This document shows, piece after piece, positions 1 to 64,000 of a DNA stretch of 64,000 bases. The stretch is from positions 124,001 through 188,000 of the forward strand of contig JAVKOQ020000063.1 of NCBI GenBank assembly GCA_031835245.2, in the 5' to 3' direction. The notes under the pieces are model-generated. The model had not been told where the DNA came from, did not search any database, and saw only the letters and a program-made list of their open reading frames with translations. Source of the DNA: Balamuthia mandrillaris. Lineage: Eukaryota. Position 1 is the stretch's first letter; every line of letters begins with the position of its first letter. A program made the translations under genes and the position numbers.

Positions 1-16
1 AAAAAGATAGCGTACC

Positions 17-1175
17 TCAAAAGAAGGAGCACGGAGGCATGTGACGTGCTTGGCCGCTGCCCTGGTCCTCAAAGTCTGGTCCATCATCTTCTGCTGGAAC
101 AGGTCTAAAGCATTCATGGCCGAACCATGTGAGGGAGCGCAGAAAGACATAGCAGTCAAGCGCGGGACAGAAGCGGTACATGAGTCTTCCGCTGATGCCG
201 CTCTCACACCCATTGCTCATCGTAAACTGATGACAGTACGCTTTTTCTCCTTCCTCTATCTGCCTCTTTGTTGGCAGGGGTTCGGTTGGATCTACTCCTT
301 CTCCTTCTTCCCCACCAACAGCGCCAGGTTCTTCTTCACCCGAGTCGGTATAGTAGCCGTCATAAGGGCTATAGTAGATGTCGCAAGAGATGAGCTCATC
401 GTTGAAGAGACCAGAGGAGATGCTGCCGTTGCAGTGGTTGGTGAGGTTTGCAGAGAAGGAGGCCACATCATCGCTGCAGAGGATGGCCCATGAGGACCAT
501 TCAACAACGGAGGTGTGGGATGAGTCCCAGTAGTGGTCGTGGTCGTAGTCGTAGTCTCCACTGCCTGCCCATGGTGCAATTCTTCTTTCGTTGGAGACAG
601 TGACGCCTTCTCCTTCGTAACCTTCTGTTTTTTTTTTCGTAGTAACAATAAAGAAAGAATAAGAACTTCTGTTTTTTTTTTTTCGTAGAAGGGGAAAGGC
701 AACTGAGCGAAACAAGTGGAAGAGGCAAACCTTCAGCAACGCCAGATTCGGAGTAGTAAACGGTGCAGCTGCTTCCAAAGCTCTCTCCCTCTGTAAAGTA
801 AGCCACGAAGCACTCTGAGCCGTTGCGGTCGACTACGAAGAGAGCAAGCTGACCGCTGAAACCTCCCCTTATAAACCCGTGCTCAGGGGCCACAAATTCC
901 AAGCACTCCTCGTCCTCGCACTCGATCGCCTCTCCTTCGAGCCCATCCTCTGTGAGGCGGAAGGAGCCGTCGCAAAAGTAGCGAACAGAGAAAACGTCAA
1001 CAAAGTCGGAGAAAGCACAGGCCTCCGAGTCGCCGCCGCTGGATAAAAGGGTGTACTCGTGGACGACGTGGTCCAGTTGAGCGTTGGACAAAGGAGCCAG
1101 GCCCATGCAGAGCACCACCACCACAAAGAACCACATCAACAACAAAGCGGGGGAAGGACGTGGTGTTGTGGCCAT
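17..1175 (-). CDS. Secreted Cys/acidic-rich protein of unknown function (2 exons)
   Basis: ATG at 1175 followed by a signal-peptide-like stretch (LLMWFFVVVVLCMGLAPLSNA). A GT..AG intron at 730-625 joins the 224-aa and 253-aa ORF frames (…VAEEGYEG…). Stop TGA at 17-19. Confidence 0.7.
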
Positions 1176-1538
1176 TCTTCCTTTCTCTGCTACGTTTTTT
1201 TTTATATTTTTCTTGCCTGAAGCCTCGGATCGTTACGCTTTTTGGCTTTTTTTCCATTGGTCCATCCAGCAGAGATTAACTGCCCAATGAAACGTACATA
1301 ATCTGATATGAGGGTTCTTTGTTTGTCAAGTAATTTCGGCGAAAAAAATCTGATTTCGTGTCGACGTTAAAGGCTCAATGACGTCAGCATGCTCGAAGAA
1401 AATTTCAAACCACCAACCAAAAATCAAAATGAGCTGCACGCCCTTTAACGCGAGAGTTTATTCTTAACGTACAATAGAACGCAAACAATTCACAACACAA
1501 TCTCCTTTTGTCCTCTCTCTTGCGATGAACAACCGAAC

Positions 1539-2761
1539 CTACTCCGCTGTTCCTTTCTCTTGAATGGTGATGGGAAGAACTGCTTTGATGGGTTTGGCTC
1601 CTTTCACCTGAAGATTACATATCAACTCGTGAACGCAGTTGCTTCCGCCCAACGCCAACGAGTCGGGCATTTCGTAGCGTATCTCCCCTTGGAAGGTGGA
1701 CTCTGGTTTCAAAGGAAACGCTCCGTCGGCGTCAAACTCTTGCTCTTTACCGGTCCGCATTTCCACTGACTTGGGTTTTTTCTTTCCGGCTCGGGGGATG
1801 GTTTTCGTGGTTTGAAGAAAGATAGAGAGCGACTTGATAACTTTTGGAGACTGGTTGTTCACTGTTACTGCATATGAGGAAAGGGTTTTTTTTTAAAAAA
1901 AGGACGTAAGTCAACATTTCAAGAACGAAGAAAGAAGAGAAGGACAAGGGTGGTACCGTAGATAGGCAGAGATTGACCGAGTGGCCATTCTTTAGATTCC
2001 AATGCGCAGTGAAAATGCAGTGGCTTCTTCCTTGCTCGCCAGTAACGCTCAGTCACTTCTGTGACCTCTCTTCCATTGGCAACGAACCGCCTCGTCAGGG
2101 TTAAGTTCCGCGAGTCAGAGTCTTCCATTCTGCTGTTATTAAAGTTTGGTGAAGAAGGGAAGTCAGGGCTGTTTGCAGAAGATGGACGCGCAGTGACACA
2201 TCGCCGTCTAGCATCGAACGAAGGACTGGGAGAGTTTTCTTCTTCGAATTGAGTCTCGATATCTCTTTGTGTCATCACTCCTTCCTTTAGAAGCGGCGGA
2301 AGAACGAGAGGAGGGGGCAAAGGTGCCTTGGCTATAGTTCGAGGAGTTGGAGGAGAGGGCATGTCACAGTCAAATGAGGAAATGGGAGGCGGGGGAGGAA
2401 GATTGGGAGCAGACAAGGACAGAGGATTGGGGTTGGGAGAAGGAAACCCGTTTTTGACTTCGTGACGCTTTAGCGAAGGCGGAGGAACGAGAAGAGGGTC
2501 GTGTTGTTGCCCACCGAGAGGACGTGGAGGAGCCCTAAGAGAATACATTCGCTGTCTTTCAGGCGGAGACCCTTCTGCGGCCGGTTGTACATCCCCCAAA
2601 CTTGTGCTCCGCTTTCGCGGGCTAAAGGCTTCTGTCCGTTTTGCCAACGCTATCCGCGTCTTGAGTTCTTCTATTCTTTCTACCTCGTGTTCGTACTCAT
2701 TTTTCACTTTGTCTATCTCTTGCCCCAGCCGCGCCACTTCCTGTTGCAACCTCGCCTTCAT
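1539..2761 (-). CDS. Coiled-coil + proline-rich + arrestin C-terminal-like domain protein
   Basis: Intron 1956-1868 gives LHFHCALESKEWPLGQSLPIYVTVNNQSPKVIKSLSIFL…HELICNLQVKGAKPIKAVLPITI, a pattern typical of an arrestin_C beta-sandwich. N-terminal heptads and poly-Pro are present. The 5' end is uncertain. Confidence 0.6.
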
Positions 2762-3078
2762 CTTGTGTTGGTCTTTCTTGCTTCTTATGTCTTATTCCCA
2801 GCACCACTTTTCATTACCATAACCAAAAGGTATTCGGGAGACGTTCGCTTATTTAGGAAAGAGAACCGATGTCTCCGAAACTCCGCTGTGTCTCTGTTCA
2901 ACTCGAATTAGCAACACTTTCTTTTCGGAGAGGAAAAAAAACAACAACAAACCATGAATTGGAACAGGTGAGTCATGTTAGTCCTGTAACACAATGATTA
3001 AGGCAAGAGGCGAAATGGAAGTGAATTTTAAAAAAAAATTTACAAAAGAACAAACACAGAGTGGGAATGAAGAAAAAC

Positions 3079-5616
<2,538 letters not shown>

Positions 5617-6219
5617 TATTATTCTGACTTTTCTCGTTTGTTTGTCTTTGTGTCGACAATTTGGGGAAAAGAAATGGTAAGGGGAAAAAAGGCAACATAC
5701 AAGTCGCCACGCCTTCCCTGCTTCTTCTCGCTGAGGAATTGTGTGTCGTCTAGGACTCCTTTCAAACCAAGCCGTTGCGCGTTGCTCCTCTGCTCAATTC
5801 TAGCGACGACATGAAAATTTCATAGAATGTCGACAAAGTCATAAATCCGTGACGACATGGAAATTGTCCTCAAAAAATATTTTTGGTCGACATCCGAATA
5901 TTTGTTTCAGCCAAAAAATAGGCTGAGAAAAAGGAGGACTGAAAAGAAAAGAGAGAGATCAGCAAAAGTTATTGTTGTTGTTTTTTATTTTATTTTATTT
6001 TTTGCTCCCTCTCCCTACCTACTCGCCGCTATAACAACAACTACCAAGAGAAAAAAAACCAAGGTTTGTTCCTTTTTTTTGGTCTAAAGATTAACATTAA
6101 CGTTTTTTTTTTATTCGCGGTTACGCTTTGAATAGGTCTAATATTGTTGCTTGAGGAAAAAAAAAAAGCAAGGTGTTCTTCTTTTGTTTTGCTTTGCCCT
6201 TTGTAGAAGAAAAACCAAG

Positions 6220-6349
6220 ATGAATGAAGAAGACCTGGCCAAAAAGAAACAGAAAGAAGAAGAGCATGACATCCTGCAACGCCGGATTGAGGACACCTTC
6301 CGTCAGTACGAACGCGATTTGGAGTTTAGAGGTGAGAGCCCATCGTTTC

Positions 6350-6391
<42 letters not shown>

Positions 6392-9300
6392 TCCTTTCTC
6401 ATTCCTATTATTTTTTTGGCCATAATTTTTTTGTTATTTTCTTTTATTTTTTCCATTTTATTTATTTTTCTTTCTTTTCTATTTCTTTTTTTCTTTTTTT
6501 CTCTTTTTTCCATTTTATTTATTTTTCTTTCTTTTCTATTTCTCTTTTCTTTTTTTCTTTTTTTCTCTTTTTCTTTTTTCTATTCTCTTTTTCTTTTTTC
6601 ATTCCCGAAGACATTTTTGACCAAACTTTTTTTTGTATTGTTTTATTATATTTTTAAACAATAAAGATGAGCCATGGGATGCTTTGGAGCAAGTAAACCA
6701 ATGGATACTGAACGCGATAGACCGAAAGGCGGCCAAGATGAAGAAAAAAGGGACGTGGAGGGATCCTGAGGCGCTGCGAGCGGTCATGCTTGAGCTTTTG
6801 GCCAGTTCTTCTTCCTCATCGTCTTCCGTTTCTTCTTGTTCTTCTTCGTCTTCATCTTCTTGTTCTTCGGATGATGAGTTGGACAACGAAAACGAAAACG
6901 AAAACGGCAACGGAAATCCAGAGACAACGGCAACCAACGAAAGCGAACAAGAACAAAAACAAGAACCGGAAGAACAAGAACAAAAAGAACACAAGGATGA
7001 CGAAGATGCCGTGGCAAAGACCGTTGAAGAAACAAAGATAGAGGAACAAAAACAAGAAGAAGGATTGAAGGAAAGAACAGACCAACAAAGAAATTGCTCT
7101 GATTCTGCTGCTGTAGAGCAAAGAGAAAAAGAGTGTAATATTCTTCATCACCAAGACGCAGAACAAGATGAGGTTCAAAATAAAGGTAAAGAAGAAATGG
7201 AAGAACAAAGCAACTTTCAAGATGATGGTGATGGCGATAACGTTGAGGATCAGCAGCAACAACAGGAAAGCAACGCAGACGTAGTACACGAAGAAACGGA
7301 AGAGGAGAAACAACGCAATGCTGAGTTGAAGCAAATTCACAATTATTTATTGCAGATTTTCTTGCCTCGCATTTGCAAGAAGCTGCTTCGCAAACGGTTT
7401 GCTCCTATCAATGCTCTTCTGTTTCTCTTTTCCTTTCTCTTCTTCTCTGTTGCTTCTCTACCAACAAGCTTTGTTTTGTGCCGTGCAGATACTATCCTCC
7501 ATATGCCAAACTTCGGTTGAACCAAATGTTCCAATACGTGCTTCACGCCATTGCCTTGTATATTACTTCCACCAACACCAAAAGAAGGCTAGTGAAGTTG
7601 CTCAACTGGTTGTTTGATCCTGATCTCGCATTTTATCAGATTTACAGTACTCATCGCATTGGCGAGGTTTGCTATTTCTTTCTCTCTTCATCCTCTACTA
7701 TTCGCCTCATCTTTTGATAAATGACTTTTGTTTTCTGGACTCTAGAATTATTATGATAACTCATTGACCGACGTTTCTGGTTTTTTCACTACAGTCCGTC
7801 AACCCCTTCCCTTCTGCTATTTTCTTTTTTCATTTCAACTGACCTTCCTTCCCCATTGAAAATTTTTAAAGCCGAACGGCCAAGCATCACCCTATTTGTT
7901 GCAAAACATAAATGCGTTCGGAGAGGTTTGTGGATTTGAATACATTGTAGATAGGCTTCAGGATGAGCAAAACCCCATCTCGTTGGCAAGGCTAGTCAAA
8001 GTTCTTGGACCCTTTGCTAGGGTTCTCTCCTCTCGCTCTCCTCTCGCTCTCCTCTCGCTCTCCTCTCGCTCTCCTCTCGCTCTCCTCTCCTCTTTTACTT
8101 CTTATTGTTCTTGTTCTTCTACTGAGCTATCTCTTATACCATACACAAAAGATTCGCAAGTGCTTATTACCAATGTACGCGAAACCTTGGGTGAAACGTG
8201 TCTCTGCCACGATGTTCAAACGCATCCTCGAATTGCCAGATAACGAACTTAAAATCATTCCAAAGGAAGATCTTAACAAAACGTTGGAAGTACTGGACAA
8301 GTTGTGTAAACTTTGCACACAACAACAACTGCAACCACAACGCCTTCTCTCTCCTCTGGATGATATAGAATTGGATGATGATGATTACTATAATCCTCAA
8401 CAGCTTCAACACGGTCAACACCATAACGAAGCAGAAGAAGATGATCCAATGGCGTTTGCAGAAGTGGTAGAAAGATTCAAGCTCAACTTTGCTTACAAGT
8501 GTCTTCATTCTTCTTCGTTGGAGAGAAGATTGAATGGCTTGAACGCCATCAACAAGCTGATTATGATGGCCACCAGAAAAGATGCTGAAGATAAAACCTC
8601 TTCTTATTCTTCGGGTTATGCGGCCGCTGGGTATGGATACGCCGCCAGGAGAATGCAAAGACTTTCTTCATCTGCCAAATGGCTTACAAAGCAACGAATG
8701 GTTTGTCTTATGTCTTTTTTTTTTGTTTTTTTTTTTCTCTTCGTTTTCTTTCGTTCTGTTCAACAATTCAATTCTCCAGGCGAATTGGTTGGAAGGAAAA
8801 GGCATCGTGGAAGAGTTATTCGGCAAAAAGATGCACATCGAGCTCATCTCTCGGTCCAGGGATGTGTTGAGCCTCCTCGTCGAGAGCAACAAGTTTGGAG
8901 AGGACTATCTCGACCTTCTATGGAACGCAGCAGCTGGCACTGGCAAAGAAGAGAGAATGACAGAAACAGTATTTGAGCTGATCGATATGCTCGTTCTTCA
9001 TCTCGAGCCGGAACACTTGGATCACTTGTTGCTGCGAATCAAGGAGACACAGATTTATGACTCACATACGTTAGCTTTGTTGAACTCCATCACTTTGCAA
9101 CAATTATCGGATGATCCTGATGAGGTTAATGCTCTCTTCTTTTCACCCTTTCTTTGCTGTTACTTTCGTCGTTCTAGAGCGTTCAGAAGCTTTCAGCCTT
9201 CTCCTCCCTGACCGGTTCTTTTCTGTCTGAAAAATAGGAGAGAAAAACTAGAGGATTATTGTTATTCTGGGATGCCATCCAAGATGAGCACTTCATCTCC

Positions 9301-12300
9301 GAAGCCGTCTCCAAAGAGGCAACGACCTATCTGAAGAATATCATTCCTCGGTCCCGTTGCCAATTGTACAGAATGAGTTTTATGAATCTCTGTCTTGCCA
9401 ACCTTCAAAATCATTCCTCTGTTCCACAGTCACTCAAACTGTTGCTTTCAATTTTGGGTATTCCTCTCTTTAACTTTCATTATCTCTTTCGTCGTTTCTC
9501 TTTCTCTTTTCCTCTTGCTCTCTTTATGTCACTCGTTGTGCTCGATTCTTACTTTGATGATGTTTTCTTTTGCAATAGAAACGTTTTCTGATGACCCGCG
9601 AATCAATGAAAGAGCGGCAGTCATTATCGACATGGCCGAAGAGCAACACCTTATGGATCGCTTTTTCTCTGATCTACAAATGTACAAAGAAAAGGCCATT
9701 GAAAATGCTGCTCAACAATTCGAAGAACGAGAACGAGCTCAAGATTCAACTCATAATTCTTACTTGTACTTAGTTCCTTCTCTGTTCTCTCATTCTCCCT
9801 TATGCTTTTTGTCTTTCTTATTCCTCTTTTCGCTTCGCATTTAAAAACAAATACAGAGAAGAAGATGATTTGAAGCATGACATCAACAACTTGATCCTGG
9901 TTGGAGTTCAGCCTCACCTCAAACAAGTCGAAATCCGACTCAAGTTCCTCCGTTTCCTTCTGAGTCACTCTCCTCTCTACATCAGCTCCGCTCAACTGGA
10001 CCAACTTTGGGACAACCTTGTAGAACGCGCTCTGACTGAGAAGGAGAGAGACACCGCCTTTCTATGGTTCCAAAGCGTCTGCGGACATGGCTCGATCTTC
10101 TCGTATGATGCTCTTTCGCAGGCTATGAGCAACTTCTTTCTTGGCAAATGTTGTGGCGCGTACATGCGACAAAACTTTGCCACCATCACTCAGGCCGGCT
10201 TTGACTGCTTCGAGCAGTACTTTCGTTATCACAACATGGAACAACGCAAACTTTCTCCTCTGTCTTCGTCGAAAGACTTTGTGGTGAGTGATCTGTTTGG
10301 ATTGTATGGTCTGGATTGCCTTTGGCAGTTGGCGTTGAACGTGCGGGATGAGCGAGTGGCTCAGAGAGCGATTGACTCGCTCTATTCCCTCTACGATATT
10401 GATAAAGTACGGCTGTCTTCTCTATTTTATTTTATTCTCTCTCTTCTATTCTCATTCCTCTCTATTGCTTATATTTTGCTCATATTTCACAAAAAAGTTG
10501 TCACCCGAGTTGCAACAACAAATAGATACCATCCGGGGTAACTTTTTGGACACCATAATGTTGCATTTGGAGGAAGCTAGCAACAAGGATGGAACACAAA
10601 CCTCCACTGAAAATGCTCTCCGCATTCAACGCTGTCTTGAGCTGTTGAGGGTAAGGAGTAAAGCTCTTTTTTTTTTCTGAATGTAAACTCAATGTATTTC
10701 TTTGCAGAATTTCGTTCAAGAATATGAGAATCGTCAAGAGTTGTTGGCTTCTGCTTTAGGTTCATTCTCTTTAGTTTTTTTTTTCTGTGCTTTCATTTTC
10801 TTTTGTCTTTTTTTTCAATTTGAACTTATCGTGTATCAGAATTAGTTTCATCCTCCAATGCAGACCAACAAAACATAACGCTTCAGTTCTATTGGTTCCA
10901 TCAAGGAGTCAGCTTCGACATGAAGTTCACTCCCAAGGAAACGATGGGCGATGTTCGCAAGAAAGTGGCCCATAAGATCCAGAAAGATATTGATTTTTTC
11001 ACTTTGAGAACAGTCCCTTGGGATTACTTTGATGGGGACAATGATAACTTGACGCTGGGCACTGTTGGAATGGCTGATGGAACTACTGTTCATTTAAATT
11101 TGGTTTGTTTGTTTTTGCTTTTTTTGCTTTTCTCTCTCTCTCTTTTCATTTGGTGTTAATTTCTTTGCAAAGTTGGATGGAAGTGATAGTTTAGAGCTAT
11201 TAGAAGAGCACGAGGATACGGCCACCATTGCTGCTTTGCTTGGGTTGCCTGTATGTTATCTTTCTCCTTTTGTTTAAAAACAATCATGTTTTAAACTTCT
11301 CTTTTGACAACAAGCAGGAAGTGAAAAGTTCTTTTATTCCAAGCTACGCCCTTTCCAACAACCAAACCTTTTTCTACCTTCTTTTCAGCCTCCTTAGCCT
11401 TGATTCCAAGATTGCCGAAACGGTTCGTGATTGCTATGTTCTCATTCTATTACGCTTTGTTCTTCTTTCTAATATCTTTGTTATATGTCGTATACAAACA
11501 AACGAAAATAAAGGCGTGGGATCTTATTTGTATGCTTCCCACTAATGCGGCAATGGAGCGCAGCATTCGAACCTTCCACATCACTCCTCAAACCTTAACC
11601 TCTGCTACTTCTTCCTCGTCTTCCTTCCCCTCTGTAATAGCCACAAATGACGACGACGACCTTCTTCCAACGTCTCCTCCTCCTCCTTCACCTTCCGTTT
11701 CTTCTTCCTCCTCTTCTTCTGAAGAATCGTCTTCTTTGCTAGAGTCTCTCCCAGCTCCTATTCCTGACGAAGAAGAGAAACCTGATTGGACTCGTTTGGT
11801 GGATACTCGTTCGACCTTTAGTTTGCTTTACTCTCTTCGTATCATCAAAGGAGTTTTGGGTTTGGACAATTCGACCACCTCTCTTTCTCCTTCTGCTTCT
11901 TCTACCAACAACGCTTCACCTTCATCTGCTCCGTATGTTTCATCTACCATTGAAGAGGAAGAAGAAGCCCGATCCAATTGGGCCGCCGCGTTCATTGAGA
12001 ATGGAGGTCTTGCCCATATCATAGATGCCTTAGTCCATCATGAACGTTTTCAGGGCAGCCTTGCTAAGAGCTGTCTTCTCGCTGTAACTGAAATTATCGA
12101 CTTTATTCTCAGTACGTTTAACTCTTCTGTCTTGCTTTTTGAGGCTAACCCCTTCTTTAAAAAAACAGAGAATGATGTTTTGTCATCGCGGAGAGAAGCG
12201 CTAAGAAAAGTGGTGGACTATTCATCGTTAGTCAAAGGACTTGCAACAGTAGTTTGGCGATCGGCTCGAGACGTTACTTCTCTTTCTTCTTCCTCTGCTT

Positions 12301-12563
12301 CGTCCTCCTCTTCAACCGTAGCAACTATCAACATGGACGTCGCTTTAGTGAAGAACGCGATGAAGATTTTAACAGGAGTTGTTAGTCATCAAATCGGTGG
12401 ATTTGCTGTGGTAAACAGCGATAAACTCAAAAAGCCAAACTTGCTGAAAACATTGTTCCGACTGGAAGGCTTTGAGGAGTTTATTTATTTTGTGGTGTTG
12501 AAATGCTCTGAAGCGGCTATTCGAGAAGAGATGATTGAAGCTCTGGATAGCTTTTATACGTTC

Positions 12564-12606
<43 letters not shown>

Positions 12607-15600
12607 CTCTTTTTTCCTCTTTTGCGTTTTTCTTATTTATTTTTTGAATAACAACAGGATTGGGGGCAAGCGACAGCGACGCTGGTTGCTCGTTTTGATG
12701 TTTACATTTTTGCCAAAGATAGAACCCACTTCTCAAACCTGCAACGAGTACTTTAGTCTCATGTCTGAATTGCTGCGTCATCACAAAGAAGAACCAATAA
12801 CAGAGTGCGAAGCAAAAGAGGAAGAGGAGGAAGAAGCAGAAGCATTCAACAATAACGAACAAACAGCAAAAAAGAAGCAAACGACACTGAACGATCATCA
12901 AGCAGAAGAAAAGCACAAAGAGAAAGAGGAAGAAGAGAAGCGTTTACGCGAAACCCTTTTCACTCTTTCAGATTCCGAGCTGCTGCAAAGTTTCGCTCAG
13001 GCTCTGTTGCTTCTCATCAAGTATCATCCAATCTTGGAGGCTTCGGAGCACGATCCTCCCGACCTCGTCTTGATTGGTCTTTTACATCTCACTGCTGACC
13101 TTTCATGCTTGCTCTCTCCTTCCCTTCGTCAGAGCATCGGTTCCTCTTCTTCAACACACGAAGGTGTTACCTCTGTTGGAAGTGTTGGTTTGATCGAGGA
13201 GATAATTGTTGAATGCCTCTTCAAGATTCCATCTCCACACATCACCGGTTCATCTGATGAACCTACTTTGACTTCGACTTCAACCCTTCCTCCTCCTAAA
13301 TGCAAAACGAAAAACAGTCGAATCGCCGCTTTTCATCTTTTGGAGGAACTTTGCAAAGACTGTCCTAAAAACCAATTGTCGCTGGTCCATTTCATCGCAG
13401 AGACGCACTTAAAGACTTATCAACAACTTCAAAAACAGTCCTCTTCGCCTGTTTCTTCCTCAGCTTCTTCTTCGATATCTCATGATATGGATCTTTCCTG
13501 TAATGCTTCTGGAGAACTTGCTTCCTACAAAAACGAAAACAAGAATGCCGAAGAAAAAGCAGAAGGAAAACGAAGCTTCCTGCATATTTCAGAATGGGGC
13601 TTTTCGCCAACGGCTGGAGAACGTTCAAGCACAGGTTATGTTGGACTCAAGAACTTGGGTTGTATATGTTACATGAACTCGCTCATGCAGCAACTGTTCA
13701 TGATGCCCAACTTTCGTTCTGGTATCCTGTCTGTTAGTGGCACTGAAGGTTTGGTTCTATTCTTTTGTTATCAGCTTTCCCTCCGCGTTTCCTTTTTGCC
13801 TTTTACTCCTTTCTCTCTACTCTCTCTCTCTCTCTCTCTCTCTCATTAATGAAAATGCAACAAAAATATAGAAATGATGAAAAAACGAGAAGAAAGACAA
13901 TTGATCAACGCTAGCAAAGAAAAAAACAAGAAGAACAAGAAGGACAAAGAGAACGACATTGACGAGTTCTCGGAGAAAGAAGAAGAACCAAGCGAGGAAG
14001 AACTGCTGTTAGAGCTCCAAGAAATGTTTGCCTACCTCCAAGAAAGCATCAAGCAGTATTACTCTCCGAAACGGTTTTGCATGGTCTACAAAGATTATGA
14101 TGGACGTCCCATAGATGTAAGCGTTCAAATGGATGCTGATGAGTTCTTCAATATGCTTTGCGATAAGCTGGACAACCACTTAAAAGGCTCTCATCAGGTA
14201 ACATTTTTGTTATTGTTTTTTTTTAAATGGTTGTTGTTGACTAACTCGTTTTATAACGAAAAGGAAAAACTGTTGCATAATATTTGGTGTGGTAAAATGA
14301 CTTCGCAGTTGATTTGCAAAGGGTGCCCTCATCGCAGCGAAAGAGACGAGCCATTCTACACCATAAGTCTCGATATCAAAGGAAAGAAAGACATTTTGGA
14401 AGCGCTGCAGCTTTATGTTCGTGGAGATATGTTGGAAGGGGACAACGCTTACTTTTGCGAGCTCTGTGGAAAGCACGTTGATACACTGAAGCGCTCCTGC
14501 ATCAAAGTATCCTTCTTTTTGCGATATATTCCTTTTGCTTTTCTCTAACTTATTGTTTTTCTAATACGGCCGAAATAGACCCTACCCAATACACTCATTC
14601 TCCATCTCAAACGGTTCGAGTTCGATTTTGACACCATGGTCAAAATGAAGCTGAACCAACACTGCGAGTTTCCTTTCAAGTTGAACATGCTGCCGTACAC
14701 CAGGGAAGGATTAGCTGCAGCCGAAGAAGAGGAAGAACAAAAAAGGAGGACAAGACAACAGCAACAACAAAAGAAAATAGGAAAGAGAGAAGATGGAGAT
14801 GACGAGGATGATGACTCTTGCGTCTCTGTGGCAAGCAATAACAGCAGCGAAGCAGAGAGTAACAACAGCAGTAACAACAACGACGACAAGGACGGGGAGA
14901 GCTCTTCTTCATTGCCGCCACTCACTCATGAATTACCTCCTCTGCGCCCTCATGAATATTACGAATATGAACTAGTTGGCATCCTTGTGCATCGAGGCGT
15001 TGCTGACAGTGGCCATTATTATTCCTTCATAAAGGTATATCTTATTCTCGCTTCTTCTTTATTTTTATTGTTTTCATTTTGAATAACGAACAGCATTACT
15101 TCAAACAACAGGAACGAACTGGAGATTCTACAGCAAGATGGCTTGAGTTCAACGACAGAACGGTGCGGCCATTTGACATCAACCGATTGGAAGAGGAATG
15201 CTTTGGTGGGTACGAGGTAATCCCTCAATACGATGAGTTTACAAAGGTGCGTGTACAAAGACAAGTAGAGAACTCGAGAAGCGCCTATATGCTCTTTTAT
15301 GAGAGAATAGTACCTCAAGCTGTTAGTAGCGATGAGGAAGAGATGGTGGATAAAGCGGTTAGCAAACAAGAAGAATCTATTCAAGTTCATGTTCCGGCTG
15401 CGGGTTCTCCTCGTTCCACACCATCGAACGCTGTTCTTGTGCAACCTGACCTCTCGATTTCCAAAGGTTGATATTCTTTTCTTGTTGTTTTTATTTCATT
15501 TCTTTTTGTTGCTTGTTGCTCATTTTCGATTAAGGTTTACTGGCAGGAGTGTCGTTAGCTTCGCGACTATTTTCTGAAAGTGGCGGTTCGTCATCCACAG

Positions 15601-17764
15601 CTTCGTCACGCTGTGAAAGCAGCGGACAAAAGCGAAGTTTAGTTCCAGTTCCCCCGTTCCTATATAACGCTATTTGGCATCAAAATGTACAGTTCCTGCA
15701 ACAGAAGCGAATGTTTGAGGATTGTTACTTCCAGTTTGTATCCAACCTCATTCAACCTTGCACTCAATTGCATTTTGGTACAATCGCCTCTTCTCTCCCG
15801 TCTCTTCATTCTTGTCTCCTCTTCCACGCTTTCTCCTTTTTTTGTCGCTTCTCTTCTCTTCTCGTTCTCTTTGTTAACTTAAACCCTTTGTGCAATAGAC
15901 TATCATGAAAGGATGGACATCTCCACTCAGAAAGCAGTCGAAATGGGTTTCTTCTTCTTCCTCGAAATCATCTCTCACTCTCGCGAAAAAGACCGCATCA
16001 ACCACTTCTCCGAACAACTACGAAAGATACTTAAGGCGAATGTAGCAGCTTGTCGTTGGTGGGTTGGTCTCTTGGTGGATAAACCAGAATGGCTTAGAGA
16101 GATGTTGTTGGACTGCTCGTCGGAGGATGCTCGTCAAAACTTTGCAGAGCTCATTCATTATGCGCTCAAATATCTGTTGAAAGCAGGAGAGAGAGACTAT
16201 CTTCAGGTATTCCTGGCAGAAGGTGAAGAACGAGAAGAAGCAGGAGGAGAGACGATGCTTAAAGAAGGACAGATTGTGCGGCTGTGCATTGATAGAGTGT
16301 TGGAGTTAGACCGTTATGCAGTATTGAAGTGGCGCAACTTTGGTCAATACTTTACTCTCTTCTTCCACTTTGCATTGTTGGGCCCAACGGAGGTAATGCT
16401 TTTTTTTGTTGTCTTTCTTTTGATTGTTTCTTCTCACTAACTGTGTCTTTGTTCAACATATTAGATGGCGTATCTTCTCCGTCGCAATGTTATCTCCCGT
16501 TTCCTTGACATTTATTTAGGTCCTGACTCACCTAATGCTCGCGTACGTTCTCTGTTTTCACCCCTTTCTCTGCTTCGCTCATTCTCTTGCTTGTTCCCTC
16601 TCTTTGCTTCCTTCTCCCTTCCCTCTTGTCTCTTCTCTCTTCTTTCTACACTATTTTTCTAATGTTATCAAACAGAGACGACTTTACATGCGGTTTGGGG
16701 ATAAGTGGCAACAACCCGATTTCTCTTCTCTCATTTCTCTGGTTTGTCTTCTTCTTCGCTCCTGCCACATTGAACGAGATCAACACGAAGAAGTACGACA
16801 AATTTGCGATGCCGACGACGACACAACAGAAGAAGTCGTTCATTCTTCTCCTGTTTCTTCTCTTCGCGATTCTGGTGAAGCGGTATTTCCTTCTGACGAT
16901 GATGATGATGACGAAATTGACATCAAAGGAGGAGAGTTAATACCGCCAACTTCTCCTCAAACTGCTTCGTTTGTATACAACGCCAAACCACAGCAAGAAC
17001 AACTGGAGAAAGAAAAAGAGAAAGAAAAAGAGAACGAAACCGAAACCAAAGAAGATGAGCAATTACCTCAGCAACAACATAACGAACCCGAAGAAGAGAC
17101 AGAACGCAGAATTATCATTCTATCACGACCGTCTCCAACACAAGCAGAAGGCCCTCTCTTCACGCTCTCCGAGCAAGACAGCGAGATGGTGTTCAACGAG
17201 GCGTTCCTCTTGCGTCTCGTGAGCGATCCTCAAGCGATTTCAGACGCCTCTTTGCTTCTCTCTCATTTGTGTTGGGAGAATTTGAGCCTGAGTGACCTCA
17301 GCTTGCACGTTCTAATCATGGCAATCCAGAAGGCAAATTACGAGGGCCTTTCGGCGCTCCACAAAATCTTGCTGACGGTTCTCAACCTCGAAGACTTTTA
17401 TGCTGAACTGAGGGTACGAACCATTTTGCCTCGTCTCTTGGACTTATTCGAGGACAAGAAGAAGTTCCCCAAGAGCACCGAGATCAACCTTCGCTTCCTC
17501 ATTCACAAGCTCTACGAACGCAACGCCGTGGCTCAGCGCTACATGGACGACTTGGCGGCTGGAAGAAGAACGGCGGTGGCAGAGGAAGACGAAGAAGATC
17601 ACCATCAGCAACAACCAAGAAGTTTGGAGTGGATCACCGCCTGGCTGTCCAAGCACACGCACAACATAAACGTGCCGGGATGGATACGGCATGCTCCTGA
17701 TTATGACCCCAGCATGGAAATCAGTCTTAGCGGCTATGGCAAGCATTACTCTTGGTACTCTTAA
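6220..17764 (+). CDS. Large ubiquitin-specific protease, USP9X/USP24/USP34 (Fat facets-like) family, many exons
   Basis: Cys box GYVGLKNLGCICYMNSLMQQLF (~13635), QMDADEFF, finger CxxC pairs, His box YELVGILVHRGVADSGHYYSFIK (~14970), WLEFND and SAYMLFYER. Long helical N-terminus (SSSLERRLNGL) and a ubiquitin-like insert (~10920). Confidence 0.92.
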
Positions 17765-17991
17765 ACCATTATAAATTCTGTCTCTTTTTTTTTTTTTCTT
17801 TTTCGTTCGTTTTCTCTCCTTATTCTAGTATAGTCATTTTCGTTGCTTGCTCCGACTCGGAAATATAAAACACGTCTTTTCGTTAACGAAACAAACAATT
17901 CGCAAGTTTGGAAAAGCTCTTTTTTTTCACCCTTACCGTTGCTGTGCACAAGAAGCCCACCACCTAAGTTAGAGAGAGGAAAGAGCAGACC

Positions 17992-19476
17992 ATGCGGTGC
18001 CTCTCCCTCTTGCTTCTGGTCCTGGTTCTGGCCCCCTCTTTGGCCGTGGCACAACTCACCCCGGAATTGAGGGAGGTTATGTTGGAGGAACACAACTGCG
18101 CAAGACGAAACAAAGGAGTTCCTGAACTGGTTTGGGACAACGGCTTGGCCAAAAGCGCGCAAGGTCAGTTGTGTCGCCTTCTATCTCCTTTGCCGTGTGG
18201 TTCTTACGAAATAGAAACAAAGACTGGGCCAACAGATGCACCACGGACCACTCCGGAATGGGAGAGAACCTGAGTTTCGCTTGCTGTAGTGTTAAAAACC
18301 CTCCCCAGTTCCTGAAGAGTGCCGTGAAGGGGTGGCTGGATGAGGGTAAATACTGGAACTGCAGAGATGACACGTGCTCCCCGGAAGAGGGATCCAGGTG
18401 TCTTCATTTCACGCAAGCCATGTGGGAAGAGTAAGCGTCTCAACTTCGGTTTACATCTGTTTGTTTGCTGTTCTTTGACTCTTGCTGCAACAGCACGACC
18501 AAGGTCGGGTGTGGGTGGAAGTCAGGGTGTTCCGGCAAGTGGAGCGATGTTGTCGTCTGCCAGTACAGCCCTGCTGGGAATTGGGTCAGAGAGAGACCTT
18601 TTCCAGGTAACCCGCTCCTTGCATTCGTCCTCCTATCGCATAGACCACTTACCCATCATAAAACCAAACAGCCGAGAAGTGCTCGAACAATTTCGGATGT
18701 GCTGGTGGAGGAGGAGGAGATGGCACTGCCGATGGAACAGTGGATGGCGAAGGTGATGGAGGAGACGGAACAGTGGATGGAGATGGAGATGGGGATGGCA
18801 CTGCCGATGGAACAGTGGATGGAGAAGGTGATGGAGGAGACGGAACTGAGGATGGAGATGGAGATGGGGGTGGGGATGGCGCTGCTGATGGGGAAGGTGA
18901 TGGAGGAGGAGAATCCAAAAGCTCGGACGGGGGTTCAGTGCTCTCTCTCTCTCTCTCTCTCTCTCTCGCGCTCTCTGTTTGGTACTGACAAAGGAAAGTA
19001 CAGGTAAAATAGCAGGCGCGGTAGTTGGAACCATCGGTGGTGTGTCACTACTCGGGTTAGGCGCCGGATTAGCCATCTTCTTCCACATGCGAAGACAGAA
19101 GCAAACCATGCGAAAGGGTTTGTCTGCAGACCTTCCGAAGTCCACCCTCCCAGCCACTTCATCCTTAGCTCCGGCCGCAGTTGCAATCTCCCCACGTTCG
19201 ACGGTTCCTTCTTCACCACCGTCCATGGCCCCTGCCCCTGTTTCCAAAGCGGCTGCTCCTCCACCTCCTCTTAGAATGGGACAAGGGCCTGGTTCCTCGT
19301 CAAGTGCCCAAGCCAGACCTCCACTATCACCAAGAAGCCCACCGCCACCTCCACAACGACCCGGTGTAACAACAACCTCAGCAACCATAACCCCTCCTGC
19401 AGGACAAGGAATCCCCCCAGCAAGACCAAAGCCATATCTGCCTCCCCCACCCGCACGCGGAGGAGCTCGCGGCTGA
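17992..19476 (+). CDS. CAP/SCP (PR-1-like) domain type I membrane protein with G/D-rich stalk and Pro-rich cytosolic tail
   Basis: Signal peptide; HNCAR…LVWD…LA…AQDWA, GENL, HFTQAMW…VGCG, VVCQYSPAGN; TM IAGAVVGTIGGVSLLGLGAGLAIFF; poly-Pro tail. Confidence 0.9.
18716..18910 (+). repeat. Coding tandem repeat, ~75-nt period (GDGTADGTVDGEGDGG…)
   Basis: gatggcactgccgatggaacagtggatgg recurs 75 nt apart. Confidence 0.85.
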
Positions 19477-19669
19477 GCCCCTCCAGAACATCTAGATGTG
19501 ATTCTTTTAAGTAGGTGGAGTAATAGTGAGGTTTTGAGAGGCGGAGTACGAATACACTTGAACTCCTACTGCCACTTATTTACTCAGCTTTCGCAGTTGC
19601 TGAGAAAGAAGAAGAACATGATGAAGAGGATGATCCTCCGTCTGTATTTGTTTCATCGGGCCTTGCAGA

Positions 19670-20082
19670 GACAAACCCAGTTTCAGCTTGTGCTCCAATC
19701 CCAACAGCCATACACACGTTACGAATATAACGATCAGTGCCTGCTGTGTCCCAATGGCAGAACAGTTTGGTGAAGCCACAATCCACCACGATGCGCCCTT
19801 CATGATCTTTGATGTCCGGATGTCGGCACAGAGCATGCAGGGGTGGTTGTAGGAGGAAGTGGCAAAGATCTTCAGATTCTCGCCTACGGGGTCTGGATAG
19901 CTGATGGTGAAACCCTCGAAGAGGTTGGTAATGCCCGATGGCAAGTGACAAGTGCCTTCCAAATTGTTGCCTCTTGTTCGCATCTCCAACTGACAGTGAT
20001 TTACTGCCCGAATCGTGTCCTTTGTTACAGATGCAGCAATAGGTCAGTGAAAAGGAAAACGAAGAAGGAAGGCAGAAAGAAG

Positions 20083-20131
<49 letters not shown>

Positions 20132-20759
20132 ATGGAAGAGATGGGAAGAGATGGGAAGAAATTGTACCCGTAATAACAGTGCCAGGCGAAAGCTTCTTTA
20201 GGACTTCATTAGCAAAGGTAGCAAAGTAAGGGTCTTCTCCGCCCAAACGGTCAGACCTCTACCGGACTGATGATGGCGCCAACAGGCCTCCGCCACCGCA
20301 GGAGTATGTTCCGATACGGTGCGTGTGCTCATGAAGAAGGCAGGTTCTTTGCAAAGCCCTCTTCGCCGGTCGTCACATAAACTCGGAAGCCCTTTGTGTT
20401 GTTATAGACAGTAAGCATTCGAACGAGAACATCACAAGCAGAACAGAAGAAGAAGTAGAAAAAGAAAAAGAAAAAGAAACCGTTGCTACTGCTTGTTCAA
20501 AAGTCTTACCTTCTCGCCCATTGCCTTTCCAGCATCCTTCATGAAAGTTCTCTGTTGAAAGAAAAGCCACGCGTCAGCAAATGTTGGGTACGGGCGCAAT
20601 AACAACGGGAACAAGAAAGAACCTCGCTGAGGTGCTCAGGACAAAATAGACCAACAAGCACCGAGAACAGGCCATGGCTCCTTCACGGCCAAGATCGTAC
20701 TCTCTTCCTTGCGGGTTGGAGAAGCTGTCCCTTGGAGCAGCGTGGATCTGGTCATGCAT
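19670..20759 (-). pseudogene. Frameshifted, intron-containing pseudogene of a protist conserved-domain protein
   Basis: Collinear fragments RDSFSNPQGREYDLGREGA / GKAMGEK-GFRV / GRGLTVW…DPY…FANEVL / SGITNLFEGFTISYP / GRIVVDCGFTKLFCHWDTAGTDRYIRNVC / WLLGLEH need frame changes near 20668, 20330, 20235, 19822 and 19711. Confidence 0.7.
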
Positions 20760-21360
20760 ACCGGCATAGTTGGTATAAAAGGAGCCTTTGGACTTTGCGG
20801 TTACTCCTGAAGAGCTGGAGGCTGTGTTGAGGCACCTCGGGTTCAGGGTGGAACCTGTCGCCTTACGTTGAGAACTGGGAAAAGTTCAACTCCAACACTG
20901 GATGGGTGTCGGATGACGACCTGCCTTGGCATCGGGTCATGCAGGCGCTTATCATTTTCTCATATCATGCCTCTGGAGCCCAGTTTGTGCTGTGTGGATT
21001 CTCCATCCAAGTTATTGTGTAGGACCACGTCATAATATCGAGGACAAGAAGACATGGTAACTTTTCTTGTTCAATATCGCTTTTTCGTGTCTTCCATGTT
21101 GCATGTCCTCTCTTTCTCTCTCGCCACTCTCTCTTTCTGATTCGCTCTGTCAACATGTTTCTCATTCCGCTTATGTTTCTGTTTGTTAACCAATTGGCCT
21201 GTTCTTTCTTCAGCACCCACCTGCTGCAACGAGTTCTGTCGGTCCTCCTGGGCAACCCCCGTCGACCAAAACTCCTGCTACAAGCCTGAAAAGGGGACCA
21301 CGATGGAGTACGTTCCTACTCGCCGTTCGCGGCCAGCTGCATCAAGGATGTATCGGTATG
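20760..21360 (+). pseudogene. Possible second decayed gene fragment
   Basis: Coding-like GC content, short peptides (VTPEELEAVLRHLGFRVE; YVENWEKFNSNTGWV) broken by stops, and one well-formed GT..CAG intron at ~21057-21213. Confidence 0.4.
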
Positions 21361-21578
21361 GACAAAATTTTTCTTGTGAGCAAATCTGATTTCTCCTTTT
21401 TAATGACCATTTCGTCGACAAAAAGTCCTTTTATGGACAAAGTTTTACTAAAAATGGTTAATTTTGTTGAAACGACATGTGCCTCTTCAAAAAAAATAAT
21501 TTTTGTTCTGCTTAAGAAATTGAAGAACGACAGAAAAGGGGTGCAAAGCGGAAAACAGAACAGATGTTAGGGGAAAGG

Positions 21579-22812
21579 ATGAAGTATATCTTGCTCGCGG
21601 TGGTTGTGTTGGGAGCGGTGTTGGTGGAGGGGTTACTCACGAGTGAGGAACAGGAAGCGATTCTGAAGGGTCACAATTGCGCACGGCGGGATAAAGGCGT
21701 GCCTGATCTTGTATGGGACGCATCGCTGGCCCTTAGCGCACAAGGTCTGTTTTTAACCTCCGTATTTCCAAACCAGCTGACACTTTGATTTTTGTATGGT
21801 TCTGGACTACAAACCAGAATGGGCGGACCAGTGCATATACAATCATTCTTCTGCTTTGGAGAACAACATCGGAGAAAATTTGTACCTCATCTACACCAAC
21901 ATTCCTTGGTCGAGCACGAAACAACTTCTGCAAGAAGCTGTGCAAAGTTGGTTAGAGGAAGAAGAGTATTGGAATTGTGAGGAAAACAAATGCCAAGAAG
22001 ACACTGAACTCTTCGACTGTGTTCCATACACCACAGTGATGTGGCATAAGTAAGTATTGTCGTTTCTTTTTTCCTTTATTGTTGTTCCGCTTCGTCATTA
22101 TTTTCTGAGCTAACGTTTCGTTCTTGTCTTTCCTTATGGTTCCTTTCTTTCTTTAGAACGACTCAGGTCGGATGCGGGTACAAACAACAGTGTCCTGATT
22201 ATGTGGGTGACGTTGTGGTATGTCACTACAACCCACCAGCAACACACGCAACATCAGACCGTCCTTTCCTTGGTGAGAAACCCAATGCCGTTCTGGCATC
22301 TTTTTGTTTGTCTTTAAACACTAACTCAACCAACCAAAAATCAGTCGATAACTGTTCATTAAAGTTGGGATGTGATAATGCAGCGGCTCCCACTGAAATT
22401 GGAGATGACAGTGACAATGGGGATGACGGTGACGACGGGGTTGACGGTGACGATGGAGATGACGGTGGCGATGGGGTTGGTGGTGACGATGGAGTTGGCA
22501 GTGATGATAGCGAAGATAGTGAAGACAATGATGAAGAAACCAAAGAAGAGAGCTCTGACTCTGGTTTAAGTACAATTCTTTCTTTCCTTCTTTTCTTGCT
22601 ATTCATTCGTGCTATTAAAACCGCAAACCGCACACAAAACAGGTGGAGGAGCCATAGCCGGAGCAGTGATTGGCTCTCTAGGCGGCGTCGCGCTGATCGG
22701 CGGGGCCGTCGCCTTGGCCATGTGGAGAACCAAGTATGCCAAGAAGCAACACGTGAGGAGGGAGATGATAGTGGACATTTCTATTCCTCCCAACCTGCAC
22801 GATCAACTATAA
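21579..22812 (+). CDS. Second CAP/SCP-domain type I membrane protein (tandem paralogue)
   Basis: Signal peptide; HNCARRDKGVPDLVWD, GENL, VGCG, VVCHYNP; D/G-rich stalk; TM AIAGAVIGSLGGVALIGGAVALAMW. Intron positions match the 17992 gene. Confidence 0.88.
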
Positions 22813-23107
22813 ATGCTTCAGCGTTGGAAGAACAAGAGAGAGCGTGTTGTTTCCATTTTGTTTTGAGGAAGGAATGTTGTCGACAAAAATGAAATTTCGA
22901 AGAAAAGAAAGGGAAAGTCGAGAACGAAACTGAACGAAAACAAAAGAACGAAGAACAAAAAAAAGTTTTATGTTTTTGTTTTGACACGAAGCCCGCCACA
23001 CAACAAGAAGAAAAGAAAAAAAAAAGGTTTCCCTCTTTCTCTCCTTGTTGTGGGTGGCTTTTTCTCTAGCGCTAGAGAAAAAAAAAACAGAATAATTTTT
23101 GGTGGTA

Positions 23108-25262
23108 ATGTTGCAGCCGCAAGGGACAGGGCCTTCTTTCGACGAACAAGAAGAAGACACGCAACAACAATGGCCTTTTTCTGCCACCGACAACGCTGAA
23201 CCAACGGAAGAGGAACCCTCCTCTGCCTCTTCTGACCCAGAACAACAACAGCTGGAGCAAGAACGACAACGCCTCTTGCCTCGCGCCTCCTCCAGCCTCA
23301 ACCACTTTGGGTCCCTCACCACTTCTTCCTTTCCACTCACGCATCACCCCGCTGCAGGAACTCCGCCACCACGTCAGCCCATCACCAATCACAGCACGAC
23401 TTTACACTCCGACAAACCGGACCCTCAACGCTTCAACATAAGCCGCCTGTTGGGATTGGACCGATGGTGGCCCTGGTTCTGGCTCTTCGTGTGGCTGGTG
23501 CCCAACGCCTTCGTAGCTTTGGTCTACGGGGTGATCCCCTTGGGGCACGCCGACCGGCCGGTCTTCTCCAGGCATGGCGCTTGGGAGACGGTCGTGCTCA
23601 TTAACCCCGTGGTCATGAGCATCATTGGCTATCTCACGGTGACGGCCTACTATGAATGCATAGCCAGGGAGAGGCCGTTTAGGGTCAGGTCGATGGTGGT
23701 GGCGGCGGTCTGGGCGGTGCAGCTGTTGGTGTTGGTCCCGTTGGTGCATACATACGGCTACTTTCGGTTCTTGGGGTTGGCTTCGCTGTGCCTTTGTTAT
23801 AGCACAACTTTCTTTGGTTTGTTTATTATACCTCTTTGTTTGTTCTCCACCCGTCTGGTTGCTCTTCTCTCTCCTTGTTCTTCTCACTTCCAATTCTATT
23901 GCAAAAGGGTTGTGGGTAATGGAACGCATAATCTCTGATAAGTCGGTGCACGGCATGGTACGATTCTTCGTGGTGAAGATGGTCATACTGCTCAACTTTG
24001 TGATATTGGCGTGCTATGTGTTGGCCTTCCGGGAAGTCTCCGCCGATATCCAACCGGTTCTCACAGCAACATTGGCCATTCTTCCCTTCATCCTTCGCAA
24101 AGTGTTGCTCAGCTTAACCGAACCATTTCCCATTGAGATAGCGATGCTTATCTCTGGTTTTTGGATTAACAACATGAATGATATGGTTTGTTTATCTCTC
24201 CTACATTTCGTCTGCTTCGTCTTCCTCTTCTTCTTTTACTTCTTCTTGTTCTTCGTTTCTTCTTTGTCTTCTTCTTCTTCATCATCATGTTTTTCATTAT
24301 CTTCTTCTTCTTCTTCTTCTTCTTCTTCTTCTTCTTCTTCTTCTTCTTCTTCTTCTTCTTCTTCTTCTTCTTCTTCTTCTTCTTCTTCTTCTTCTTCTGC
24401 TTCTTCTTCTTCTGCTTCTTCTTCTTCAGTTACTACTCTTGTTCTCTATGCTAATCAAGTTCGGTCATTTCCAAAGTTTCAAACGTTAGCCTACCCGAGC
24501 GTAAAGTCTCCAATCAACTATTTTTATATATGGCTTTTACAGTTCTTCACTGACGTAGCGAACCTGTCCTTTCTCACGAACCCGTATGTCTTCTCCGTTT
24601 TATCCGTTTTCTAAAGTTACCTAACCCTATGTGGACAAAAGTTGGTTTAAGTTTCGAACATGGATAAAGGCCATTGTTACGCTTAAATGGCTTCGATCTG
24701 GTCCTCTTCCAAAACCAAACTATGAAGACCATCCGAACGACCGAGGCCAAACTAATAATCACCCTGGTAGCCCATCTCTCTATCATTCGTTTCCGTTATT
24801 CCCTTTTTCTGTCTAAGAGGTTAAACCAAAGGTTATCGAAGAAGACAAGCACGTTTCTATGGGTGGCGACTATTCAGTCAAATAGCAGCACTTCTCTTTT
24901 ACACGACCACCAGCAGCATCCTTCGTTACGGCCACAACAAAGCCTACTTCATCTTTTCCGAGGAACCTTTCCTCAGCGGGCATCACAGGGGCGAGACGGA
25001 CACTATGACTCGGACTCAGTACCTCAACAGCCTTCTCTTTGTGGCTTGTTATCTGTTTGTGACGTGTTTGGCTGGCATCGCTGGTTGGCTGCTCCTTAAG
25101 CACAGGTACAAAACGACCTGGGAAGAATTGCGGCCACGTTATTCAATGCTGTTGAGGAACAGGACCTATTTGGGCTTCGTTATGGCCATCATTTGCTACA
25201 ACGGACTTATAGCCATCGGAATGTTACAGTACCATCAACGCATTTGGTGGGCAAATTTGTAA
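23108..25262 (+). CDS. Multi-pass membrane protein of unknown function
   Basis: Acidic N-terminus followed by many hydrophobic segments across several exons with GT..AG junctions; ends QYHQRIWWANL*. Confidence 0.75.
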
Positions 25263-25285
25263 ACACAAAAAATTCAGTTATGTAT

Positions 25286-26799
25286 TCATTGGCAGAATAA
25301 GAAGAAGGTATAGCAAAGTAAGAAGGAGAGGGAGAGAAAGCCAGAAAGAAAGAGAAGAAAGAAAAGCAATCCCTTTTGTCGTTGCTCTTTGGGAAGAGTA
25401 TTTGTTTGCTTCTGTTCTTGCTCTTGCATGCTTCTTGCTCTTCTTCGTTGAGTCAAGCTGTTGTTGGTGTCAGATGAGAGAGGTCGACTGGAGCGTGAAA
25501 AGCTTTGCTTCTTCTTGTTCGAAGAAGCGTTTCGTCTTTGTGGACGAAAAGCTTTTTCCACATCTTTATGCAATTGAGCTAACTTTGCTTTCAGCTGTGC
25601 ATTTTCCAGTTTCAACTGTTCCGTTTCATTCATGCTCTGAAACAGCACTTTGTTTGTAATGCCTAAAGTAAAGAATAATATATATGAAAAAATCTTACCT
25701 TGAATAAGCCCTCCTTTTGATTTAACACCGTCGAACTTCTGTTGAGAGACAAACAAAACGCCAGAGATATGAGAACCAGAAGAAAAACAAAAAACAAGCT
25801 GACAAACCTTTCGACCATTGGCTGTACAAACATCGATTGAGAGACGAAAGCATACCGATGTTGGTCAGAAGAAGATGCAAGTTCTTGTTTGCTGGAAGTT
25901 CCGTTGCTGTGTCCACTCAGGCTGCGAGACCTTGGCTTTGTTCTTAGTTCTGTTCTTGTTCCTTCTAGTTCTTCCTTTTCAGCGAGCAGCTCGTCTTTAG
26001 CATCGACCGATGTTGTTTCCTCCTCTCCACCTTGGATATCTTGTTCTTCAAATTCTTCCATTTCTCCTTCTTCTCCTAATATTTCCTCGGTTTCAGACTT
26101 CACAATGACGAATGAGTCAGCAACGTTATCAGGATGTAGAGCTCCTTCTCTGTCTGTTTTCTCGCTGAACGGTCCCTCCGGCTCTTCCATCTCGCAAGAA
26201 GAATAGATGGAAGATGAGGATGAGGTACAAGAAGAAGAAAGCACATCGTTGACGGAGAGACCAGGCCAATCCAACAAAGAGGAAGCGGAAGCAGAGGAAG
26301 AGGGCGTAGACTCTGATAATACGCTGTACAAGTCCGAAGAGGACGTTACTGCCGCCGCCCGTACCGGACGTCTTTGACATGGGTTCTCTTGCAAGGAGAT
26401 GGCGCGTTGCCTCCTTTTTCTTTCGTTCTTGTTCTTTTTCTTTTGGCTCCGCTCAAACATTTGCAGCCGCTCTGCTTTGAGGTACGCCAAGATCTCCTCC
26501 GACCTTTGCTTGTGCGTCTCTGCCAACAACCGAAGAGAAAGGGCACTCTGCTCGTCCAGCACCGCGTTCGCGGACATCAGGAACAGATCGGACGCCACCG
26601 CAAACTTGCTCGCTGCCAAGACATAGTCTTCATTGGCGACCGCCGCTTCTGCAGCGCTCACAGACTCTTGTGCCTATTTTTATTTTATTTTATTTTTTTG
26701 CGTGTGAGAAAAGTTCACTTTTTTTTTTGTTCTGAACAAGCCGAGCGTTACCTGTACAACAAGAGAGCGTTCGTTCTCCCTGTCTCGAGCGAGCAGCAT
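25286..26799 (-). CDS. MIT-domain + coiled-coil protein, Atg38/NRBF2-like
   Basis: Spliced N-terminus SLVVQAQESVSAAEAAVANEDYVLAASKFAVASDLF…DEQSALSLRLLAETHKQR resembles the NRBF2 MIT (SEQAHLSLELQRDSH). Acidic linker contains DSFVIV; coiled coil ETEQLKLENAQLKAKL. Confidence 0.6.
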
Positions 26800-27045
26800 G
26801 CTTTTTTTTTTGTCTGCTCTTCTCCCTCTTCGACACAGAATCTTTTTGTACGTTTCCTTCCTCTGTCGCGAAACTTCGTTCCTCCGCTGCGAAGTTTCTG
26901 TCGACGAAATCATTACTTCATGACGTCCTTGAAATTTCTTATATTCGTGTCGTCATGGTATATGGTATTCGTGTCGTCCTGTGTTTTATTATCACGACGA
27001 CATGATTGAGATGTTTTTTTTTGTTCGGGCTGAACAAGTAAGCTT

Positions 27046-28429
27046 TTAGTTTTCTGTGTGTTGTGCGTAGAATGTGGCAATGGCCCGCGCGAGTCCATCG
27101 GTAACCTTCTCCATCTCCTCCTCGCTCTTCCGAAACTCATAGCCCATTTCCAACTGTATAGCAGCATCCAATCCTTTCTCCGCTTCTTCCTCTTCGTTCT
27201 TCTCACCATCGCGTCCACAGCATGAAGAAGAGCACTCACAACCGCTGTAATACCGAACGGTCCATCCTCCGTTAAACTCTGGGTGCTCCGCCTCTTCTAA
27301 TTGCGAACAAGCAGGGAACAGCTTGAAGCCCTGACTCTCCATTTGGCCTAGAATGGAGAGAGGGCCGGTAAATGCAGTCTCCCCTAACCTAGACAAAAGA
27401 CGTTGCACCGTCTTGCGGTTCTTCGTGCCGCGAAGGATGGCATCTCTTACAGCGCTTTGGCCATGGATGTCCAGAAGGAGGCGTGGAAGGGTCTTGCTTT
27501 GTGTTTTCGAAAGGACTTCATCCACGTATTTTGCAATGATGCCTGAAGTAAATGAATGTTAGAAGAGGCAGAAGAAGAAGAAGAAGAAGAAGAAGAAGAA
27601 GAAGAAGAAGAAGAAGAAGAAGAACAAGAAGAAGAACAAGAACAAGAACAAGAACAAGAACAAGAAGGTTTCTCAAGAAACAAAAACAATCAAAGAAGTC
27701 TAGAATAAGAGAAAAATAAATACAAACCATGATACGAAGCATAGTAAGGAACGGCGGAGCTGTCCTCCAGCGCGTTCTCCTGGTTCCTGTTGAGATCACA
27801 GTACTTGCGATGGGCATGCGCTATCACCACATAGGGAATACAATCTTCCTTCTTCCATCCACGTTCTATTCCAACAAGAAAAAAAAAAGAAAATAAAATA
27901 AAAAAAAAGAAAAGAAAAGAAAAAAGAAAAAGAAAAAGAAATAAAAGAAAAAGAAAAAGAAAAGAAAAAAATAAAAGAAATGAAAAACAGAAAAAAAAAG
28001 AAAAAAAAGAAAAAAAAGAAAAGAAATGAAAAAAAGAAAAAAAGAATTAATAAAAGAAAGAAAAAAAAACAAAAAAACAATCAAAAAGCTACCAGGTTGA
28101 GCCTTTTGCAGAGCCTCACAGAGAGCACCCGGCACCTTGTGCATCAGCATGGTGGTCAACACGTCCAGCTTGTCGTCCTGCACCTTGCAGCCCCTCTCCC
28201 TCTCCTTGCAGCAGCCGTTCAGGGGCTCCCTGCCGCCATGCGGGGCCGTCAGGATCAAGGGAAAGGTCCCGCGCTGGGCAAAGATCTGGGCGGAGTCGGC
28301 GTGGAGGCCGTTGGCTTGGAACTCGTTCAAGGCCAAGGGACAGAGGCACACGGTGGCGCCGCACTCCTTGCCGACGCAACAGCAGCAGGCCAATGCTTGG
28401 CTGCTGCAACAGCTCTCCACCTCTTCCAT
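27046..28429 (-). CDS. N-formylglutamate amidohydrolase-like Zn-hydrolase (3 exons)
   Basis: Motifs PLILTAPHGG, HRKYCDLNR, YH, LLLDIHGQ, GGWTV and AIQLE occur in the expected order. Confidence 0.8.
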
Positions 28430-28986
28430 TACTTGCAATAATTATTTTTTTTTGGACCGAAAAGAAATGGCAAGGGAAAAAAGGGCAGCAAAAATGTCCC
28501 TGCGTATCCCTGATAGATTTAGCGGGGAAAATTAGTGTCGACAAGGACCACTGCCAAACCAAACCATTGCGCGTCAGTAATTTGGAGAGTAGCAACAAAG
28601 CTCAGTTGCTGGTCAACTGGAGCACGATTCAATAAAATTGTCGACAATACAAAAGCTAATATCAATGACTGCTCATCTAATATGTAAGTTAGCTATTATG
28701 TATAAATAGAGTCGACAATAAAAAATTTCGTGTCGACACATTTCTATAATTTTTGTAGACACATTCTTCTTGTTCTTCTTGTTGTTGTTGTTGTTCTTCT
28801 TCTTCTTCTTGTTCTTCTTCTCCTCCTCCTCTCTTCTTCTTCTTCTTCTTCTTCTTCTTCTTCTTCTTCTTCTTCTTCTTCTTCTTCTTCTTCTTCTTCT
28901 TCTTCTTCTTCTTCTTCTTCTTCTTCTTTGTTGTTGTTGTTGTTGTTGTTTGTTGCTTCTTCTCATACGAAACAAAGGGGGATGGT

Positions 28987-29361
28987 ATGGTTACTGCTCA
29001 GGAAGATGCTGTGGTGATTGCCTACGTTCAGTGGGATGGCAACCCGTCCATTGAGGTGCCCGTCCTTTCCTGTCGTGCCAACAACCAGAGCGACTCCATT
29101 TGGGTTCACATCAACCACGACTTCTTGTACCGCCCCCTCGGGGGAGAGCTGAATGACCTCCAAAAGAAAGTGCTGGAGAATGCCATTCGTTTCGTGGCGG
29201 AGGGAGAGTGCACTCCACAGGAAAACGCTTCTGATTCCTCTGCCTCCAGCTTGGAAGACAGCAGCAGCAGTTCCTCCTCTTCCTCCTCTTCCTCCTCTTC
29301 CCCCTCGGATGGCTCAAGTCAAGAGAGTTCGGCTTCCACGTGGCAGGCCTTTTGGATATAA
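28987..29361 (+). CDS. Short ORF or orphan terminal exon, unknown protein with Ser-rich tail
   Basis: Coding-like 124-aa ORF preceded by an acceptor-like aacaaag and a microsatellite tract; no upstream exon found. Confidence 0.45.
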   Translation: MVTAQEDAVVIAYVQWDGNPSIEVPVLSCRANNQSDSIWVHINHDFLYRPLGGELNDLQKKVLENAIRFVAEGECTPQENASDSSASSLEDSSSSSSSSSSSSSSPSDGSSQESSASTWQAFWI

Positions 29362-29442
29362 TAATCAAAACACTCTCTGAACGAGAGAACACGAAAACCC
29401 ATTTGCCACGTAGCAACGATAACTATGGTGGTGAGAGTGAGG

Positions 29443-29544
<102 letters not shown>

Positions 29545-29596
29545 GGTGCCAATTGTAGTAGTTCTTGGGTTAAACACAAACATAGAGTGGTGGAGT

Positions 29597-30968
29597 TTAA
29601 GGCATGAGGAAGCGTATTCTTTCAAAGACGTCAGCAGAGCCGCGATACTCAATCAAGGCTTGAAGGTCCTTTGGCCTGTAACGCATCAACATCTTGTCCT
29701 CCTCGATACTCCACGGCTTCAACTCTGAAAAGTGGTTTGTTTTAAAGACAAAAGATGAACAAAATGTCCAAAACGAACTTAAAAACGCGTTTACCTTCAA
29801 CAATACATGTAATTCGGGACTCACTGTCGGGCTCTGTATCGAAGAGGGTGAGATACTTCCTCGCTTTGCCAACATCCCCACTAAACACCCACAAGGCGTG
29901 AATGACAAGCTTCTCGGAGCATCCGGTCGTGTTTTGCAGCTTGTGAATGTTGAGTCTCGCCACCGATTGTTGCATGCTCTTTCTGCGAATGTTCTCCAAC
30001 CTCTCTGTCTGGAGTTGCTCCTCTTTCTGAAGCCTTCTCATTTGTCGGCTCGTTTTTGTTGGCGTCTTTGGTTTGATTGGCCGTGCTTGTTCTTCTTCTG
30101 CTTCATCCTCCTCGTCTTCTTTTTCTCGTTGTTTTTCTGGTTCACGCGTTGCCAATTCTTCCATTTCTTGTTGACGTTGCCGTTTTCTTACTTCATAAAT
30201 TTCTAACTCCTGTTCTGGTTCGGCAACTTCTTGTTGCATTGCTTCTACTTCTTTCTCTTTCTCTTTCTCTTTCTCTTTTTCTGGCTCTTTTGTCGTAGCG
30301 GCTTCTGATTGTTGCTTATCTCTTCGCTTTCGTTTAGCAATTCTCTTCTTTTGAGGAGGCTGTTGCTTTTGTGCCGTCGTTTTCTTCGCCTGCTTCCTCT
30401 TCTTCCCCTGAACTTCTTCTTCATCCTCTTCGTCTTCCTCTCCGCCTTCCTCTTCGTCTTCTGAAGCCACACTACCCCTCTCCAACACTTCTTCCACTTG
30501 ACTCATCAAGACTTGTGTCTCTTCATCCGTTCCCTCTTCCTCTTCTCCATTTCTCTCTCCGTCTTCCTCTCCTTCTTCCTCTGACTCTGATGGTTCTCCC
30601 CTTTCTCTTCTTTCTTTCCTTCGTTGTTTTCTTGCTGTTTCCTGTTCTTCTTTGTACTCTCTCAATCTTCGCAGTAAGTCTGGCTTATTTCCATTCGTAT
30701 GTAATCCTCTATCCTTCAATGCCGCTCTCAATTGGATCAACGTCATTCCAGTGAATTCATCTTCGGGTAGAGAATAAGGCATGGAAGAACGACGTTTGCT
30801 GGAAACATTGTTAGGAGAAGCAAATGGAGAGCTAGGATAATCAAGTTGTAAACGAGGATAAAGTTTTCGTCGCCAGTGGTTTCTCATGGACACTGGTGTG
30901 TGTCGTGGGCACAACTGTTCCAAAAAAAATTAATAATGAACGGAGAAAGAGAAAGCGAGAGAAAGGCC

Positions 30969-31020
<52 letters not shown>

Positions 31021-32139
31021 CCCATCGCGAGACATATTACGCCAGAGAATGTTGCCAGTAGGAGTAAAATTCTCGCCATGCTTTTCGACATAGCGAATCA
31101 TGATCTCTTCCTCTTCAGGAAGAAAGATATTACGACTTTTGAGCAAAGAAGGATTGAATATGTGAGAATGTGCTGATTATAATGTTAATGAGGGAGAAAA
31201 CCTACTCTGGAATGGACTGCGGTTTGTTACGAGGGATGAGATAGTCCGAAATGGCCTTTAATTGATGATTTGTTATTTTTGTTTGAAAAAGAAGAAGAGC
31301 AAAAAGAAACAAGCAGAAGAAGAAGAAGAAGAAGAAGAAGAAGAAGAAGAAGAAGAAGAAGAAGAAGAAGAAGAAGAAGAAGAAGAAGAAGAAGAAGAAG
31401 AAGAACAAGAAGAAGAAGAAGAAGAAGAACAAGAAGAAGAACAAGAAGAAGAACAAGAACAAGAAGAACAAGAAGAACAAGAAGAAGAAGAACAAGAAGA
31501 AGAAGAACAAGAAGAAGAACAAGAACAAGAAGAAGAACAAGAAGAAGAAAGTTTCGTACCAATCTTCTCTTGGCTTTCACGCAATCCACCACAAACTTGG
31601 CCGAGTACGCGTTCCCAATGGTGGGTGCCGGCAATCTGCCTTCCGTCGGCGGCAACAGGTAGTACACCCTTTGAGGGGCGTTCTCTTCCTCCTCCACATT
31701 TTCGTGCTCCTCCTGTTCTTCCTCTTCTTCTTCTCCTTTGTTGTTGCCCTTTTCCCTGCGGCGACGCGCTCTCTCCTCCACTGACTTGACCAGCGGGTCT
31801 TCCTCCTTCACCATCGGCGGCGTGTCGCTCAGCGCTCCTCCGTATTTCTAATCATTGTTGAGGGAGAAAAAAAAAGTTGGTTGAGAGAGAAAAAAAGCCT
31901 TTGGAACAAGATGGGAGGGAGTAAGGGTTTAAACCTCGATCAGTCGCACGATGGCACTCCTCCCCAACATCGGCGGCACAAAAAACAGCATCGGCTCGTC
32001 GTACCAATCCGCGAACAATTTGGGCAGCGTTTGATTTCTGCGCAGTCTCCTCAGCCTTCGTTTCGTGGGAGGGCGAGCCATGGCTTGCCATTCATCTTCT
32101 TCTTCATCGTGATCATAGTTCACTTCTTCCTCCTCTTCC

Positions 32140-32171
<32 letters not shown>

Positions 32172-32333
32172 TTCACCACCCTCGGACAGCTCCCACCACT
32201 GCTTTTCTTTCTCCTTGTTGAGCTCCTCCTCCTCCAGGAAGGGCAGCTGGGACTTGCGCCTGCCGCGTCGGGTCTTTCTTGCCCCTCCTCCACCCGTGGA
32301 ATAACGGGTCTTTCGTTTTCTAGGTCTTGGCAT
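29597..32333 (-). CDS. TERF2IP: Telomeric Rap1/TERF2IP orthologue (BRCT-Myb-SAP-RCT)
   Basis: BRCT (FFVPP…VRLIEKYGG…YSAKFVVDCV); Rap1-type Myb (RNIFLPEEEEIMIRYV…TGNILWRNM…RHTPVSMRNHWRRKL); SAP motif; RCT (VIHALWVFSGDVGKARKYL…PWSIEEDKML…RGSADVFERIRFL*). Confidence 0.85.
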
Positions 32334-33061
32334 ATTTCGTGTGCTGGCTCCTGCCCTCCCTCTCGCCCTAACCTTGGATCCCTTTTGGCTTCTTTCTTCT
32401 TTCTTCTTTTTCAGGAAGAAATTATTTGTCGACTATCAACGGCTACTTTTGAACCGTTAGATATTTCAGGACGTCATGATAACCATTTTATGGAAAAAAG
32501 GAATAAAAAATATTCTCATGACGTCCCGAAATAAGAAATGGTTTTTTTCTTCAAAGCCAACCAGGGTTCCAAAGGAACGGCATTCCAATGGCAGGTAAAC
32601 GGCTCACTAGCAAGAGCTCGCCCATCTCCATGATACCATGGCATGGGAGGCCGCGCCCACTGTTACGTAACAAGAACCGGAGAGGCGGGAGTGTTGAACA
32701 TGACTAGACAATAATATAACGAAAAAAAAAAGAGAGATATCGTTATGATGAACATTCAAAAATCCCAAAGGGGTTTCGGTTCTTTATTCTTTTCTATTTT
32801 GTCAGGAATATAAAGCAAAGTCTTCAAAAAAAATATATAAAAGTCTTTAAAAAAAATGTAATGCTGCTGCACAGAAACTCTAAAAACAAAAACCAAAAAA
32901 AAAAGTGTTTTTTTTGGGTTACAAAAACTCTAAAGCAGCAAAACAAAGTCTAAAACGAAAAAAAAGCATCTGAACAAAAAAGAAACCAAAAATAAAAAAA
33001 ACCTTTGTGGATGAAACCTTTTGGGCAACGTGCAAAACTGAGGTCAGAGAACAGAGTGTGC

Positions 33062-35167
33062 TCAGAAGAAGAGAGCACGAAGTGCAGCAGCAGAGGAGGT
33101 GTCTCCGGTGTTGTATTGGATGTCGCCACCGTCGCCGTAGGCCTCGCCGTCATAGGCAACATCACCGCCACCGTAGGTCACAACGTCCTCGCCGTCGTAC
33201 ATGACGTCGCCGCCATCATAGGTCACAACGTCCTCACCGTCATAAGTGACGTCTCCGCCATCATAGGTCACAACGTCCTCGCCATCGTACATGACGTCCC
33301 CGCCGTCGTAGGTCACAACGTCTTCGCCATCGTAGGCAATGTCACCGCCATCGTAGGTCACATCTCCTCCGTCGTACATGACGTCTCCGCCATCATAGGT
33401 CACAACATCCTCGCCATCGTAGGCAATGTCACCTCCATCGTAGGTCACATCCCCTCCGTCGTACATGACATCACCGCCGTCGTAAGTGACAACATCTTCG
33501 CCATCATAAGTGACGTCTCCGCCATCATAGGTCACAACGTCCTCGCCATCGTAGGCAATGTCACCTCCATCGTAGGTCACATCCCCTCCGTCGTACATGA
33601 CATCACCGCCGTCGTAAGTGACAACATCTTCGCCATCATAAGTGACGTCGCCACCATCATAGGTCACAACATCCTCTCCGTCGTAGGAGATATCGCCGCC
33701 ATCGTAGGTCACAACGTCACCGCCATCGTACATGACGTCTCCACCGTCGTAGGTCACAACGTCTTCACCGTCATAAGTGACGTCTCCGCCATCATAGGTC
33801 ACAACGTCCTCTCCGTCATAAGCAATGTCACCGCCATCGTAGACAACGTCGCCGCCATCGTAAGAAACGTCGCCACCGTCGTAGGTCACAACGTCCTCGC
33901 CGTCATACATGACGTCTCCGCCATCGTAGGTCACAACGTCTTCTCCGTCGTAGGAGATATCGCCGCCATCATAGGTCACAACGTCCTCGCCATCGTACAT
34001 GACGTCTCCGCCGTCGTAGGTCACAACGTCCTCGCCATCGTAGGCAATGTCACCGCCATCGTAGGTCACATCTCCTCCGTCGTACATGACGTCTCCGCCG
34101 TCGTAAGTCACAACGTCTTCGCCATCATAAGTGACGTCGCCGCCATCATAGGTCACAACGTCCTCTCCATCGTAGGCAATATCACCGCCATCGTAGGTCA
34201 CATCTCCTCCGTCGTACATGACATCACCGCCGTCATAAGTTACGTCGCCACCGTCGTAAGAAACGTCGCCACCGTCGTAGGTCACAACGTCCTCGCCGTC
34301 ATAAGTGACGTCGCCACCATCGTAGGTCACAACGTCCTCGCCATCGTAAGAGATATCACCGCCGTCGTAAGTCACAACGTCACCGCCATCATAGGAAACG
34401 TCGCCGCCATCATAGGTCACAACGTCCTCTCCGTCATACATAACATCTCCGCCATCATAGGTCACAACATCCTCTCCATCGTAAGTGATGTCGCCGCCAT
34501 CGTAGGTCACAACGTCCTCGCCGTCGTAGGAGATATCGCCACCGTCATAGGTCACGACGTCCTCGCCATCGTAGGCAATGTCACCTCCATCATAGGTCAC
34601 AACGTCTTCTCCGTCATACATGACGTCCCCGCCGTCGTAGGTCACAACGTCCTCGCCATCGTAGGAGATGTCGCCGCCATCGTAGGTCACGTCTCCTCCG
34701 TCATACATGACGTCTCCGCCGTCGTAGGTCACAACGTCTTCGCCATCGTAGGAGATGTCGCCACCGTCATAGGTCACAACGTCTTCTCCGTCATACATGA
34801 CGTCCCCGCCGTCGTAAGTCACAACGTCCTCGCCATCGTAGGAGATATCGCCTCCATCGTAGGTCACGTCTCCTCCGTCATACATGACGTCGCCACCGTC
34901 GTAGGTCACAACGTCTTCGCCGTAGGTAACATCACCCCCGTCGTAGGTCACAACGTCCTCGCCGTAGGTAACATCACCCCCGTCGTAAGTCACAACGTCT
35001 TCGCCGTCATACATGACGTCTCCGCCATCGTAAGTCACATCCTCGCCGTCGTAGGTCACGTCACCGGCGCCGTACTGCACGTCCATGCCCCGCTTGTTGC
35101 GAAGGGGCCTGGCGAGAGCGGCAGTAGCCAGCAAGGCCATGATGACCAAAGTCAAAAGTAACTTCAT
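33062..35167 (-). CDS. Intronless secreted acidic Tyr/Asp/Gly tandem-repeat protein
   Basis: 701-aa ORF: signal peptide MKLLLTLVIMALLATAALA, RPLRNKR, then roughly 90 units of YDGGD[VI]x / YDGEDVVT with synonymous variation. Confidence 0.92.
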   Translation of the reverse strand: MKLLLTLVIMALLATAALARPLRNKRGMDVQYGAGDVTYDGEDVTYDGGDVMYDGEDVVTYDGGDVTYGEDVVTYDGGDVTYGEDVVTYDGGDVMYDGGDVTYDGGDISYDGEDVVTYDGGDVMYDGEDVVTYDGGDISYDGEDVVTYDGGDVMYDGGDVTYDGGDISYDGEDVVTYDGGDVMYDGEDVVTYDGGDIAYDGEDVVTYDGGDISYDGEDVVTYDGGDITYDGEDVVTYDGGDVMYDGEDVVTYDGGDVSYDGGDVVTYDGGDISYDGEDVVTYDGGDVTYDGEDVVTYDGGDVSYDGGDVTYDGGDVMYDGGDVTYDGGDIAYDGEDVVTYDGGDVTYDGEDVVTYDGGDVMYDGGDVTYDGGDIAYDGEDVVTYDGGDVMYDGEDVVTYDGGDISYDGEDVVTYDGGDVMYDGEDVVTYDGGDVSYDGGDVVYDGGDIAYDGEDVVTYDGGDVTYDGEDVVTYDGGDVMYDGGDVVTYDGGDISYDGEDVVTYDGGDVTYDGEDVVTYDGGDVMYDGGDVTYDGGDIAYDGEDVVTYDGGDVTYDGEDVVTYDGGDVMYDGGDVTYDGGDIAYDGEDVVTYDGGDVMYDGGDVTYDGGDIAYDGEDVVTYDGGDVMYDGEDVVTYDGGDVTYDGEDVVTYDGGDVMYDGEDVVTYGGGDVAYDGEAYGDGGDIQYNTGDTSSAAALRALFF

Positions 35168-35281
35168 TTGCTAAGAAGCGAACCGAGCGCTGTTCCTCTT
35201 GTGGTTTGTTTGTTGGTTTGTTTGTTTGTGAAGAGGATGATGAGATGAGGAAAAGCATGAAGGGGCACCAGCGGGGGCATG

Positions 35282-35288
35282 TTATATA
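35282..35288 (-). promoter_or_regulatory. TATA box of the repeat-protein gene
   Basis: TATATAA on the minus strand ~115 nt upstream of the ATG, in a GC-richer context, followed by a CA-rich leader. Confidence 0.55.
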
Positions 35289-36044
35289 GTTGACTATGGT
35301 GGAGGTTGTGGGTCGTGAAATCCACGCCGAATGGTAACGGATCGGTTATCTCGAAGAAGCCAAAAAGGGGAGTGTTGACGTGGCGTGTGCCCATTGGCAC
35401 GGAGTTGAGTGAACTGGCTTCTGATTGGAGGAGGGAGGAAGATCGCCGTCATGAATGAGGCCAGGAGAAGGCGGCTTTCTTAGTTGCCTCCAGGGATTTC
35501 GTTGCTGCTCCACTTTGGTATTGCCCGCCAATGGTGTGGTAGGAGGTGGGAGGAGAGCTGCTTTCGGCGTCTTTTCAGCGGTTTATCGGCCTGTTTGGCT
35601 TTCATTCTTCGTCGCTGACCCATCTCGCTTTGCCATTTTTGTGTCTTGCAGATGTTTGTACTGCAACGCATCCTCTCTCGTCGATTTCATCCTGTTTTCT
35701 TGCTCTCCGTCTGCTGTTTTTCCACACTCTTTCTGTATTCCTCACCTCTCTATCCTCCTTTCTGTTTTGCTCTTCTCTTCTTTTCCTCTCCCCTCTCCCC
35801 TCTCCCCTCTCCTCTCCCCTCTCCACTCTCCCCTCTCTCCTCTCCTCTCTCCTCTCCCTTAAGCTCTCCTCATTCTCGTATCTGCCCTTCCCATCCAGTA
35901 AGTGTTGAAGACCCATACCACCTCGTGTCCTTTTTTTTTACAAGTGTTGTTATTGCTTCACAAAAACCAAAAAATAAAATGGAGGTACTGTCCATAAATA
36001 TAGGCTTGTTGGCGAACTACACACAAAGCTCACAAGGTACACCC

Positions 36045-36329
36045 TCACTCGACCACCAACTTCCTGGACCCATACATGTGACTGATGGTGGCCTGCCGCT
36101 CCACCACTTGGAGGTCCTGCCTGGCCCGGAAGACCAGCTGCTCCAGCTGCTTGGGGTCCGTGACGGCTCGGTTCTCCTCGAAGCCCTCTCTCGCTCGGCG
36201 CTTGGTGTACTCCCTGAAATTGTAGTTGGAGAACTTGGTGGCGTTCCTCAGGAACTGCTTGTAGAGGCTCAGCACGTTGAGCCTTTGCGAGGCCGCAGCG
36301 GCCGTCAGCGTGGAGCTTGTTGCAGACAT
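36045..36329 (-). CDS. LYRM4: LYR-motif protein 4 / ISD11 (Fe-S cluster assembly, NFS1 partner)
   Basis: VLSLYKQFLRNATKFSNYNFREYTKRRAREGF…LQVVERQATISHMY…KLVVE is the ISD11 signature. Intronless. Confidence 0.95.
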   Translation of the reverse strand: MSATSSTLTAAAASQRLNVLSLYKQFLRNATKFSNYNFREYTKRRAREGFEENRAVTDPKQLEQLVFRARQDLQVVERQATISHMYGSRKLVVE

Positions 36330-36652
36330 AGTCGTGTTCCCTTTTCTTCCTTCTTTTTGTTGTGTTGTCGACATAAATAGGATGTGGTTACGTCATATCA
36401 CGTTTCCCATGTCGACATCGACAAGTTGATTACGTCATAAATTATGTCGACTTCATGATGTCATACAGCAACAGATCTTCAGATCAGTAGATCATTTGCT
36501 CCTTGGATACAGAGCTCAAAAAGTTCAGCAGCTGTGCACCTTCGAGTTTATTTGTCGACAAATAAAATTCAGCAAATGTTTTCGTTCAAACGACAAAACG
36601 AACGTAAAGTAAGTAAAGTAAAACAACAACAAAGGCCAGCGGTGGTGGTGCG

Positions 36653-38635
36653 ATGAAGAAGATGAACAACCTGGTCGCGCAGCTGCCTTTCGAGTTGGGC
36701 GTTCATGTATTCTCTTTCCTTTCTCTCCCTGATATTTCTCAAGGTAACGTTATTTTTTTTCAAACATTATTGTTTCATCGCAATCTTCGTTTGATTTATT
36801 TTTGTTAAAAATTTATTCAAAAACAAAAAGCCTCGCTCGTTTGCAAAGAATGGAACGATCTCGCCAACGACCAACTCCTCTGGAAGTCGCTCTACCGCAA
36901 ATACTGGCACGTCAAAAATCTCTCCGCTACATTCATGGATAGGCTTCTTTCTTCTTCTTCTTCTTCTTCTTCTTCTTCTTGTTCTTCTTCTTCTTCTTCT
37001 TCTTCTTCTTCTTCTTCTTCTGCTTTTTCTTCTTCTTCTTCGTCGTCGTCTGCTGCTGCTTCCTCTTCTCCTTCGGCTTCCCTCCGCACCAAAGAGGAGA
37101 AAGAGCGAGCAGCTACCGAAGAGAACAACTACAAAGACATGTTCCTCAACAAAAAGGCGCTGGAGGAGAGTTGGTTCCACCAGCGGTTCGTGGAGTACAA
37201 CGTCAGGGAGGAGGAGGCTCACCCCAACGCCTCCGTCAACGACCTCCTGTTCTTCTCCTCCTCCTCCACCCTCATCACCGTCTCCGATGATCAGACCGTT
37301 AAAATTTGGGCGCCTTCTTCTTCTTCTTCACAAAGGTCCAGAAAAGAAGAACATACTTCACCTTCTTCTTCGATTATTCAATGCACCGCAGTCCTTTCGG
37401 GTCACGAGTCGATTGTCTTTTGCGTGGACGCGTGCAACGACGGCAACACCATTGTAACCGGCTCGTTTGACAACAGCTTCATTCTTTGGCAAAAAACGGA
37501 GAACGAGGAGAACAAAAATAACACCACCGATGAAGGAGCAACGCCTCTCTACCAACAACATCGTTGCAAAGGCGCTCATTCCGGTGGAGTGGATGATATC
37601 GTTTTGCTTTCGTCTTTTTCTTCTCCAGATGGACATAGGCAAAATGGAGATGTAGTGTTGACCTGTGGAGGCAAAGAGCCGGATATTAAAGTGTGGGATG
37701 TGGACGCGGGGCTGAAGCAAGTGGGAGCCTTCCAAGGGCATAAAGGAAGAGTGTTTAATATAGAGGCATCACCGGAGGACAACTTGTTGGTGAGTGCTGG
37801 CAGCGGTGGCACTTTTCGTATTTGGGTTTGTTGCTTTCTTTACTTTCTTTCTTTCTTTCTTTCTTGTCGGTTCGTTCTTGTCGTTTCTTTCTTTCTTTAT
37901 GTATCTTTTAACCATTCATATTTCCTTGTTGAACAAAACAAAGGATTTACGAACGAGGGATTGTATTTTGACAGTGAGTAGACACAGCCCGGATGCTCCT
38001 TCCCACACGCTCATAGAGACCATCAAGATCCAAGGCTGTATTGTTGGCACCGGAGATAGCATGGGTTCTCTTTCTCACTTTTTTCCCCATTCTTCTGCTC
38101 TTCCCTCGTCTCTCTATTCTCATTCATCGTGCTGTCAACAGGATACTCGAGACTTTGGGACTTGCGAAGCGTCAGACAAAAGCAGGAAGGAGGCTCTCAG
38201 TATTGGCTGGAGCCGTTCGCCACGTTCAACGCGAGCATGTACCGCGTGTGCTCGCTGTGGTTCGACCGGACAAAGTTGGTCACCTTGGAGGGCACCACCA
38301 CCATCAACATGTGGGATCTTCGTCTCTCGTCACAACAGCCAAAGACTACTGCCCTTGGGACAGATGAGGTTTATCAAAGCCCTTTTGCTAGCTTAGCATT
38401 TGAGCAACCTTGGTTAGCATTTCTTCTTTCTTGCTCTGCTTGCTTCATTCTCTTTCTGCCTTCTTCTTGCTAACAAGCAAAAACTAGGTGCGTGCAAGGA
38501 GACGAGAGAGCACTGGTGGTTGGCGGCAGACAAGGCAACATCCGCATTTTGGATTTCGGACAAGATGCTCCCTCACCACCGCATGCCGCCGGTTCCTCTT
38601 CCAAAAAGAAAAACGCCAACTGCCTGTTGCAATGA
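36653..38635 (+). CDS. F-box/WD40 protein with C-terminal CaaX motif
   Basis: F-box LPFELGVHVFSFL…SLVCKEWNDLANDQLLWKSLY; WD motifs SDDQTVKIW, GSFDNSFILW, DIKVWD, TFRIWD. Spliced last exon ends SSSKKKNANCLLQ*. Confidence 0.88.
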
Positions 38636-38681
38636 AGCAGAAGAGGATTCCTTGTCTTCTCTTGATAAACTTGGGATTGTT

Positions 38682-41600
38682 TTATTGAGGCGGTCGATGG
38701 TGATGAACGTAAAAACTGTTGGCTCCTGTGGTGTGGTTGTTATTGTTGCTTTCTTCAAACTCAACGACCGTGGCTGCTTTTATCTTCCTTTGTTCTCCAA
38801 CGAGAGCAGAAGAAGTTGATGGTGATGAAAGCGAAGCAACAGCAGCCATTGCTGCCAAGTTCGGTAGTGTGGCTGGCGAAGCTGAAGAAGGAACGGAAGA
38901 GGAAGAAGGAGCAGAGGCAGTTAGAGATGAAATAGGAGGAAGAATAGAAGTTGTCGTTTTTGGAGGGGCAAGTGGAGAAGGTGTGCCGGGAAAGGAAGGG
39001 AGAGAGGAATTCGTCTTGTGGAGTAATTGGTCGAAAGAGAGCTTTGGGGCGAGTCGTTCTTTTATGGGCCGAAATGGAGAATAAGGAGATGATGCAGAAG
39101 GAGAAGGAGTTGCGTGATTGTTGTGGGGAACAGCGAAAGAAGGAAGTGAAAATGTTGCCGTCACTGTTGTTGCTTTGGCTGCTTTACGACGAGGAAGAGA
39201 AGAAGCTGAAGGAGAAGCCGAGTAAGCATCTGCATCGACTAAAGAGGATGCCACAAAGCTAAGATCGGCCAAATTACTACTTGGCCCTCCTTCTGTTTCT
39301 TCTTCTCGCTCTTCTTTCTCTTCTGCTTCCATTTGTTCTTCTTCCCCGCTTCGTGATTGAAGTTGATGGATATGATTTTCGTTTGCTAACGCGGAAGACT
39401 CGAAAGAGAAAGATGAATCTTCTTGGGTTTCAAATTCTGGGTCCTCTATTCCGTCTTCTTCTTGTTCTTCTTTTGTCGTTAAATCAGTTGTAACTGTCTT
39501 GTTTGCTCTTCGACGCGAAGTTGTTTGCGAAAGCTTCCGTTTCTTGGGAGGAGGTGCTCCCCCTGCGGACAATTCAATGTCTTGTTTCGTTAAACAAACT
39601 GTTTGTTAAGTCAGCGAAAAGGATTCTACAAAAAGCGAAAAGAGAAAAGAGAGAAAAGCTACCAAAATCTTCGGGTTTTCGCAAACGATGTGTGTAGATC
39701 CAAAGCTTGTGAACCGAGTCAAAACGAACGCACGGATCCTTTTCGCTTTGCAAGCGATCCAAAGCGCCGCTCACAACCGTGTTAATTTGTGCATCGGTTA
39801 CTCCTTCTGCTACCCATCTGTTGTTGTGTTTGGGTTAAACTGTAAGATAAAGACAAAAGAAACAAACAAGAAAAAACTTACTGAGAATCCTTGAGCAACA
39901 GAGCGACATCAGGACGAGTGCCAACGCTGCCAGGCAGCCGGGCAGCAGCGTCACGGACCAGACATAACAGGTTGATGTGGGCCGGTCTGTCGGTTTTCAA
40001 TAAAAAGTGTTCTCTTGCTTTATTCATTGGGTTGCCTATAAGAGAGAGAGAGAGAAAGTTGGTAAGAAATAGAAAGGAAAGACTTCAAAGAAAGAAGTAC
40101 CAAGTCCGCGCTTAAGCGGAGCAACAATGCAATGGCTGCCTTTATAGTTGTAGTAAAAGGGTTGATTGGGTTCCGTATAACGCAACCGCTCCTGTTTCCG
40201 AAAGGATTCGGTCTCTTCGTCGTCTGTTGGTTCAATGGTTTGAGTGCACTTCAATTGACGATAAGCCACCATTTCTATTCTCCTGTTTTCATTTCATAGA
40301 TAATAAATAATTAAATATGAAACACCAATAAGTTCAAGCCAAAGGGAGGACAAATAGAGAGAGAACAAAAAGAGAAAAGAATGGCGGAAGAAAAAGGTAC
40401 CCCTTGTTGTTCAAAAGCTTGCGACCAGCTACAAAGTGAAAGATTTCTTCCAGAGTTTGCAGTTGTTCATCGTTGGACTGGTGATCTGTAAGAATTTTTC
40501 AAACAGTGAGACCAAGCAACATACAAAAAAAAATGAAGAGTGCTCTTTGCTTTCAAGGAGATAGAAACGTGAGTAGAATGACAAGATGATGGTACCTAAC
40601 CACCGCCACAACTTTTTGTTGGAATCATACTTGAGGAAAGGGTCGGCAGTGTTCATTGTAAGTGGTGCGCCGGAAGGTGACTTTAACGGAGACGCAAAGG
40701 AACAAGAACTAGATGACAAAGAACAAGAAGAAGAAGAAGAAGCAGTTGGCGAAGACGCAGCAGTAGAGGTAGAAGACGAAGAAGTTCCGGAGAAAAGCAT
40801 AGCAGGAGAGAGAGCAGGAGGAGCAGCCAGGAAGCGTAACGCCAACTTCACAAACTGACGAAGAGAAAACGAAGGAAGAACGTTCTCTCTTACTTCGGGA
40901 GTCTTTTTCATTTTCGCCACCAGATTATCAAACGTGGCGACGTACTTGAAGGATCTAAAAGCTTCTTTCAAACGCATGAACATGACGAAAGCAACTGGCT
41001 TCTTCTTTTTGGCCTTCTTCTTTCGTCTTGTTTTGTTTGTGTTCGAGCGAGAAGAACTTGTGGCATTTTCTCCTTCTGGGGAAGATTCTTCTTCTGCAAC
41101 ATCATTTTTGTTTTCATCACCTCCGTCCTCTTCTTCTACTTCTTCATTATTTTCCTCTTCTTGATCGTATGCATTTAATGTCGCTTCTTCTGCTCTTTCA
41201 TCTGCATCGTCCCCAACTCTTCTCTTTTTCTTCTTCTTCAGCTTCTTCTTGTGTGCTTCATTTGTTGATGATGTTCTCTTTGATGTCGCTGAAGTGGACG
41301 AACGGCGTCGACGACTTCCACCATTTCTTCGACGACTTGAAGAGGAAGAACTAGGTTTAGTAGCAGCCAACATCGCTGAGGCTGAGGAAGAATACTCATC
41401 TTCGCTCGTGTCCGTTTCATCGCCAGCTGATAACATCGAAGATGGGGAAGAAACAGCAGAAGACGAAGATGAAAGCGGTTCTACACTTCTTCGCTCGTGA
41501 GAAGAGAGATGAAGAAAAGGCGGAACTTGAGCCATGAGCGCCTTTTCTTTTGGCGTTTGAGCGCTGAAACCCGCCGTTTGCTTCAACGTAAGTATTCTTC

Positions 41601-43534
41601 TCAGCAATTTGCGTTGACGCACGATGGATGAGAGTTGTTGCTGTTGTCGTTGCAATTGCTTTAGCTGTTGTCGAGAGGCTGCCACAGCGCGATGATAGTG
41701 ACCCTCTAAATTTAGAGATATAAACGTCAGACAAATAATAAAATAACAATAGCAAAACAATAAACATAAAACTAAACATGAATTGAAACTTAACTAGAAA
41801 AGAGAAACGTACGTTTAAATTGTTGATGGAAACGTTGAATAGGATTTCCAAAGAAAAAGTTTTCGCCTTCAAAAAGATCTTTGATGAGAGCTTCGCGTTT
41901 TTGTTTCATCTCTTCGTCTTCTTCGCCTTCTTCGCTTTCCATTTTCGCCACTTCTGCTGTTCGCTTTGTTTCTTCCTTGACATCATTTTCTTTGCTATCT
42001 TCGTTCTCTTCTATTTCAATTTTCTCACCGTTTTCTTCTAATGGAGCCGCATTTGCGGATTCATCACTGTCCACAACATCCATCATCGAAAACGAATCTC
42101 CTTTTTCTTCTTCGCCTTCTGTCACTGCCAGTTGTGTAGCTTTGTCTGTAGGTTGTTTGTTTTGAGGGTGATAGAGTTCCTTCTCTGTGACTGGCGGCAA
42201 ATATTGCTATGAACAGAAAAAATAAATTAGCAAAATAATACAAACGAGAAGAGGGAACAGAGGTGAGAGAGAGAGAGAGAGAGAGAGAGAACACATACCA
42301 TTAAACTAGAGCGTTCTTCGGCGTTCAAGTGATTATTCCACGTATCCATGTTGAGCAAGAGGGAAAGGTCAGAAAGGGTGCCCAGCTCAGAGGGCAACCA
42401 CGTGGTGTCGTCTAGTGGCATTCCCTCCGCCCAACAGGGCTCCCAAGGGTAGGTCTCTGCTTTTTCTTTTTTCTTCTCCTTTTCCTTTTTCTTCGTCAAT
42501 TTTGGCTTCTCCTTCTCCTTTCTCTTTTCCTTGGAGGGCTTCTTCTCTTTCTTGCTGCGTTTCGTTGTGGCGGTTTCTTCATGATTGTGATGGTGATGTC
42601 TTGTGGACAACGATTTCTTTTTGGTTGCGTTGATGTCATCTTTGCGGCCTTCTTCGTCGTTGTTGACGAGTTTGTTCTTTGTTTGCAGTTTTCTTCCTGC
42701 AGACAACGGAGAGAAAGAGGATGACGAAGAACTGTCTTGTTTCTTTTTTGCATCGCTGCTTGATTGTCTTTTGGAAGTGGAGGAAGAAGAGGACTTGGAG
42801 GTCGTTTTCGAACGTGATTTGCTTAGTTTTTCCTTCTTCTCTCCTACCGACTCTGTCTTCCTCTTTTTGGTTCTCGCCTTCTTTACCTTTTGTTCTGCTT
42901 CTCCTCCTGCAGTTTCCTCTTTGCTTTCTCCATTATCCTCCTTTGTGGCTGCTCTCTTCCGTTTAACTCCTCTTTCCCTGCCGTTGGTTTTCTCCTCACT
43001 GTTGTTGCTCGTTTTGCTTCTCTTCTTCTGCACTTTCTTTGTTGGCGTCGTTCCTTCCCCTCCCTTCTCGCTCTTAGGTTGTTGTGGAAGAGAAGAAGAA
43101 GTGAGTCTAGGATTCTGCTTCTGAAACTTTTCTCGTAGGCTTTGCAGCTTGCTCAGCTTCTTCTTCAAGGGCAGAGGAGCCACCAGTGGGGTGTGAGGAA
43201 GCGCCACCGTTGTCGTGGTGGCTGCTCTCATAGCAGCAGCTGCAGAAGAAGAGAAAGGAGAAGCGAGCGATGAGGACAAAGACGCTGGTCTGCCAAGATC
43301 TTGTTCGGCGGCGGCTGTTGCCATCAAAAGAAGATCAGGCTGCTGTTGTTCTCTGCCTTCTTCGGTGTTGTTCGGAGCAGCAGCATAAGAGGAAGAAGAA
43401 AGCGTTGAGGTTGGTTGTCCCATCCAAGAAGAAGAGGAGAACATTTCGTGTTCTTCAGGCAGCTGCTCGTCCGTTTTCAACAGCAGATTCTTCAACGAAG
43501 CTGCCGAAGAAGCGGAAGATGGTTGATGCATCAT
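38682..43534 (-). CDS. NFRKB: NFRKB (INO80 complex subunit; DEUBAD + winged-helix domains)
   Basis: DEUBAD (LLNMDTWNNHLNAEERSSLMQYLP…LFEGENFFFGNP); FRKQERLRY…QPF; DRPAHINLLCLVRDAAARLPGSVGTRPDV; VSGALDRLQSEKDPCVRFD…KLWIYTHR. Confidence 0.9.
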
Positions 43535-44025
43535 TGGCCAAGATTTTTCCAAAAACAAAAATGAGGTGAGAGGATGAGCGGGGAACCTGAGGCATTCTAG
43601 CGTGAGTGTTCAGGTCGAAAAAGAAAGTTAAAAAAAAAACTTAATCAGTCTGTTTACCTTTGCGTCGCTCACCAAAAAAAAAAACAAAATCAAAGTCGCA
43701 GTGGAGATTATCTGCTTTGCCCCAAAATTCTTCAGACGATCGTCTCTCTGCTCTGTCGAGCGTGATTCGTGACGCTCCTCTTTGGGGGTTGTTTAAAAAA
43801 AAAAACTCTCCCTCCCTTCAAATTTTTTTAAAATCCAAACCTGGGTGAGGAGCGAAAGAGGTGATAGGGTGGGTGGGAGGGAAAGGAAATAAACAAAAAA
43901 TGAGAGGAAGGGGGAAGACGCGTTTTTTTCCGCCCCTTCTCCACTCCTCTCCTCCTAGCACCACCTTTTTTTGTTTGTTTGTTTGGGTGTCCCCCCATTT
44001 ATCGTTCTCTCCGTCTTTTTTTTTG

Positions 44026-44098
44026 GTTGCCATGGAAACAAACTTTTGTCGACCCAAAGCATTTTCAGTCGACACAAGTGGTAGGTTGCCATGGAAAC
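44026..44098. promoter_or_regulatory. Pair of RFX X-box motifs in the divergent NFRKB/C2 promoter
   Basis: GTTGCCATGGAAAC at 44026-44039 and 44085-44098, interleaved with GTCGAC sites. Confidence 0.7.
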
Positions 44099-44448
44099 AG
44101 GAAACTTGTCGACAGAGATCATCGATGGATTTTGTACTTTTTGTCGACTCTCACGTAATTTTTCCTGAAATGGTAAACGAAAGATGGTGAATGAAAATGG
44201 CCTCCAAAACGCGTCGATAGGTCAACTCGGTTTTATTGCCACCAGCGAGACAGGGCTGCGTTTTGAGAGAGGGAAAACTATGCCCAAGGTAGCCTAACAA
44301 ATTCTTTTTTTTGGTGAATTCGTCTATTCTCTTTCTTTTTCTTCTTTTTTCCACTTCTCGTTTTCTATATTGTTTCACGCCGCTTCCTCGTTTGCATTAC
44401 ACAACGGTTGTCATTAACGAACAACAAGCACAAGCAACACAAGCACAA

Positions 44449-47420
44449 ATGGCAGGTGTACTCAGCTTCACGATCGTAGCCGGCAAGGACCTGGCCGCCA
44501 AGGACATGAACGGCAAATCCGACCCCTACGTCAAGGCCAGCCTGTTGGAGGGCTTCTCCACGCCCACCCTCACAACGCCCGTCCAGGAAAAGACCCTGAG
44601 CCCCGTTTGGAACTTTAGCGGCGAGTTTGTGATCGGCGCGCCTGACTCGCGTGTCAAGTTTGAGGTGTGGGACAAGGACACCATCGGTTCCGATGGTATG
44701 CTATTATATTATTTGGTGTTTCGTCTCGCTTCCTTCCTTCTTTCCGCTTTCTCTTTGTAGTTCTCTTCTCTTCTCTTCTCTTCTCTTCTCTTCTCTTCTC
44801 TTCTCTTCTCTTCTCTTCTCTTGGTCGTTCTCTTCTCTTCTCTTCTCTTCTCTTCTCTTCTCTTCTCTTCTCTTCTCTTCTCTTCTCTTCTCTTCTCTTC
44901 TCTTCTCTTCTCTTCTCTTCTCTTCTCTTCTCTTGGTCGTTCTCTTCTCTTCTCTTCTCTTCTCTTGGTCGTTCTCTTCTCTTCTCTTCTCTTCTCTTCT
45001 CTTCTCTTCTCTTCTCTTCTCTTGGTCGTTCTCTTCTCTTCTCTTCTCTTCTCTTCTCTTCTCTTCTCTTCTCTTCTCTTCTCTTCTCTTCTCTTCTCTT
45101 CTCTTCTCTTCTCTTCTCTTCTCTTCTCTTCTCTTCTCTTCTCTTCTCTTCTCTTCTCTTTCTTCTTCTCTTCTCTTCTCTTCTCTTCTCTTCTCTTCTC
45201 TTCTCTTCTCTTTCTTCTCTTCTCTTCTCTTCTCTTCTCTCTTCTCTTCTCTTCTCTTCTCTTCTCTTCTCTTCTCTTCTCTTCTCTTCTCTTCTCTTCT
45301 CTTCTCTTCTCTTCTCTTCTCTTCTCTTCTCTTCTCTTCTCTTCTCTTCTCTTCTCTTCTCTTCTCTTCTCTTCTCTTCTCTTCTCTTCTCTTCTCTTCT
45401 CTTCTCTTCTCTTCTCTGCTGTGTTCTTTTTTTTCTTCTCCTTCAGTTGTTTAACGAACAAATAAAACAGACTTCATGGGAGAGTGTTATCTGCATGCCG
45501 AAACGTTGGAGCATAGGGTGACCAAAAGAGAGCACCTTCCACTGCAGAGAAGGATGAGCAAGAAGGGCAAAGAGAAGAAGGAGAAGATAACCGGCACTTT
45601 GGAGCTGGAGTGGACGTTCATCGACAACAAGAAGAAGATCGAGGAGAAGAAGAAACAGGACGCAGAACAAGCAGCCATTCGTCAAGAACAGTACCAGAAA
45701 GAACAAGCCGTAAAGGCTGAACGCCTGCAGAAAGCGAAGGATGAGCTGAAAGCAAGGCTTGGTTCGTTCAACCCTTTGCGAGAGGAGCATCTCGCTTTGT
45801 TTGATGAGATTGAAAAGAACAAAGAGAGCGTCTATGGAGCTCGCGTGAGGTATGTTCATGCTCTTGTCTGTTCGGTTGTTATGTCCTGTTTCTGACGTTC
45901 CAAGTACCAACCGACAGAGAGATGTTCGAGCAAGGATACTTTGAGGTAATTGTTAACGCTATGGAGGACCTGGACCCTAGGGATCCGTTCCTTACTTTTT
46001 GGGTATGTCCCTCCCGCTGCTCTGCTTCTGATCCTTCATCTTTCTGCGTTCTCATCCACCCAAAACAAAGGTCGCCACAAAGCTACTCCACCAAATGCTC
46101 AGCACCGTCAAGTTCTCGGAGATAGAGAAACAAGGCCGCACATTCAGACTCGTCCCCAAACTCACCAAGCTCTTTCTCAGCGCCCCGCCTCCTTCTTCGC
46201 CTTCTGCTTCCTCTGCCTCTTCTTCCAATGATGAAGAAGATCCCCTGTTCGTCAAAGCCAGGTCTCATCTGTGCTTCAGAAACCTCTATCAACTGGTGGA
46301 ATGCATCATGCGAGACGTACTGCTTGGTGAGCAGGACTACTCTGCACCCCACACCTTTGGCCAATACCTTCAGCCCATTCTCAAAGCCTTGAAAGAAAGC
46401 AAAAGCAATGGAGCAAAGAAGAGCATGGCGGCTGCTCTGATCGTGGCGCTTCCTACTCACCAACCGAAAACGAAAGAAGTGGTACAACAAGCCGAGGCGC
46501 TTGCAGTTCTGTTCGAGGCCGCAAAGACTGCAGTAAGTGGGGAAGACGAAGAGGAGAAGCAACATGTCTTTCAATATGTCCTTCACCGCATCTTCCACCT
46601 CATTTGCAGGGCGGATGCAGAGACCGTCATGAAGCAAGTGGGCGAGGAGGGTCTCCGTTGGCTCTCCCACAGCGCCATCCCTGCAGCCATTCGCGTCGTC
46701 TCCTTGGAGAATTACACCTTCTTCCGAGGCCTCAGCCACATGTGGGGAGGCTCCACCCTGAAAAGCATCGCAGCGGAACAGAGGAAAAGAGAAGACGCTG
46801 CTGCTTCTTCTTCTCCTGCAGAGGAAGAAGGAACTGGAGACGCCATTTCGTTTGTGCCGTTCTTGCGCTATTTCACAACTGAACTTCTCTGCGAGGGAAA
46901 TGGGGCCGTGCTCAAGCAGAAAGCCGCGGACGGCGAGATGACCACCAAGCGAATGAGCCACATCATGGTGCGGCTGAGCGAGTTCTTCCAGAGCGTGGCC
47001 AAGGTCACGGAGCTCTCGAGACCGCTGCACAAGGCCCTGGCGGAGACCCAAGCGGTTCGCATCGTGCAGGAGGCCTTGGCTTGGCACACCGAGGTGTACG
47101 AGTGCGGGTTGAGGGCGTTGGGCCTCACCCCTTGCATCCCTGTTCTGGAGGAGGAGAAGGAGAAGCAGCAGGAGGAGGGGCTGTCCCCCCAGGTGAGAAA
47201 CCAAAAGGCAAAGCTCTGGGAGGAGGAGGAGTTGGCTTTGGTGCAGTACGGCGAGATCATCCGGGCGCTGAGGAACCGATGGCATGACGTGGATGAGGAC
47301 TTGCGGCGCGTGGAGGGCAGGAACGTGATGGTGGACATGGTGGGGCACCGCGGGCGTGCCTGGGCCTCCCGTCGCAAGGAGTTAAACGACGAGCTTTGCC
47401 AGTTTGTTTATTCGTTGTAA
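44449..47420 (+). CDS. C2-domain protein with helical C-terminal region
   Basis: GKDLAAKDMNGKSDPYVK…KTLSPVWN…FEVWDKDTIGSDDFMG has the full Ca2+-binding Asp set; coiled coil and helical C-terminus follow. Confidence 0.88.
44761..45416. repeat. (CTTCT)n pentanucleotide microsatellite, intron 1 of the C2 gene
   Basis: ~650-bp array with recurrent ttggtcgtt interruptions. Confidence 0.95.
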
Positions 47421-47462
47421 AAAAAGAAGTAAAAAAATTAAAAAATTTCAATTTTTTTATTA

Positions 47463-47805
47463 TTTTTGATTGGTCCGCAAAAAATCGAATCTGTGAGATG
47501 AATAATGAATCTATTAGGTGGATTGAATGTTACCATAGCAACCTTATGTTTTTGGCCGATCAAAAATAAATCGCAACAAATTCAACCAAATTTCCGATAG
47601 AAAAACCTAAAATGAGGAAAATATCGAAAGAATATTTTTGTGATTTGTCCGCAAAAAACCGAAGCTATGAGATCTGTGATGAATCTATTAGGCGGAGAGA
47701 ATGTTACCATAGCAACCTTTTGTTTCGCCGATCAAAAATAAATCGCAACAAATTCAACCAAATTTCCGATAGAAAAACCTAAAATGAGGAAAATATCGAA
47801 AGAAA
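47463..47805. repeat. ~172-bp intergenic tandem duplication, each copy with an X-box
   Basis: gtccgcaaaaaa…gaatgttaccatagcaacct…aatatcgaaagaa occurs twice; GTTACCATAGCAAC at 47529-47542 and 47703-47716. Confidence 0.9.
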
Positions 47806-48475
47806 TTCAAATAAAATAGAAAGAAAGTAGAGGGACGTCCCCATCCCCCTCTTCTTCTTCGTCAACAGGCAAAGCAGAGGGGAGTTTTTTTTTCTTGCTC
47901 TTTTCTCTCACATGTGGGTGGTGGCCACCGAGACGCACACCCCGTGACACCTGAACCTCCTTTCAAAGAACTTTACAATTTATTTTTTTTGTTTTGTTGA
48001 AATACAAACGAAAAAAGAAGGAAGCCCTAGGGCTGAAAACTTGTGGAAAGCCAAAAACTTGTCTCTCCTTGTTATTTTTTCAACCAGCAGAACAACAACA
48101 ACAAGACTTGTCAGCTCTCTCTCTCTCTCTCGCTGTCTCTCTCGCTCGGAAGGAGTACGTAGGTGTTGTGCTTGTTGTTGCTGTGAGGCTGTAAGAAGCT
48201 TCAACTTGTTTTTTTTTTCTCCGATTCGTTTCTTTTTTTTTATTTGTTTTGTTGACAACAAAAAAAAAATGTTCGCAGGTTTTTTTTTTATTTATTTATT
48301 TAGTTTTAGGGAAGCCACAAGCCAACGCACAAGCCCATTGGATTAAGCTGGCTCTGCGAGATACGTCTCAGATCGGGTTCTGTGCAGCTCTTCTTCTCCC
48401 GTTAGGTTTCTTCTTCTGCTCCTCCTCCTCCTCTCTCATTCTTTCGTCCTCCTTGTGCTCTCTCTGTCTGTCTCA

Positions 48476-48509
<34 letters not shown>

Positions 48510-48510
48510 A

Positions 48511-48542
<32 letters not shown>

Positions 48543-48612
48543 CTTCTTTCTCCCTCAACTCAAGAGTCTGTCTCTATTAACAAAAACCAAAAGTTAAATA
48601 AAAAAAGAAACG

Positions 48613-51600
48613 ATGCGAATGAAGGGAAGCAGCAACTCGAGTCAGCCATTCTCCCCCACAGAGCCGCTGCTCCTCGACCAACCCGAGCGACAAAACAAAG
48701 ACAAAGACAAAATTGAAGAAGAAGAAGAAGTCGAGAACGAGGATCAAGCAACCAACGAGATCATGCAAACCGCCTTCCATAGACGCGTCATTGCGAACCC
48801 CTCCACTTCCTCGCCTTCGGCTCTTCACAAAAAGAGAGAGCATCACAAAAACAAAAGAAAGCAACACCAACAGCAACGCCCCACCAAAGGGATGCAAGTG
48901 GCCGCCAAAAGTAAACGCAAAAGCAAAAATGGGAGTGGAAGTAGAAGTGGCGGTAGTGGTGGTCATCGCTATTGCGTTCATCATCACTCTCAGCATCAAC
49001 AACAACAACCAGCTGTTGGCAGTGAAGAAGAAGGAGCTGAAGTAGATGAGAATGAAGAAGATGACGAAGAGTGGATAGATAATGAAGGAGAGGAAGAAGA
49101 AGAGGAGGAAGAGGAAGAGAGAGAGGAAACAGGAGGAAGCGAAGAGGAAGATGGAAGACCAGGAGCTAGCATGCTCGGTGGAGAGGGAGAGAGAACAGGA
49201 GAGGAGATTGTTCCGTTAGGGCTCTCCTCCAAAGTGGGACAGTTGCAACGGGCCATCTCCGACTTGTCTCGTTTCCTGGAGGAGCAGGACATGGACTGGC
49301 ATTTCAGCTCGCTGCTAAAGCAGTTGGACAAAATATCGTTAGATGTAACTGTTCGATTGGAAGAGGTCACTGTTTATCATGCGTTTCTTGTGCGTTCCCT
49401 CTCCTTTTTTCTCTTTCGTTGTTTCTCTTTTCTCTTCTTTTTCTTTATGTTGTTACTCCTTTGCTTGTTTATTAACGCAGAAATTAAAAACAACCAAACA
49501 AACAAAAATACAGCACACACATAACGTCTCAACAAAGATAAACAGTAGCGGCTACTTCAGCCTTTTACCGGATGAACTGCTGCTCAAGGTATTATCGTTT
49601 CTCAACGAGCGAGAGCTTTCAGTGGTCACTCTCGTCAACCGACAGTGGAAACGACTTTCTGAAGACGAAAGTTTATGGCGCAGGCTTTATTTCTTGAGGT
49701 CCTCTCTCTCTCTCTCTCTCTCTCTTCCCTTCTCTTCATCGCTCTCTTCTCTTCTCTCTCTCCCTCTCACATTTATGTTTTTATTCTATAATAGATGGCG
49801 GGATACAATGGTGAATCGTCGTAGAACAACAACCCCACCATTTTCCTTGTATGCAACAAACGCATCTGATGAAATGATCACTGAAGAAAAAGTGGAGGAA
49901 GCAAACAAAGCAGACGATGAAGAAGCGGAAGCACGAGAAGGGCAAGAAACAAACACAACAATGACGTTCTCTCGAGTCGCCCCTTGCAACCGAAATGGCA
50001 TCACCAGTTCTTTGTCATCTTCTACAATTCCTCTGACCAGACCAAAAGAAGAAAACGAACCTGAAGAAGAATCTGAAACGAAACGTTTTGGCACTGTTTT
50101 ATCTTCTTCAGCTTCTTCTATCCTTCGGCGAAGTAACAACAACAATCTTTATCATAATCAAAACTATGGAACAACTCATACTGCGACGAACAAGAAACGT
50201 TCGATGATGAATACTGACTGGAAAGCAAACTACATACGACGACGCAACATGGAACGAAACTGGCGAGAAGGCAAGTACCGAGTCAAGACCTATCCTGGAC
50301 ATACCAGCAATGCACGTGTCCGCTGTCTACAATTTGATGAAGAGAAGCTGGTAAGTTTTTTTGCTTCATCTTTCTTCTGTCTCTTTTCTTAGTTCTCTGT
50401 TCAATGTAGAGAACTCTGTCATCTTTTCCCTGCTTTTTCTTTCTTTTTATGTTTTGCAATGAAATACTTAAAACCACAAACAGGTGATGGGTTCGTTTGA
50501 TCAAAAGTGCATTCAAGTGTTGGACTTTTATTCCCGTAAGCCGTTGACCGAGTTACATGGGCATACCGGTGGCGTCATGTCTCTCAAGTTCCAAGATGAC
50601 ATTCTTCTCAGTGCTTCGCGTGATAAAACTGTAAAAAGTGCGTTTCTTCTCTTTCATTTCTCGTTCCCCTTGTAAACTCTTTTAACACCTTTCTTTTCCT
50701 TTCTTTTTTTTTTATTTAAACACGAAGTGTGGGATTTAACAACTGGCGCATGTGCGAGAACGTTCACTGAGCACGTGGCCAGCGTTTGGTGCTTGGATTG
50801 GGATGGTGGCTCGGTGGCAGTCAGCGGATCGGAGGATCGGCTGGTCAAAATGTGGGACCTTCGTTCAGGGCGGTGCATCCATACATTTACCGGTCATGCC
50901 AAAGGTATTGGCAGCATTACCTTTGATGATAACTTTGTGGCCAGTGGCTCTCGGTTAGTTTTTTTTTTGTTCTTTCGTCACACCCTCCTTTTTTATTCAT
51001 GCACTTCTTTGCTTTCATTTTCTTATGTCGTTTTAAACACAGAGACAAGTCAATTCGAATTTGGGATTGTAGAATGCGGAGATGTTTGCACACGTTGAAA
51101 GGGCATGCTAATTCGGTTCGTTGTCTTCGCTTCGATGATCAACGCGTCGTTTCTGGGTCATGGGATAATACCATAAAGGTATCTTGTTCACCCTTTTTTT
51201 TAAATATGATTTATTTTTTGTTTTGACAAAACAAAATCAGATTTGGAGTTTGTTAAGTGGAGACTTGATGGGGAACTTACAAGGACACACCGACCGAGTT
51301 CTTACTTTACAGTTTGATGAAGACAAGATTGGTTCGTATCTTCATTTTCTTTCTTTTTTGTTTTCTTCTTCTAATGACAAAACAAAACAAGTTTCTGGTT
51401 CTTTTGATAAAACGATCAAAGTGTGGGACTTAGCCACACATCAATGCTTGCTAACGCTGGAAGGCCATGGTCATCCTTTGGCCCACGTTCAATTCGACGA
51501 GACGAAAATCTTCAGGTTTGTTTTTCTCTTTGTGGTTTTTGAAGAAGAGCTCCTTTATTCTTTTTAACTTTGCCTCAAACATCACCTAGTGGATCGCGAG

Positions 51601-51650
51601 ATTTGACTATCAAAGTTTGGGACTTTGAACAAGGAAGATCAACCAAGTAA
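48613..51650 (+). CDS. F-box/WD40 protein, FBXW7/Cdc4/beta-TrCP-like
   Basis: F-box FSLLPDELLLKVLSFL…VNRQWKRLSEDESLWRRL; linker WKANYIRRRNMERNW; canonical GH…V.CLQFD…SGS.D.T(I/V)K.WD repeats. Confidence 0.93.
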
Positions 51651-51740
51651 CGAACGTACTTTTCTTTTTTGTTTTACTTTATTTTTTTATTTTGTAAAAA
51701 AAAAACAACACAACCTTTCGAATAAAATAAAATAGATTCT

Positions 51741-54700
51741 TTATTCATTTGAACAAGTATAATAACTCAACTCTGCAATTTCGCCTTTGCGCTCCTCCTC
51801 ACCCACCGAATAACAGCTTTCTATCTCTGCAAACGTATAATACTCTTCTTCCTCGTCGCTCTCCATGCCATCATCTTCGCTCTCCTCTTCTTTCTCTTTC
51901 TCTTGTTCTTCTTTCGACCAACAGTGGCTTCGTTCAAAGTTGTCGAGCTCCTTGTAGATTTGTGCGAAGGAGGGTCTCTCCTCTGGCTGTTCGGCCCAAC
52001 AGCGCGTCATCAGGGAGTGCAGAGGAGCGGGGCAGAGAGCAGGAGGAGCGAGGCGATACTTGTGCTTGATGACTTGGGTGGCGGCTTCTTGGTTCGTCAT
52101 GTCGGGGTAGGGCACTTCTCCTCCTGAAAAGACCTTGTTTTATTCATGTTTCGTCTTTTAGAGAAGAACAAAAAGAAACATAACAAGAAGTGGAAGAAAA
52201 AGAAGAAGCTGAAGAAGAACAAGAAGAAGGACAAAGAACGTACCTCCCACATGACAACACCAAAAGACCAAATATCGGACTGAGGAGAGTACTTGCGGTA
52301 TTGCATGACCTCCGGAGCCGACCATTTTACAGGAAAGCTGCTGCTCCTCACATCGTAGAACGAAGACTCGTAGAGGTCTCTTGATAGCCCAAAATCGCAC
52401 ACCTTTTTTTTTTGAATAATTGGAATACAGTTTAGGAGGAGAAAGGCAAATGGAGAAAGAGTGAAGTATAAAGAACGAAGATAAGGCGGAGCAAGATGAG
52501 GAAATAAACCTTGACGACATATTCTCCAGAGTAACGCTGCTCAACCAGAAGGTTTCGTGCAGCCAGATCCCGATGCACGATGTTGAAAGCATGAAGATGA
52601 TCCATGCCAGCAGCGACGTGTTTGCAGATCTGAACCAAAGTACGAAGACTCAACAAACTGTTCTTTTTCTTCTTCTGGCTCGATTGGGAGGAGTTTTGTT
52701 GAAGGAACTTGTCCAAAGAGCCAAGAGGCAGGAACTCAGTCACGATGAAAGCTTTGTTTTCTTGCTCCTCCTCCAAAGCGATTCCATAAAAAGTCACAAC
52801 ATTGGGATGACTTGGTAGCTTGCTGTAAGTTGTGACGTTTTTTGTTAGGCAGAGAGCGACGAGAGAGACGAGAGAGAGAGAGAGAGAGAATGGACGAAGA
52901 ACAAAGAAAGAAAACGTACTCCATAATTTTAGCTTCTGCAAGAACAGCGTCAAGCCCAACGCCCCGCATGACTTTGACGGCAACGGTGGTATTACCTCGA
53001 TAGGTGCCTTTGAAGACATCACCAAAGGCGCCTCCTCCCAACCGGGCTCCTAAACTGATGTCTGATGCTTTTATGCAAAAGTTGAAATTCTTTTGTTTTG
53101 TGTGACTGTCATTTTCTGTGGGAGAAATAACAATCAGTAATTTTAAAACAAGCAAACAACTAACAAACAACAAAGAGGAAAGCATAGAAAGAGAAAAAAA
53201 AATACTTTTTGCGAGTTCTTGGAATGCTCGCAAAAGTTTCTTCCGATGTCCCATCGCAGCTATGCCCATTTTCTCCAAGTCTTGCTCGTTTAACATAGGC
53301 AACGTCTCGAGATCCAGAGCTTCTCGCTCGAACAGAGGTTGATAGTTGCTCAGTTTAAGGCTTTGTAAAAGTTCCGCAATACTCTAAAAACAACAAATAA
53401 AATGAGACAAAAAGCGAGAAAGAAAGCAAGAGCTGCAAGAGTTCAAATAACAAGACCAAAGAAATGAAAAGAAATACCTCTTCTAAAGGTGGCGGAGAAG
53501 GGCTTGCTTTAACGCGACTGCTGCCACTGTCAAAGGCAGAAGAATCGAGATCACTGGAAGAGGTAGAGTATACAGACAATAGTGATTCTGGCCAAGGAGA
53601 AGAAGAAGAATTGGAGGGATGCAATGGAGGTGCTGAAGGCTCGAATCCGCTTTTCACATTTTCTTTGTACATAACAGAAGGAGAATGAGAAGCGGTCGAA
53701 GAAGCACTTAGTGAAGAGTCAGCGTAGTCAGATGTGACTGAAACAGACGAATAGGGCGATGAAGAAGCATTTGGAGAAGTGGAAGGAGAGGGGTAAGGCA
53801 GAGAGTGATTCGCGTAATGGGGTTGCTGGTAATGAGGAGACAGATAAGGAGCTGGGGAAGGAGTAGTAGAACGAGGCAGTGCATAATAAGAATAAGGAGA
53901 AGGAGGCGCCATCGCATGCTGCTGTGGTTGTTGGGGAGGAGTGTAGTGTTGTTGCGGTTGTGGTTGCAGTTGTTGGTAATGATGTTGAGGTGATGGAGCG
54001 GAATCACAACTTGCTGTACGTAAGAAACGAAGATGCGGCGAACGTGACACTGTAGAGCCTGAATGAGACGCGTGTAAGGGTGCTGAAGAAGAGCGATCAT
54101 GGTTATTATTTGAGGTGTTGAGATCAAAAGCAGGAGAAGACTGTGAAAAAGAAGCTGAAAAAGAAGAAGGAGCAGAGGAAGAGTTTGAATGTTCTGTTCC
54201 TTTAGTGCTGTTACCATTGTTGCTGTTGGTAGAGTATTGCAGTTTCTTTTTTGAAGCCGACTTTTTCTTTTTGCATTTGCTAGAGGAAAAAGGAGAAGGA
54301 GGTGGAGAAGGAGAAGAGGAAGATGAGGAGGAAGAAGACGAGGAGGAGGAGGAAGAAGAAGAAGAACAAGAAGAGCGAAAAGAAGAGCTAGATGACGAAG
54401 ACGGAGAATCTTTATCTTTCTTTGATGAGGATTGCTTCTTTATGGTAAGTTTCGCCAAGAAAGGCCGTTGTTTGAGTTGAGGGAGAACGTGTTGAGTGCA
54501 GAGATTGTTGAGGTTTGTTTTGGAGTATTCGATCATGTCGCCAAATTTTAAGCCACCTTTTCTCTTTCCTATGTGTTTAATCAGGCCTTTGAACACCTGT
54601 TGGTGTTATTGTTCATAACAGAGTATAAGAAAAAACAAACCAAAGTTAAAACATAAATGTTTTAAGAAAGAAGAATGAGATGAAGAAGAGAAGAAGAAGG

Positions 54701-55711
54701 AAGAAGGAAGAAGGAAGACCGAAGAAGGAAGAAGGAAGAAGGAAGAACGAAGAACGAAGAAGGAAGAAGGAAGAAGGAAGAAGGAAGAAGGAAGAAGGAA
54801 GAAGGAAGAACGAAGAAGGAAGAAGGAAGAAGGAAGAAGGAAGAACGAAGAACGAAGAAGGAAGAAGGAAGAAGGAAGAACGAAGAACGAAGAAGGAAGA
54901 ACGAAGAACGAAGAAGGAAGAACGAAGAAGGAAGAACGAAGAACAAGAACCAGAACAAGAAGAACGAAGCAGAAAAGGCACGACGAATATCAAAGAGAGA
55001 GAGAGAGAGAGAGAGAGAACAAAAGCAAGACAAAACGTTACCGCGTCTACATTCACATTCTTCTCCACAGAGACCTGCCAAAACGCTCCGCATGCATTCC
55101 TCTCCGCCCACTCCTCCGCCTCCTCCCTGCTCACCTCCCTCCCACCTCTCTCCCCTCCCTCCCCATCCCCTTCAAAGTTCCCCACCAGGAAGACGGGCAT
55201 GCAGAAGCCGTCCACCTGCAGGCTCTCCAGCAGCAGGGCCTTCAGCCGCTCCAACGCCAGAAAGGAGGAGCGGAGGGCGGCGTCGAAGAAGAGCAGGAGG
55301 CCGTCGGCGCGCTGCACGTGGGAGGGGCGATAGGGCTTGGCCTGCGGGGTGCTGAAATCCAGGATGGTGACGTTCTTCTTCTTTTGCTCTTTGCTGCTGT
55401 CCATCGAAACGACGCACCTGGGTGTTTATTTTATTTTTTTTAAACGAAGTAGCAGGCAGGCAAACGGAACAAGAACAAAGGCAAAACAGACTGAAGGGGG
55501 GAAAAAAAAGGACATACGTGATCGTTTCGATGGCTTCCAACTGGGAACGAACCTTTAAAATAAATAAAGTCAACAAATAAAGAATAGATTAGAGAGGACT
55601 ACAGGGAAAAAAAAAAGGTACCGCGCCAGGATATCGTTGCACAAAGCGGCTCACAAAACGTTGTGGAGACGAGGAAGGAAGCTCCTCACACAGGAGCGCT
55701 ATAACCACCAT
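51741..55711 (-). CDS. Degenerate Ras-like domain + Ser/Pro-rich linker + SAM + tyrosine kinase
   Basis: Kinase motifs LGGGAFGDV, VAVK, HRDLAARN, DFG, FPVKWSAPE, SDIWSFG, CW…RPSF. SAM LNEQDLEKMGIAAMGHRKKLL. Ras-fold remnants ADGLLLFFD…SF, PVFLVGN, REVSREEA…WA, VS…NVNVDAVF. Confidence 0.85.
54690..54970. repeat. Intronic heptamer repeat (GAAGAAG/GAAGAAC)
   Basis: Array lies between GT and AG of a kinase-gene intron. Confidence 0.9.
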
Positions 55712-56118
55712 CTCCCCTCTCTCTCTCTCCTTTCTTTCTTTTTCCTTCGCCTATTTTCATTGCATCTTTATCCAAATTTAATCTCCGCTGGCTGTCGAAT
55801 ATATCGAATAGATTATCGGGTCCACTATTTCTTGTCGATGTGGATATGCAGTGGAGACCAACGAACATTCCGAATTTTTCGATAACAGAGACAATTTATT
55901 GGGAAAGTGATTATTTTAATGCCCGAATTCAATTATCAATTGTTTTCTTTATTTTTGTCGACGCTGAGATGAAGTGGAGCAAAACGATTATTTCGACTTT
56001 GTCGATAATAATCCGTAATTGTTGCCCTGCGCAAACCAACCATTCGTAAGTTAACTTATTCGTAACTTAACTTTCTGCTTCTTTCTACTTCTTTGTGTTG
56101 GCAAAGAATTTAGGTGAA

Positions 56119-56973
56119 ATGGAAGCAAGCAGAGGCAAGCAGGCCTACAGCGGGGCAGGCATCCTGCCCTTTGCCTTCAAAGACGGCGAGGCATGGTTCC
56201 TCCTCCACAAGAAGCGTGCGGGCAAGAAGGTGGGCTACCTTGTCGACTTTGGAGGCGCGCACGACAAGGAAGGAGACGCAGCCCTCTTGCATGCTTATGC
56301 GTCCTCCTTCACCAGCAAGGCCTCCTCCTCTCTCTTGTTGGAGGAAAGTTTATGCACCGCCGTGCGAGAGTTTTGCGAAGAGACGGCTGGACTGCTTGGA
56401 CCCCAACACCGAGAAGAAGGAGAAGGAGAAGCTGCAACAGCCGTTCGAGTTACCACCAACGAAGAAGCACAAAAGGGAGAACGAACGCAAAGAGCTATAG
56501 CGGCGATGCTGCACGAATTCTCCACAAATCGTCACCACATCCTTGTCGACAATAATTATGCTCCTGACATTCAGCACAACATCTCCTCGTTTTCTGCTGT
56601 GCCACACACAGTCGACACAAATTTTCCTTCAGCTCTTCAACACAATTACTCCTCCAATTGTCCTCAGCCAACCGATGTCGACACGAATTCTTCCCCCAGC
56701 AACGCTGCGCTGGAGACAGCGAAGAAGCTGTGGCGAATGGAAGGAATGCAGAGGGGATACGTGCTTTACGTGACGGAAATAGAACCTTTCGTCGAAGCGG
56801 AGGAGTTGAACAAAAGGTTTGGCGAGTGCTGTGTGGATAGACAGTGCGAGTTTTTGTGGGTGCCGTTGCGGGACCTGTTGGACAACAAGACGGAGCAACC
56901 TTTGTTCCCTCGCGTGGCGTTTTATGAAAAGAAGTTGAAGCAAGTATTGCTGGAGATATACGAGCTGCAATAG
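56119..56973 (+). CDS. Intronless Nudix hydrolase
   Basis: GAGILPF…WFLL…DFGG…TAVREFCEET Nudix box with an inserted loop; C-terminal CEFLWVPL. Confidence 0.82.
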   Translation: MEASRGKQAYSGAGILPFAFKDGEAWFLLHKKRAGKKVGYLVDFGGAHDKEGDAALLHAYASSFTSKASSSLLLEESLCTAVREFCEETAGLLGPQHREEGEGEAATAVRVTTNEEAQKGERTQRAIAAMLHEFSTNRHHILVDNNYAPDIQHNISSFSAVPHTVDTNFPSALQHNYSSNCPQPTDVDTNSSPSNAALETAKKLWRMEGMQRGYVLYVTEIEPFVEAEELNKRFGECCVDRQCEFLWVPLRDLLDNKTEQPLFPRVAFYEKKLKQVLLEIYELQ

Positions 56974-57227
56974 ACACTACAAGGCTCTTAGGACAGGTCA
57001 CACACAAGACGTAATGCGAACAAACTTGAAATATACGCTCATTCATTTTCATTTGGTCCATGTGCGAAAGCACGAACATTATAAATGGGATAAAAAGGAG
57101 ATCAACAGGAATTAAATGGGTTGCCTGAGTTAAATGGACATGCCGAAATTAACGGGCGATAACCCAAAAAGAAAGCCAACAATCAAGCAGAGCAATAAGC
57201 TTTTCCTCGGGACAAAAACTGTGAAAG

Positions 57228-58701
57228 ATGGGGGTTAAAAGCCTCCTCTGCGTCTTCTTTCTCTTCCTTCTAACCGCTTCCTTTTCGCTCTCCAAGAAGC
57301 CAAGCGCTTCTTCCTCCTCCTCCCCCGCCTCCGAACTCGTCTCACTCGCTTGCAGCGACCTGCGACAGCATCTAGCCTCGTCCAACTCTCTGGGCTCCGT
57401 CCCTCTTACGGAACGCCTTTCCCTCAACACCTCCACTCTCGGTCTGGCCTTCTCCCCCTCCTCTTCCAACCTTCCAAAAGTGGGCGTGCTCTTGCGATCC
57501 AATTCCTCTTCCCTCTTTATGCGTCTAAAGCTGGAATGGATCGCGGAGTTGAACATGAACTTTTCGCAGTGGAACCTTCTTCCTCTTGACCTGCAAGAGG
57601 CACAACTGCTCAGCAAAATGGGGGAGGGCCAGGCCGTGTCTTCAGAGTGGAGCCGGGCTGAGGGGGTGCAAACTCCGAACGGCTTCCCTATGTTCGCTCG
57701 CATAGAAAATAGAGTTCTGTTCGAGAATGCGGCCAACCTGACCGTCACTTGGGATGCTTACGAGGAGCCTGAAAGGTTTTTGGTTCTCGGAGAGGAGGCG
57801 ACGCTCTCGCCTGGCGGGTTGAAGTTCACGACGAAGGTCGAGGGATGGAATTGGCAGTACATGGATTCGCTTTTGGTGATGAGGCTTGAAGTGACACATG
57901 GAGTTTCCTCGTATTCTCTTGTATTTGACAATAGTTACTTTCTCCTCCTCCCCTTCTCTGCTCTCTTCGAGCTGCCCCGCCCTTTTTTCACCCAGCCTGA
58001 CTTGCTTTACTTTCCTCGGGAACAGGAACAGGATTATTGGCTCAGGTAAATATAGCAGGCCAAGGGGAATTAGACTTTCTTCACCGCCACTGTTCTGACG
58101 GAGAGGCTAAGGTGATCTCTGGGTCAATCGTCAAACTTGCCAGCACAGCAGGCGTTTTATACGTTGACTTAGCCTTTCCTCGTTTTTCAGATTCTCTCAT
58201 GTAAGTTCACCTTTGTCACCTGATTATGCAATCGCCTTTTGTTGTTATTCTTGATGTTACCTTTGTTTTATGTTCTTCTTCTTGTTCTTCCCGTTCTCGT
58301 TCTCGTGCTTGTTCTTTCATGTTCTTGTTCTTGTGCTTCTTCTTCTTCTTCTTGTTCTTCTGCTGTTTTTTTGTTGGCCAGTATCTTACTATCAACCCTC
58401 CATCAAAAGATACGATCCAGACCTTGGAATAGTATTTGACTTTGGTGGGGATGGTGACGGTGACGGCGAAGATGGCGAGGATGGCTACACGGATGGCTAT
58501 ACCGATGGAGAAGACGGTGATGATGGAACGAATGACAGAGAGGACAAGGATGGAGAGGACGACGTCCTACCTTTGGCTCTTGGCCTCATTTTCGGTTTGC
58601 TCTTTGGGGTGGTCTTGTTGTTGGGCGGAGTGGTGTCGTTCTTGTGGTATAGGAGGTGGACTTCGAAACGAATAAACCACCAAAATGTTGTGACCTTTTG
58701 A
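57228..58701 (+). CDS. Type I membrane protein, amoebozoan beta-sandwich-like ectodomain, D/G-rich stalk
   Basis: Signal peptide; LKFTTKVEGWNW…LAFPRF…YDPDLGI motifs; acidic stalk; TM LALGLIFGLLFGVVLLLGGVVSFLW; short basic tail. Confidence 0.75.
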
Positions 58702-58940
58702 ACAGGCCCAACAAGTCCTTTAGTTTCGATTTCTGTCTATGATATCGACAAAAATACTGATTTGCGTCGACAAAAAAGGATGACAAACATTTGGAGCTTG
58801 CAGTTCGACTCTGACTCGAATCATCCATTTTTTTGATGTTGCACGTTGAGTCCCCAGTTCGACTCCCAACCGCTCCACACTTCTTTTTTTTTTATTTAGA
58901 AAAAAATTTCTGATTTGAACAAAAGAAAAAAAGAGTGACC

Positions 58941-59681
58941 ATGATGATGAGTGAAACGACCGCCCACCACCACCACCACCACGCGGAGAGCTCCGCTGTT
59001 TTGCCGTGGCCCTTGCACGTGTTGCCGTACGACGCGTGCTTGCACGTCTTCGCCTACCTCAACGCAGAGGAATTGCTCGCAGCACGTTTGGTTTGCTCCT
59101 TGTGGAAATCGATTGCTGATGACGGTTTGATTTTTGTGTGTTGAGTGTGAGAGAGAGAGAAGAGAGAGTGAGACGTGCAAGGCATGACCTTTTCGTTTGC
59201 TGCTCTTTTTTTTTTAAAAAGGACACGTTTGGAAACAACAATGCGCAGAGCCGCCTTCCGTCATGGCAAAACCGCCAAAGCGTCACTTGCCGCGCTTCTT
59301 CACGAATGTTTTGAAAACGAGCCACTGGAAGGAGTTATACAAAGAACTAGGTTTGTTCTTTCTTTTTTTTTTTTTTTTGAAGAGATAGAGAAGAGAGAGC
59401 GAGATACAGATAAAAAGAAAGAGAACCCGAGAAGTGCTGTCTCTCGTTCTGTTGTTCTTGTTCTTGTTGTTCTTCTTCTTCTTCTTGTTCTTCTTCTTGT
59501 TCTTCTTCTTCTTCTTCTTCTTCTTCTTGTTCTTGTTCTTCTTCTTCTTCTTCTTCTTCTTCTTCTTCTTCTTCTTCTTCTTCTTCTTCTTCTTCTTCTT
59601 CTTCTTCTTCTTCTTCTTCTTCTTCTTCTTCTACTGCTTCTTCTTCTCTTCGCCGCTTGTTTTGCTTCTGCTTGTTCTTCT

Positions 59682-59715
<34 letters not shown>

Positions 59716-60098
59716 GTGTCGCTTCCTCCGTCCTTCTGCTCTGTTCTCTTTCTTTCTTCCCTCGTTCCCTCTTTGCTCGATCTTATATTGTGCTTATAAT
59801 CTGTTTATTAGCTACCATTTCTAAAGACGATGCGTCTTTGGATAACTTTTGTCCGCTGCTAGCGGAAGGGCTCGAGGCCTCTTCTACCGATCACCCCACA
59901 CAAAGTATTGCACAAACGTTGGACCGGTGCGTTTCTTCTTTCTCCTTGCCGTGCTTTTTTGCATTATGCTAATCATTTTCGGGAGCACAGGAGAACGCAA
60001 ACGTTTTGGTCATCCAAAGGTTCTGCTGATATGGAAAGCAGCGAATTTCTTGTATACAGGTTTGCGTATCGCCTGAAATGGCGCCAACGTTGATACAC

Positions 60099-60154
<56 letters not shown>

Positions 60155-60340
60155 TTCTTTAAGAGCATTTTTGCTGAATTCTTCTGTAACAATGCATCTT
60201 TCAGATTGTTGCAGCCTATCTGTATCATTCGTGCCATTGATATCATTGTGTATCGTGCCGGCTATCAAATCGGGTTCGTTATTCTGTTCTCTCTTCTCTG
60301 TTTTCTTTTCCCATCTTTCTCTTGTCTTCTCCGTTGTTCG

Positions 60341-60378
<38 letters not shown>

Positions 60379-62312
60379 ATTTGCTGGGTTCGCTGACTAA
60401 AACCGACCTAAACAACAACAAAAACAAAGAATTCCAATGTATCCTCCGCAGAGCCTGCAGATATCAGTTGGGTTTGGTCCGAGACCGGAAGATATGCACT
60501 ATCGATCGCCTATATTTCCTGTCAAAAATACTTCAGGTACGTTATTTCTGCTTTTTCATTTCTTTTATTTCTCACTCTCCCTCTCTGTTCTATTCTTCTT
60601 CCTGCCTTTTTTGGGACTACTCTCATTCTTTTCTTGCTTTCTAAACAGAACCACAACATTTTCCACTCGAGCCAGAACTTGTATTCGGAGCTTATGTTCG
60701 CATTGTACGTTCGAGTGAATAGATTTTTATGAAAGTGTCACTGTTTGCTGATCTCCTCCTTTATTTTTTTTAAAGGATCTCTATGGCAGAGTTCAAACGC
60801 AGCCTGATGATGATCTATTTTATACAGTTCTCCAAGAAGTTAAAGCATCTGGAATTCCTTTTGGTACCATTTGTCATCTTTTTGATTTTGTTCTTTTTAT
60901 TGTTGTTTTTGTCATTGGTTTTTATTCGGGTCTTTCTAACGCAACTGAATTCATGGAAGGTCTTTTACATGAGAAGCAGATTCTTTGCAAGTCACTTATT
61001 CGTTTTGCGATAGCCCAAGAAAGTTTTCTTTCCAACTTATTGCATCCTCCACAACCGAAAACAGACTTTACCAAAGAAGCTATGGAAGCTGAGGATTACG
61101 AATCTGAAGAAGAGGAAGAAGAAGCAGAAGCAGAAGAAGAGATTGAGACAGAAGTTGAAGAGGAGGAACAAGATGAAGGATTAGAAGACGAAATGGAGTT
61201 ACCGAAAAATAAGGTGGAAGTAAGAAAAGAAATACCGAAAGACACTTTGCAGCAGATGTTGTCCAAGATTGCTGCTGCGTTCGTGGCTTCTAACGACGTA
61301 CATTCTTTTTCCGAACAACTCAGGTAACTTTTTTCTTGCTTTATTCCTTTTCTTCTTTCTTTGTCTTCTTTCGTGCTGCTAACACAAACCTCCCTATGCA
61401 AGCGATGTACTTCAAAGCCAACTGACTCCGTTGGTGGGCGCAGCATTTCAAGTCAAGAAGCGACAGCACCAATTTTTATCGCTACTGGAACAATTGCAAC
61501 TGAACGAGGCCAAACTACTCTACTTTTGTGCTAAGCCGGTTTGTACTTTTTCTGTTCAATCTTCTCATTGTTCTCTCACAACCTTTATCGTTCTTCTACT
61601 CTGTCTTATGTACCACTTGTTTAGAATGAACCATTACGTTCTACCGAAACTTTGGAAAACTTGAGAAAGTTGGGAGGCATAGAGTGGTTCACGCGCTTCC
61701 TCTTCGACCTTTTCCGACTTTCTCGATACAAGCTCAATCGACACGAAAGCGCTGCTCTTGTTGAAATCACCACGAACAAAGTCGATAAAAGAGAAGAGGC
61801 GGAGAACTTGACTCGACAATTGATCTATTCCCAAAAGGTTTGATTTTTTGGATTATTTATTTTCTTTGTCATGTTTACAATTTGCGAGCATCAATCCATT
61901 TCGTTCTCGCTCTTCTTCTCACTGTTCCTCTGCTCTCTGCGTTTCTCGTTCTCTATGCTTTTTAATTCATAATAGCTTACTTGCACGGAGGAGCTTGGAG
62001 ATTTTTTAGCAGACCGTGGTTTTATTGGCTTGGCTGCGGATGTTTATGTCCTTGCTCACGTTCACGACAAGGTAGTACAAGTGCTTTTTATTTTACTTCA
62101 AATTTTTTGTGTTACCATCTGTCTCTATTCCTTCACTTCCTTTGTTTGACGAAACTTTTTTTCCTTCTGTCTTCTCTTCTTTTGCTCTTTCTTCTATTGA
62201 TTTGCAGATATTGAGTAGTTTTGTGCAAGTTGAGGAATTTGAAACGCTGCTTCGATACTGCTCTTTCCGTCGTGACGTCGACTATGCAAAACTCTTGAAG
62301 GTATTTTCTTTA

Positions 62313-62363
<51 letters not shown>

Positions 62364-62718
62364 CTCATCTTCTTGTTTGTACAGTTGGTCAAAGAGAAGT
62401 GTTCCATTGGCAAAGTTTTAGAGTTTGCTTTGTTACTGCTTAGCAGACATTTATTGCCTTCAGACAATGTTTGTACTCTCTTTCTTCTATCTTCTTTTTT
62501 TGTGTTTTTTATAATAATGAAAAACCGCGACAGAGAGAGAGAGAATTCACGCTTTACTTTAGTTTTCTAACAAAAACGAAACAAAGGTTTTGGAAGTATT
62601 GGACATCCAATTGGGAGAAGGGGAATGGAACGTTGTCGAGAAGTTAACTCGTCTCCACCAACAACACACCAACAGCAACAACAATGGTGATGCTGATGAT
62701 AGCAGCAACACTGATTAA
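58941..62718 (+). CDS. F-box + galactose-binding-like domain + clathrin heavy-chain linker-like region
   Basis: F-box LPYDACLHVFAYL…ARLVCSLWKSIA; ASSTD…SI…TL…FWSSKG…LYGRVQ as in plant At4g00755-type F-box proteins; spliced C-terminus LRSTET…LNRHES…KLTCTEELGD…VY…V.DK. Confidence 0.8.
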
Positions 62719-62744
62719 ACACGAACCCGTAATAAATAGATTGC

Positions 62745-62956
62745 TGGCCAGCTTTCCGCTTCAATAAACGGACCGGAGGAAGAAGAACAAGCACTTAAGG
62801 CCAACTTTCCGAAGCCAGCTCAGGGCGAAGGCTTCCTTTTCCCCTCTCACCGAGGGGAGGAGGAGGCTCTAGTTTGTGGGCTTTGTCATACGTTGGGCGA
62901 CCTTTTCTTTATTCACAGAGAGTAAAGGTTGCCTGATCTCGCTTTCGCATCTCTCT

Positions 62957-63009
<53 letters not shown>

Positions 63010-63276
63010 TCTTTGGGAGCTTTGTCTCCTGTGGATGTGCTTGTGTGCGCTCATGTGTCACTCCTCCTTTTTTTTTTTTTTTGGAGGAGGAGGACGACGA
63101 GGCCACATGCTCTCCTTTCGTTCAGCATGCTGCAGGATGCGGAAGGGGTATTTTATTTTTGTTTTTTTTTTTTTGCAAGCACTAATGAAGAAGCACTCTA
63201 CGGTACCATAATCACCAGCGGGCGTGCCGAAGGAAGGGGTTAAAAAAAGGGGAAGAAAAAGAGATGGAAGGAGGAG
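62745..63276 (+). ncRNA. Putative structured non-coding RNA upstream of the tRNA-like element
   Basis: No credible ORF; nested and long-range helices containing G-U pairs on the plus strand (e.g. 62831-62867, 62896-62933, 63037-44/63175-82, 62942-54/63260-71). Confidence 0.5.
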
Positions 63277-63534
63277 GACCCTTTGGTGTAAAGCTTGGCA
63301 TCACGCCCGTCTCCGAGGCGCCGTTCTTTTCTTTAAAAAAAAAACCAAAAAAAAAAATTAAAAAAAAGGAGGAGGCGCCACACGGAAACCGAACAGCTCG
63401 GTGCTCGCCTTCTCTTCTCTCCTCTCCTCTCCTCTCCTCGCGGGGAGGAGGAAGGGAGGAAGGAAGGAGGCGATGTATGCTTTTCGTTTCGGCAAACTTT
63501 GGGGGAGGTCCCAGTTCGACTCTGGGAAGGGTCA
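63277..63534 (+). tRNA. tRNA-Arg(CCG)-like gene interrupted by a ~180-nt structured insert
   Basis: Acceptor GACCCTT/AAGGGTC+A (7 bp); U8; D-arm GTG…GG…CAC; loop CT-CCG-AG; T-arm CCCAG-TTCGACT-CTGGG; TTTT at 63539-63542. Confidence 0.7.
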
Positions 63535-63840
63535 ATCATTTTGGTTCTTCTTAAAAGACTGCTATATATTCTTTATTGTGGTGACATGGTGTGTGCATGC
63601 AGCACCCACCTCAGCAAACCAAAAAGATTCCTTCGTCTTCTCCGCCGATGCTATAACGATTTGATTTTTTGTGGTGAGCACGTGCCTCCGATCATGATCG
63701 AAAAATATCAAACCTCCAATGGAAAATCATATGTTTGTCGACATTTTTCCATTTTTAGGTTCCAATTAATTTTAAAAAAAGAAAGAAAGGCAAAAGAAAA
63801 CCGAACAACAAAACCGAAACGACGACAGTGAAAAACAAAG

Positions 63841-64000
63841 ATGAAGAGGAGGCTTGTGGTGGGGGTTGTGCTGGTTGCAGCGCTGACGCTGCTATATTTC
63901 TTTATGTGGACGCCCACGGCCTCCAGAACCGTCATCGTGATGAAGGGCGCCGTCACCACGATACACTGGCAGCCCCTTCGGCGCGACTGCCAAGGGGAGA
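63841..64000 (+). CDS. 5' end of a probable type II membrane protein (runs off the window)
   Basis: MKRRLVVGVVLVAALTLLYFFMWTP…: basic N-terminus plus signal anchor, open to the window edge, GTCGAC ~100 nt upstream. Confidence 0.65.
   Translation, partial: MKRRLVVGVVLVAALTLLYFFMWTPTASRTVIVMKGAVTTIHWQPLRRDCQGE

Follow-up and report, generated by a model that had tools for sequence, protein, structure and literature searches.

It is known that the walls of coccidian parasites are built from subtilisin-processed, tyrosine-rich proproteins that are joined by dityrosine, such as GAM56 and GAM82 of Eimeria, EtSWP1, and TyRP1 of Toxoplasma (accessible portions of PMC7389338 and PMC10729351). The known wall proteins of Acanthamoeba, as far as the available sections of PMC6541295 and PMC11423589 describe them, are cellulose-binding lectins, and its outer cyst wall contains abundant laccase. 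The cyst of Balamuthia has three layers (PMC8579774, PMC4326988, in part), and its walls are reported to contain glucose and mannose polymers (PMC4326988, in part). Unlike Acanthamoeba cysts, Balamuthia cysts did not excyst in the presence of cellulase, pepsin or collagenase (PMC9511172, in part). Our literature search brought up no structural protein by name for the three-layered wall of the Balamuthia cyst. Here we describe a gene of the brain-infecting amoeba Balamuthia mandrillaris for an acidic, tyrosine-rich repeat protein, and compare it with these systems.

Gene, repeat array and relatives

The window analysed is a stretch of 64,000 nt from contig JAVKOQ020000063.1. The ORF predicted at positions 33062–35167 holds and lies on the minus strand, the strand having been left unspecified in the original prediction; its 2106 nt encode a protein of 701 amino acids (P0001) followed by a TGA stop. 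The intronless reading of the gene is based on this unbroken 701-codon frame. The gene had been described as TATA-containing, and a TATATAA box was found at 35281–35287 (minus strand), 120 nt 5′ of the ATG, as a candidate element by sequence. A candidate CCAAT and a candidate CRE-like CACGTCA were also seen by eye at 35376–35397 (minus strand), about 90–110 nt 5′ of the TATA box.

The N-terminus carries a hydrophobic predicted signal peptide (aa 1–19; 35111–35167, minus strand; mean hydropathy of aa 3–18, 2.69), with the cut after A-L-A placed by eye. It is followed by a basic pro-segment, RPLRNKR (35090–35110, minus strand), ending in a furin/kexin-type R-x-K-R site (R-N-K-R at aa 23–26), at which cleavage would be expected; five residues lie between this segment and the first Tyr unit. 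These features, and a paralog of the same layout (P0007, see below), support the predicted secreted pro-protein. The array itself (33116–35074, minus strand) consists of 89 Tyr-started units of 5–8 aa (YDGGD[VI]x, YDGEDVVT) and spans 653 aa with 206 acidic and no basic residues. The tail YNTGDTSSAAALRALFF (17 aa; 33062–33115 including the stop, minus strand) closes the chain. Counting this tail, 90 units start with Tyr (56 heptads, 32 octads, a single unit of 5 aa and the tail), and 83 of them contain YDG[G/E]D, in agreement with the roughly 90 repeats first estimated. The proposed alternation of 7- and 8-residue units is strict across units 19–37 but is broken elsewhere by runs of 7-mers.

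The repeat region (aa 32–684) contains no C, F, H, K, L, N, P, R or W, so that Lys, Arg and Cys are all missing from the repeats, as had been noted. Lys and Arg occur in P0001 only at positions 2, 20, 23, 25, 26 and 697 (none in aa 27–696), and Cys is absent from all 701 residues. The predicted mature chain is 13.3% Tyr, 22% Gly, 31% Asp+Glu and 18% Val+Ile, with 208 acidic residues against one basic residue and a net charge of −0.31 per residue. Third codon positions vary while the peptide is kept, the 29 YDGEDVVT units being written in 18 DNA versions. The 132-nt duplication is real as well: an exact 110-nt repeat (copies at 33408–33517 and 33540–33649) lies at 132-nt (44-aa) spacing within 33408–33649 (minus strand). 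This repeat shows a recent expansion of the array, for which TRF also reported periods of 45 and 132.

A homologue search, as proposed in the original prediction, gave among shorter proteins two NCBI entries, the hypothetical B. mandrillaris proteins QOT17_019997 (KAL6050137.1; P0007) and QOT17_015032 (KAL6058172.1; P0008). They are the only convincing relatives found, both uncharacterised, and no convincing match to a characterised family emerged. YDGGDV units are common to all three proteins, with local identities to P0001 of 63% (QOT17_019997) and 74% (QOT17_015032), and each paralog has five YDG[G/E]D units against 83 in P0001. P0007 shares the opening of P0001, namely a signal-like segment, a dibasic site (RR↓G, aligned with the pro-segment of P0001) and the first repeats, and has a different C-terminus. 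P0008 shares the other end, namely the last repeats and YNTGDTSSAA, the first ten residues of the tail. Of the tail, P0008, which ends in SIGPFRF, keeps the polar part and not the short hydrophobic end (SAAALRALFF) pointed out earlier. As annotated, P0008 has no signal peptide, and the 5′ end of its gene model may be wrong.

Broader searches gave no further convincing relatives. A full-length homologue search, in which (as among the shorter proteins) just the best-sharing candidates were scored, returned four matches among 7991 candidates, all Gly/Thr-rich, compositional and without the motif. A phmmer search against 1.84 billion representatives gave 183 hits, 150 of them listed. Among 158 proteins (these 150 and earlier matches), YDG[G/E]D occurred only in P0001, P0007, P0008, P0055 and P0009. 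P0055 is an unnamed protein of 452 aa with eight copies in its tail, which ends in DYDGGDV heptads; P0009 has two copies, and neither has a signal-like N-terminus. These two and the other Tyr-periodic phmmer matches are apparently convergent. A DNA pattern for three linked units had no match in metagenome, viral and prokaryote collections, and a shorter pattern had three single matches there, none in an array; these collections hold few eukaryotes, so the scans lend weak support to lineage restriction. Literature searches returned only unrelated papers for YDGGD (judged by title and the start of the abstract) and nothing for QOT17. From these sequence comparisons, P0001 and its paralogs apparently form a small, undescribed, lineage-restricted Balamuthia family. 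The exact P0001 was absent from a collection of 15 billion proteins in which one of two neighbouring proteins tested was present; therefore, the annotation probably lacks this copy or gives it another gene model.

Putative role in the cyst wall

The reading we favour, at a little short of an even chance, is that P0001 is a secreted, likely furin-trimmed polyanionic building block of the cyst wall or matrix, condensed by cations and probably hardened through oxidative cross-links between its tyrosines. Judging from its motifs, P0001 would enter the secretory path and lose its 7-residue basic pro-segment to a furin/kexin-type protease. Given its charge, the extended chain would depend on Ca2+, on a low pH or on binding to a basic partner in order to compact, possibly into a 15-residue beta-coil that aligns tyrosines in rows. 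By analogy with other walls, it would be released during encystment, and a copper oxidase or peroxidase would then make dityrosine or DOPA cross-links. Several features are consistent with such a role. The mature chain combines its high Tyr, Gly and acidic content with the lack of any Cys, catalytic or known domain; strong selection holds Tyr as the first residue of each of the 90 units; and QOT17_019997 has retained the signal, the dibasic site and the opening repeats, as QOT17_015032 has the tail. For the invariant Tyr every 7–8 residues, a part in cross-linking or stacking is the best explanation. By analogy, the coccidian Tyr-rich precursors, the laccase of the outer Acanthamoeba cyst wall and the resistance of Balamuthia cysts to cellulase, pepsin and collagenase speak for this reading as well, as do the structurally defective cysts that form under a Cu/Fe chelator.

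Other observations weigh against this role. Scanned against Pfam, 84 window ORFs (picked by hand, mostly from 157 left after filtering by length and complexity, and covering exons of 110 aa or more and a minority of alternative frames) included no oxidase, peroxidase or subtilase. The lectin nature of the known Acanthamoeba wall proteins and the glucose and mannose polymers reported from Balamuthia walls also speak against it. Heavy negative charge would also oppose contact between tyrosines unless counter-ions are present. As for the Cu/Fe chelator that gave structurally defective Balamuthia cysts, the part of the preprint available (bioRxiv 10.1101/2025.02.25.640156) explains this effect by mitochondrial and DNA damage and makes no mention there of laccase, peroxidase or the cyst wall. 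A literature search on cyst wall, tyrosine-rich and dityrosine gave no amoeba-wall paper by title among the papers listed, and term searches within PMC8569187, PMC10471605 and PMC6418277 (including one supplement file each for the first two) found nothing relevant in the text covered.

P0001 shares with the coccidian precursors a Tyr-rich proprotein layout and an organism with a walled resistant stage (PMC7389338, PMC10729351, in part). As in these precursors, a subtilisin-type site is predicted at the motif level, given 13.3% Tyr, a hydrophobic N-terminus and R-N-K-R at 23–26. However, P0001 has one N-terminal site, whereas the coccidian proteins, in the same portions of text, are fragmented into pieces of 8–31 kDa. 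P0001 is also strictly periodic and 31% acidic, without Lys or Cys in its mature repeats, and its place in a wall and its dityrosine are proposed only by analogy. Among the best-sharing candidates scored in the homology searches, none was a named match to GAM56/82, SWP1 or TyRP1. On our best reading, which we hold with slightly less than even confidence and by analogy, P0001 would work like the coccidian Tyr-rich wall precursors and differ from them by its polyanionic, strictly periodic chain and its single cut.

The Acanthamoeba proteins Jonah, Luke, Leo and laccase-1, from a related amoeba, are secreted, as predicted for P0001, and like it are multigene, with tandem units and aromatic arrays (PMC6541295, PMC11423589, in part). 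However, P0001, with no Cys, lacks the 8-Cys disulfide-knot domains of Leo, and it has neither a lectin domain in Pfam nor Ser/Thr spacers, its chain being a 7/8-residue microrepeat. No CBM49-like jelly-roll or choice-of-anchor beta-helix domain, as in Luke and Jonah, was matched by Pfam at E up to 10, and no non-repeat stretch of P0001 is long enough to hold one. At the same cut-off, Pfam gave only three compositional-looking hits in P0001 (DUF3954, PAAR and DUF6799).

Predicted fold and competing explanations

The structure of the repeats was predicted with AF2. From the single sequence the model had a pLDDT of 41.0, and with an alignment of P0001's own repeats, 43.6; regular strands, two short ones every 15 residues, appear in the second model only. 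In comparisons with known structures, repeat proteins commonly give Z values below about 13; there, this model was closest to the ryegrass ice-binding protein (3ult; Z 11.0, rmsd 8.7, 111 aligned) and also matched a Ca2+-dependent antifreeze protein (3p4g; Z 9.6, rmsd 3.6, 142 aligned). The Atlas model of P0007 (pLDDT 0.51) was nearest to bactofilin-like models (TM about 0.4). An ESM Atlas search by features gave a best score of 0.76 for P0001 and nothing usable for P0007, and a PDB sequence search gave two matches at E of about 0.5, one of them to a tail fibre that is trimeric and repeats every 15 residues, which we regard as a lead only. A 15-residue beta-coil is thus hinted at by low-confidence models. 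The original prediction of a beta-solenoid or Ca2+-binding protein fares unevenly: the models, at pLDDT 41–44, lean towards it, but neither the RTX motif GGxGxD nor DxDxDG occurs in P0001, whose period is 7/8 residues rather than that of the nonapeptide. Two-sided beta-rolls (3ult, 3p4g and RTX domains) resemble P0001 in having Gly every 7–8 residues, short strands and, in the model, a 15-residue coil; in P0001, however, the nonapeptide is lacking, Tyr and Asp dominate, and model confidence is too low for a match.

Such a fold opens a possible but rather unlikely alternative, in which P0001 would be a Ca-folded beta-roll rod of about 43 coils of 15 residues and form, without covalent links, a coat, fibril or adhesive on the surface of trophozoites or cysts, its Tyr rows binding cellulose, chains or surfaces and not being cross-linked. 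Besides the strands of the second model and its likeness to beta-helices and beta-rolls, it is consistent with the linear aromatic arrays that bind cellulose in Acanthamoeba wall lectins (PMC6541295, in part), and with the hair-like projections borne by Balamuthia trophozoites (bioRxiv 10.1101/2025.02.25.640156). Against it stand the low confidence of all the models, Z below about 13 and TM below 0.5, the missing RTX and DxDxDG motifs, and the runs of 7-mers, which disrupt a 15-residue register. The boldest form of our favoured reading joins this fold to cross-linking: a furin-released, Ca-folded polyanionic beta-roll whose Tyr ladders a copper oxidase would stitch together to give the cyst wall a protein layer. 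P0001 would then be the first known example of a novel type of wall material in protists. We consider this combination improbable; if true, it would explain both the cysts that ignore cellulase and proteases and the wall defects under Cu/Fe chelation.

Two other repeat families were compared by motif. Ice-nucleation proteins have octapeptide repeats of the GYGS type, and Rhs/teneurin YD repeats read YDxxG; neither motif matched anywhere in P0001, and Pfam gave no match to the YD repeats either. P0001 thus lacks the defining features of the RTX, ice-nucleation, YD-repeat, Luke/Leo/Jonah and Kex2-multicore groups, for each of which they were looked for.

The excess of acidic residues over the single basic one, the dibasic pro-site and the lack of a confident fold would also suit a disordered, granin-like matrix protein housed in secretory granules, where it would pack cations (Ca, Cu, Fe) or basic cargo until its release as a gel. 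We consider this improbable too, since the invariant Tyr and the beta-branched Val/Ile (18%) held in fixed register exceed the needs of a charge sponge.

It had also been proposed that the tyrosines are sulfated and that P0001 is a multicore peptide precursor. Around sulfated tyrosines, at least three of the residues up to five positions away are typically acidic. Three to four such residues surround 88 of the 90 Tyr of P0001, which agrees with the rule, but none of the 90 has an acid at −1, and the term tyrosylprotein sulfotransferase was not found in the papers listed. The precursor reading, in which P0001 would yield many 7–8 residue (sulfo)tyrosine peptides acting as signals or effectors, draws on the same acidic surroundings, the signal peptide, the one dibasic site and the near-identical short cores. 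We regard it as very unlikely: no basic site lies between units, where Kex2-processed repeat proteins and dikaritin precursors have dibasic sites between their core repeats, and P0001 has neither a DY motif nor an acid at −1, nor does a spacer mark unit ends. The 84 ORFs scanned, which cover exons of 110 aa or more and a minority of alternative frames, do not include a peptide-tailoring enzyme (DUF3328, tyrosinase or BURP). The original multicore proposal is therefore not upheld, and nothing among the ORFs scanned around the gene points to a biosynthetic cluster.

The tail of P0001, with the small residues S-S-A-A before a hydrophobic end, recalls a GPI signal, and trypanosome procyclins offer a comparison case for GPI-anchored coats of acidic repeats. 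The C-terminal hydrophobic part of a GPI signal is roughly 11 or more residues long after a spacer, but the hydrophobic end of P0001 has only 9 residues, including an Arg, and P0008 keeps the polar part and loses the hydrophobic one. We consider a procyclin-like coat very unlikely.

Selection, expression and genomic setting

Between units, pN/pS was 0.126 for the 52 7-mers and 0.02 for the 31 8-mers, the unit pairs not being independent. Contigs from run X1, which is RNA by guess only, agree with the first repeats and the rare YG-type unit among them except at four sites, each a third position and each silent (codon changes read by eye). The low pN/pS and the silent-only differences indicate that the protein sequence of P0001 is under purifying selection. 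A 716-codon ORF on the plus strand (33011–35161) was considered as a gene and rejected as an antisense shadow, since pN exceeds pS in that frame. It is open because the sense frame uses a single codon that gives an antisense stop (TTA/CTA/TCA); it stayed open in 163 of 1000 trials of uniform synonymous recoding, and its protein was not found in the protein collection.

In all three raw RNA runs searched, of each of which 3–5% was sampled, with the stage unrecorded and no positive-control gene, no reads fell on the unique signal-coding 5′ region. This uncontrolled absence is not evidence of silence and would fit stage-limited expression. In run X15, 18 partly fitting reads encode GSGDVTYDG and VSYDGGDVSYDG, which correspond to a paralog close to QOT17_019997; therefore, the family is transcribed. 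That the copy is silent or in decay, or that its frame arose by chance in satellite DNA, is hardly credible: the missing 5′ reads and the absence of the exact protein from a collection that holds a neighbour's could be read in this way, but pN/pS of 0.02–0.13, 701 codons without stop or frameshift, the silent-only X1 differences and the intact signal and TATA box argue against it. Parts of the window were contained in 13 of 17 sequencing-run rows from 10 studies, in small shares that are no evidence of range or habitat; of these 13, X1 alone was used for the comparison of contigs above.

The gene is flanked by a Rap1-like gene with a SAP domain and a LYR-family gene. The former (about 29600–32333, minus strand) is intron-split and has a weak Rap1_C match (E 4e-4, below the curated cut-off); it may be a homologue of telomeric Rap1 that carries a SAP domain in addition. 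The latter (36048–36332, minus strand), the upstream neighbour, is small and presumably ISD11/LYRM4-like. A large multi-exon ubiquitin hydrolase of the USP9/24/34 type lies at about 8000–17800 (plus strand), and the Pfam scan of the 84 ORFs found ubiquitin hydrolase, F-box/WD40, C2, kinase, SAM and Ras domains. An ORF of 284 aa at 56119–56973 (plus strand) is present letter for letter in NCBI and has no Pfam match, with Nudix-like features seen by eye. A 172-bp unit occurs in two copies, 90% alike and apparently intergenic, at 47458–47804. Other Asp/Gly-rich stretches of the window, all on the plus strand, lie at 18700–18910 (GDGTADGTVDGEGDG), 22400–22520 (GDDGDD) and 58430–58540 (GDGEDGYTDG), the last directly preceding a hydrophobic segment; these three may be acidic stalks of surface proteins.

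The Balamuthia cyst is the stage that resists drugs and disinfection, and the P0001 family provides a candidate for a wall protein that is testable in existing encystment RNA-seq. Automatic annotation appears to have missed the P0001 copy, and standard tryptic proteomics would largely miss its mature chain, because there is no trypsin site before residue 697. The apparently lineage-restricted, 83-fold repeat is a candidate diagnostic antigen. If P0001 is cross-linked, the tyrosine tanning of walls would extend to Amoebozoa, and wall oxidases would be suggested as drug targets.

Follow-up and report, generated by a model that had tools for sequence, protein, structure and literature searches.

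Genes and sequence features of the locus

The window, by which we mean the whole stretch of 64,000 nucleotides analysed, is intron-rich, microsatellite-rich eukaryotic DNA, in style reminiscent of a free-living amoeba; a protein search found distant relatives only, the best hit being 46% identical. A large multi-exon gene for a ubiquitin-specific protease of the USP9/24/34 kind lies on the plus strand at ~8000-17760, and an ORF of 702 amino acids with a signal-peptide-like start and YDGGDV/YDGEDV tandem repeats lies on the minus strand at 33062-35170. A near-perfect inverted repeat at 32461-32530 gives z-scores of -7.1 and -5.3 on the two strands, which suggests a DNA element rather than an RNA fold. 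Towards the end of the window a spliced protein gene with an N-terminal F-box occupies 58941-62718 on the plus strand, by its deduced exon chain; its stop codon is at 62716-62718 and its last ORF ends at 62718. The F-box named in the first-pass annotation is borne out by a Pfam F-box-like match (E 1e-10) at 59019-59123, and from the exon pattern this match is probably the first exon of the gene ending at 62718. Two AATAAA hexamers on the plus strand, at 62731 and 62763 (62731-62768), are candidate poly(A) signals. The hairpins considered below lie between the stop codon at 62718 and a tRNA-shaped element at 63277-63534, an interval that also includes a CT microsatellite (62950-63012); runs of T15 and T13 are present upstream of the tRNA module.

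The locus was compared with two DNA-like sequencing runs, X9 and X10, out of 11 runs containing part of the stretch. The strain and RNA comparisons omit 62967-63011, 63012-63182 and 63326-63473 (the latter two masked as repeats), which places the third hairpin and the tRNA intron outside their coverage. Positions 62365-62966 form one unbroken contig at single-copy depth in both X9 and X10, and both AATAAA hexamers are identical in the two runs. A coding exon within 62745-63276 was considered and rejected: the interval holds short ORFs only, X10 has a 1-nt deletion, and both X9 changes in the 63180-63243 frame alter residues. We also noticed a 13-nt direct repeat with one mismatch (62746-62758 and 62799-62811), which we rejected as a conserved cis element since each copy is substituted in one strain.

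Folding of the 532-nt region and its variation between strains

The 532 nt at 62745-63276 had been described as a single plus-strand RNA fold of about 500 nt closing beside the tRNA. All four arm pairs named in that description are complementary at their coordinates. Measured against shuffled controls, the whole region stands out marginally on the plus strand (z -1.91; 4 of 100 shuffles equal or beat it) and more clearly on the minus strand (z -3.33; 0 of 100), and thus shows no overall preference for the plus strand. The signal is local. With sub-region boundaries that were picked after the fold was seen, 62800-62940 reaches z -4.79 on the plus strand (0 of 200 shuffles) and -1.38 on the minus strand (17 of 200), and 63030-63179 reaches -3.47 and -5.79, respectively. 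The flanks, 62720-62830 (z +0.64) and the last ~100 nt at 63180-63276 (plus-strand z +1.70, 192 of 200 shuffles as good), are unstructured. What stands of the plus-strand fold is thus ~130 nt (62810-62937) together with a weaker third hairpin.

Ranking across the window places the region high. Among 2130 windows of 120 nt, 62821-62940 has the lowest folding energy; the best 540-nt block here, 62641-63180, ranks third of 181 non-overlapping blocks, behind two that lie within the tandem-repeat ORF, and the block closest to the originally proposed interval, 62761-63300, ranks 22nd of 2036 overlapping blocks. Because a z-score below -3 was reached by 62 of the 2050 valid windows under the ordinary shuffle, that null is lenient, and we applied a harder one in which the purine/pyrimidine pattern is kept fixed (11 of 760 background windows reach z -3). 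Under the harder null hairpins 1 and 2 kept their signal for the plus strand alone: 1 of 200 shuffles matched the core of hairpin 1, and 1-3 of 200 matched hairpin 2; 63040-63110 was matched by 4-8 and 63110-63150 by 24-28 of 200. Neither the small hairpin at 63112-63148 nor the hairpin in the tRNA intron was significant under this null.

Hairpin 1 (62810-62885, plus strand) is 76 nt long in the computed fold, with a 17-bp core at 62830-62868, a basal extension and the loop UCACC. The 16-bp hairpin first seen at 62831-62867 corresponds to this core, which contains 4 G-U pairs, has a pairing probability of 0.97 and is the most stable of five GC-rich stems among 83 stems of at least 12 bp. Hairpin 2 (62892-62937, plus strand, loop UCAC) contains the previously noted 10-bp stem 62896-62905/62924-62933 and extends it to 14 bp with the window's letters; its probability is 0.95 with these letters and 0.47 with the X9 letters in the 532-nt context. 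Both loops (62847-62851 and 62913-62916) open with UCAC, either a recognition motif or chance. Much of the stability of the two hairpins stems from purine and pyrimidine tracts. A plus-strand preference holds for hairpins 1 and 2 under both nulls; the whole region and hairpin 3 do better on the minus strand. Hairpin 3 (63042-63107) has a loop with a U run, folds on both strands and beats shuffles on the minus strand; its part at 63061-63092, also named at first pass, pairs with a probability of 0.98. The small hairpin at 63112-63148 (plus strand) has a probability of 0.19 with the window's letters and 0.63 with those of X9. Next to it, the 32 nt at 63148-63179 on the plus strand have the form GT...AG, include a T tract and resemble splice sites of this genome.

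The long-range architecture did not survive folding. The helix between 62942-62954 and 63260-63271, proposed to close the fold next to the tRNA, has a pairing probability of 0.0 in the 532-nt fold, as does the helix 63037-63044/63175-63182 that was to close a three-way junction; 63030-63190 has to be folded by itself for the latter to reach 0.72. The CT microsatellite pairs with the purine tract in the computed fold and hence lies outside loops, contrary to the claim that the expansion falls in a loop. The purine tract, which would form the 3' arm of the long-range helix, can pair as well or better with 26 places in 63 kb, and its proposed partner is the best 13-mer of 498 within 62745-63255. 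A C at 63265 in the leader of RNA run X12 changes the long-range helix from -13.1 to -10.6 kcal/mol, a figure that assumes the partner as in X10 and, coming from different samples, is no strict test. An alternative helix between leader and anticodon region (63261-63267/63307-63313) improves with the X12 change (-11.4 to -13.2 kcal/mol), yet it was rejected at a probability of at most 0.07.

Sequence changes between the strains bear on hairpins 1 and 2 directly. Six sites at 62800-62945 are substituted in X9 or X10 relative to the window, and four of them (62871, 62878, 62906 and 62911) turn a mismatch into a pair. These four lie within the most stabilising 2.3% of 438 possible changes (binomial 4e-6 if random). 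Three of them give Watson-Crick pairs and the change at 62906 creates a G-U pair, which we count for RNA because DNA-templated repair would not make G-U. Of the remaining two substitutions, that at 62854 breaks a pair (+6.6 kcal/mol) and the other is neutral. Five of the substitutions are at facing stem positions and none is in a loop; neither run shows any change in 62855-62870 or along the entire 5' arm (62810-62853). With the X9 letters hairpin 1 has ~33-34 bp, and with the X10 letters hairpin 2 is an unbroken stem of 21 bp. In X10 a 9-nt deletion at 62873 removes the base of hairpin 1. Pairing that is better in X9 and X10 than in the window shows that hairpins 1 and 2 are more than a chance fold of one sequence; selection is not proven thereby. 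The apparent repair of mismatches may instead be decay in the window's lineage. On balance, we consider selection at the RNA level on the two hairpins fairly probable.

The same data can be read as neutral DNA quasi-palindromes without RNA function beside an independent tRNA gene, which slippage and template switching produced, and in places perfected, in a genome rich in tracts. Stems can be created and fixed through template switching, according to the available part of PMC8794818, and three of the four repairing changes are Watson-Crick pairs. Among the six sites at 62800-62945 in X9 and X10 there is no compensatory substitution, one pair is broken and X10 carries the 9-nt deletion, and the significance of the hairpins shrinks when purine/pyrimidine tracts are kept. 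Their divergence resembles that of an intron: substitutions relative to X10 number 4 in 128 nt for the hairpins, 2 in 118 for the last intron, 8 in 375 for coding sequence and 18 in 306 downstream of the tRNA, so the hairpins are conserved no better than the neighbouring intron. The reads also agree with this explanation in that none falls on the hairpins. Against it, the two hairpins show a plus/minus asymmetry under both nulls, and they hold 14 G-U appositions versus 1 A-C among 55 facing positions, a count biased by the definition of the helix on the plus strand. Indels are also fewer than in the flank downstream of the tRNA (2 in 248 nt on the hairpin side versus at least 12 in 306 nt; p 0.027). 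We regard neutral origin as a serious if doubtful account.

Far less credible is a mobile origin, with hairpin 1 and the hairpin of the tRNA intron as copies of one hairpin repeat, or the region as the relic of a tRNA-targeting element. Positions 62840-62864 and 63428-63452 agree at 21 of 25 nt and there is some likeness at the stem bases, but the stem-base similarity ranks only 11th of 908, the whole-hairpin score of 42 lies below the top 12 of 857, and the region is single-copy in two strains. We give this origin very little credence.

The predicted tRNA-Arg(CCG) module and RNA across its 5' boundary

With introns of up to 1000 nt allowed, ARAGORN calls a tRNA-Arg(CCG) at 63277-63534 with a 181-nt intron at position 37/38, its only default-threshold call in 64 kb; without introns it finds 0 tRNA genes. 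On the plus strand, the 5' exon (63277-63316) carries an A box at 63284-63298, the predicted intron spans 63317-63497 and the 3' exon (63498-63534) carries a B box at 63514-63522, followed by a candidate Pol III terminator at 63539-63542 that has 4 T here and 12 T in X10. The exact 3' splice site is not fixed by ARAGORN, which accepts 404 of 770 in-silico junctions. Placing the intron after position 40 or 41 gives a better anticodon stem but shows no bulge-helix-bulge by eye, and ARAGORN does not distinguish it from 37/38. Within the predicted intron lie a long hairpin (63390-63486) and, at 63490-63492, a CGG that complements the anticodon; intron and anticodon loop can be joined by pairing of 63313-63320 with 63485-63492, and the fold ensemble favours another register.

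The module resembles intron-containing eukaryotic tRNAs, which have introns at 37/38 removed by TSEN splicing, in its CCG cloverleaf, an intron after 37 whose 3' part is complementary to positions 34-36, the internal A and B boxes and the T run behind. It differs from them in lacking the anticodon-intron pair that, by a rule given in the accessible part of PMC10275265, joins base 32 to the third base from the intron's 3' end (C32 faces A at the called 3' site), and in its U31-U39 apposition and 6-nt variable loop. Further atypical traits are an 11-nt D loop and T4 runs within the intron. The same source, in the part available, speaks of tRNA introns "as long as 133 nt", against 181 nt predicted here. 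If the intron is real, it exceeds the longest quoted in that recent review and belongs to a gene invisible to intron-free scans, and a junction lacking the usual anticodon-intron pair would offer a test of site measurement by the splicing endonuclease.

The 3' exon has relatives elsewhere in the genome. Its k-mer depth is 140 compared with ~32 for a single copy (the summed depth of 963 overstates copy number), positions 63503-63534 are common to other genomic copies, and the contigs in X9 and X10 that contain it have several differing 5' and 3' neighbours with T runs downstream. In X9 another copy also has CGG in its 5' neighbour, at a loose end at 63499, so that this neighbour, with CGG a few bases ahead of the exon, ends as the present intron does. 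These copies may belong to a family of long-intron or tRNA-like genes hidden from intron-free scans. Another neighbour of the 3' exon forms a short stem-loop that differs between strains. Exact matches to the 3' part of the 3' exon in other collections lie in ordinary tRNA-Arg(TCT) genes at all four loci found (three metagenomic and one viral, in AT-rich DNA), and these collection scans gave no homologue of the upstream region. A genome preprint on a free-living amoeba (10.1101/2025.02.25.640156) gives, in the portion available, counts of tRNAs and ncRNAs, which may include the present tRNA if the organism is the same.

The tRNA's 9-nt B box recurs in two exact copies (58803 and 58857) on the plus strand at 58791-58878, just upstream of the F-box gene, and both copies have a T run behind them. 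They sit in a short closing stem, and apart from them and the tRNA's own B box the 64 kb hold no strict B box. Rfam gave no above-threshold match at 58791-58878, which could encode small Pol III RNAs, bind TFIIIC or be tRNA debris.

RNA was sampled from 3-5% of each of three raw runs, X12 for both the 5' and 3' stretches, X13 for the 3' stretch and X14 for the 5' stretch, giving 10 reads in total. One X12 read pair within the F-box gene exon (~62386-62470) sets the orientation, and four X12 and two X13 reads over ~63272-63325 have the same orientation, so that plus-strand RNA covers the tRNA 5' exon. The X12 reads continue uncut across 63276/63277 and run, ~28 nt upstream, into what we take to be adapter; the four may be copies of one molecule, and the end may be a fragmentation end. 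These reads place the last ~28 nt of the purine tract (63242-63276, plus strand), which differs between strains, in RNA joined to the tRNA, and this segment is likely the pre-tRNA leader. Two of the six X12 reads of the 3' stretch lie on the 3' exon in the opposite orientation and may derive from another copy. At this very low depth, no read of two in X12 and of zero in X14 falls on 62491-62966, and none in X12 or X13 falls on 63183-63248 or the downstream gene. No spliced tRNA read was seen among the few reads, from long-RNA libraries that lose mature tRNA. The reads argue against an abundant upstream RNA and are compatible, at low depth, with a rare one. Given the tRNA call with its A and B boxes, the other 3' exon copies and the RNA over the 5' exon, we think it likely that 63277-63534 is an independent tRNA-type Pol III gene, which may be a non-decoding tRNA derivative.

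The module had been interpreted as a tRNA mimic of the MALAT1/NEAT1 type that matures an upstream noncoding RNA. The likeness to MALAT1 and NEAT1, with their ENE triple helix and mascRNA/menRNA, is that a structured RNA is followed by a tRNA-shaped module, a possible RNase P substrate. The 3' end of that type has a genomic A-rich tract up to the RNase P site, as the available text of PMC8457004 describes. At 63277 there is no A-rich tract, the last 11 nt before the site being G-rich, and A runs farther upstream differ in the X12 strain. An ENE, a U-rich internal loop flanked by helices, is absent from the computed folds; the U runs at 63068-63082 (in a hairpin loop) and 63156-63174 are not in an internal loop of that kind. 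Lacking both ENE and A-rich 3' tract, the locus falls outside the MALAT1 class, and the module is unlike its counterparts there in that it is predicted to be a complete tRNA-type gene, which has promoter boxes and further copies, and in having no stable upstream RNA among the few reads.

A wider version of that idea needs no triple helix: an upstream noncoding RNA would be co-transcribed with the tRNA, whether real or decommissioned, and RNase P cutting at 63277 would make its 3' end. The most structured non-repeat block of the 64 kb does directly precede the only tRNA gene, on the same strand, the tRNA is atypical enough that it could be unspliced, and RNA spans the 63276/63277 junction. Yet the X12 change weakens a closing helix whose probability is 0 in the first place, the final 100 nt lack structure, the leader reads end ~28 nt upstream and the module has promoter boxes of its own. 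Pol III could not read through the T15 and T13 runs upstream, and there are no reads on 63183-63248 or 62745-62966 compared with six on the tRNA 5' exon, numbers too small for a firm ratio. We consider co-transcription unlikely; if it were true, tRNA-directed 3' end formation of ncRNA would extend to a protist, outside animals. The evolutionary form of the idea, in which a long-intron tRNA-Arg drifted into a processing signal and RNase P releases the upstream hairpin RNA in MALAT1 fashion without a triple helix, appears to us just as hard to favour.

Our searches agree with the first-pass annotation in finding no snRNA, SRP, RNase P/MRP or telomere-template signature. One further candidate is a known housekeeping RNA (RNase P/MRP, SRP, U snRNA, U3 or telomerase) that has become too expanded for family models, as length and low-complexity expansions would hinder matching. 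However, none of these families is among the 31 and 5 Rfam matches with E of 10 or less, Rfam searches of four stretches yielded hairpin-shaped matches below threshold only, the stretch has no Sm site, box C or plus-strand telomere template, and an abundant RNA should out-read a pre-tRNA and an mRNA exon. This explanation is quite improbable. We found no description of the element in the literature searched, of which subscription papers were mostly not part.

Possible fates of a hairpin transcript

The explanation that we place first, and hold tentatively, is that hairpins 1 and 2 form in read-through RNA of the F-box gene as a likely substrate of an RNase III/Dicer-type enzyme, beside an independent Pol III tRNA gene. 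Pol II would read past the candidate poly(A) signals into the hairpins at 62810-62937, and the enzyme would cut both in the read-through transcript, yielding small RNAs or providing a back-up Pol II stop ahead of the tRNA gene. The tRNA would start from its own promoter and its intron would be spliced. The hairpins themselves are evident from the sequence: they are strand-biased, single-copy and better paired in two further strains, and they have the long near-perfect stem of pre-miRNAs and RNase III substrates. Should they be under selection at the RNA level, the odds lean modestly towards their being an RNase III substrate.

Two known systems offer analogies. Amoebozoan pre-miRNAs are mostly intergenic and 75-125 nt long, as far as the available part of PMC11014262 goes; the hairpins here are likewise intergenic and single-copy, with a long near-perfect stem of ~76 nt. 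They differ from those described there in having low-complexity arms, in the loss of the stem base in one strain, and in being known from sequence alone. In fission yeast, Pac1 cleaves nascent hairpins and so brings about RNase III termination (PMC8421224, from the part available). Hairpin-directed Pol II termination by Pac1/Rnt1 has in common with the present locus long stem-loops just behind the poly(A) region, and no stable RNA would be expected in either. It has been demonstrated in yeasts only, whereas here both enzyme and cleavage are postulated. If RNase III processing is correct, the hairpins would be a further lineage-specific small-RNA or termination element, of value to specialists and no broad surprise.

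The hairpins could instead serve, uncut, as a regulatory element of the F-box mRNA in an isoform with a long 3' UTR, where they might bind protein or act in editing or localisation. They lie on the same strand, 92 nt behind the stop codon, and both loops start with UCAC. Two AATAAA hexamers, unchanged in both strains, nevertheless precede them and no reads cover them, and we regard an uncut 3' UTR element as improbable.

What the first reader, a model, noticed from the sequence alone, without database searches (positions are those of the whole stretch)
63277..63542. tRNA-Arg(CCG)-like gene split by a large structured insert at a non-canonical position
Seen: a perfect 7-bp acceptor stem (63277-83/63527-33) with A discriminator, a perfect T-arm (63510-63526), a D-arm/A-box and a canonical-looking loop CT-CCG-AG. 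The two halves are ~180 nt apart. Deleting 63321-63502 restores a full cloverleaf (stem CCCGT/GCG|GG, variable loop GAGGT), so the insert sits in the 3' strand of the anticodon stem (~41/42). Splicing at the canonical 37/38 site would leave a mismatched stem. The insert pairs back on the anticodon (CCGAGGCG 63313-20 with CGTTTCGG 63485-92) and carries its own hairpins (63321-63372, 63388-63402, 63405-63473). Known: eukaryotic tRNA introns are normally short and at 37/38; ectopic introns are known mainly from archaea and a few algae. Inference: this is either an ectopically spliced tRNA or an unspliced tRNA-mimic RNA carrying a cargo domain in place of the anticodon arm.
Basis: partly seen in the sequence, partly recalled or inferred. 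Interest (0 to 1): 0.9.

Follow-up and report, generated by a model that had tools for sequence, protein, structure and literature searches.

The report
tRNA-shaped gene carrying folded insert
In a single-celled eukaryote (probably an amoeba), a transfer-RNA-shaped gene has a 182-base folded insert inside its anticodon arm and shares its back half with several other gene copies; it likely makes an uncut, non-decoding tRNA look-alike rather than a working arginine tRNA, though splicing at an unusual site is not excluded.

Summary
The tRNA body is real: 7-bp acceptor, T-arm, A/B boxes. ARAGORN calls it once long introns are allowed. Removing 63321-63502 (position 41/42) restores a 76-nt cloverleaf. 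Canonical 37/38 splicing gives a broken stem and no anticodon-intron pair. New evidence: (1) the 3' half is multicopy in this species, with different upstream sequence per copy; sharing starts at 63497-63503. (2) Both halves look more conserved than the flanks in diverged isolates (each p about 0.04-0.06). (3) All 6 RNA reads crossing the 5' junction run into the insert, one from exactly base 1; no joint was listed, but depth is tiny. (4) A helix-bulge-helix motif fits the 41/42 junctions, yet costs about 13 kcal/mol, and the 5' site is buried. (5) One isolate carries an allele lacking the 5' half. Best reading (0.45): an unspliced Pol III tRNA-scaffold RNA from a small family with variable anticodon domains. 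Rivals: decaying pseudogene 0.25, ectopic intron 0.2, canonical intron 0.1. No genome was held and the insert core was masked, so the paralogs are seen only as fragments.

The parts
63277..63283 (+). acceptor stem, 5' strand (positions 1-7)
   Evidence: pair probabilities 0.93-1.0 for 6 of 7 pairs, 0.36 for the seventh; one X16 RNA read begins at 63277
63284..63304 (+). U8, D-arm and A-box; oversized D-loop; 1-nt deletion at 63295 in reads of other isolates
   Evidence: cloverleaf; deletion in 4 of 4 X15 reads and in 1 X16 read
63305..63320 (+). G26, anticodon-stem 5' strand CCCGT, relic loop CT-CCG-AG, and GCG (would be 39-41)
   Evidence: no other letters listed in the 4 X15 reads
63321..63502 (+). 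182-nt insert at tRNA position 41/42
   Evidence: of the single deletions tested, only those at 40/41-41/42 give a fully paired stem with a 5-nt variable loop
63317..63379 (+). arm 1: GGCGCC/GGCGCC helix around an A-rich stretch; 8-bp direct repeat GAGGCGCC at 63315-22 and 63372-79 (target-duplication-like)
   Evidence: pair probability 0.97-1.0; repeat
63383..63494 (+). arm 2: long hairpin with a CU-rich/GA-rich distal stem (63405-63473)
   Evidence: -58.1 kcal/mol; 0 of 2266 other 112-nt folds of the window are as stable
63497..63509 (+). 3' junction: CTTT (possible H helix with 63315-18), GGG bulge, then positions 42-48; sharing among paralogs begins at 63497-63503
63510..63526 (+). T-arm and B-box
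   Evidence: pair probability 0.98-0.99; multicopy in X4 and X10
63527..63534 (+). acceptor stem 3' strand and discriminator A73
63535..63542 (+). 3' trailer and T4 run; the X10 ortholog has 13 extra nt with T8 here; next T6 at 63665-70
63268..63375 (.). 10-bp direct repeat (63268-77, 63366-75) bounding a 98-nt deletion allele in run X4 that removes the 5' half
   Evidence: contig 11; arithmetic

Best explanation
This is a tRNA-derived gene, one of several copies sharing the same T-arm and acceptor end, that is likely transcribed by RNA polymerase III into an unspliced RNA of about 258 nt, in which the acceptor, D and T arms would act as a scaffold and the anticodon arm is replaced by a folded cargo, so it probably does not decode. 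Steps. Shown: tRNA body, insert at 41/42, structured insert, multicopy 3' half with differing upstream sequence, a few reads running from the 5' half into the insert. Inferred from established tRNA biology: A/B boxes recruit TFIIIC, transcription ends at a T run of 5 or more (internal T4 runs read through), and RNase P and RNase Z trim the ends because they read the acceptor and T arm. Inferred from folding: the GGCGCC helix buries the 5' junction, so the splicing endonuclease would not cut and the CCG triplet stays paired. Speculative: the cargo hairpin has a job, for example as a protein-binding arm or small-RNA precursor.
For: 3' half multicopy: X10 unitigs at depth 140, 80, 61, 57, 45, 31 and 27 against 32 for the orthologous flank. 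At least four different sequences precede the shared part across X4 and X10, diverging at 63497, 63499, 63501 and 63503, so would-be positions 38-41 differ between copies. Read by eye, one paralog type shows a D-arm-like end followed by a short hairpin with no U33 loop (loose end). CGG is the rarest Arg codon, 13 of 229 in seven long ORFs, a poor fit to four or more CCG decoders. 6 of 6 reads crossing 63320/21 continue into the insert up to the mask at 63325; one starts at 63277; no joint listed. 5' junction bases unpaired with p <=0.001. Arm 2 is the most stable 112-nt fold of 2266. Halves conserved against flanks: X10 ortholog 0 listed changes in 63505-38 against 14 substitutions and 8 indels in 244 nt (p about 0.04-0.06); X15 1 indel in 54 nt (p about 0.04).
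Against: RNA evidence is 8 reads in two 1.9-Gb samples and 0 in a third. The two 3' reads have the opposite mate orientation, so DNA carry-over or an unstranded library cannot be excluded. Standard RNA-seq under-samples mature tRNA (recalled), so the absence of spliced reads means little, and end-trimmed unspliced precursors are normal intermediates. 63326-63473 was masked in both lays, so conservation and covariation of the cargo are untested. Paralog 5' halves were not seen; the lay also missed the X10 ortholog's own 5' half, so this blank is uninformative. The 41/42 deletion restores a clean stem and matches an hBH motif. X4 carries a null allele. An equally strong CU/GA hairpin lies 330 nt upstream, outside any tRNA. 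Plus/minus fold asymmetry of arm 2 (8 kcal/mol) is not above background (mean 12).
Confidence: 0.45

Rival explanations
1. Decaying tRNA pseudogene or tRNA-derived repeat copy. An ancestral tRNA(CCG) gene took neutral insertions (an A-rich piece with an 8-bp duplication, then a fold-back low-complexity expansion), and the halves look conserved only through leftover promoter function or gene conversion among copies.
For: 98-nt deletion allele in X4; D-loop indel between isolates; terminator only T4 here against T8+T4 in X10; 8-bp direct repeat around the A-rich piece; a similar strong hairpin nearby outside the gene, z -5.08; very few RNA reads.
Against: Acceptor and T stems are perfect and unchanged in isolates whose flanks differ at about 9% of sites; the reads in 63020-63800 fall only on the tRNA halves (flanks partly masked or diverged); arm 2 is the best fold in the window.
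Confidence: 0.25
2. Working tRNA-Arg(CCG) with an ectopic 182-nt intron at 41/42, cut by a relaxed splicing endonuclease at a helix-bulge-helix motif (h 63309-14/63504-09, bulge 63501-03, H 63315-18/63497-500).
For: Of 720 junction pairs, 10 have a full H plus a flanking helix. 63320|63503 has the longest flanking helix (6 bp) and is the only one of the 10 that also restores a paired anticodon stem. The product folds its stem at p 0.85. Sharing among paralogs and two RNA reads starts at 63503; one X10 unitig matches from 63497, the start of H.
Against: A full H arises by chance in 2-9% of replaced inserts. The motif costs about 13 kcal/mol, has no second flanking helix, and the 5' site is double-stranded. 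The product collapses to a 3-nt loop through C32-G38. By eye, the paralogs' upstream ends fit the H partner at only 3, 3 and 1 of 4 positions. 0 of 6 junction-crossing reads are spliced. C. merolae ectopic introns are 11-69 nt and none is listed in the anticodon stem (PMC3728597).
Confidence: 0.2
3. Ordinary tRNA-Arg(CCG) with an unusually long canonical intron (37/38, 181-183 nt) and a weak mature anticodon stem.
For: ARAGORN calls exactly this (intron 63317-63497). One X10 unitig matches from 63497 and one X4 paralog from 63499, close to that exon start. The prior for 37/38 in eukaryotes is high (PMC4090602).
Against: The stem has three Watson-Crick pairs plus G.U and U.U with a 6-nt variable loop, or a G.G mismatch; stem pair probability 0.0 in both products folded; C32 has no G partner at intron -3 in 3 of 3 placements; the length exceeds the 6-133 nt range cited in PMC4090602.
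Confidence: 0.1

Closest known systems
Engineered tRNA scaffold (PMC3753655, passages read)
   Same: Acceptor, T and D arms kept; anticodon stem-loop turned into an insertion site for a folded RNA; ends handled by tRNA processing.
   Different: That is a laboratory construct in E. coli. This is a natural nuclear multicopy gene, and its end processing and any cargo function are inferred.
Ectopic BHB introns of Cyanidioschyzon merolae, nucleomorphs and archaea (PMC3728597, first of 6 parts read; PMC4090602, passages)
   Same: Insert outside 37/38 whose removal restores a cloverleaf; an hBH geometry can be drawn at the junctions.
   Different: 182 nt against 11-69 nt in C. merolae; 41/42 is not among the sites named in the passages read; motif not populated in the fold; intact A/B boxes; no spliced read seen.
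Canonical eukaryotic 37/38 tRNA introns cut by TSEN (PMC10485636, passages)
   Same: Long structured intervening sequence 3' of an anticodon-like triplet in a Pol III gene.
   Different: No anticodon-intron pair, broken mature stem, length above the cited 6-133 nt.
tmRNA and other tRNA mimics (recalled)
   Same: tRNA-like acceptor/T domain with a large domain in place of the anticodon arm.
   Different: No G3.U70, D-stem present, no tmRNA call by ARAGORN, Rfam tmRNA match only 17 nt at 6.2 bits; eukaryotic nuclear gene.
Lak phage tRNAs with enigmatic introns (PMC6784885, passages)
   Same: tRNA genes with unexplained inserts, one offset from the predicted site.
   Different: Those are phage genes whose inserts are typically identical across cohorts; here the sequence next to the shared 3' half differs between copies.

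Membership tests
Canonical 37/38 intron-containing tRNA | Removal at 37/38 restores a paired 5-bp anticodon stem and normal variable loop | tested here: not met
Canonical 37/38 intron-containing tRNA | Anticodon-intron pair (position 32 with intron -3) | tested here: not met
   C32 faces A, A or C in 3 of 3 placements
Canonical 37/38 intron-containing tRNA | Spliced product exists | tested here: inconclusive
   no joint listed, 8 reads in all
Ectopic BHB-intron tRNA | Removal restores a full cloverleaf | tested here: met
   76 nt, stem p 0.85, though the loop collapses
Ectopic BHB-intron tRNA | BHB, hBH or HBh' motif at both junctions | tested here: inconclusive
   hBH geometry fits (6 bp + 4 bp), chance 2-9%, costs 13 kcal/mol, 5' site paired
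Ectopic BHB-intron tRNA | Spliced product exists | tested here: inconclusive
   0 of 6 junction-crossing reads spliced; library unsuited
Ectopic BHB-intron tRNA | Host endonuclease of relaxed specificity; other ectopic introns in the genome | not testable with these tools
   no genome held
Functional tRNA-Arg(CCG) | Intact acceptor stem, T-arm, U8, A14, G18G19 | tested here: met
Functional tRNA-Arg(CCG) | Open 7-nt anticodon loop | tested here: not met
   CCG paired in the full-length fold; 3-nt loop in the 41/42 product; unmodified-RNA folding only
Functional tRNA-Arg(CCG) | CCA addition and arginylation | not testable with these tools
   no read showed it; no suitable library
tmRNA | G3.U70 alanine identity and tag reading frame | tested here: not met
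   C3-G70 in the sequence; no ARAGORN tmRNA call, Rfam below threshold
tRNA-derived SINE | Many dispersed copies | tested here: inconclusive
   about 4 or more copies of the 3' half only; no second copy in the window
tRNA-derived SINE | Intact tRNA head followed by body and A-rich tail, with flanking target duplication | tested here: not met
   the cargo lies inside the tRNA and the gene ends in a T run; repeats found in 63255-63545 are internal; farther flanks not searched
Non-decoding tRNA-scaffold RNA (working label) | Stable end-matured RNA that keeps the insert | tested here: inconclusive
   one read from base 1 into the insert, five more crossing reads
Non-decoding tRNA-scaffold RNA (working label) | Cargo structure conserved by covariation | not testable with these tools
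   63326-63473 masked in both lays; no homolog in public contigs

The most novel reading that the evidence does not exclude
This protist has a family of natural tRNA scaffolds: Pol III genes that keep the acceptor, D and T arms for promoter function, end maturation and stability, while each copy carries a different folded cargo in place of the anticodon arm, here a long hairpin that could feed a small-RNA pathway or bind a protein. Nature would be using the design that laboratories engineered for RNA expression.
Probability: 0.25. Interest if true: 0.85.

Novelty: new variant of a known kind. Interest (0 to 1): 0.55.

Why it matters
Either leading functional reading would be new for this kind of organism. 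One is a natural nuclear tRNA-scaffold RNA family. The other is an intron in the 3' strand of the anticodon stem, which would mean a ruler-independent splicing endonuclease outside red algae, nucleomorphs and archaea. Default ARAGORN and Rfam miss the gene entirely, so such genes may be hidden in annotated protist genomes. The question can be settled from the assembly and existing reads. If it is a decaying pseudogene, it matters little.

Tried and rejected
No whole genome is held, so a second tRNA-Arg(CCG) gene and full paralogs could not be sought. Rfam: 0 matches at gathering score; 45 weak matches, mostly generic miRNA hairpins; nothing for 62650-63270. Homolog scans: metagenome contigs 0 and 0; GTDB genomes 1 bacterial match, not examined further; viral contigs 1 match, 15 matches with only the T-arm motif, 13 of them ordinary phage tRNAs, and 0 for the 5' half. 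The soil run X14 laid nothing and X17 laid nothing; neither is a test. The run search listed no RNA holder. Two-insert model (37/38 plus 42/43, using CACGG at 63381-85): it gives a Watson-Crick stem on paper, but a 4-mer is expected by chance, the product's stem probability is 0.01, and by hand neither junction has an H helix; rejected. Spliceosomal GT-AG removal leaves no anticodon arm (by hand); rejected. Strand asymmetry of folding is not above background. Protein searches did not name the organism. PMC5372738 passages held nothing relevant. Earlier findings: none by sequence or in this genome.

Full report
Setting. The window is an intron-rich eukaryotic sequence of 45% G+C with many simple repeats. 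No genome is held and no call names the organism. From style and G+C I guess a free-living amoeba such as Balamuthia (recall; PMC10471605 passages give 46.4-46.8% G+C and 427-560 annotated tRNA genes for that species); nothing below depends on the guess. The element lies on the + strand between an apparent upstream gene end near 62718 and an ATG at 63841 (read from the sequence).

Observation. Default ARAGORN and Rfam find nothing in the window. With long introns allowed, ARAGORN calls one gene, tRNA-Arg(CCG) 63277-63534 with a 181-nt intron at 37/38; 40 locally shuffled windows gave 1 call, an intronless one. It is the only T-arm-plus-paired-acceptor arrangement on either strand, and the 258 nt fold with z = -4.76 (0 of 200 shuffles). 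Its picture of the fold is not: the anticodon-insert pairing has probability <=0.0006 and the 63388-402 hairpin about 0.02. The favoured fold is a three-way junction of 63310-16/63499-505, a GGCGCC helix 63317-22/63374-79 at p about 1, and a long arm 63385-63492. That arm is more stable than all 2266 other 112-nt folds sampled from the window; the whole 182-nt insert is beaten by 9 of 347 windows, the five best all of higher G+C.

Splice models. I enumerated 720 single-deletion junction pairs. Canonical 37/38 removal gives CCCGT against TTGGG (6-nt variable loop), TGGGG or GGGGG. C32 has no G partner at intron -3 in 3 of 3 placements, and the stem does not form in the two products folded (p 0.0). 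Removal of 63321-63502 gives a 76-nt cloverleaf whose stem forms at p 0.85, but C32-G38 and U33-A37 close the loop to 3 nt. In its favour, an hBH motif fits these exact junctions: helix 63309-14/63504-09 (6 bp), bulge 63501-03, H 63315-18/63497-500. Of the 10 junction pairs with a full H and a flanking helix, it is the only one that also restores the stem. Against it, a full H arises in 9.5% of random genomic inserts and 2.2% of shuffled inserts, the motif costs about 13 kcal/mol, there is no second flanking helix, and the 5' junction bases are unpaired with p <=0.001. Eukaryotic TSEN uses a ruler and the anticodon-intron pair, though the Xenopus enzyme can cut a BHB outside tRNA (PMC10485636 passages).

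Other isolates. Runs of the same species were laid twice; the tool masked 63326-63473 as repeats both times, so the core of the insert was never compared. In X10 the orthologous contig has no listed change in 63505-38 against 14 listed substitutions and 8 indels in the next 244 nt (p about 0.04-0.06), and it carries 13 extra nt with a T8 run behind 63538. This suggests termination needs more than four T, so the internal T4 runs at 63327 and 63481 would be read through. In X15 reads the 5' part 63272-63325 differs by one D-loop deletion while the upstream flank no longer fits (p about 0.04 at the X10 flank rate). Each test is modest. In X4, contig 11 joins 63277 to a position that works out as 63376, a 98-nt deletion between two 10-bp direct repeats, beside an intact contig: an allele or subpopulation without the 5' half.

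A family. The 3' half is multicopy. X10 unitigs on 63497-63541 have depths 140, 80, 61, 57, 45, 31 and 27 against 32 for the single-copy flank (12 of 17 laid records were shown; the summed depth of 1198 overcounts overlapping unitigs, so I estimate about 4 or more copies). X4 has one further copy. The sequence before the shared part differs between copies, with matches starting at 63497, 63499, 63501 and 63503. So would-be positions 38-41 are not shared, which fits either an insertion at 41/42 in all copies or an anticodon domain free to vary. By eye, the 30 letters shown for one paralog type resemble the end of this D-arm (8 of 11 letters) followed by a 5-bp hairpin with no U33 loop, which no single deletion turns into a normal arm; if that resemblance is chance, those letters are simply another insert. 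Paralog 5' halves were not seen, but the lay also missed the X10 ortholog's 5' half. CGG is the rarest arginine codon, 13 of 229 in seven long ORFs that include some intron sequence.

RNA. In 1.9 Gb each (3-5% of the runs), X15 gave 6 reads, X16 2 and X17 0, all on the two tRNA halves. From bin depths, all 6 reads that cross 63320/21 continue into the insert up to the mask, one X16 read starts at 63277, and two X15 reads cover about 63503-63538 only. The four X15 5' reads come from two starts and extend about 28 nt upstream of base 1. No joint was listed (the threshold is 3 reads). The 3' reads have the opposite mate orientation, so strand and RNA origin are uncertain, and mature tRNA is poorly sampled by such libraries (recalled). 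This is weak support for an insert-containing transcript and no test of splicing.

Mechanism and rivals. Most likely (0.45) the gene descends from a tRNA with a CCG anticodon. It is likely transcribed by Pol III from its A and B boxes, trimmed by RNase P and Z, and left unspliced, giving a non-decoding tRNA-shaped RNA with a folded cargo. The tRNA body, insert, family and crossing reads are shown; transcription route, trimming and lack of splicing are inferred; any cargo function is speculation (microRNAs in Amoebozoa are the subject of 10.1101/2023.10.19.562841, of which I saw the listing and abstract start). Rivals: decaying pseudogene or repeat copy (0.25), ectopic 41/42 intron (0.2), canonical long intron (0.1).

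Comparison with what is known. It works most like the engineered tRNA scaffold (PMC3753655 passages) and, loosely, tmRNA, but it is not tmRNA (C3-G70, no tag call). It fails the canonical-intron tests. It meets one ectopic-intron test and is inconclusive on two. Eukaryotic canonical introns are given as 6-133 nt, and insertions elsewhere in one of many gene copies are usually taken as pseudogenes (PMC4090602 passages). C. merolae ectopic introns are 11-69 nt, in the D arm, variable arm and T arm (PMC3728597, first of 6 parts). Six paper searches (listings and abstract starts only; open-access library only) showed no description of such a gene in amoebae. Genome annotation supplements were not opened and may list this locus as a tRNA or pseudogene. 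Two earlier AI notes on viral tRNA-shaped genes with replaced anticodon arms are analogies and were not tested.

Verdict. A real and odd tRNA-derived gene in a small family, with two interesting readings and one dull one still open. New variant of a known kind, interest 0.55.

Noticed in passing
window 62815-62945 (+): Two-hairpin fold about 330 nt upstream of the tRNA-like gene, z -5.08 on + against -2.08 on -, with a CU-rich/GA-rich stem like arm 2; no Rfam match. Possibly a 3' UTR element of the upstream gene or a separate RNA.
   Followed up: partly
window 63278-63375: 98-nt deletion allele in run X4 between two 10-bp direct repeats, beside an intact allele.
   Followed up: partly
window 63538-63542: Terminator polymorphism: T4 here, 13 extra nt with T8 in run X10; in this isolate the transcript may run on to T6 at 63665.
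   Followed up: no
window 33062-35170 (-): Open frame of 702 codons: hydrophobic N-terminus and a basic cleavage-like site followed by dozens of short Tyr-Asp-Gly repeats; looks like a secreted repeat or wall protein.
   Followed up: no
window about 8000-17764 (+): Large multi-exon ubiquitin carboxyl-terminal hydrolase gene (Pfam UCH; one relative named USP9/24).
   Followed up: partly
window 56071-56973 (+): Single-exon ORF with only distant relatives, one named NUDIX/MutT; no Pfam match.
   Followed up: partly
L013 501-521 (-) and L015 501-521 (+): Phage tRNA-like sequences with T-arm and CCA end that ARAGORN does not call, near called tRNA genes.
   Followed up: no
L001 about 400-490 (-): An uncalled tRNA-like gene within a phage tRNA cluster.
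   Followed up: no
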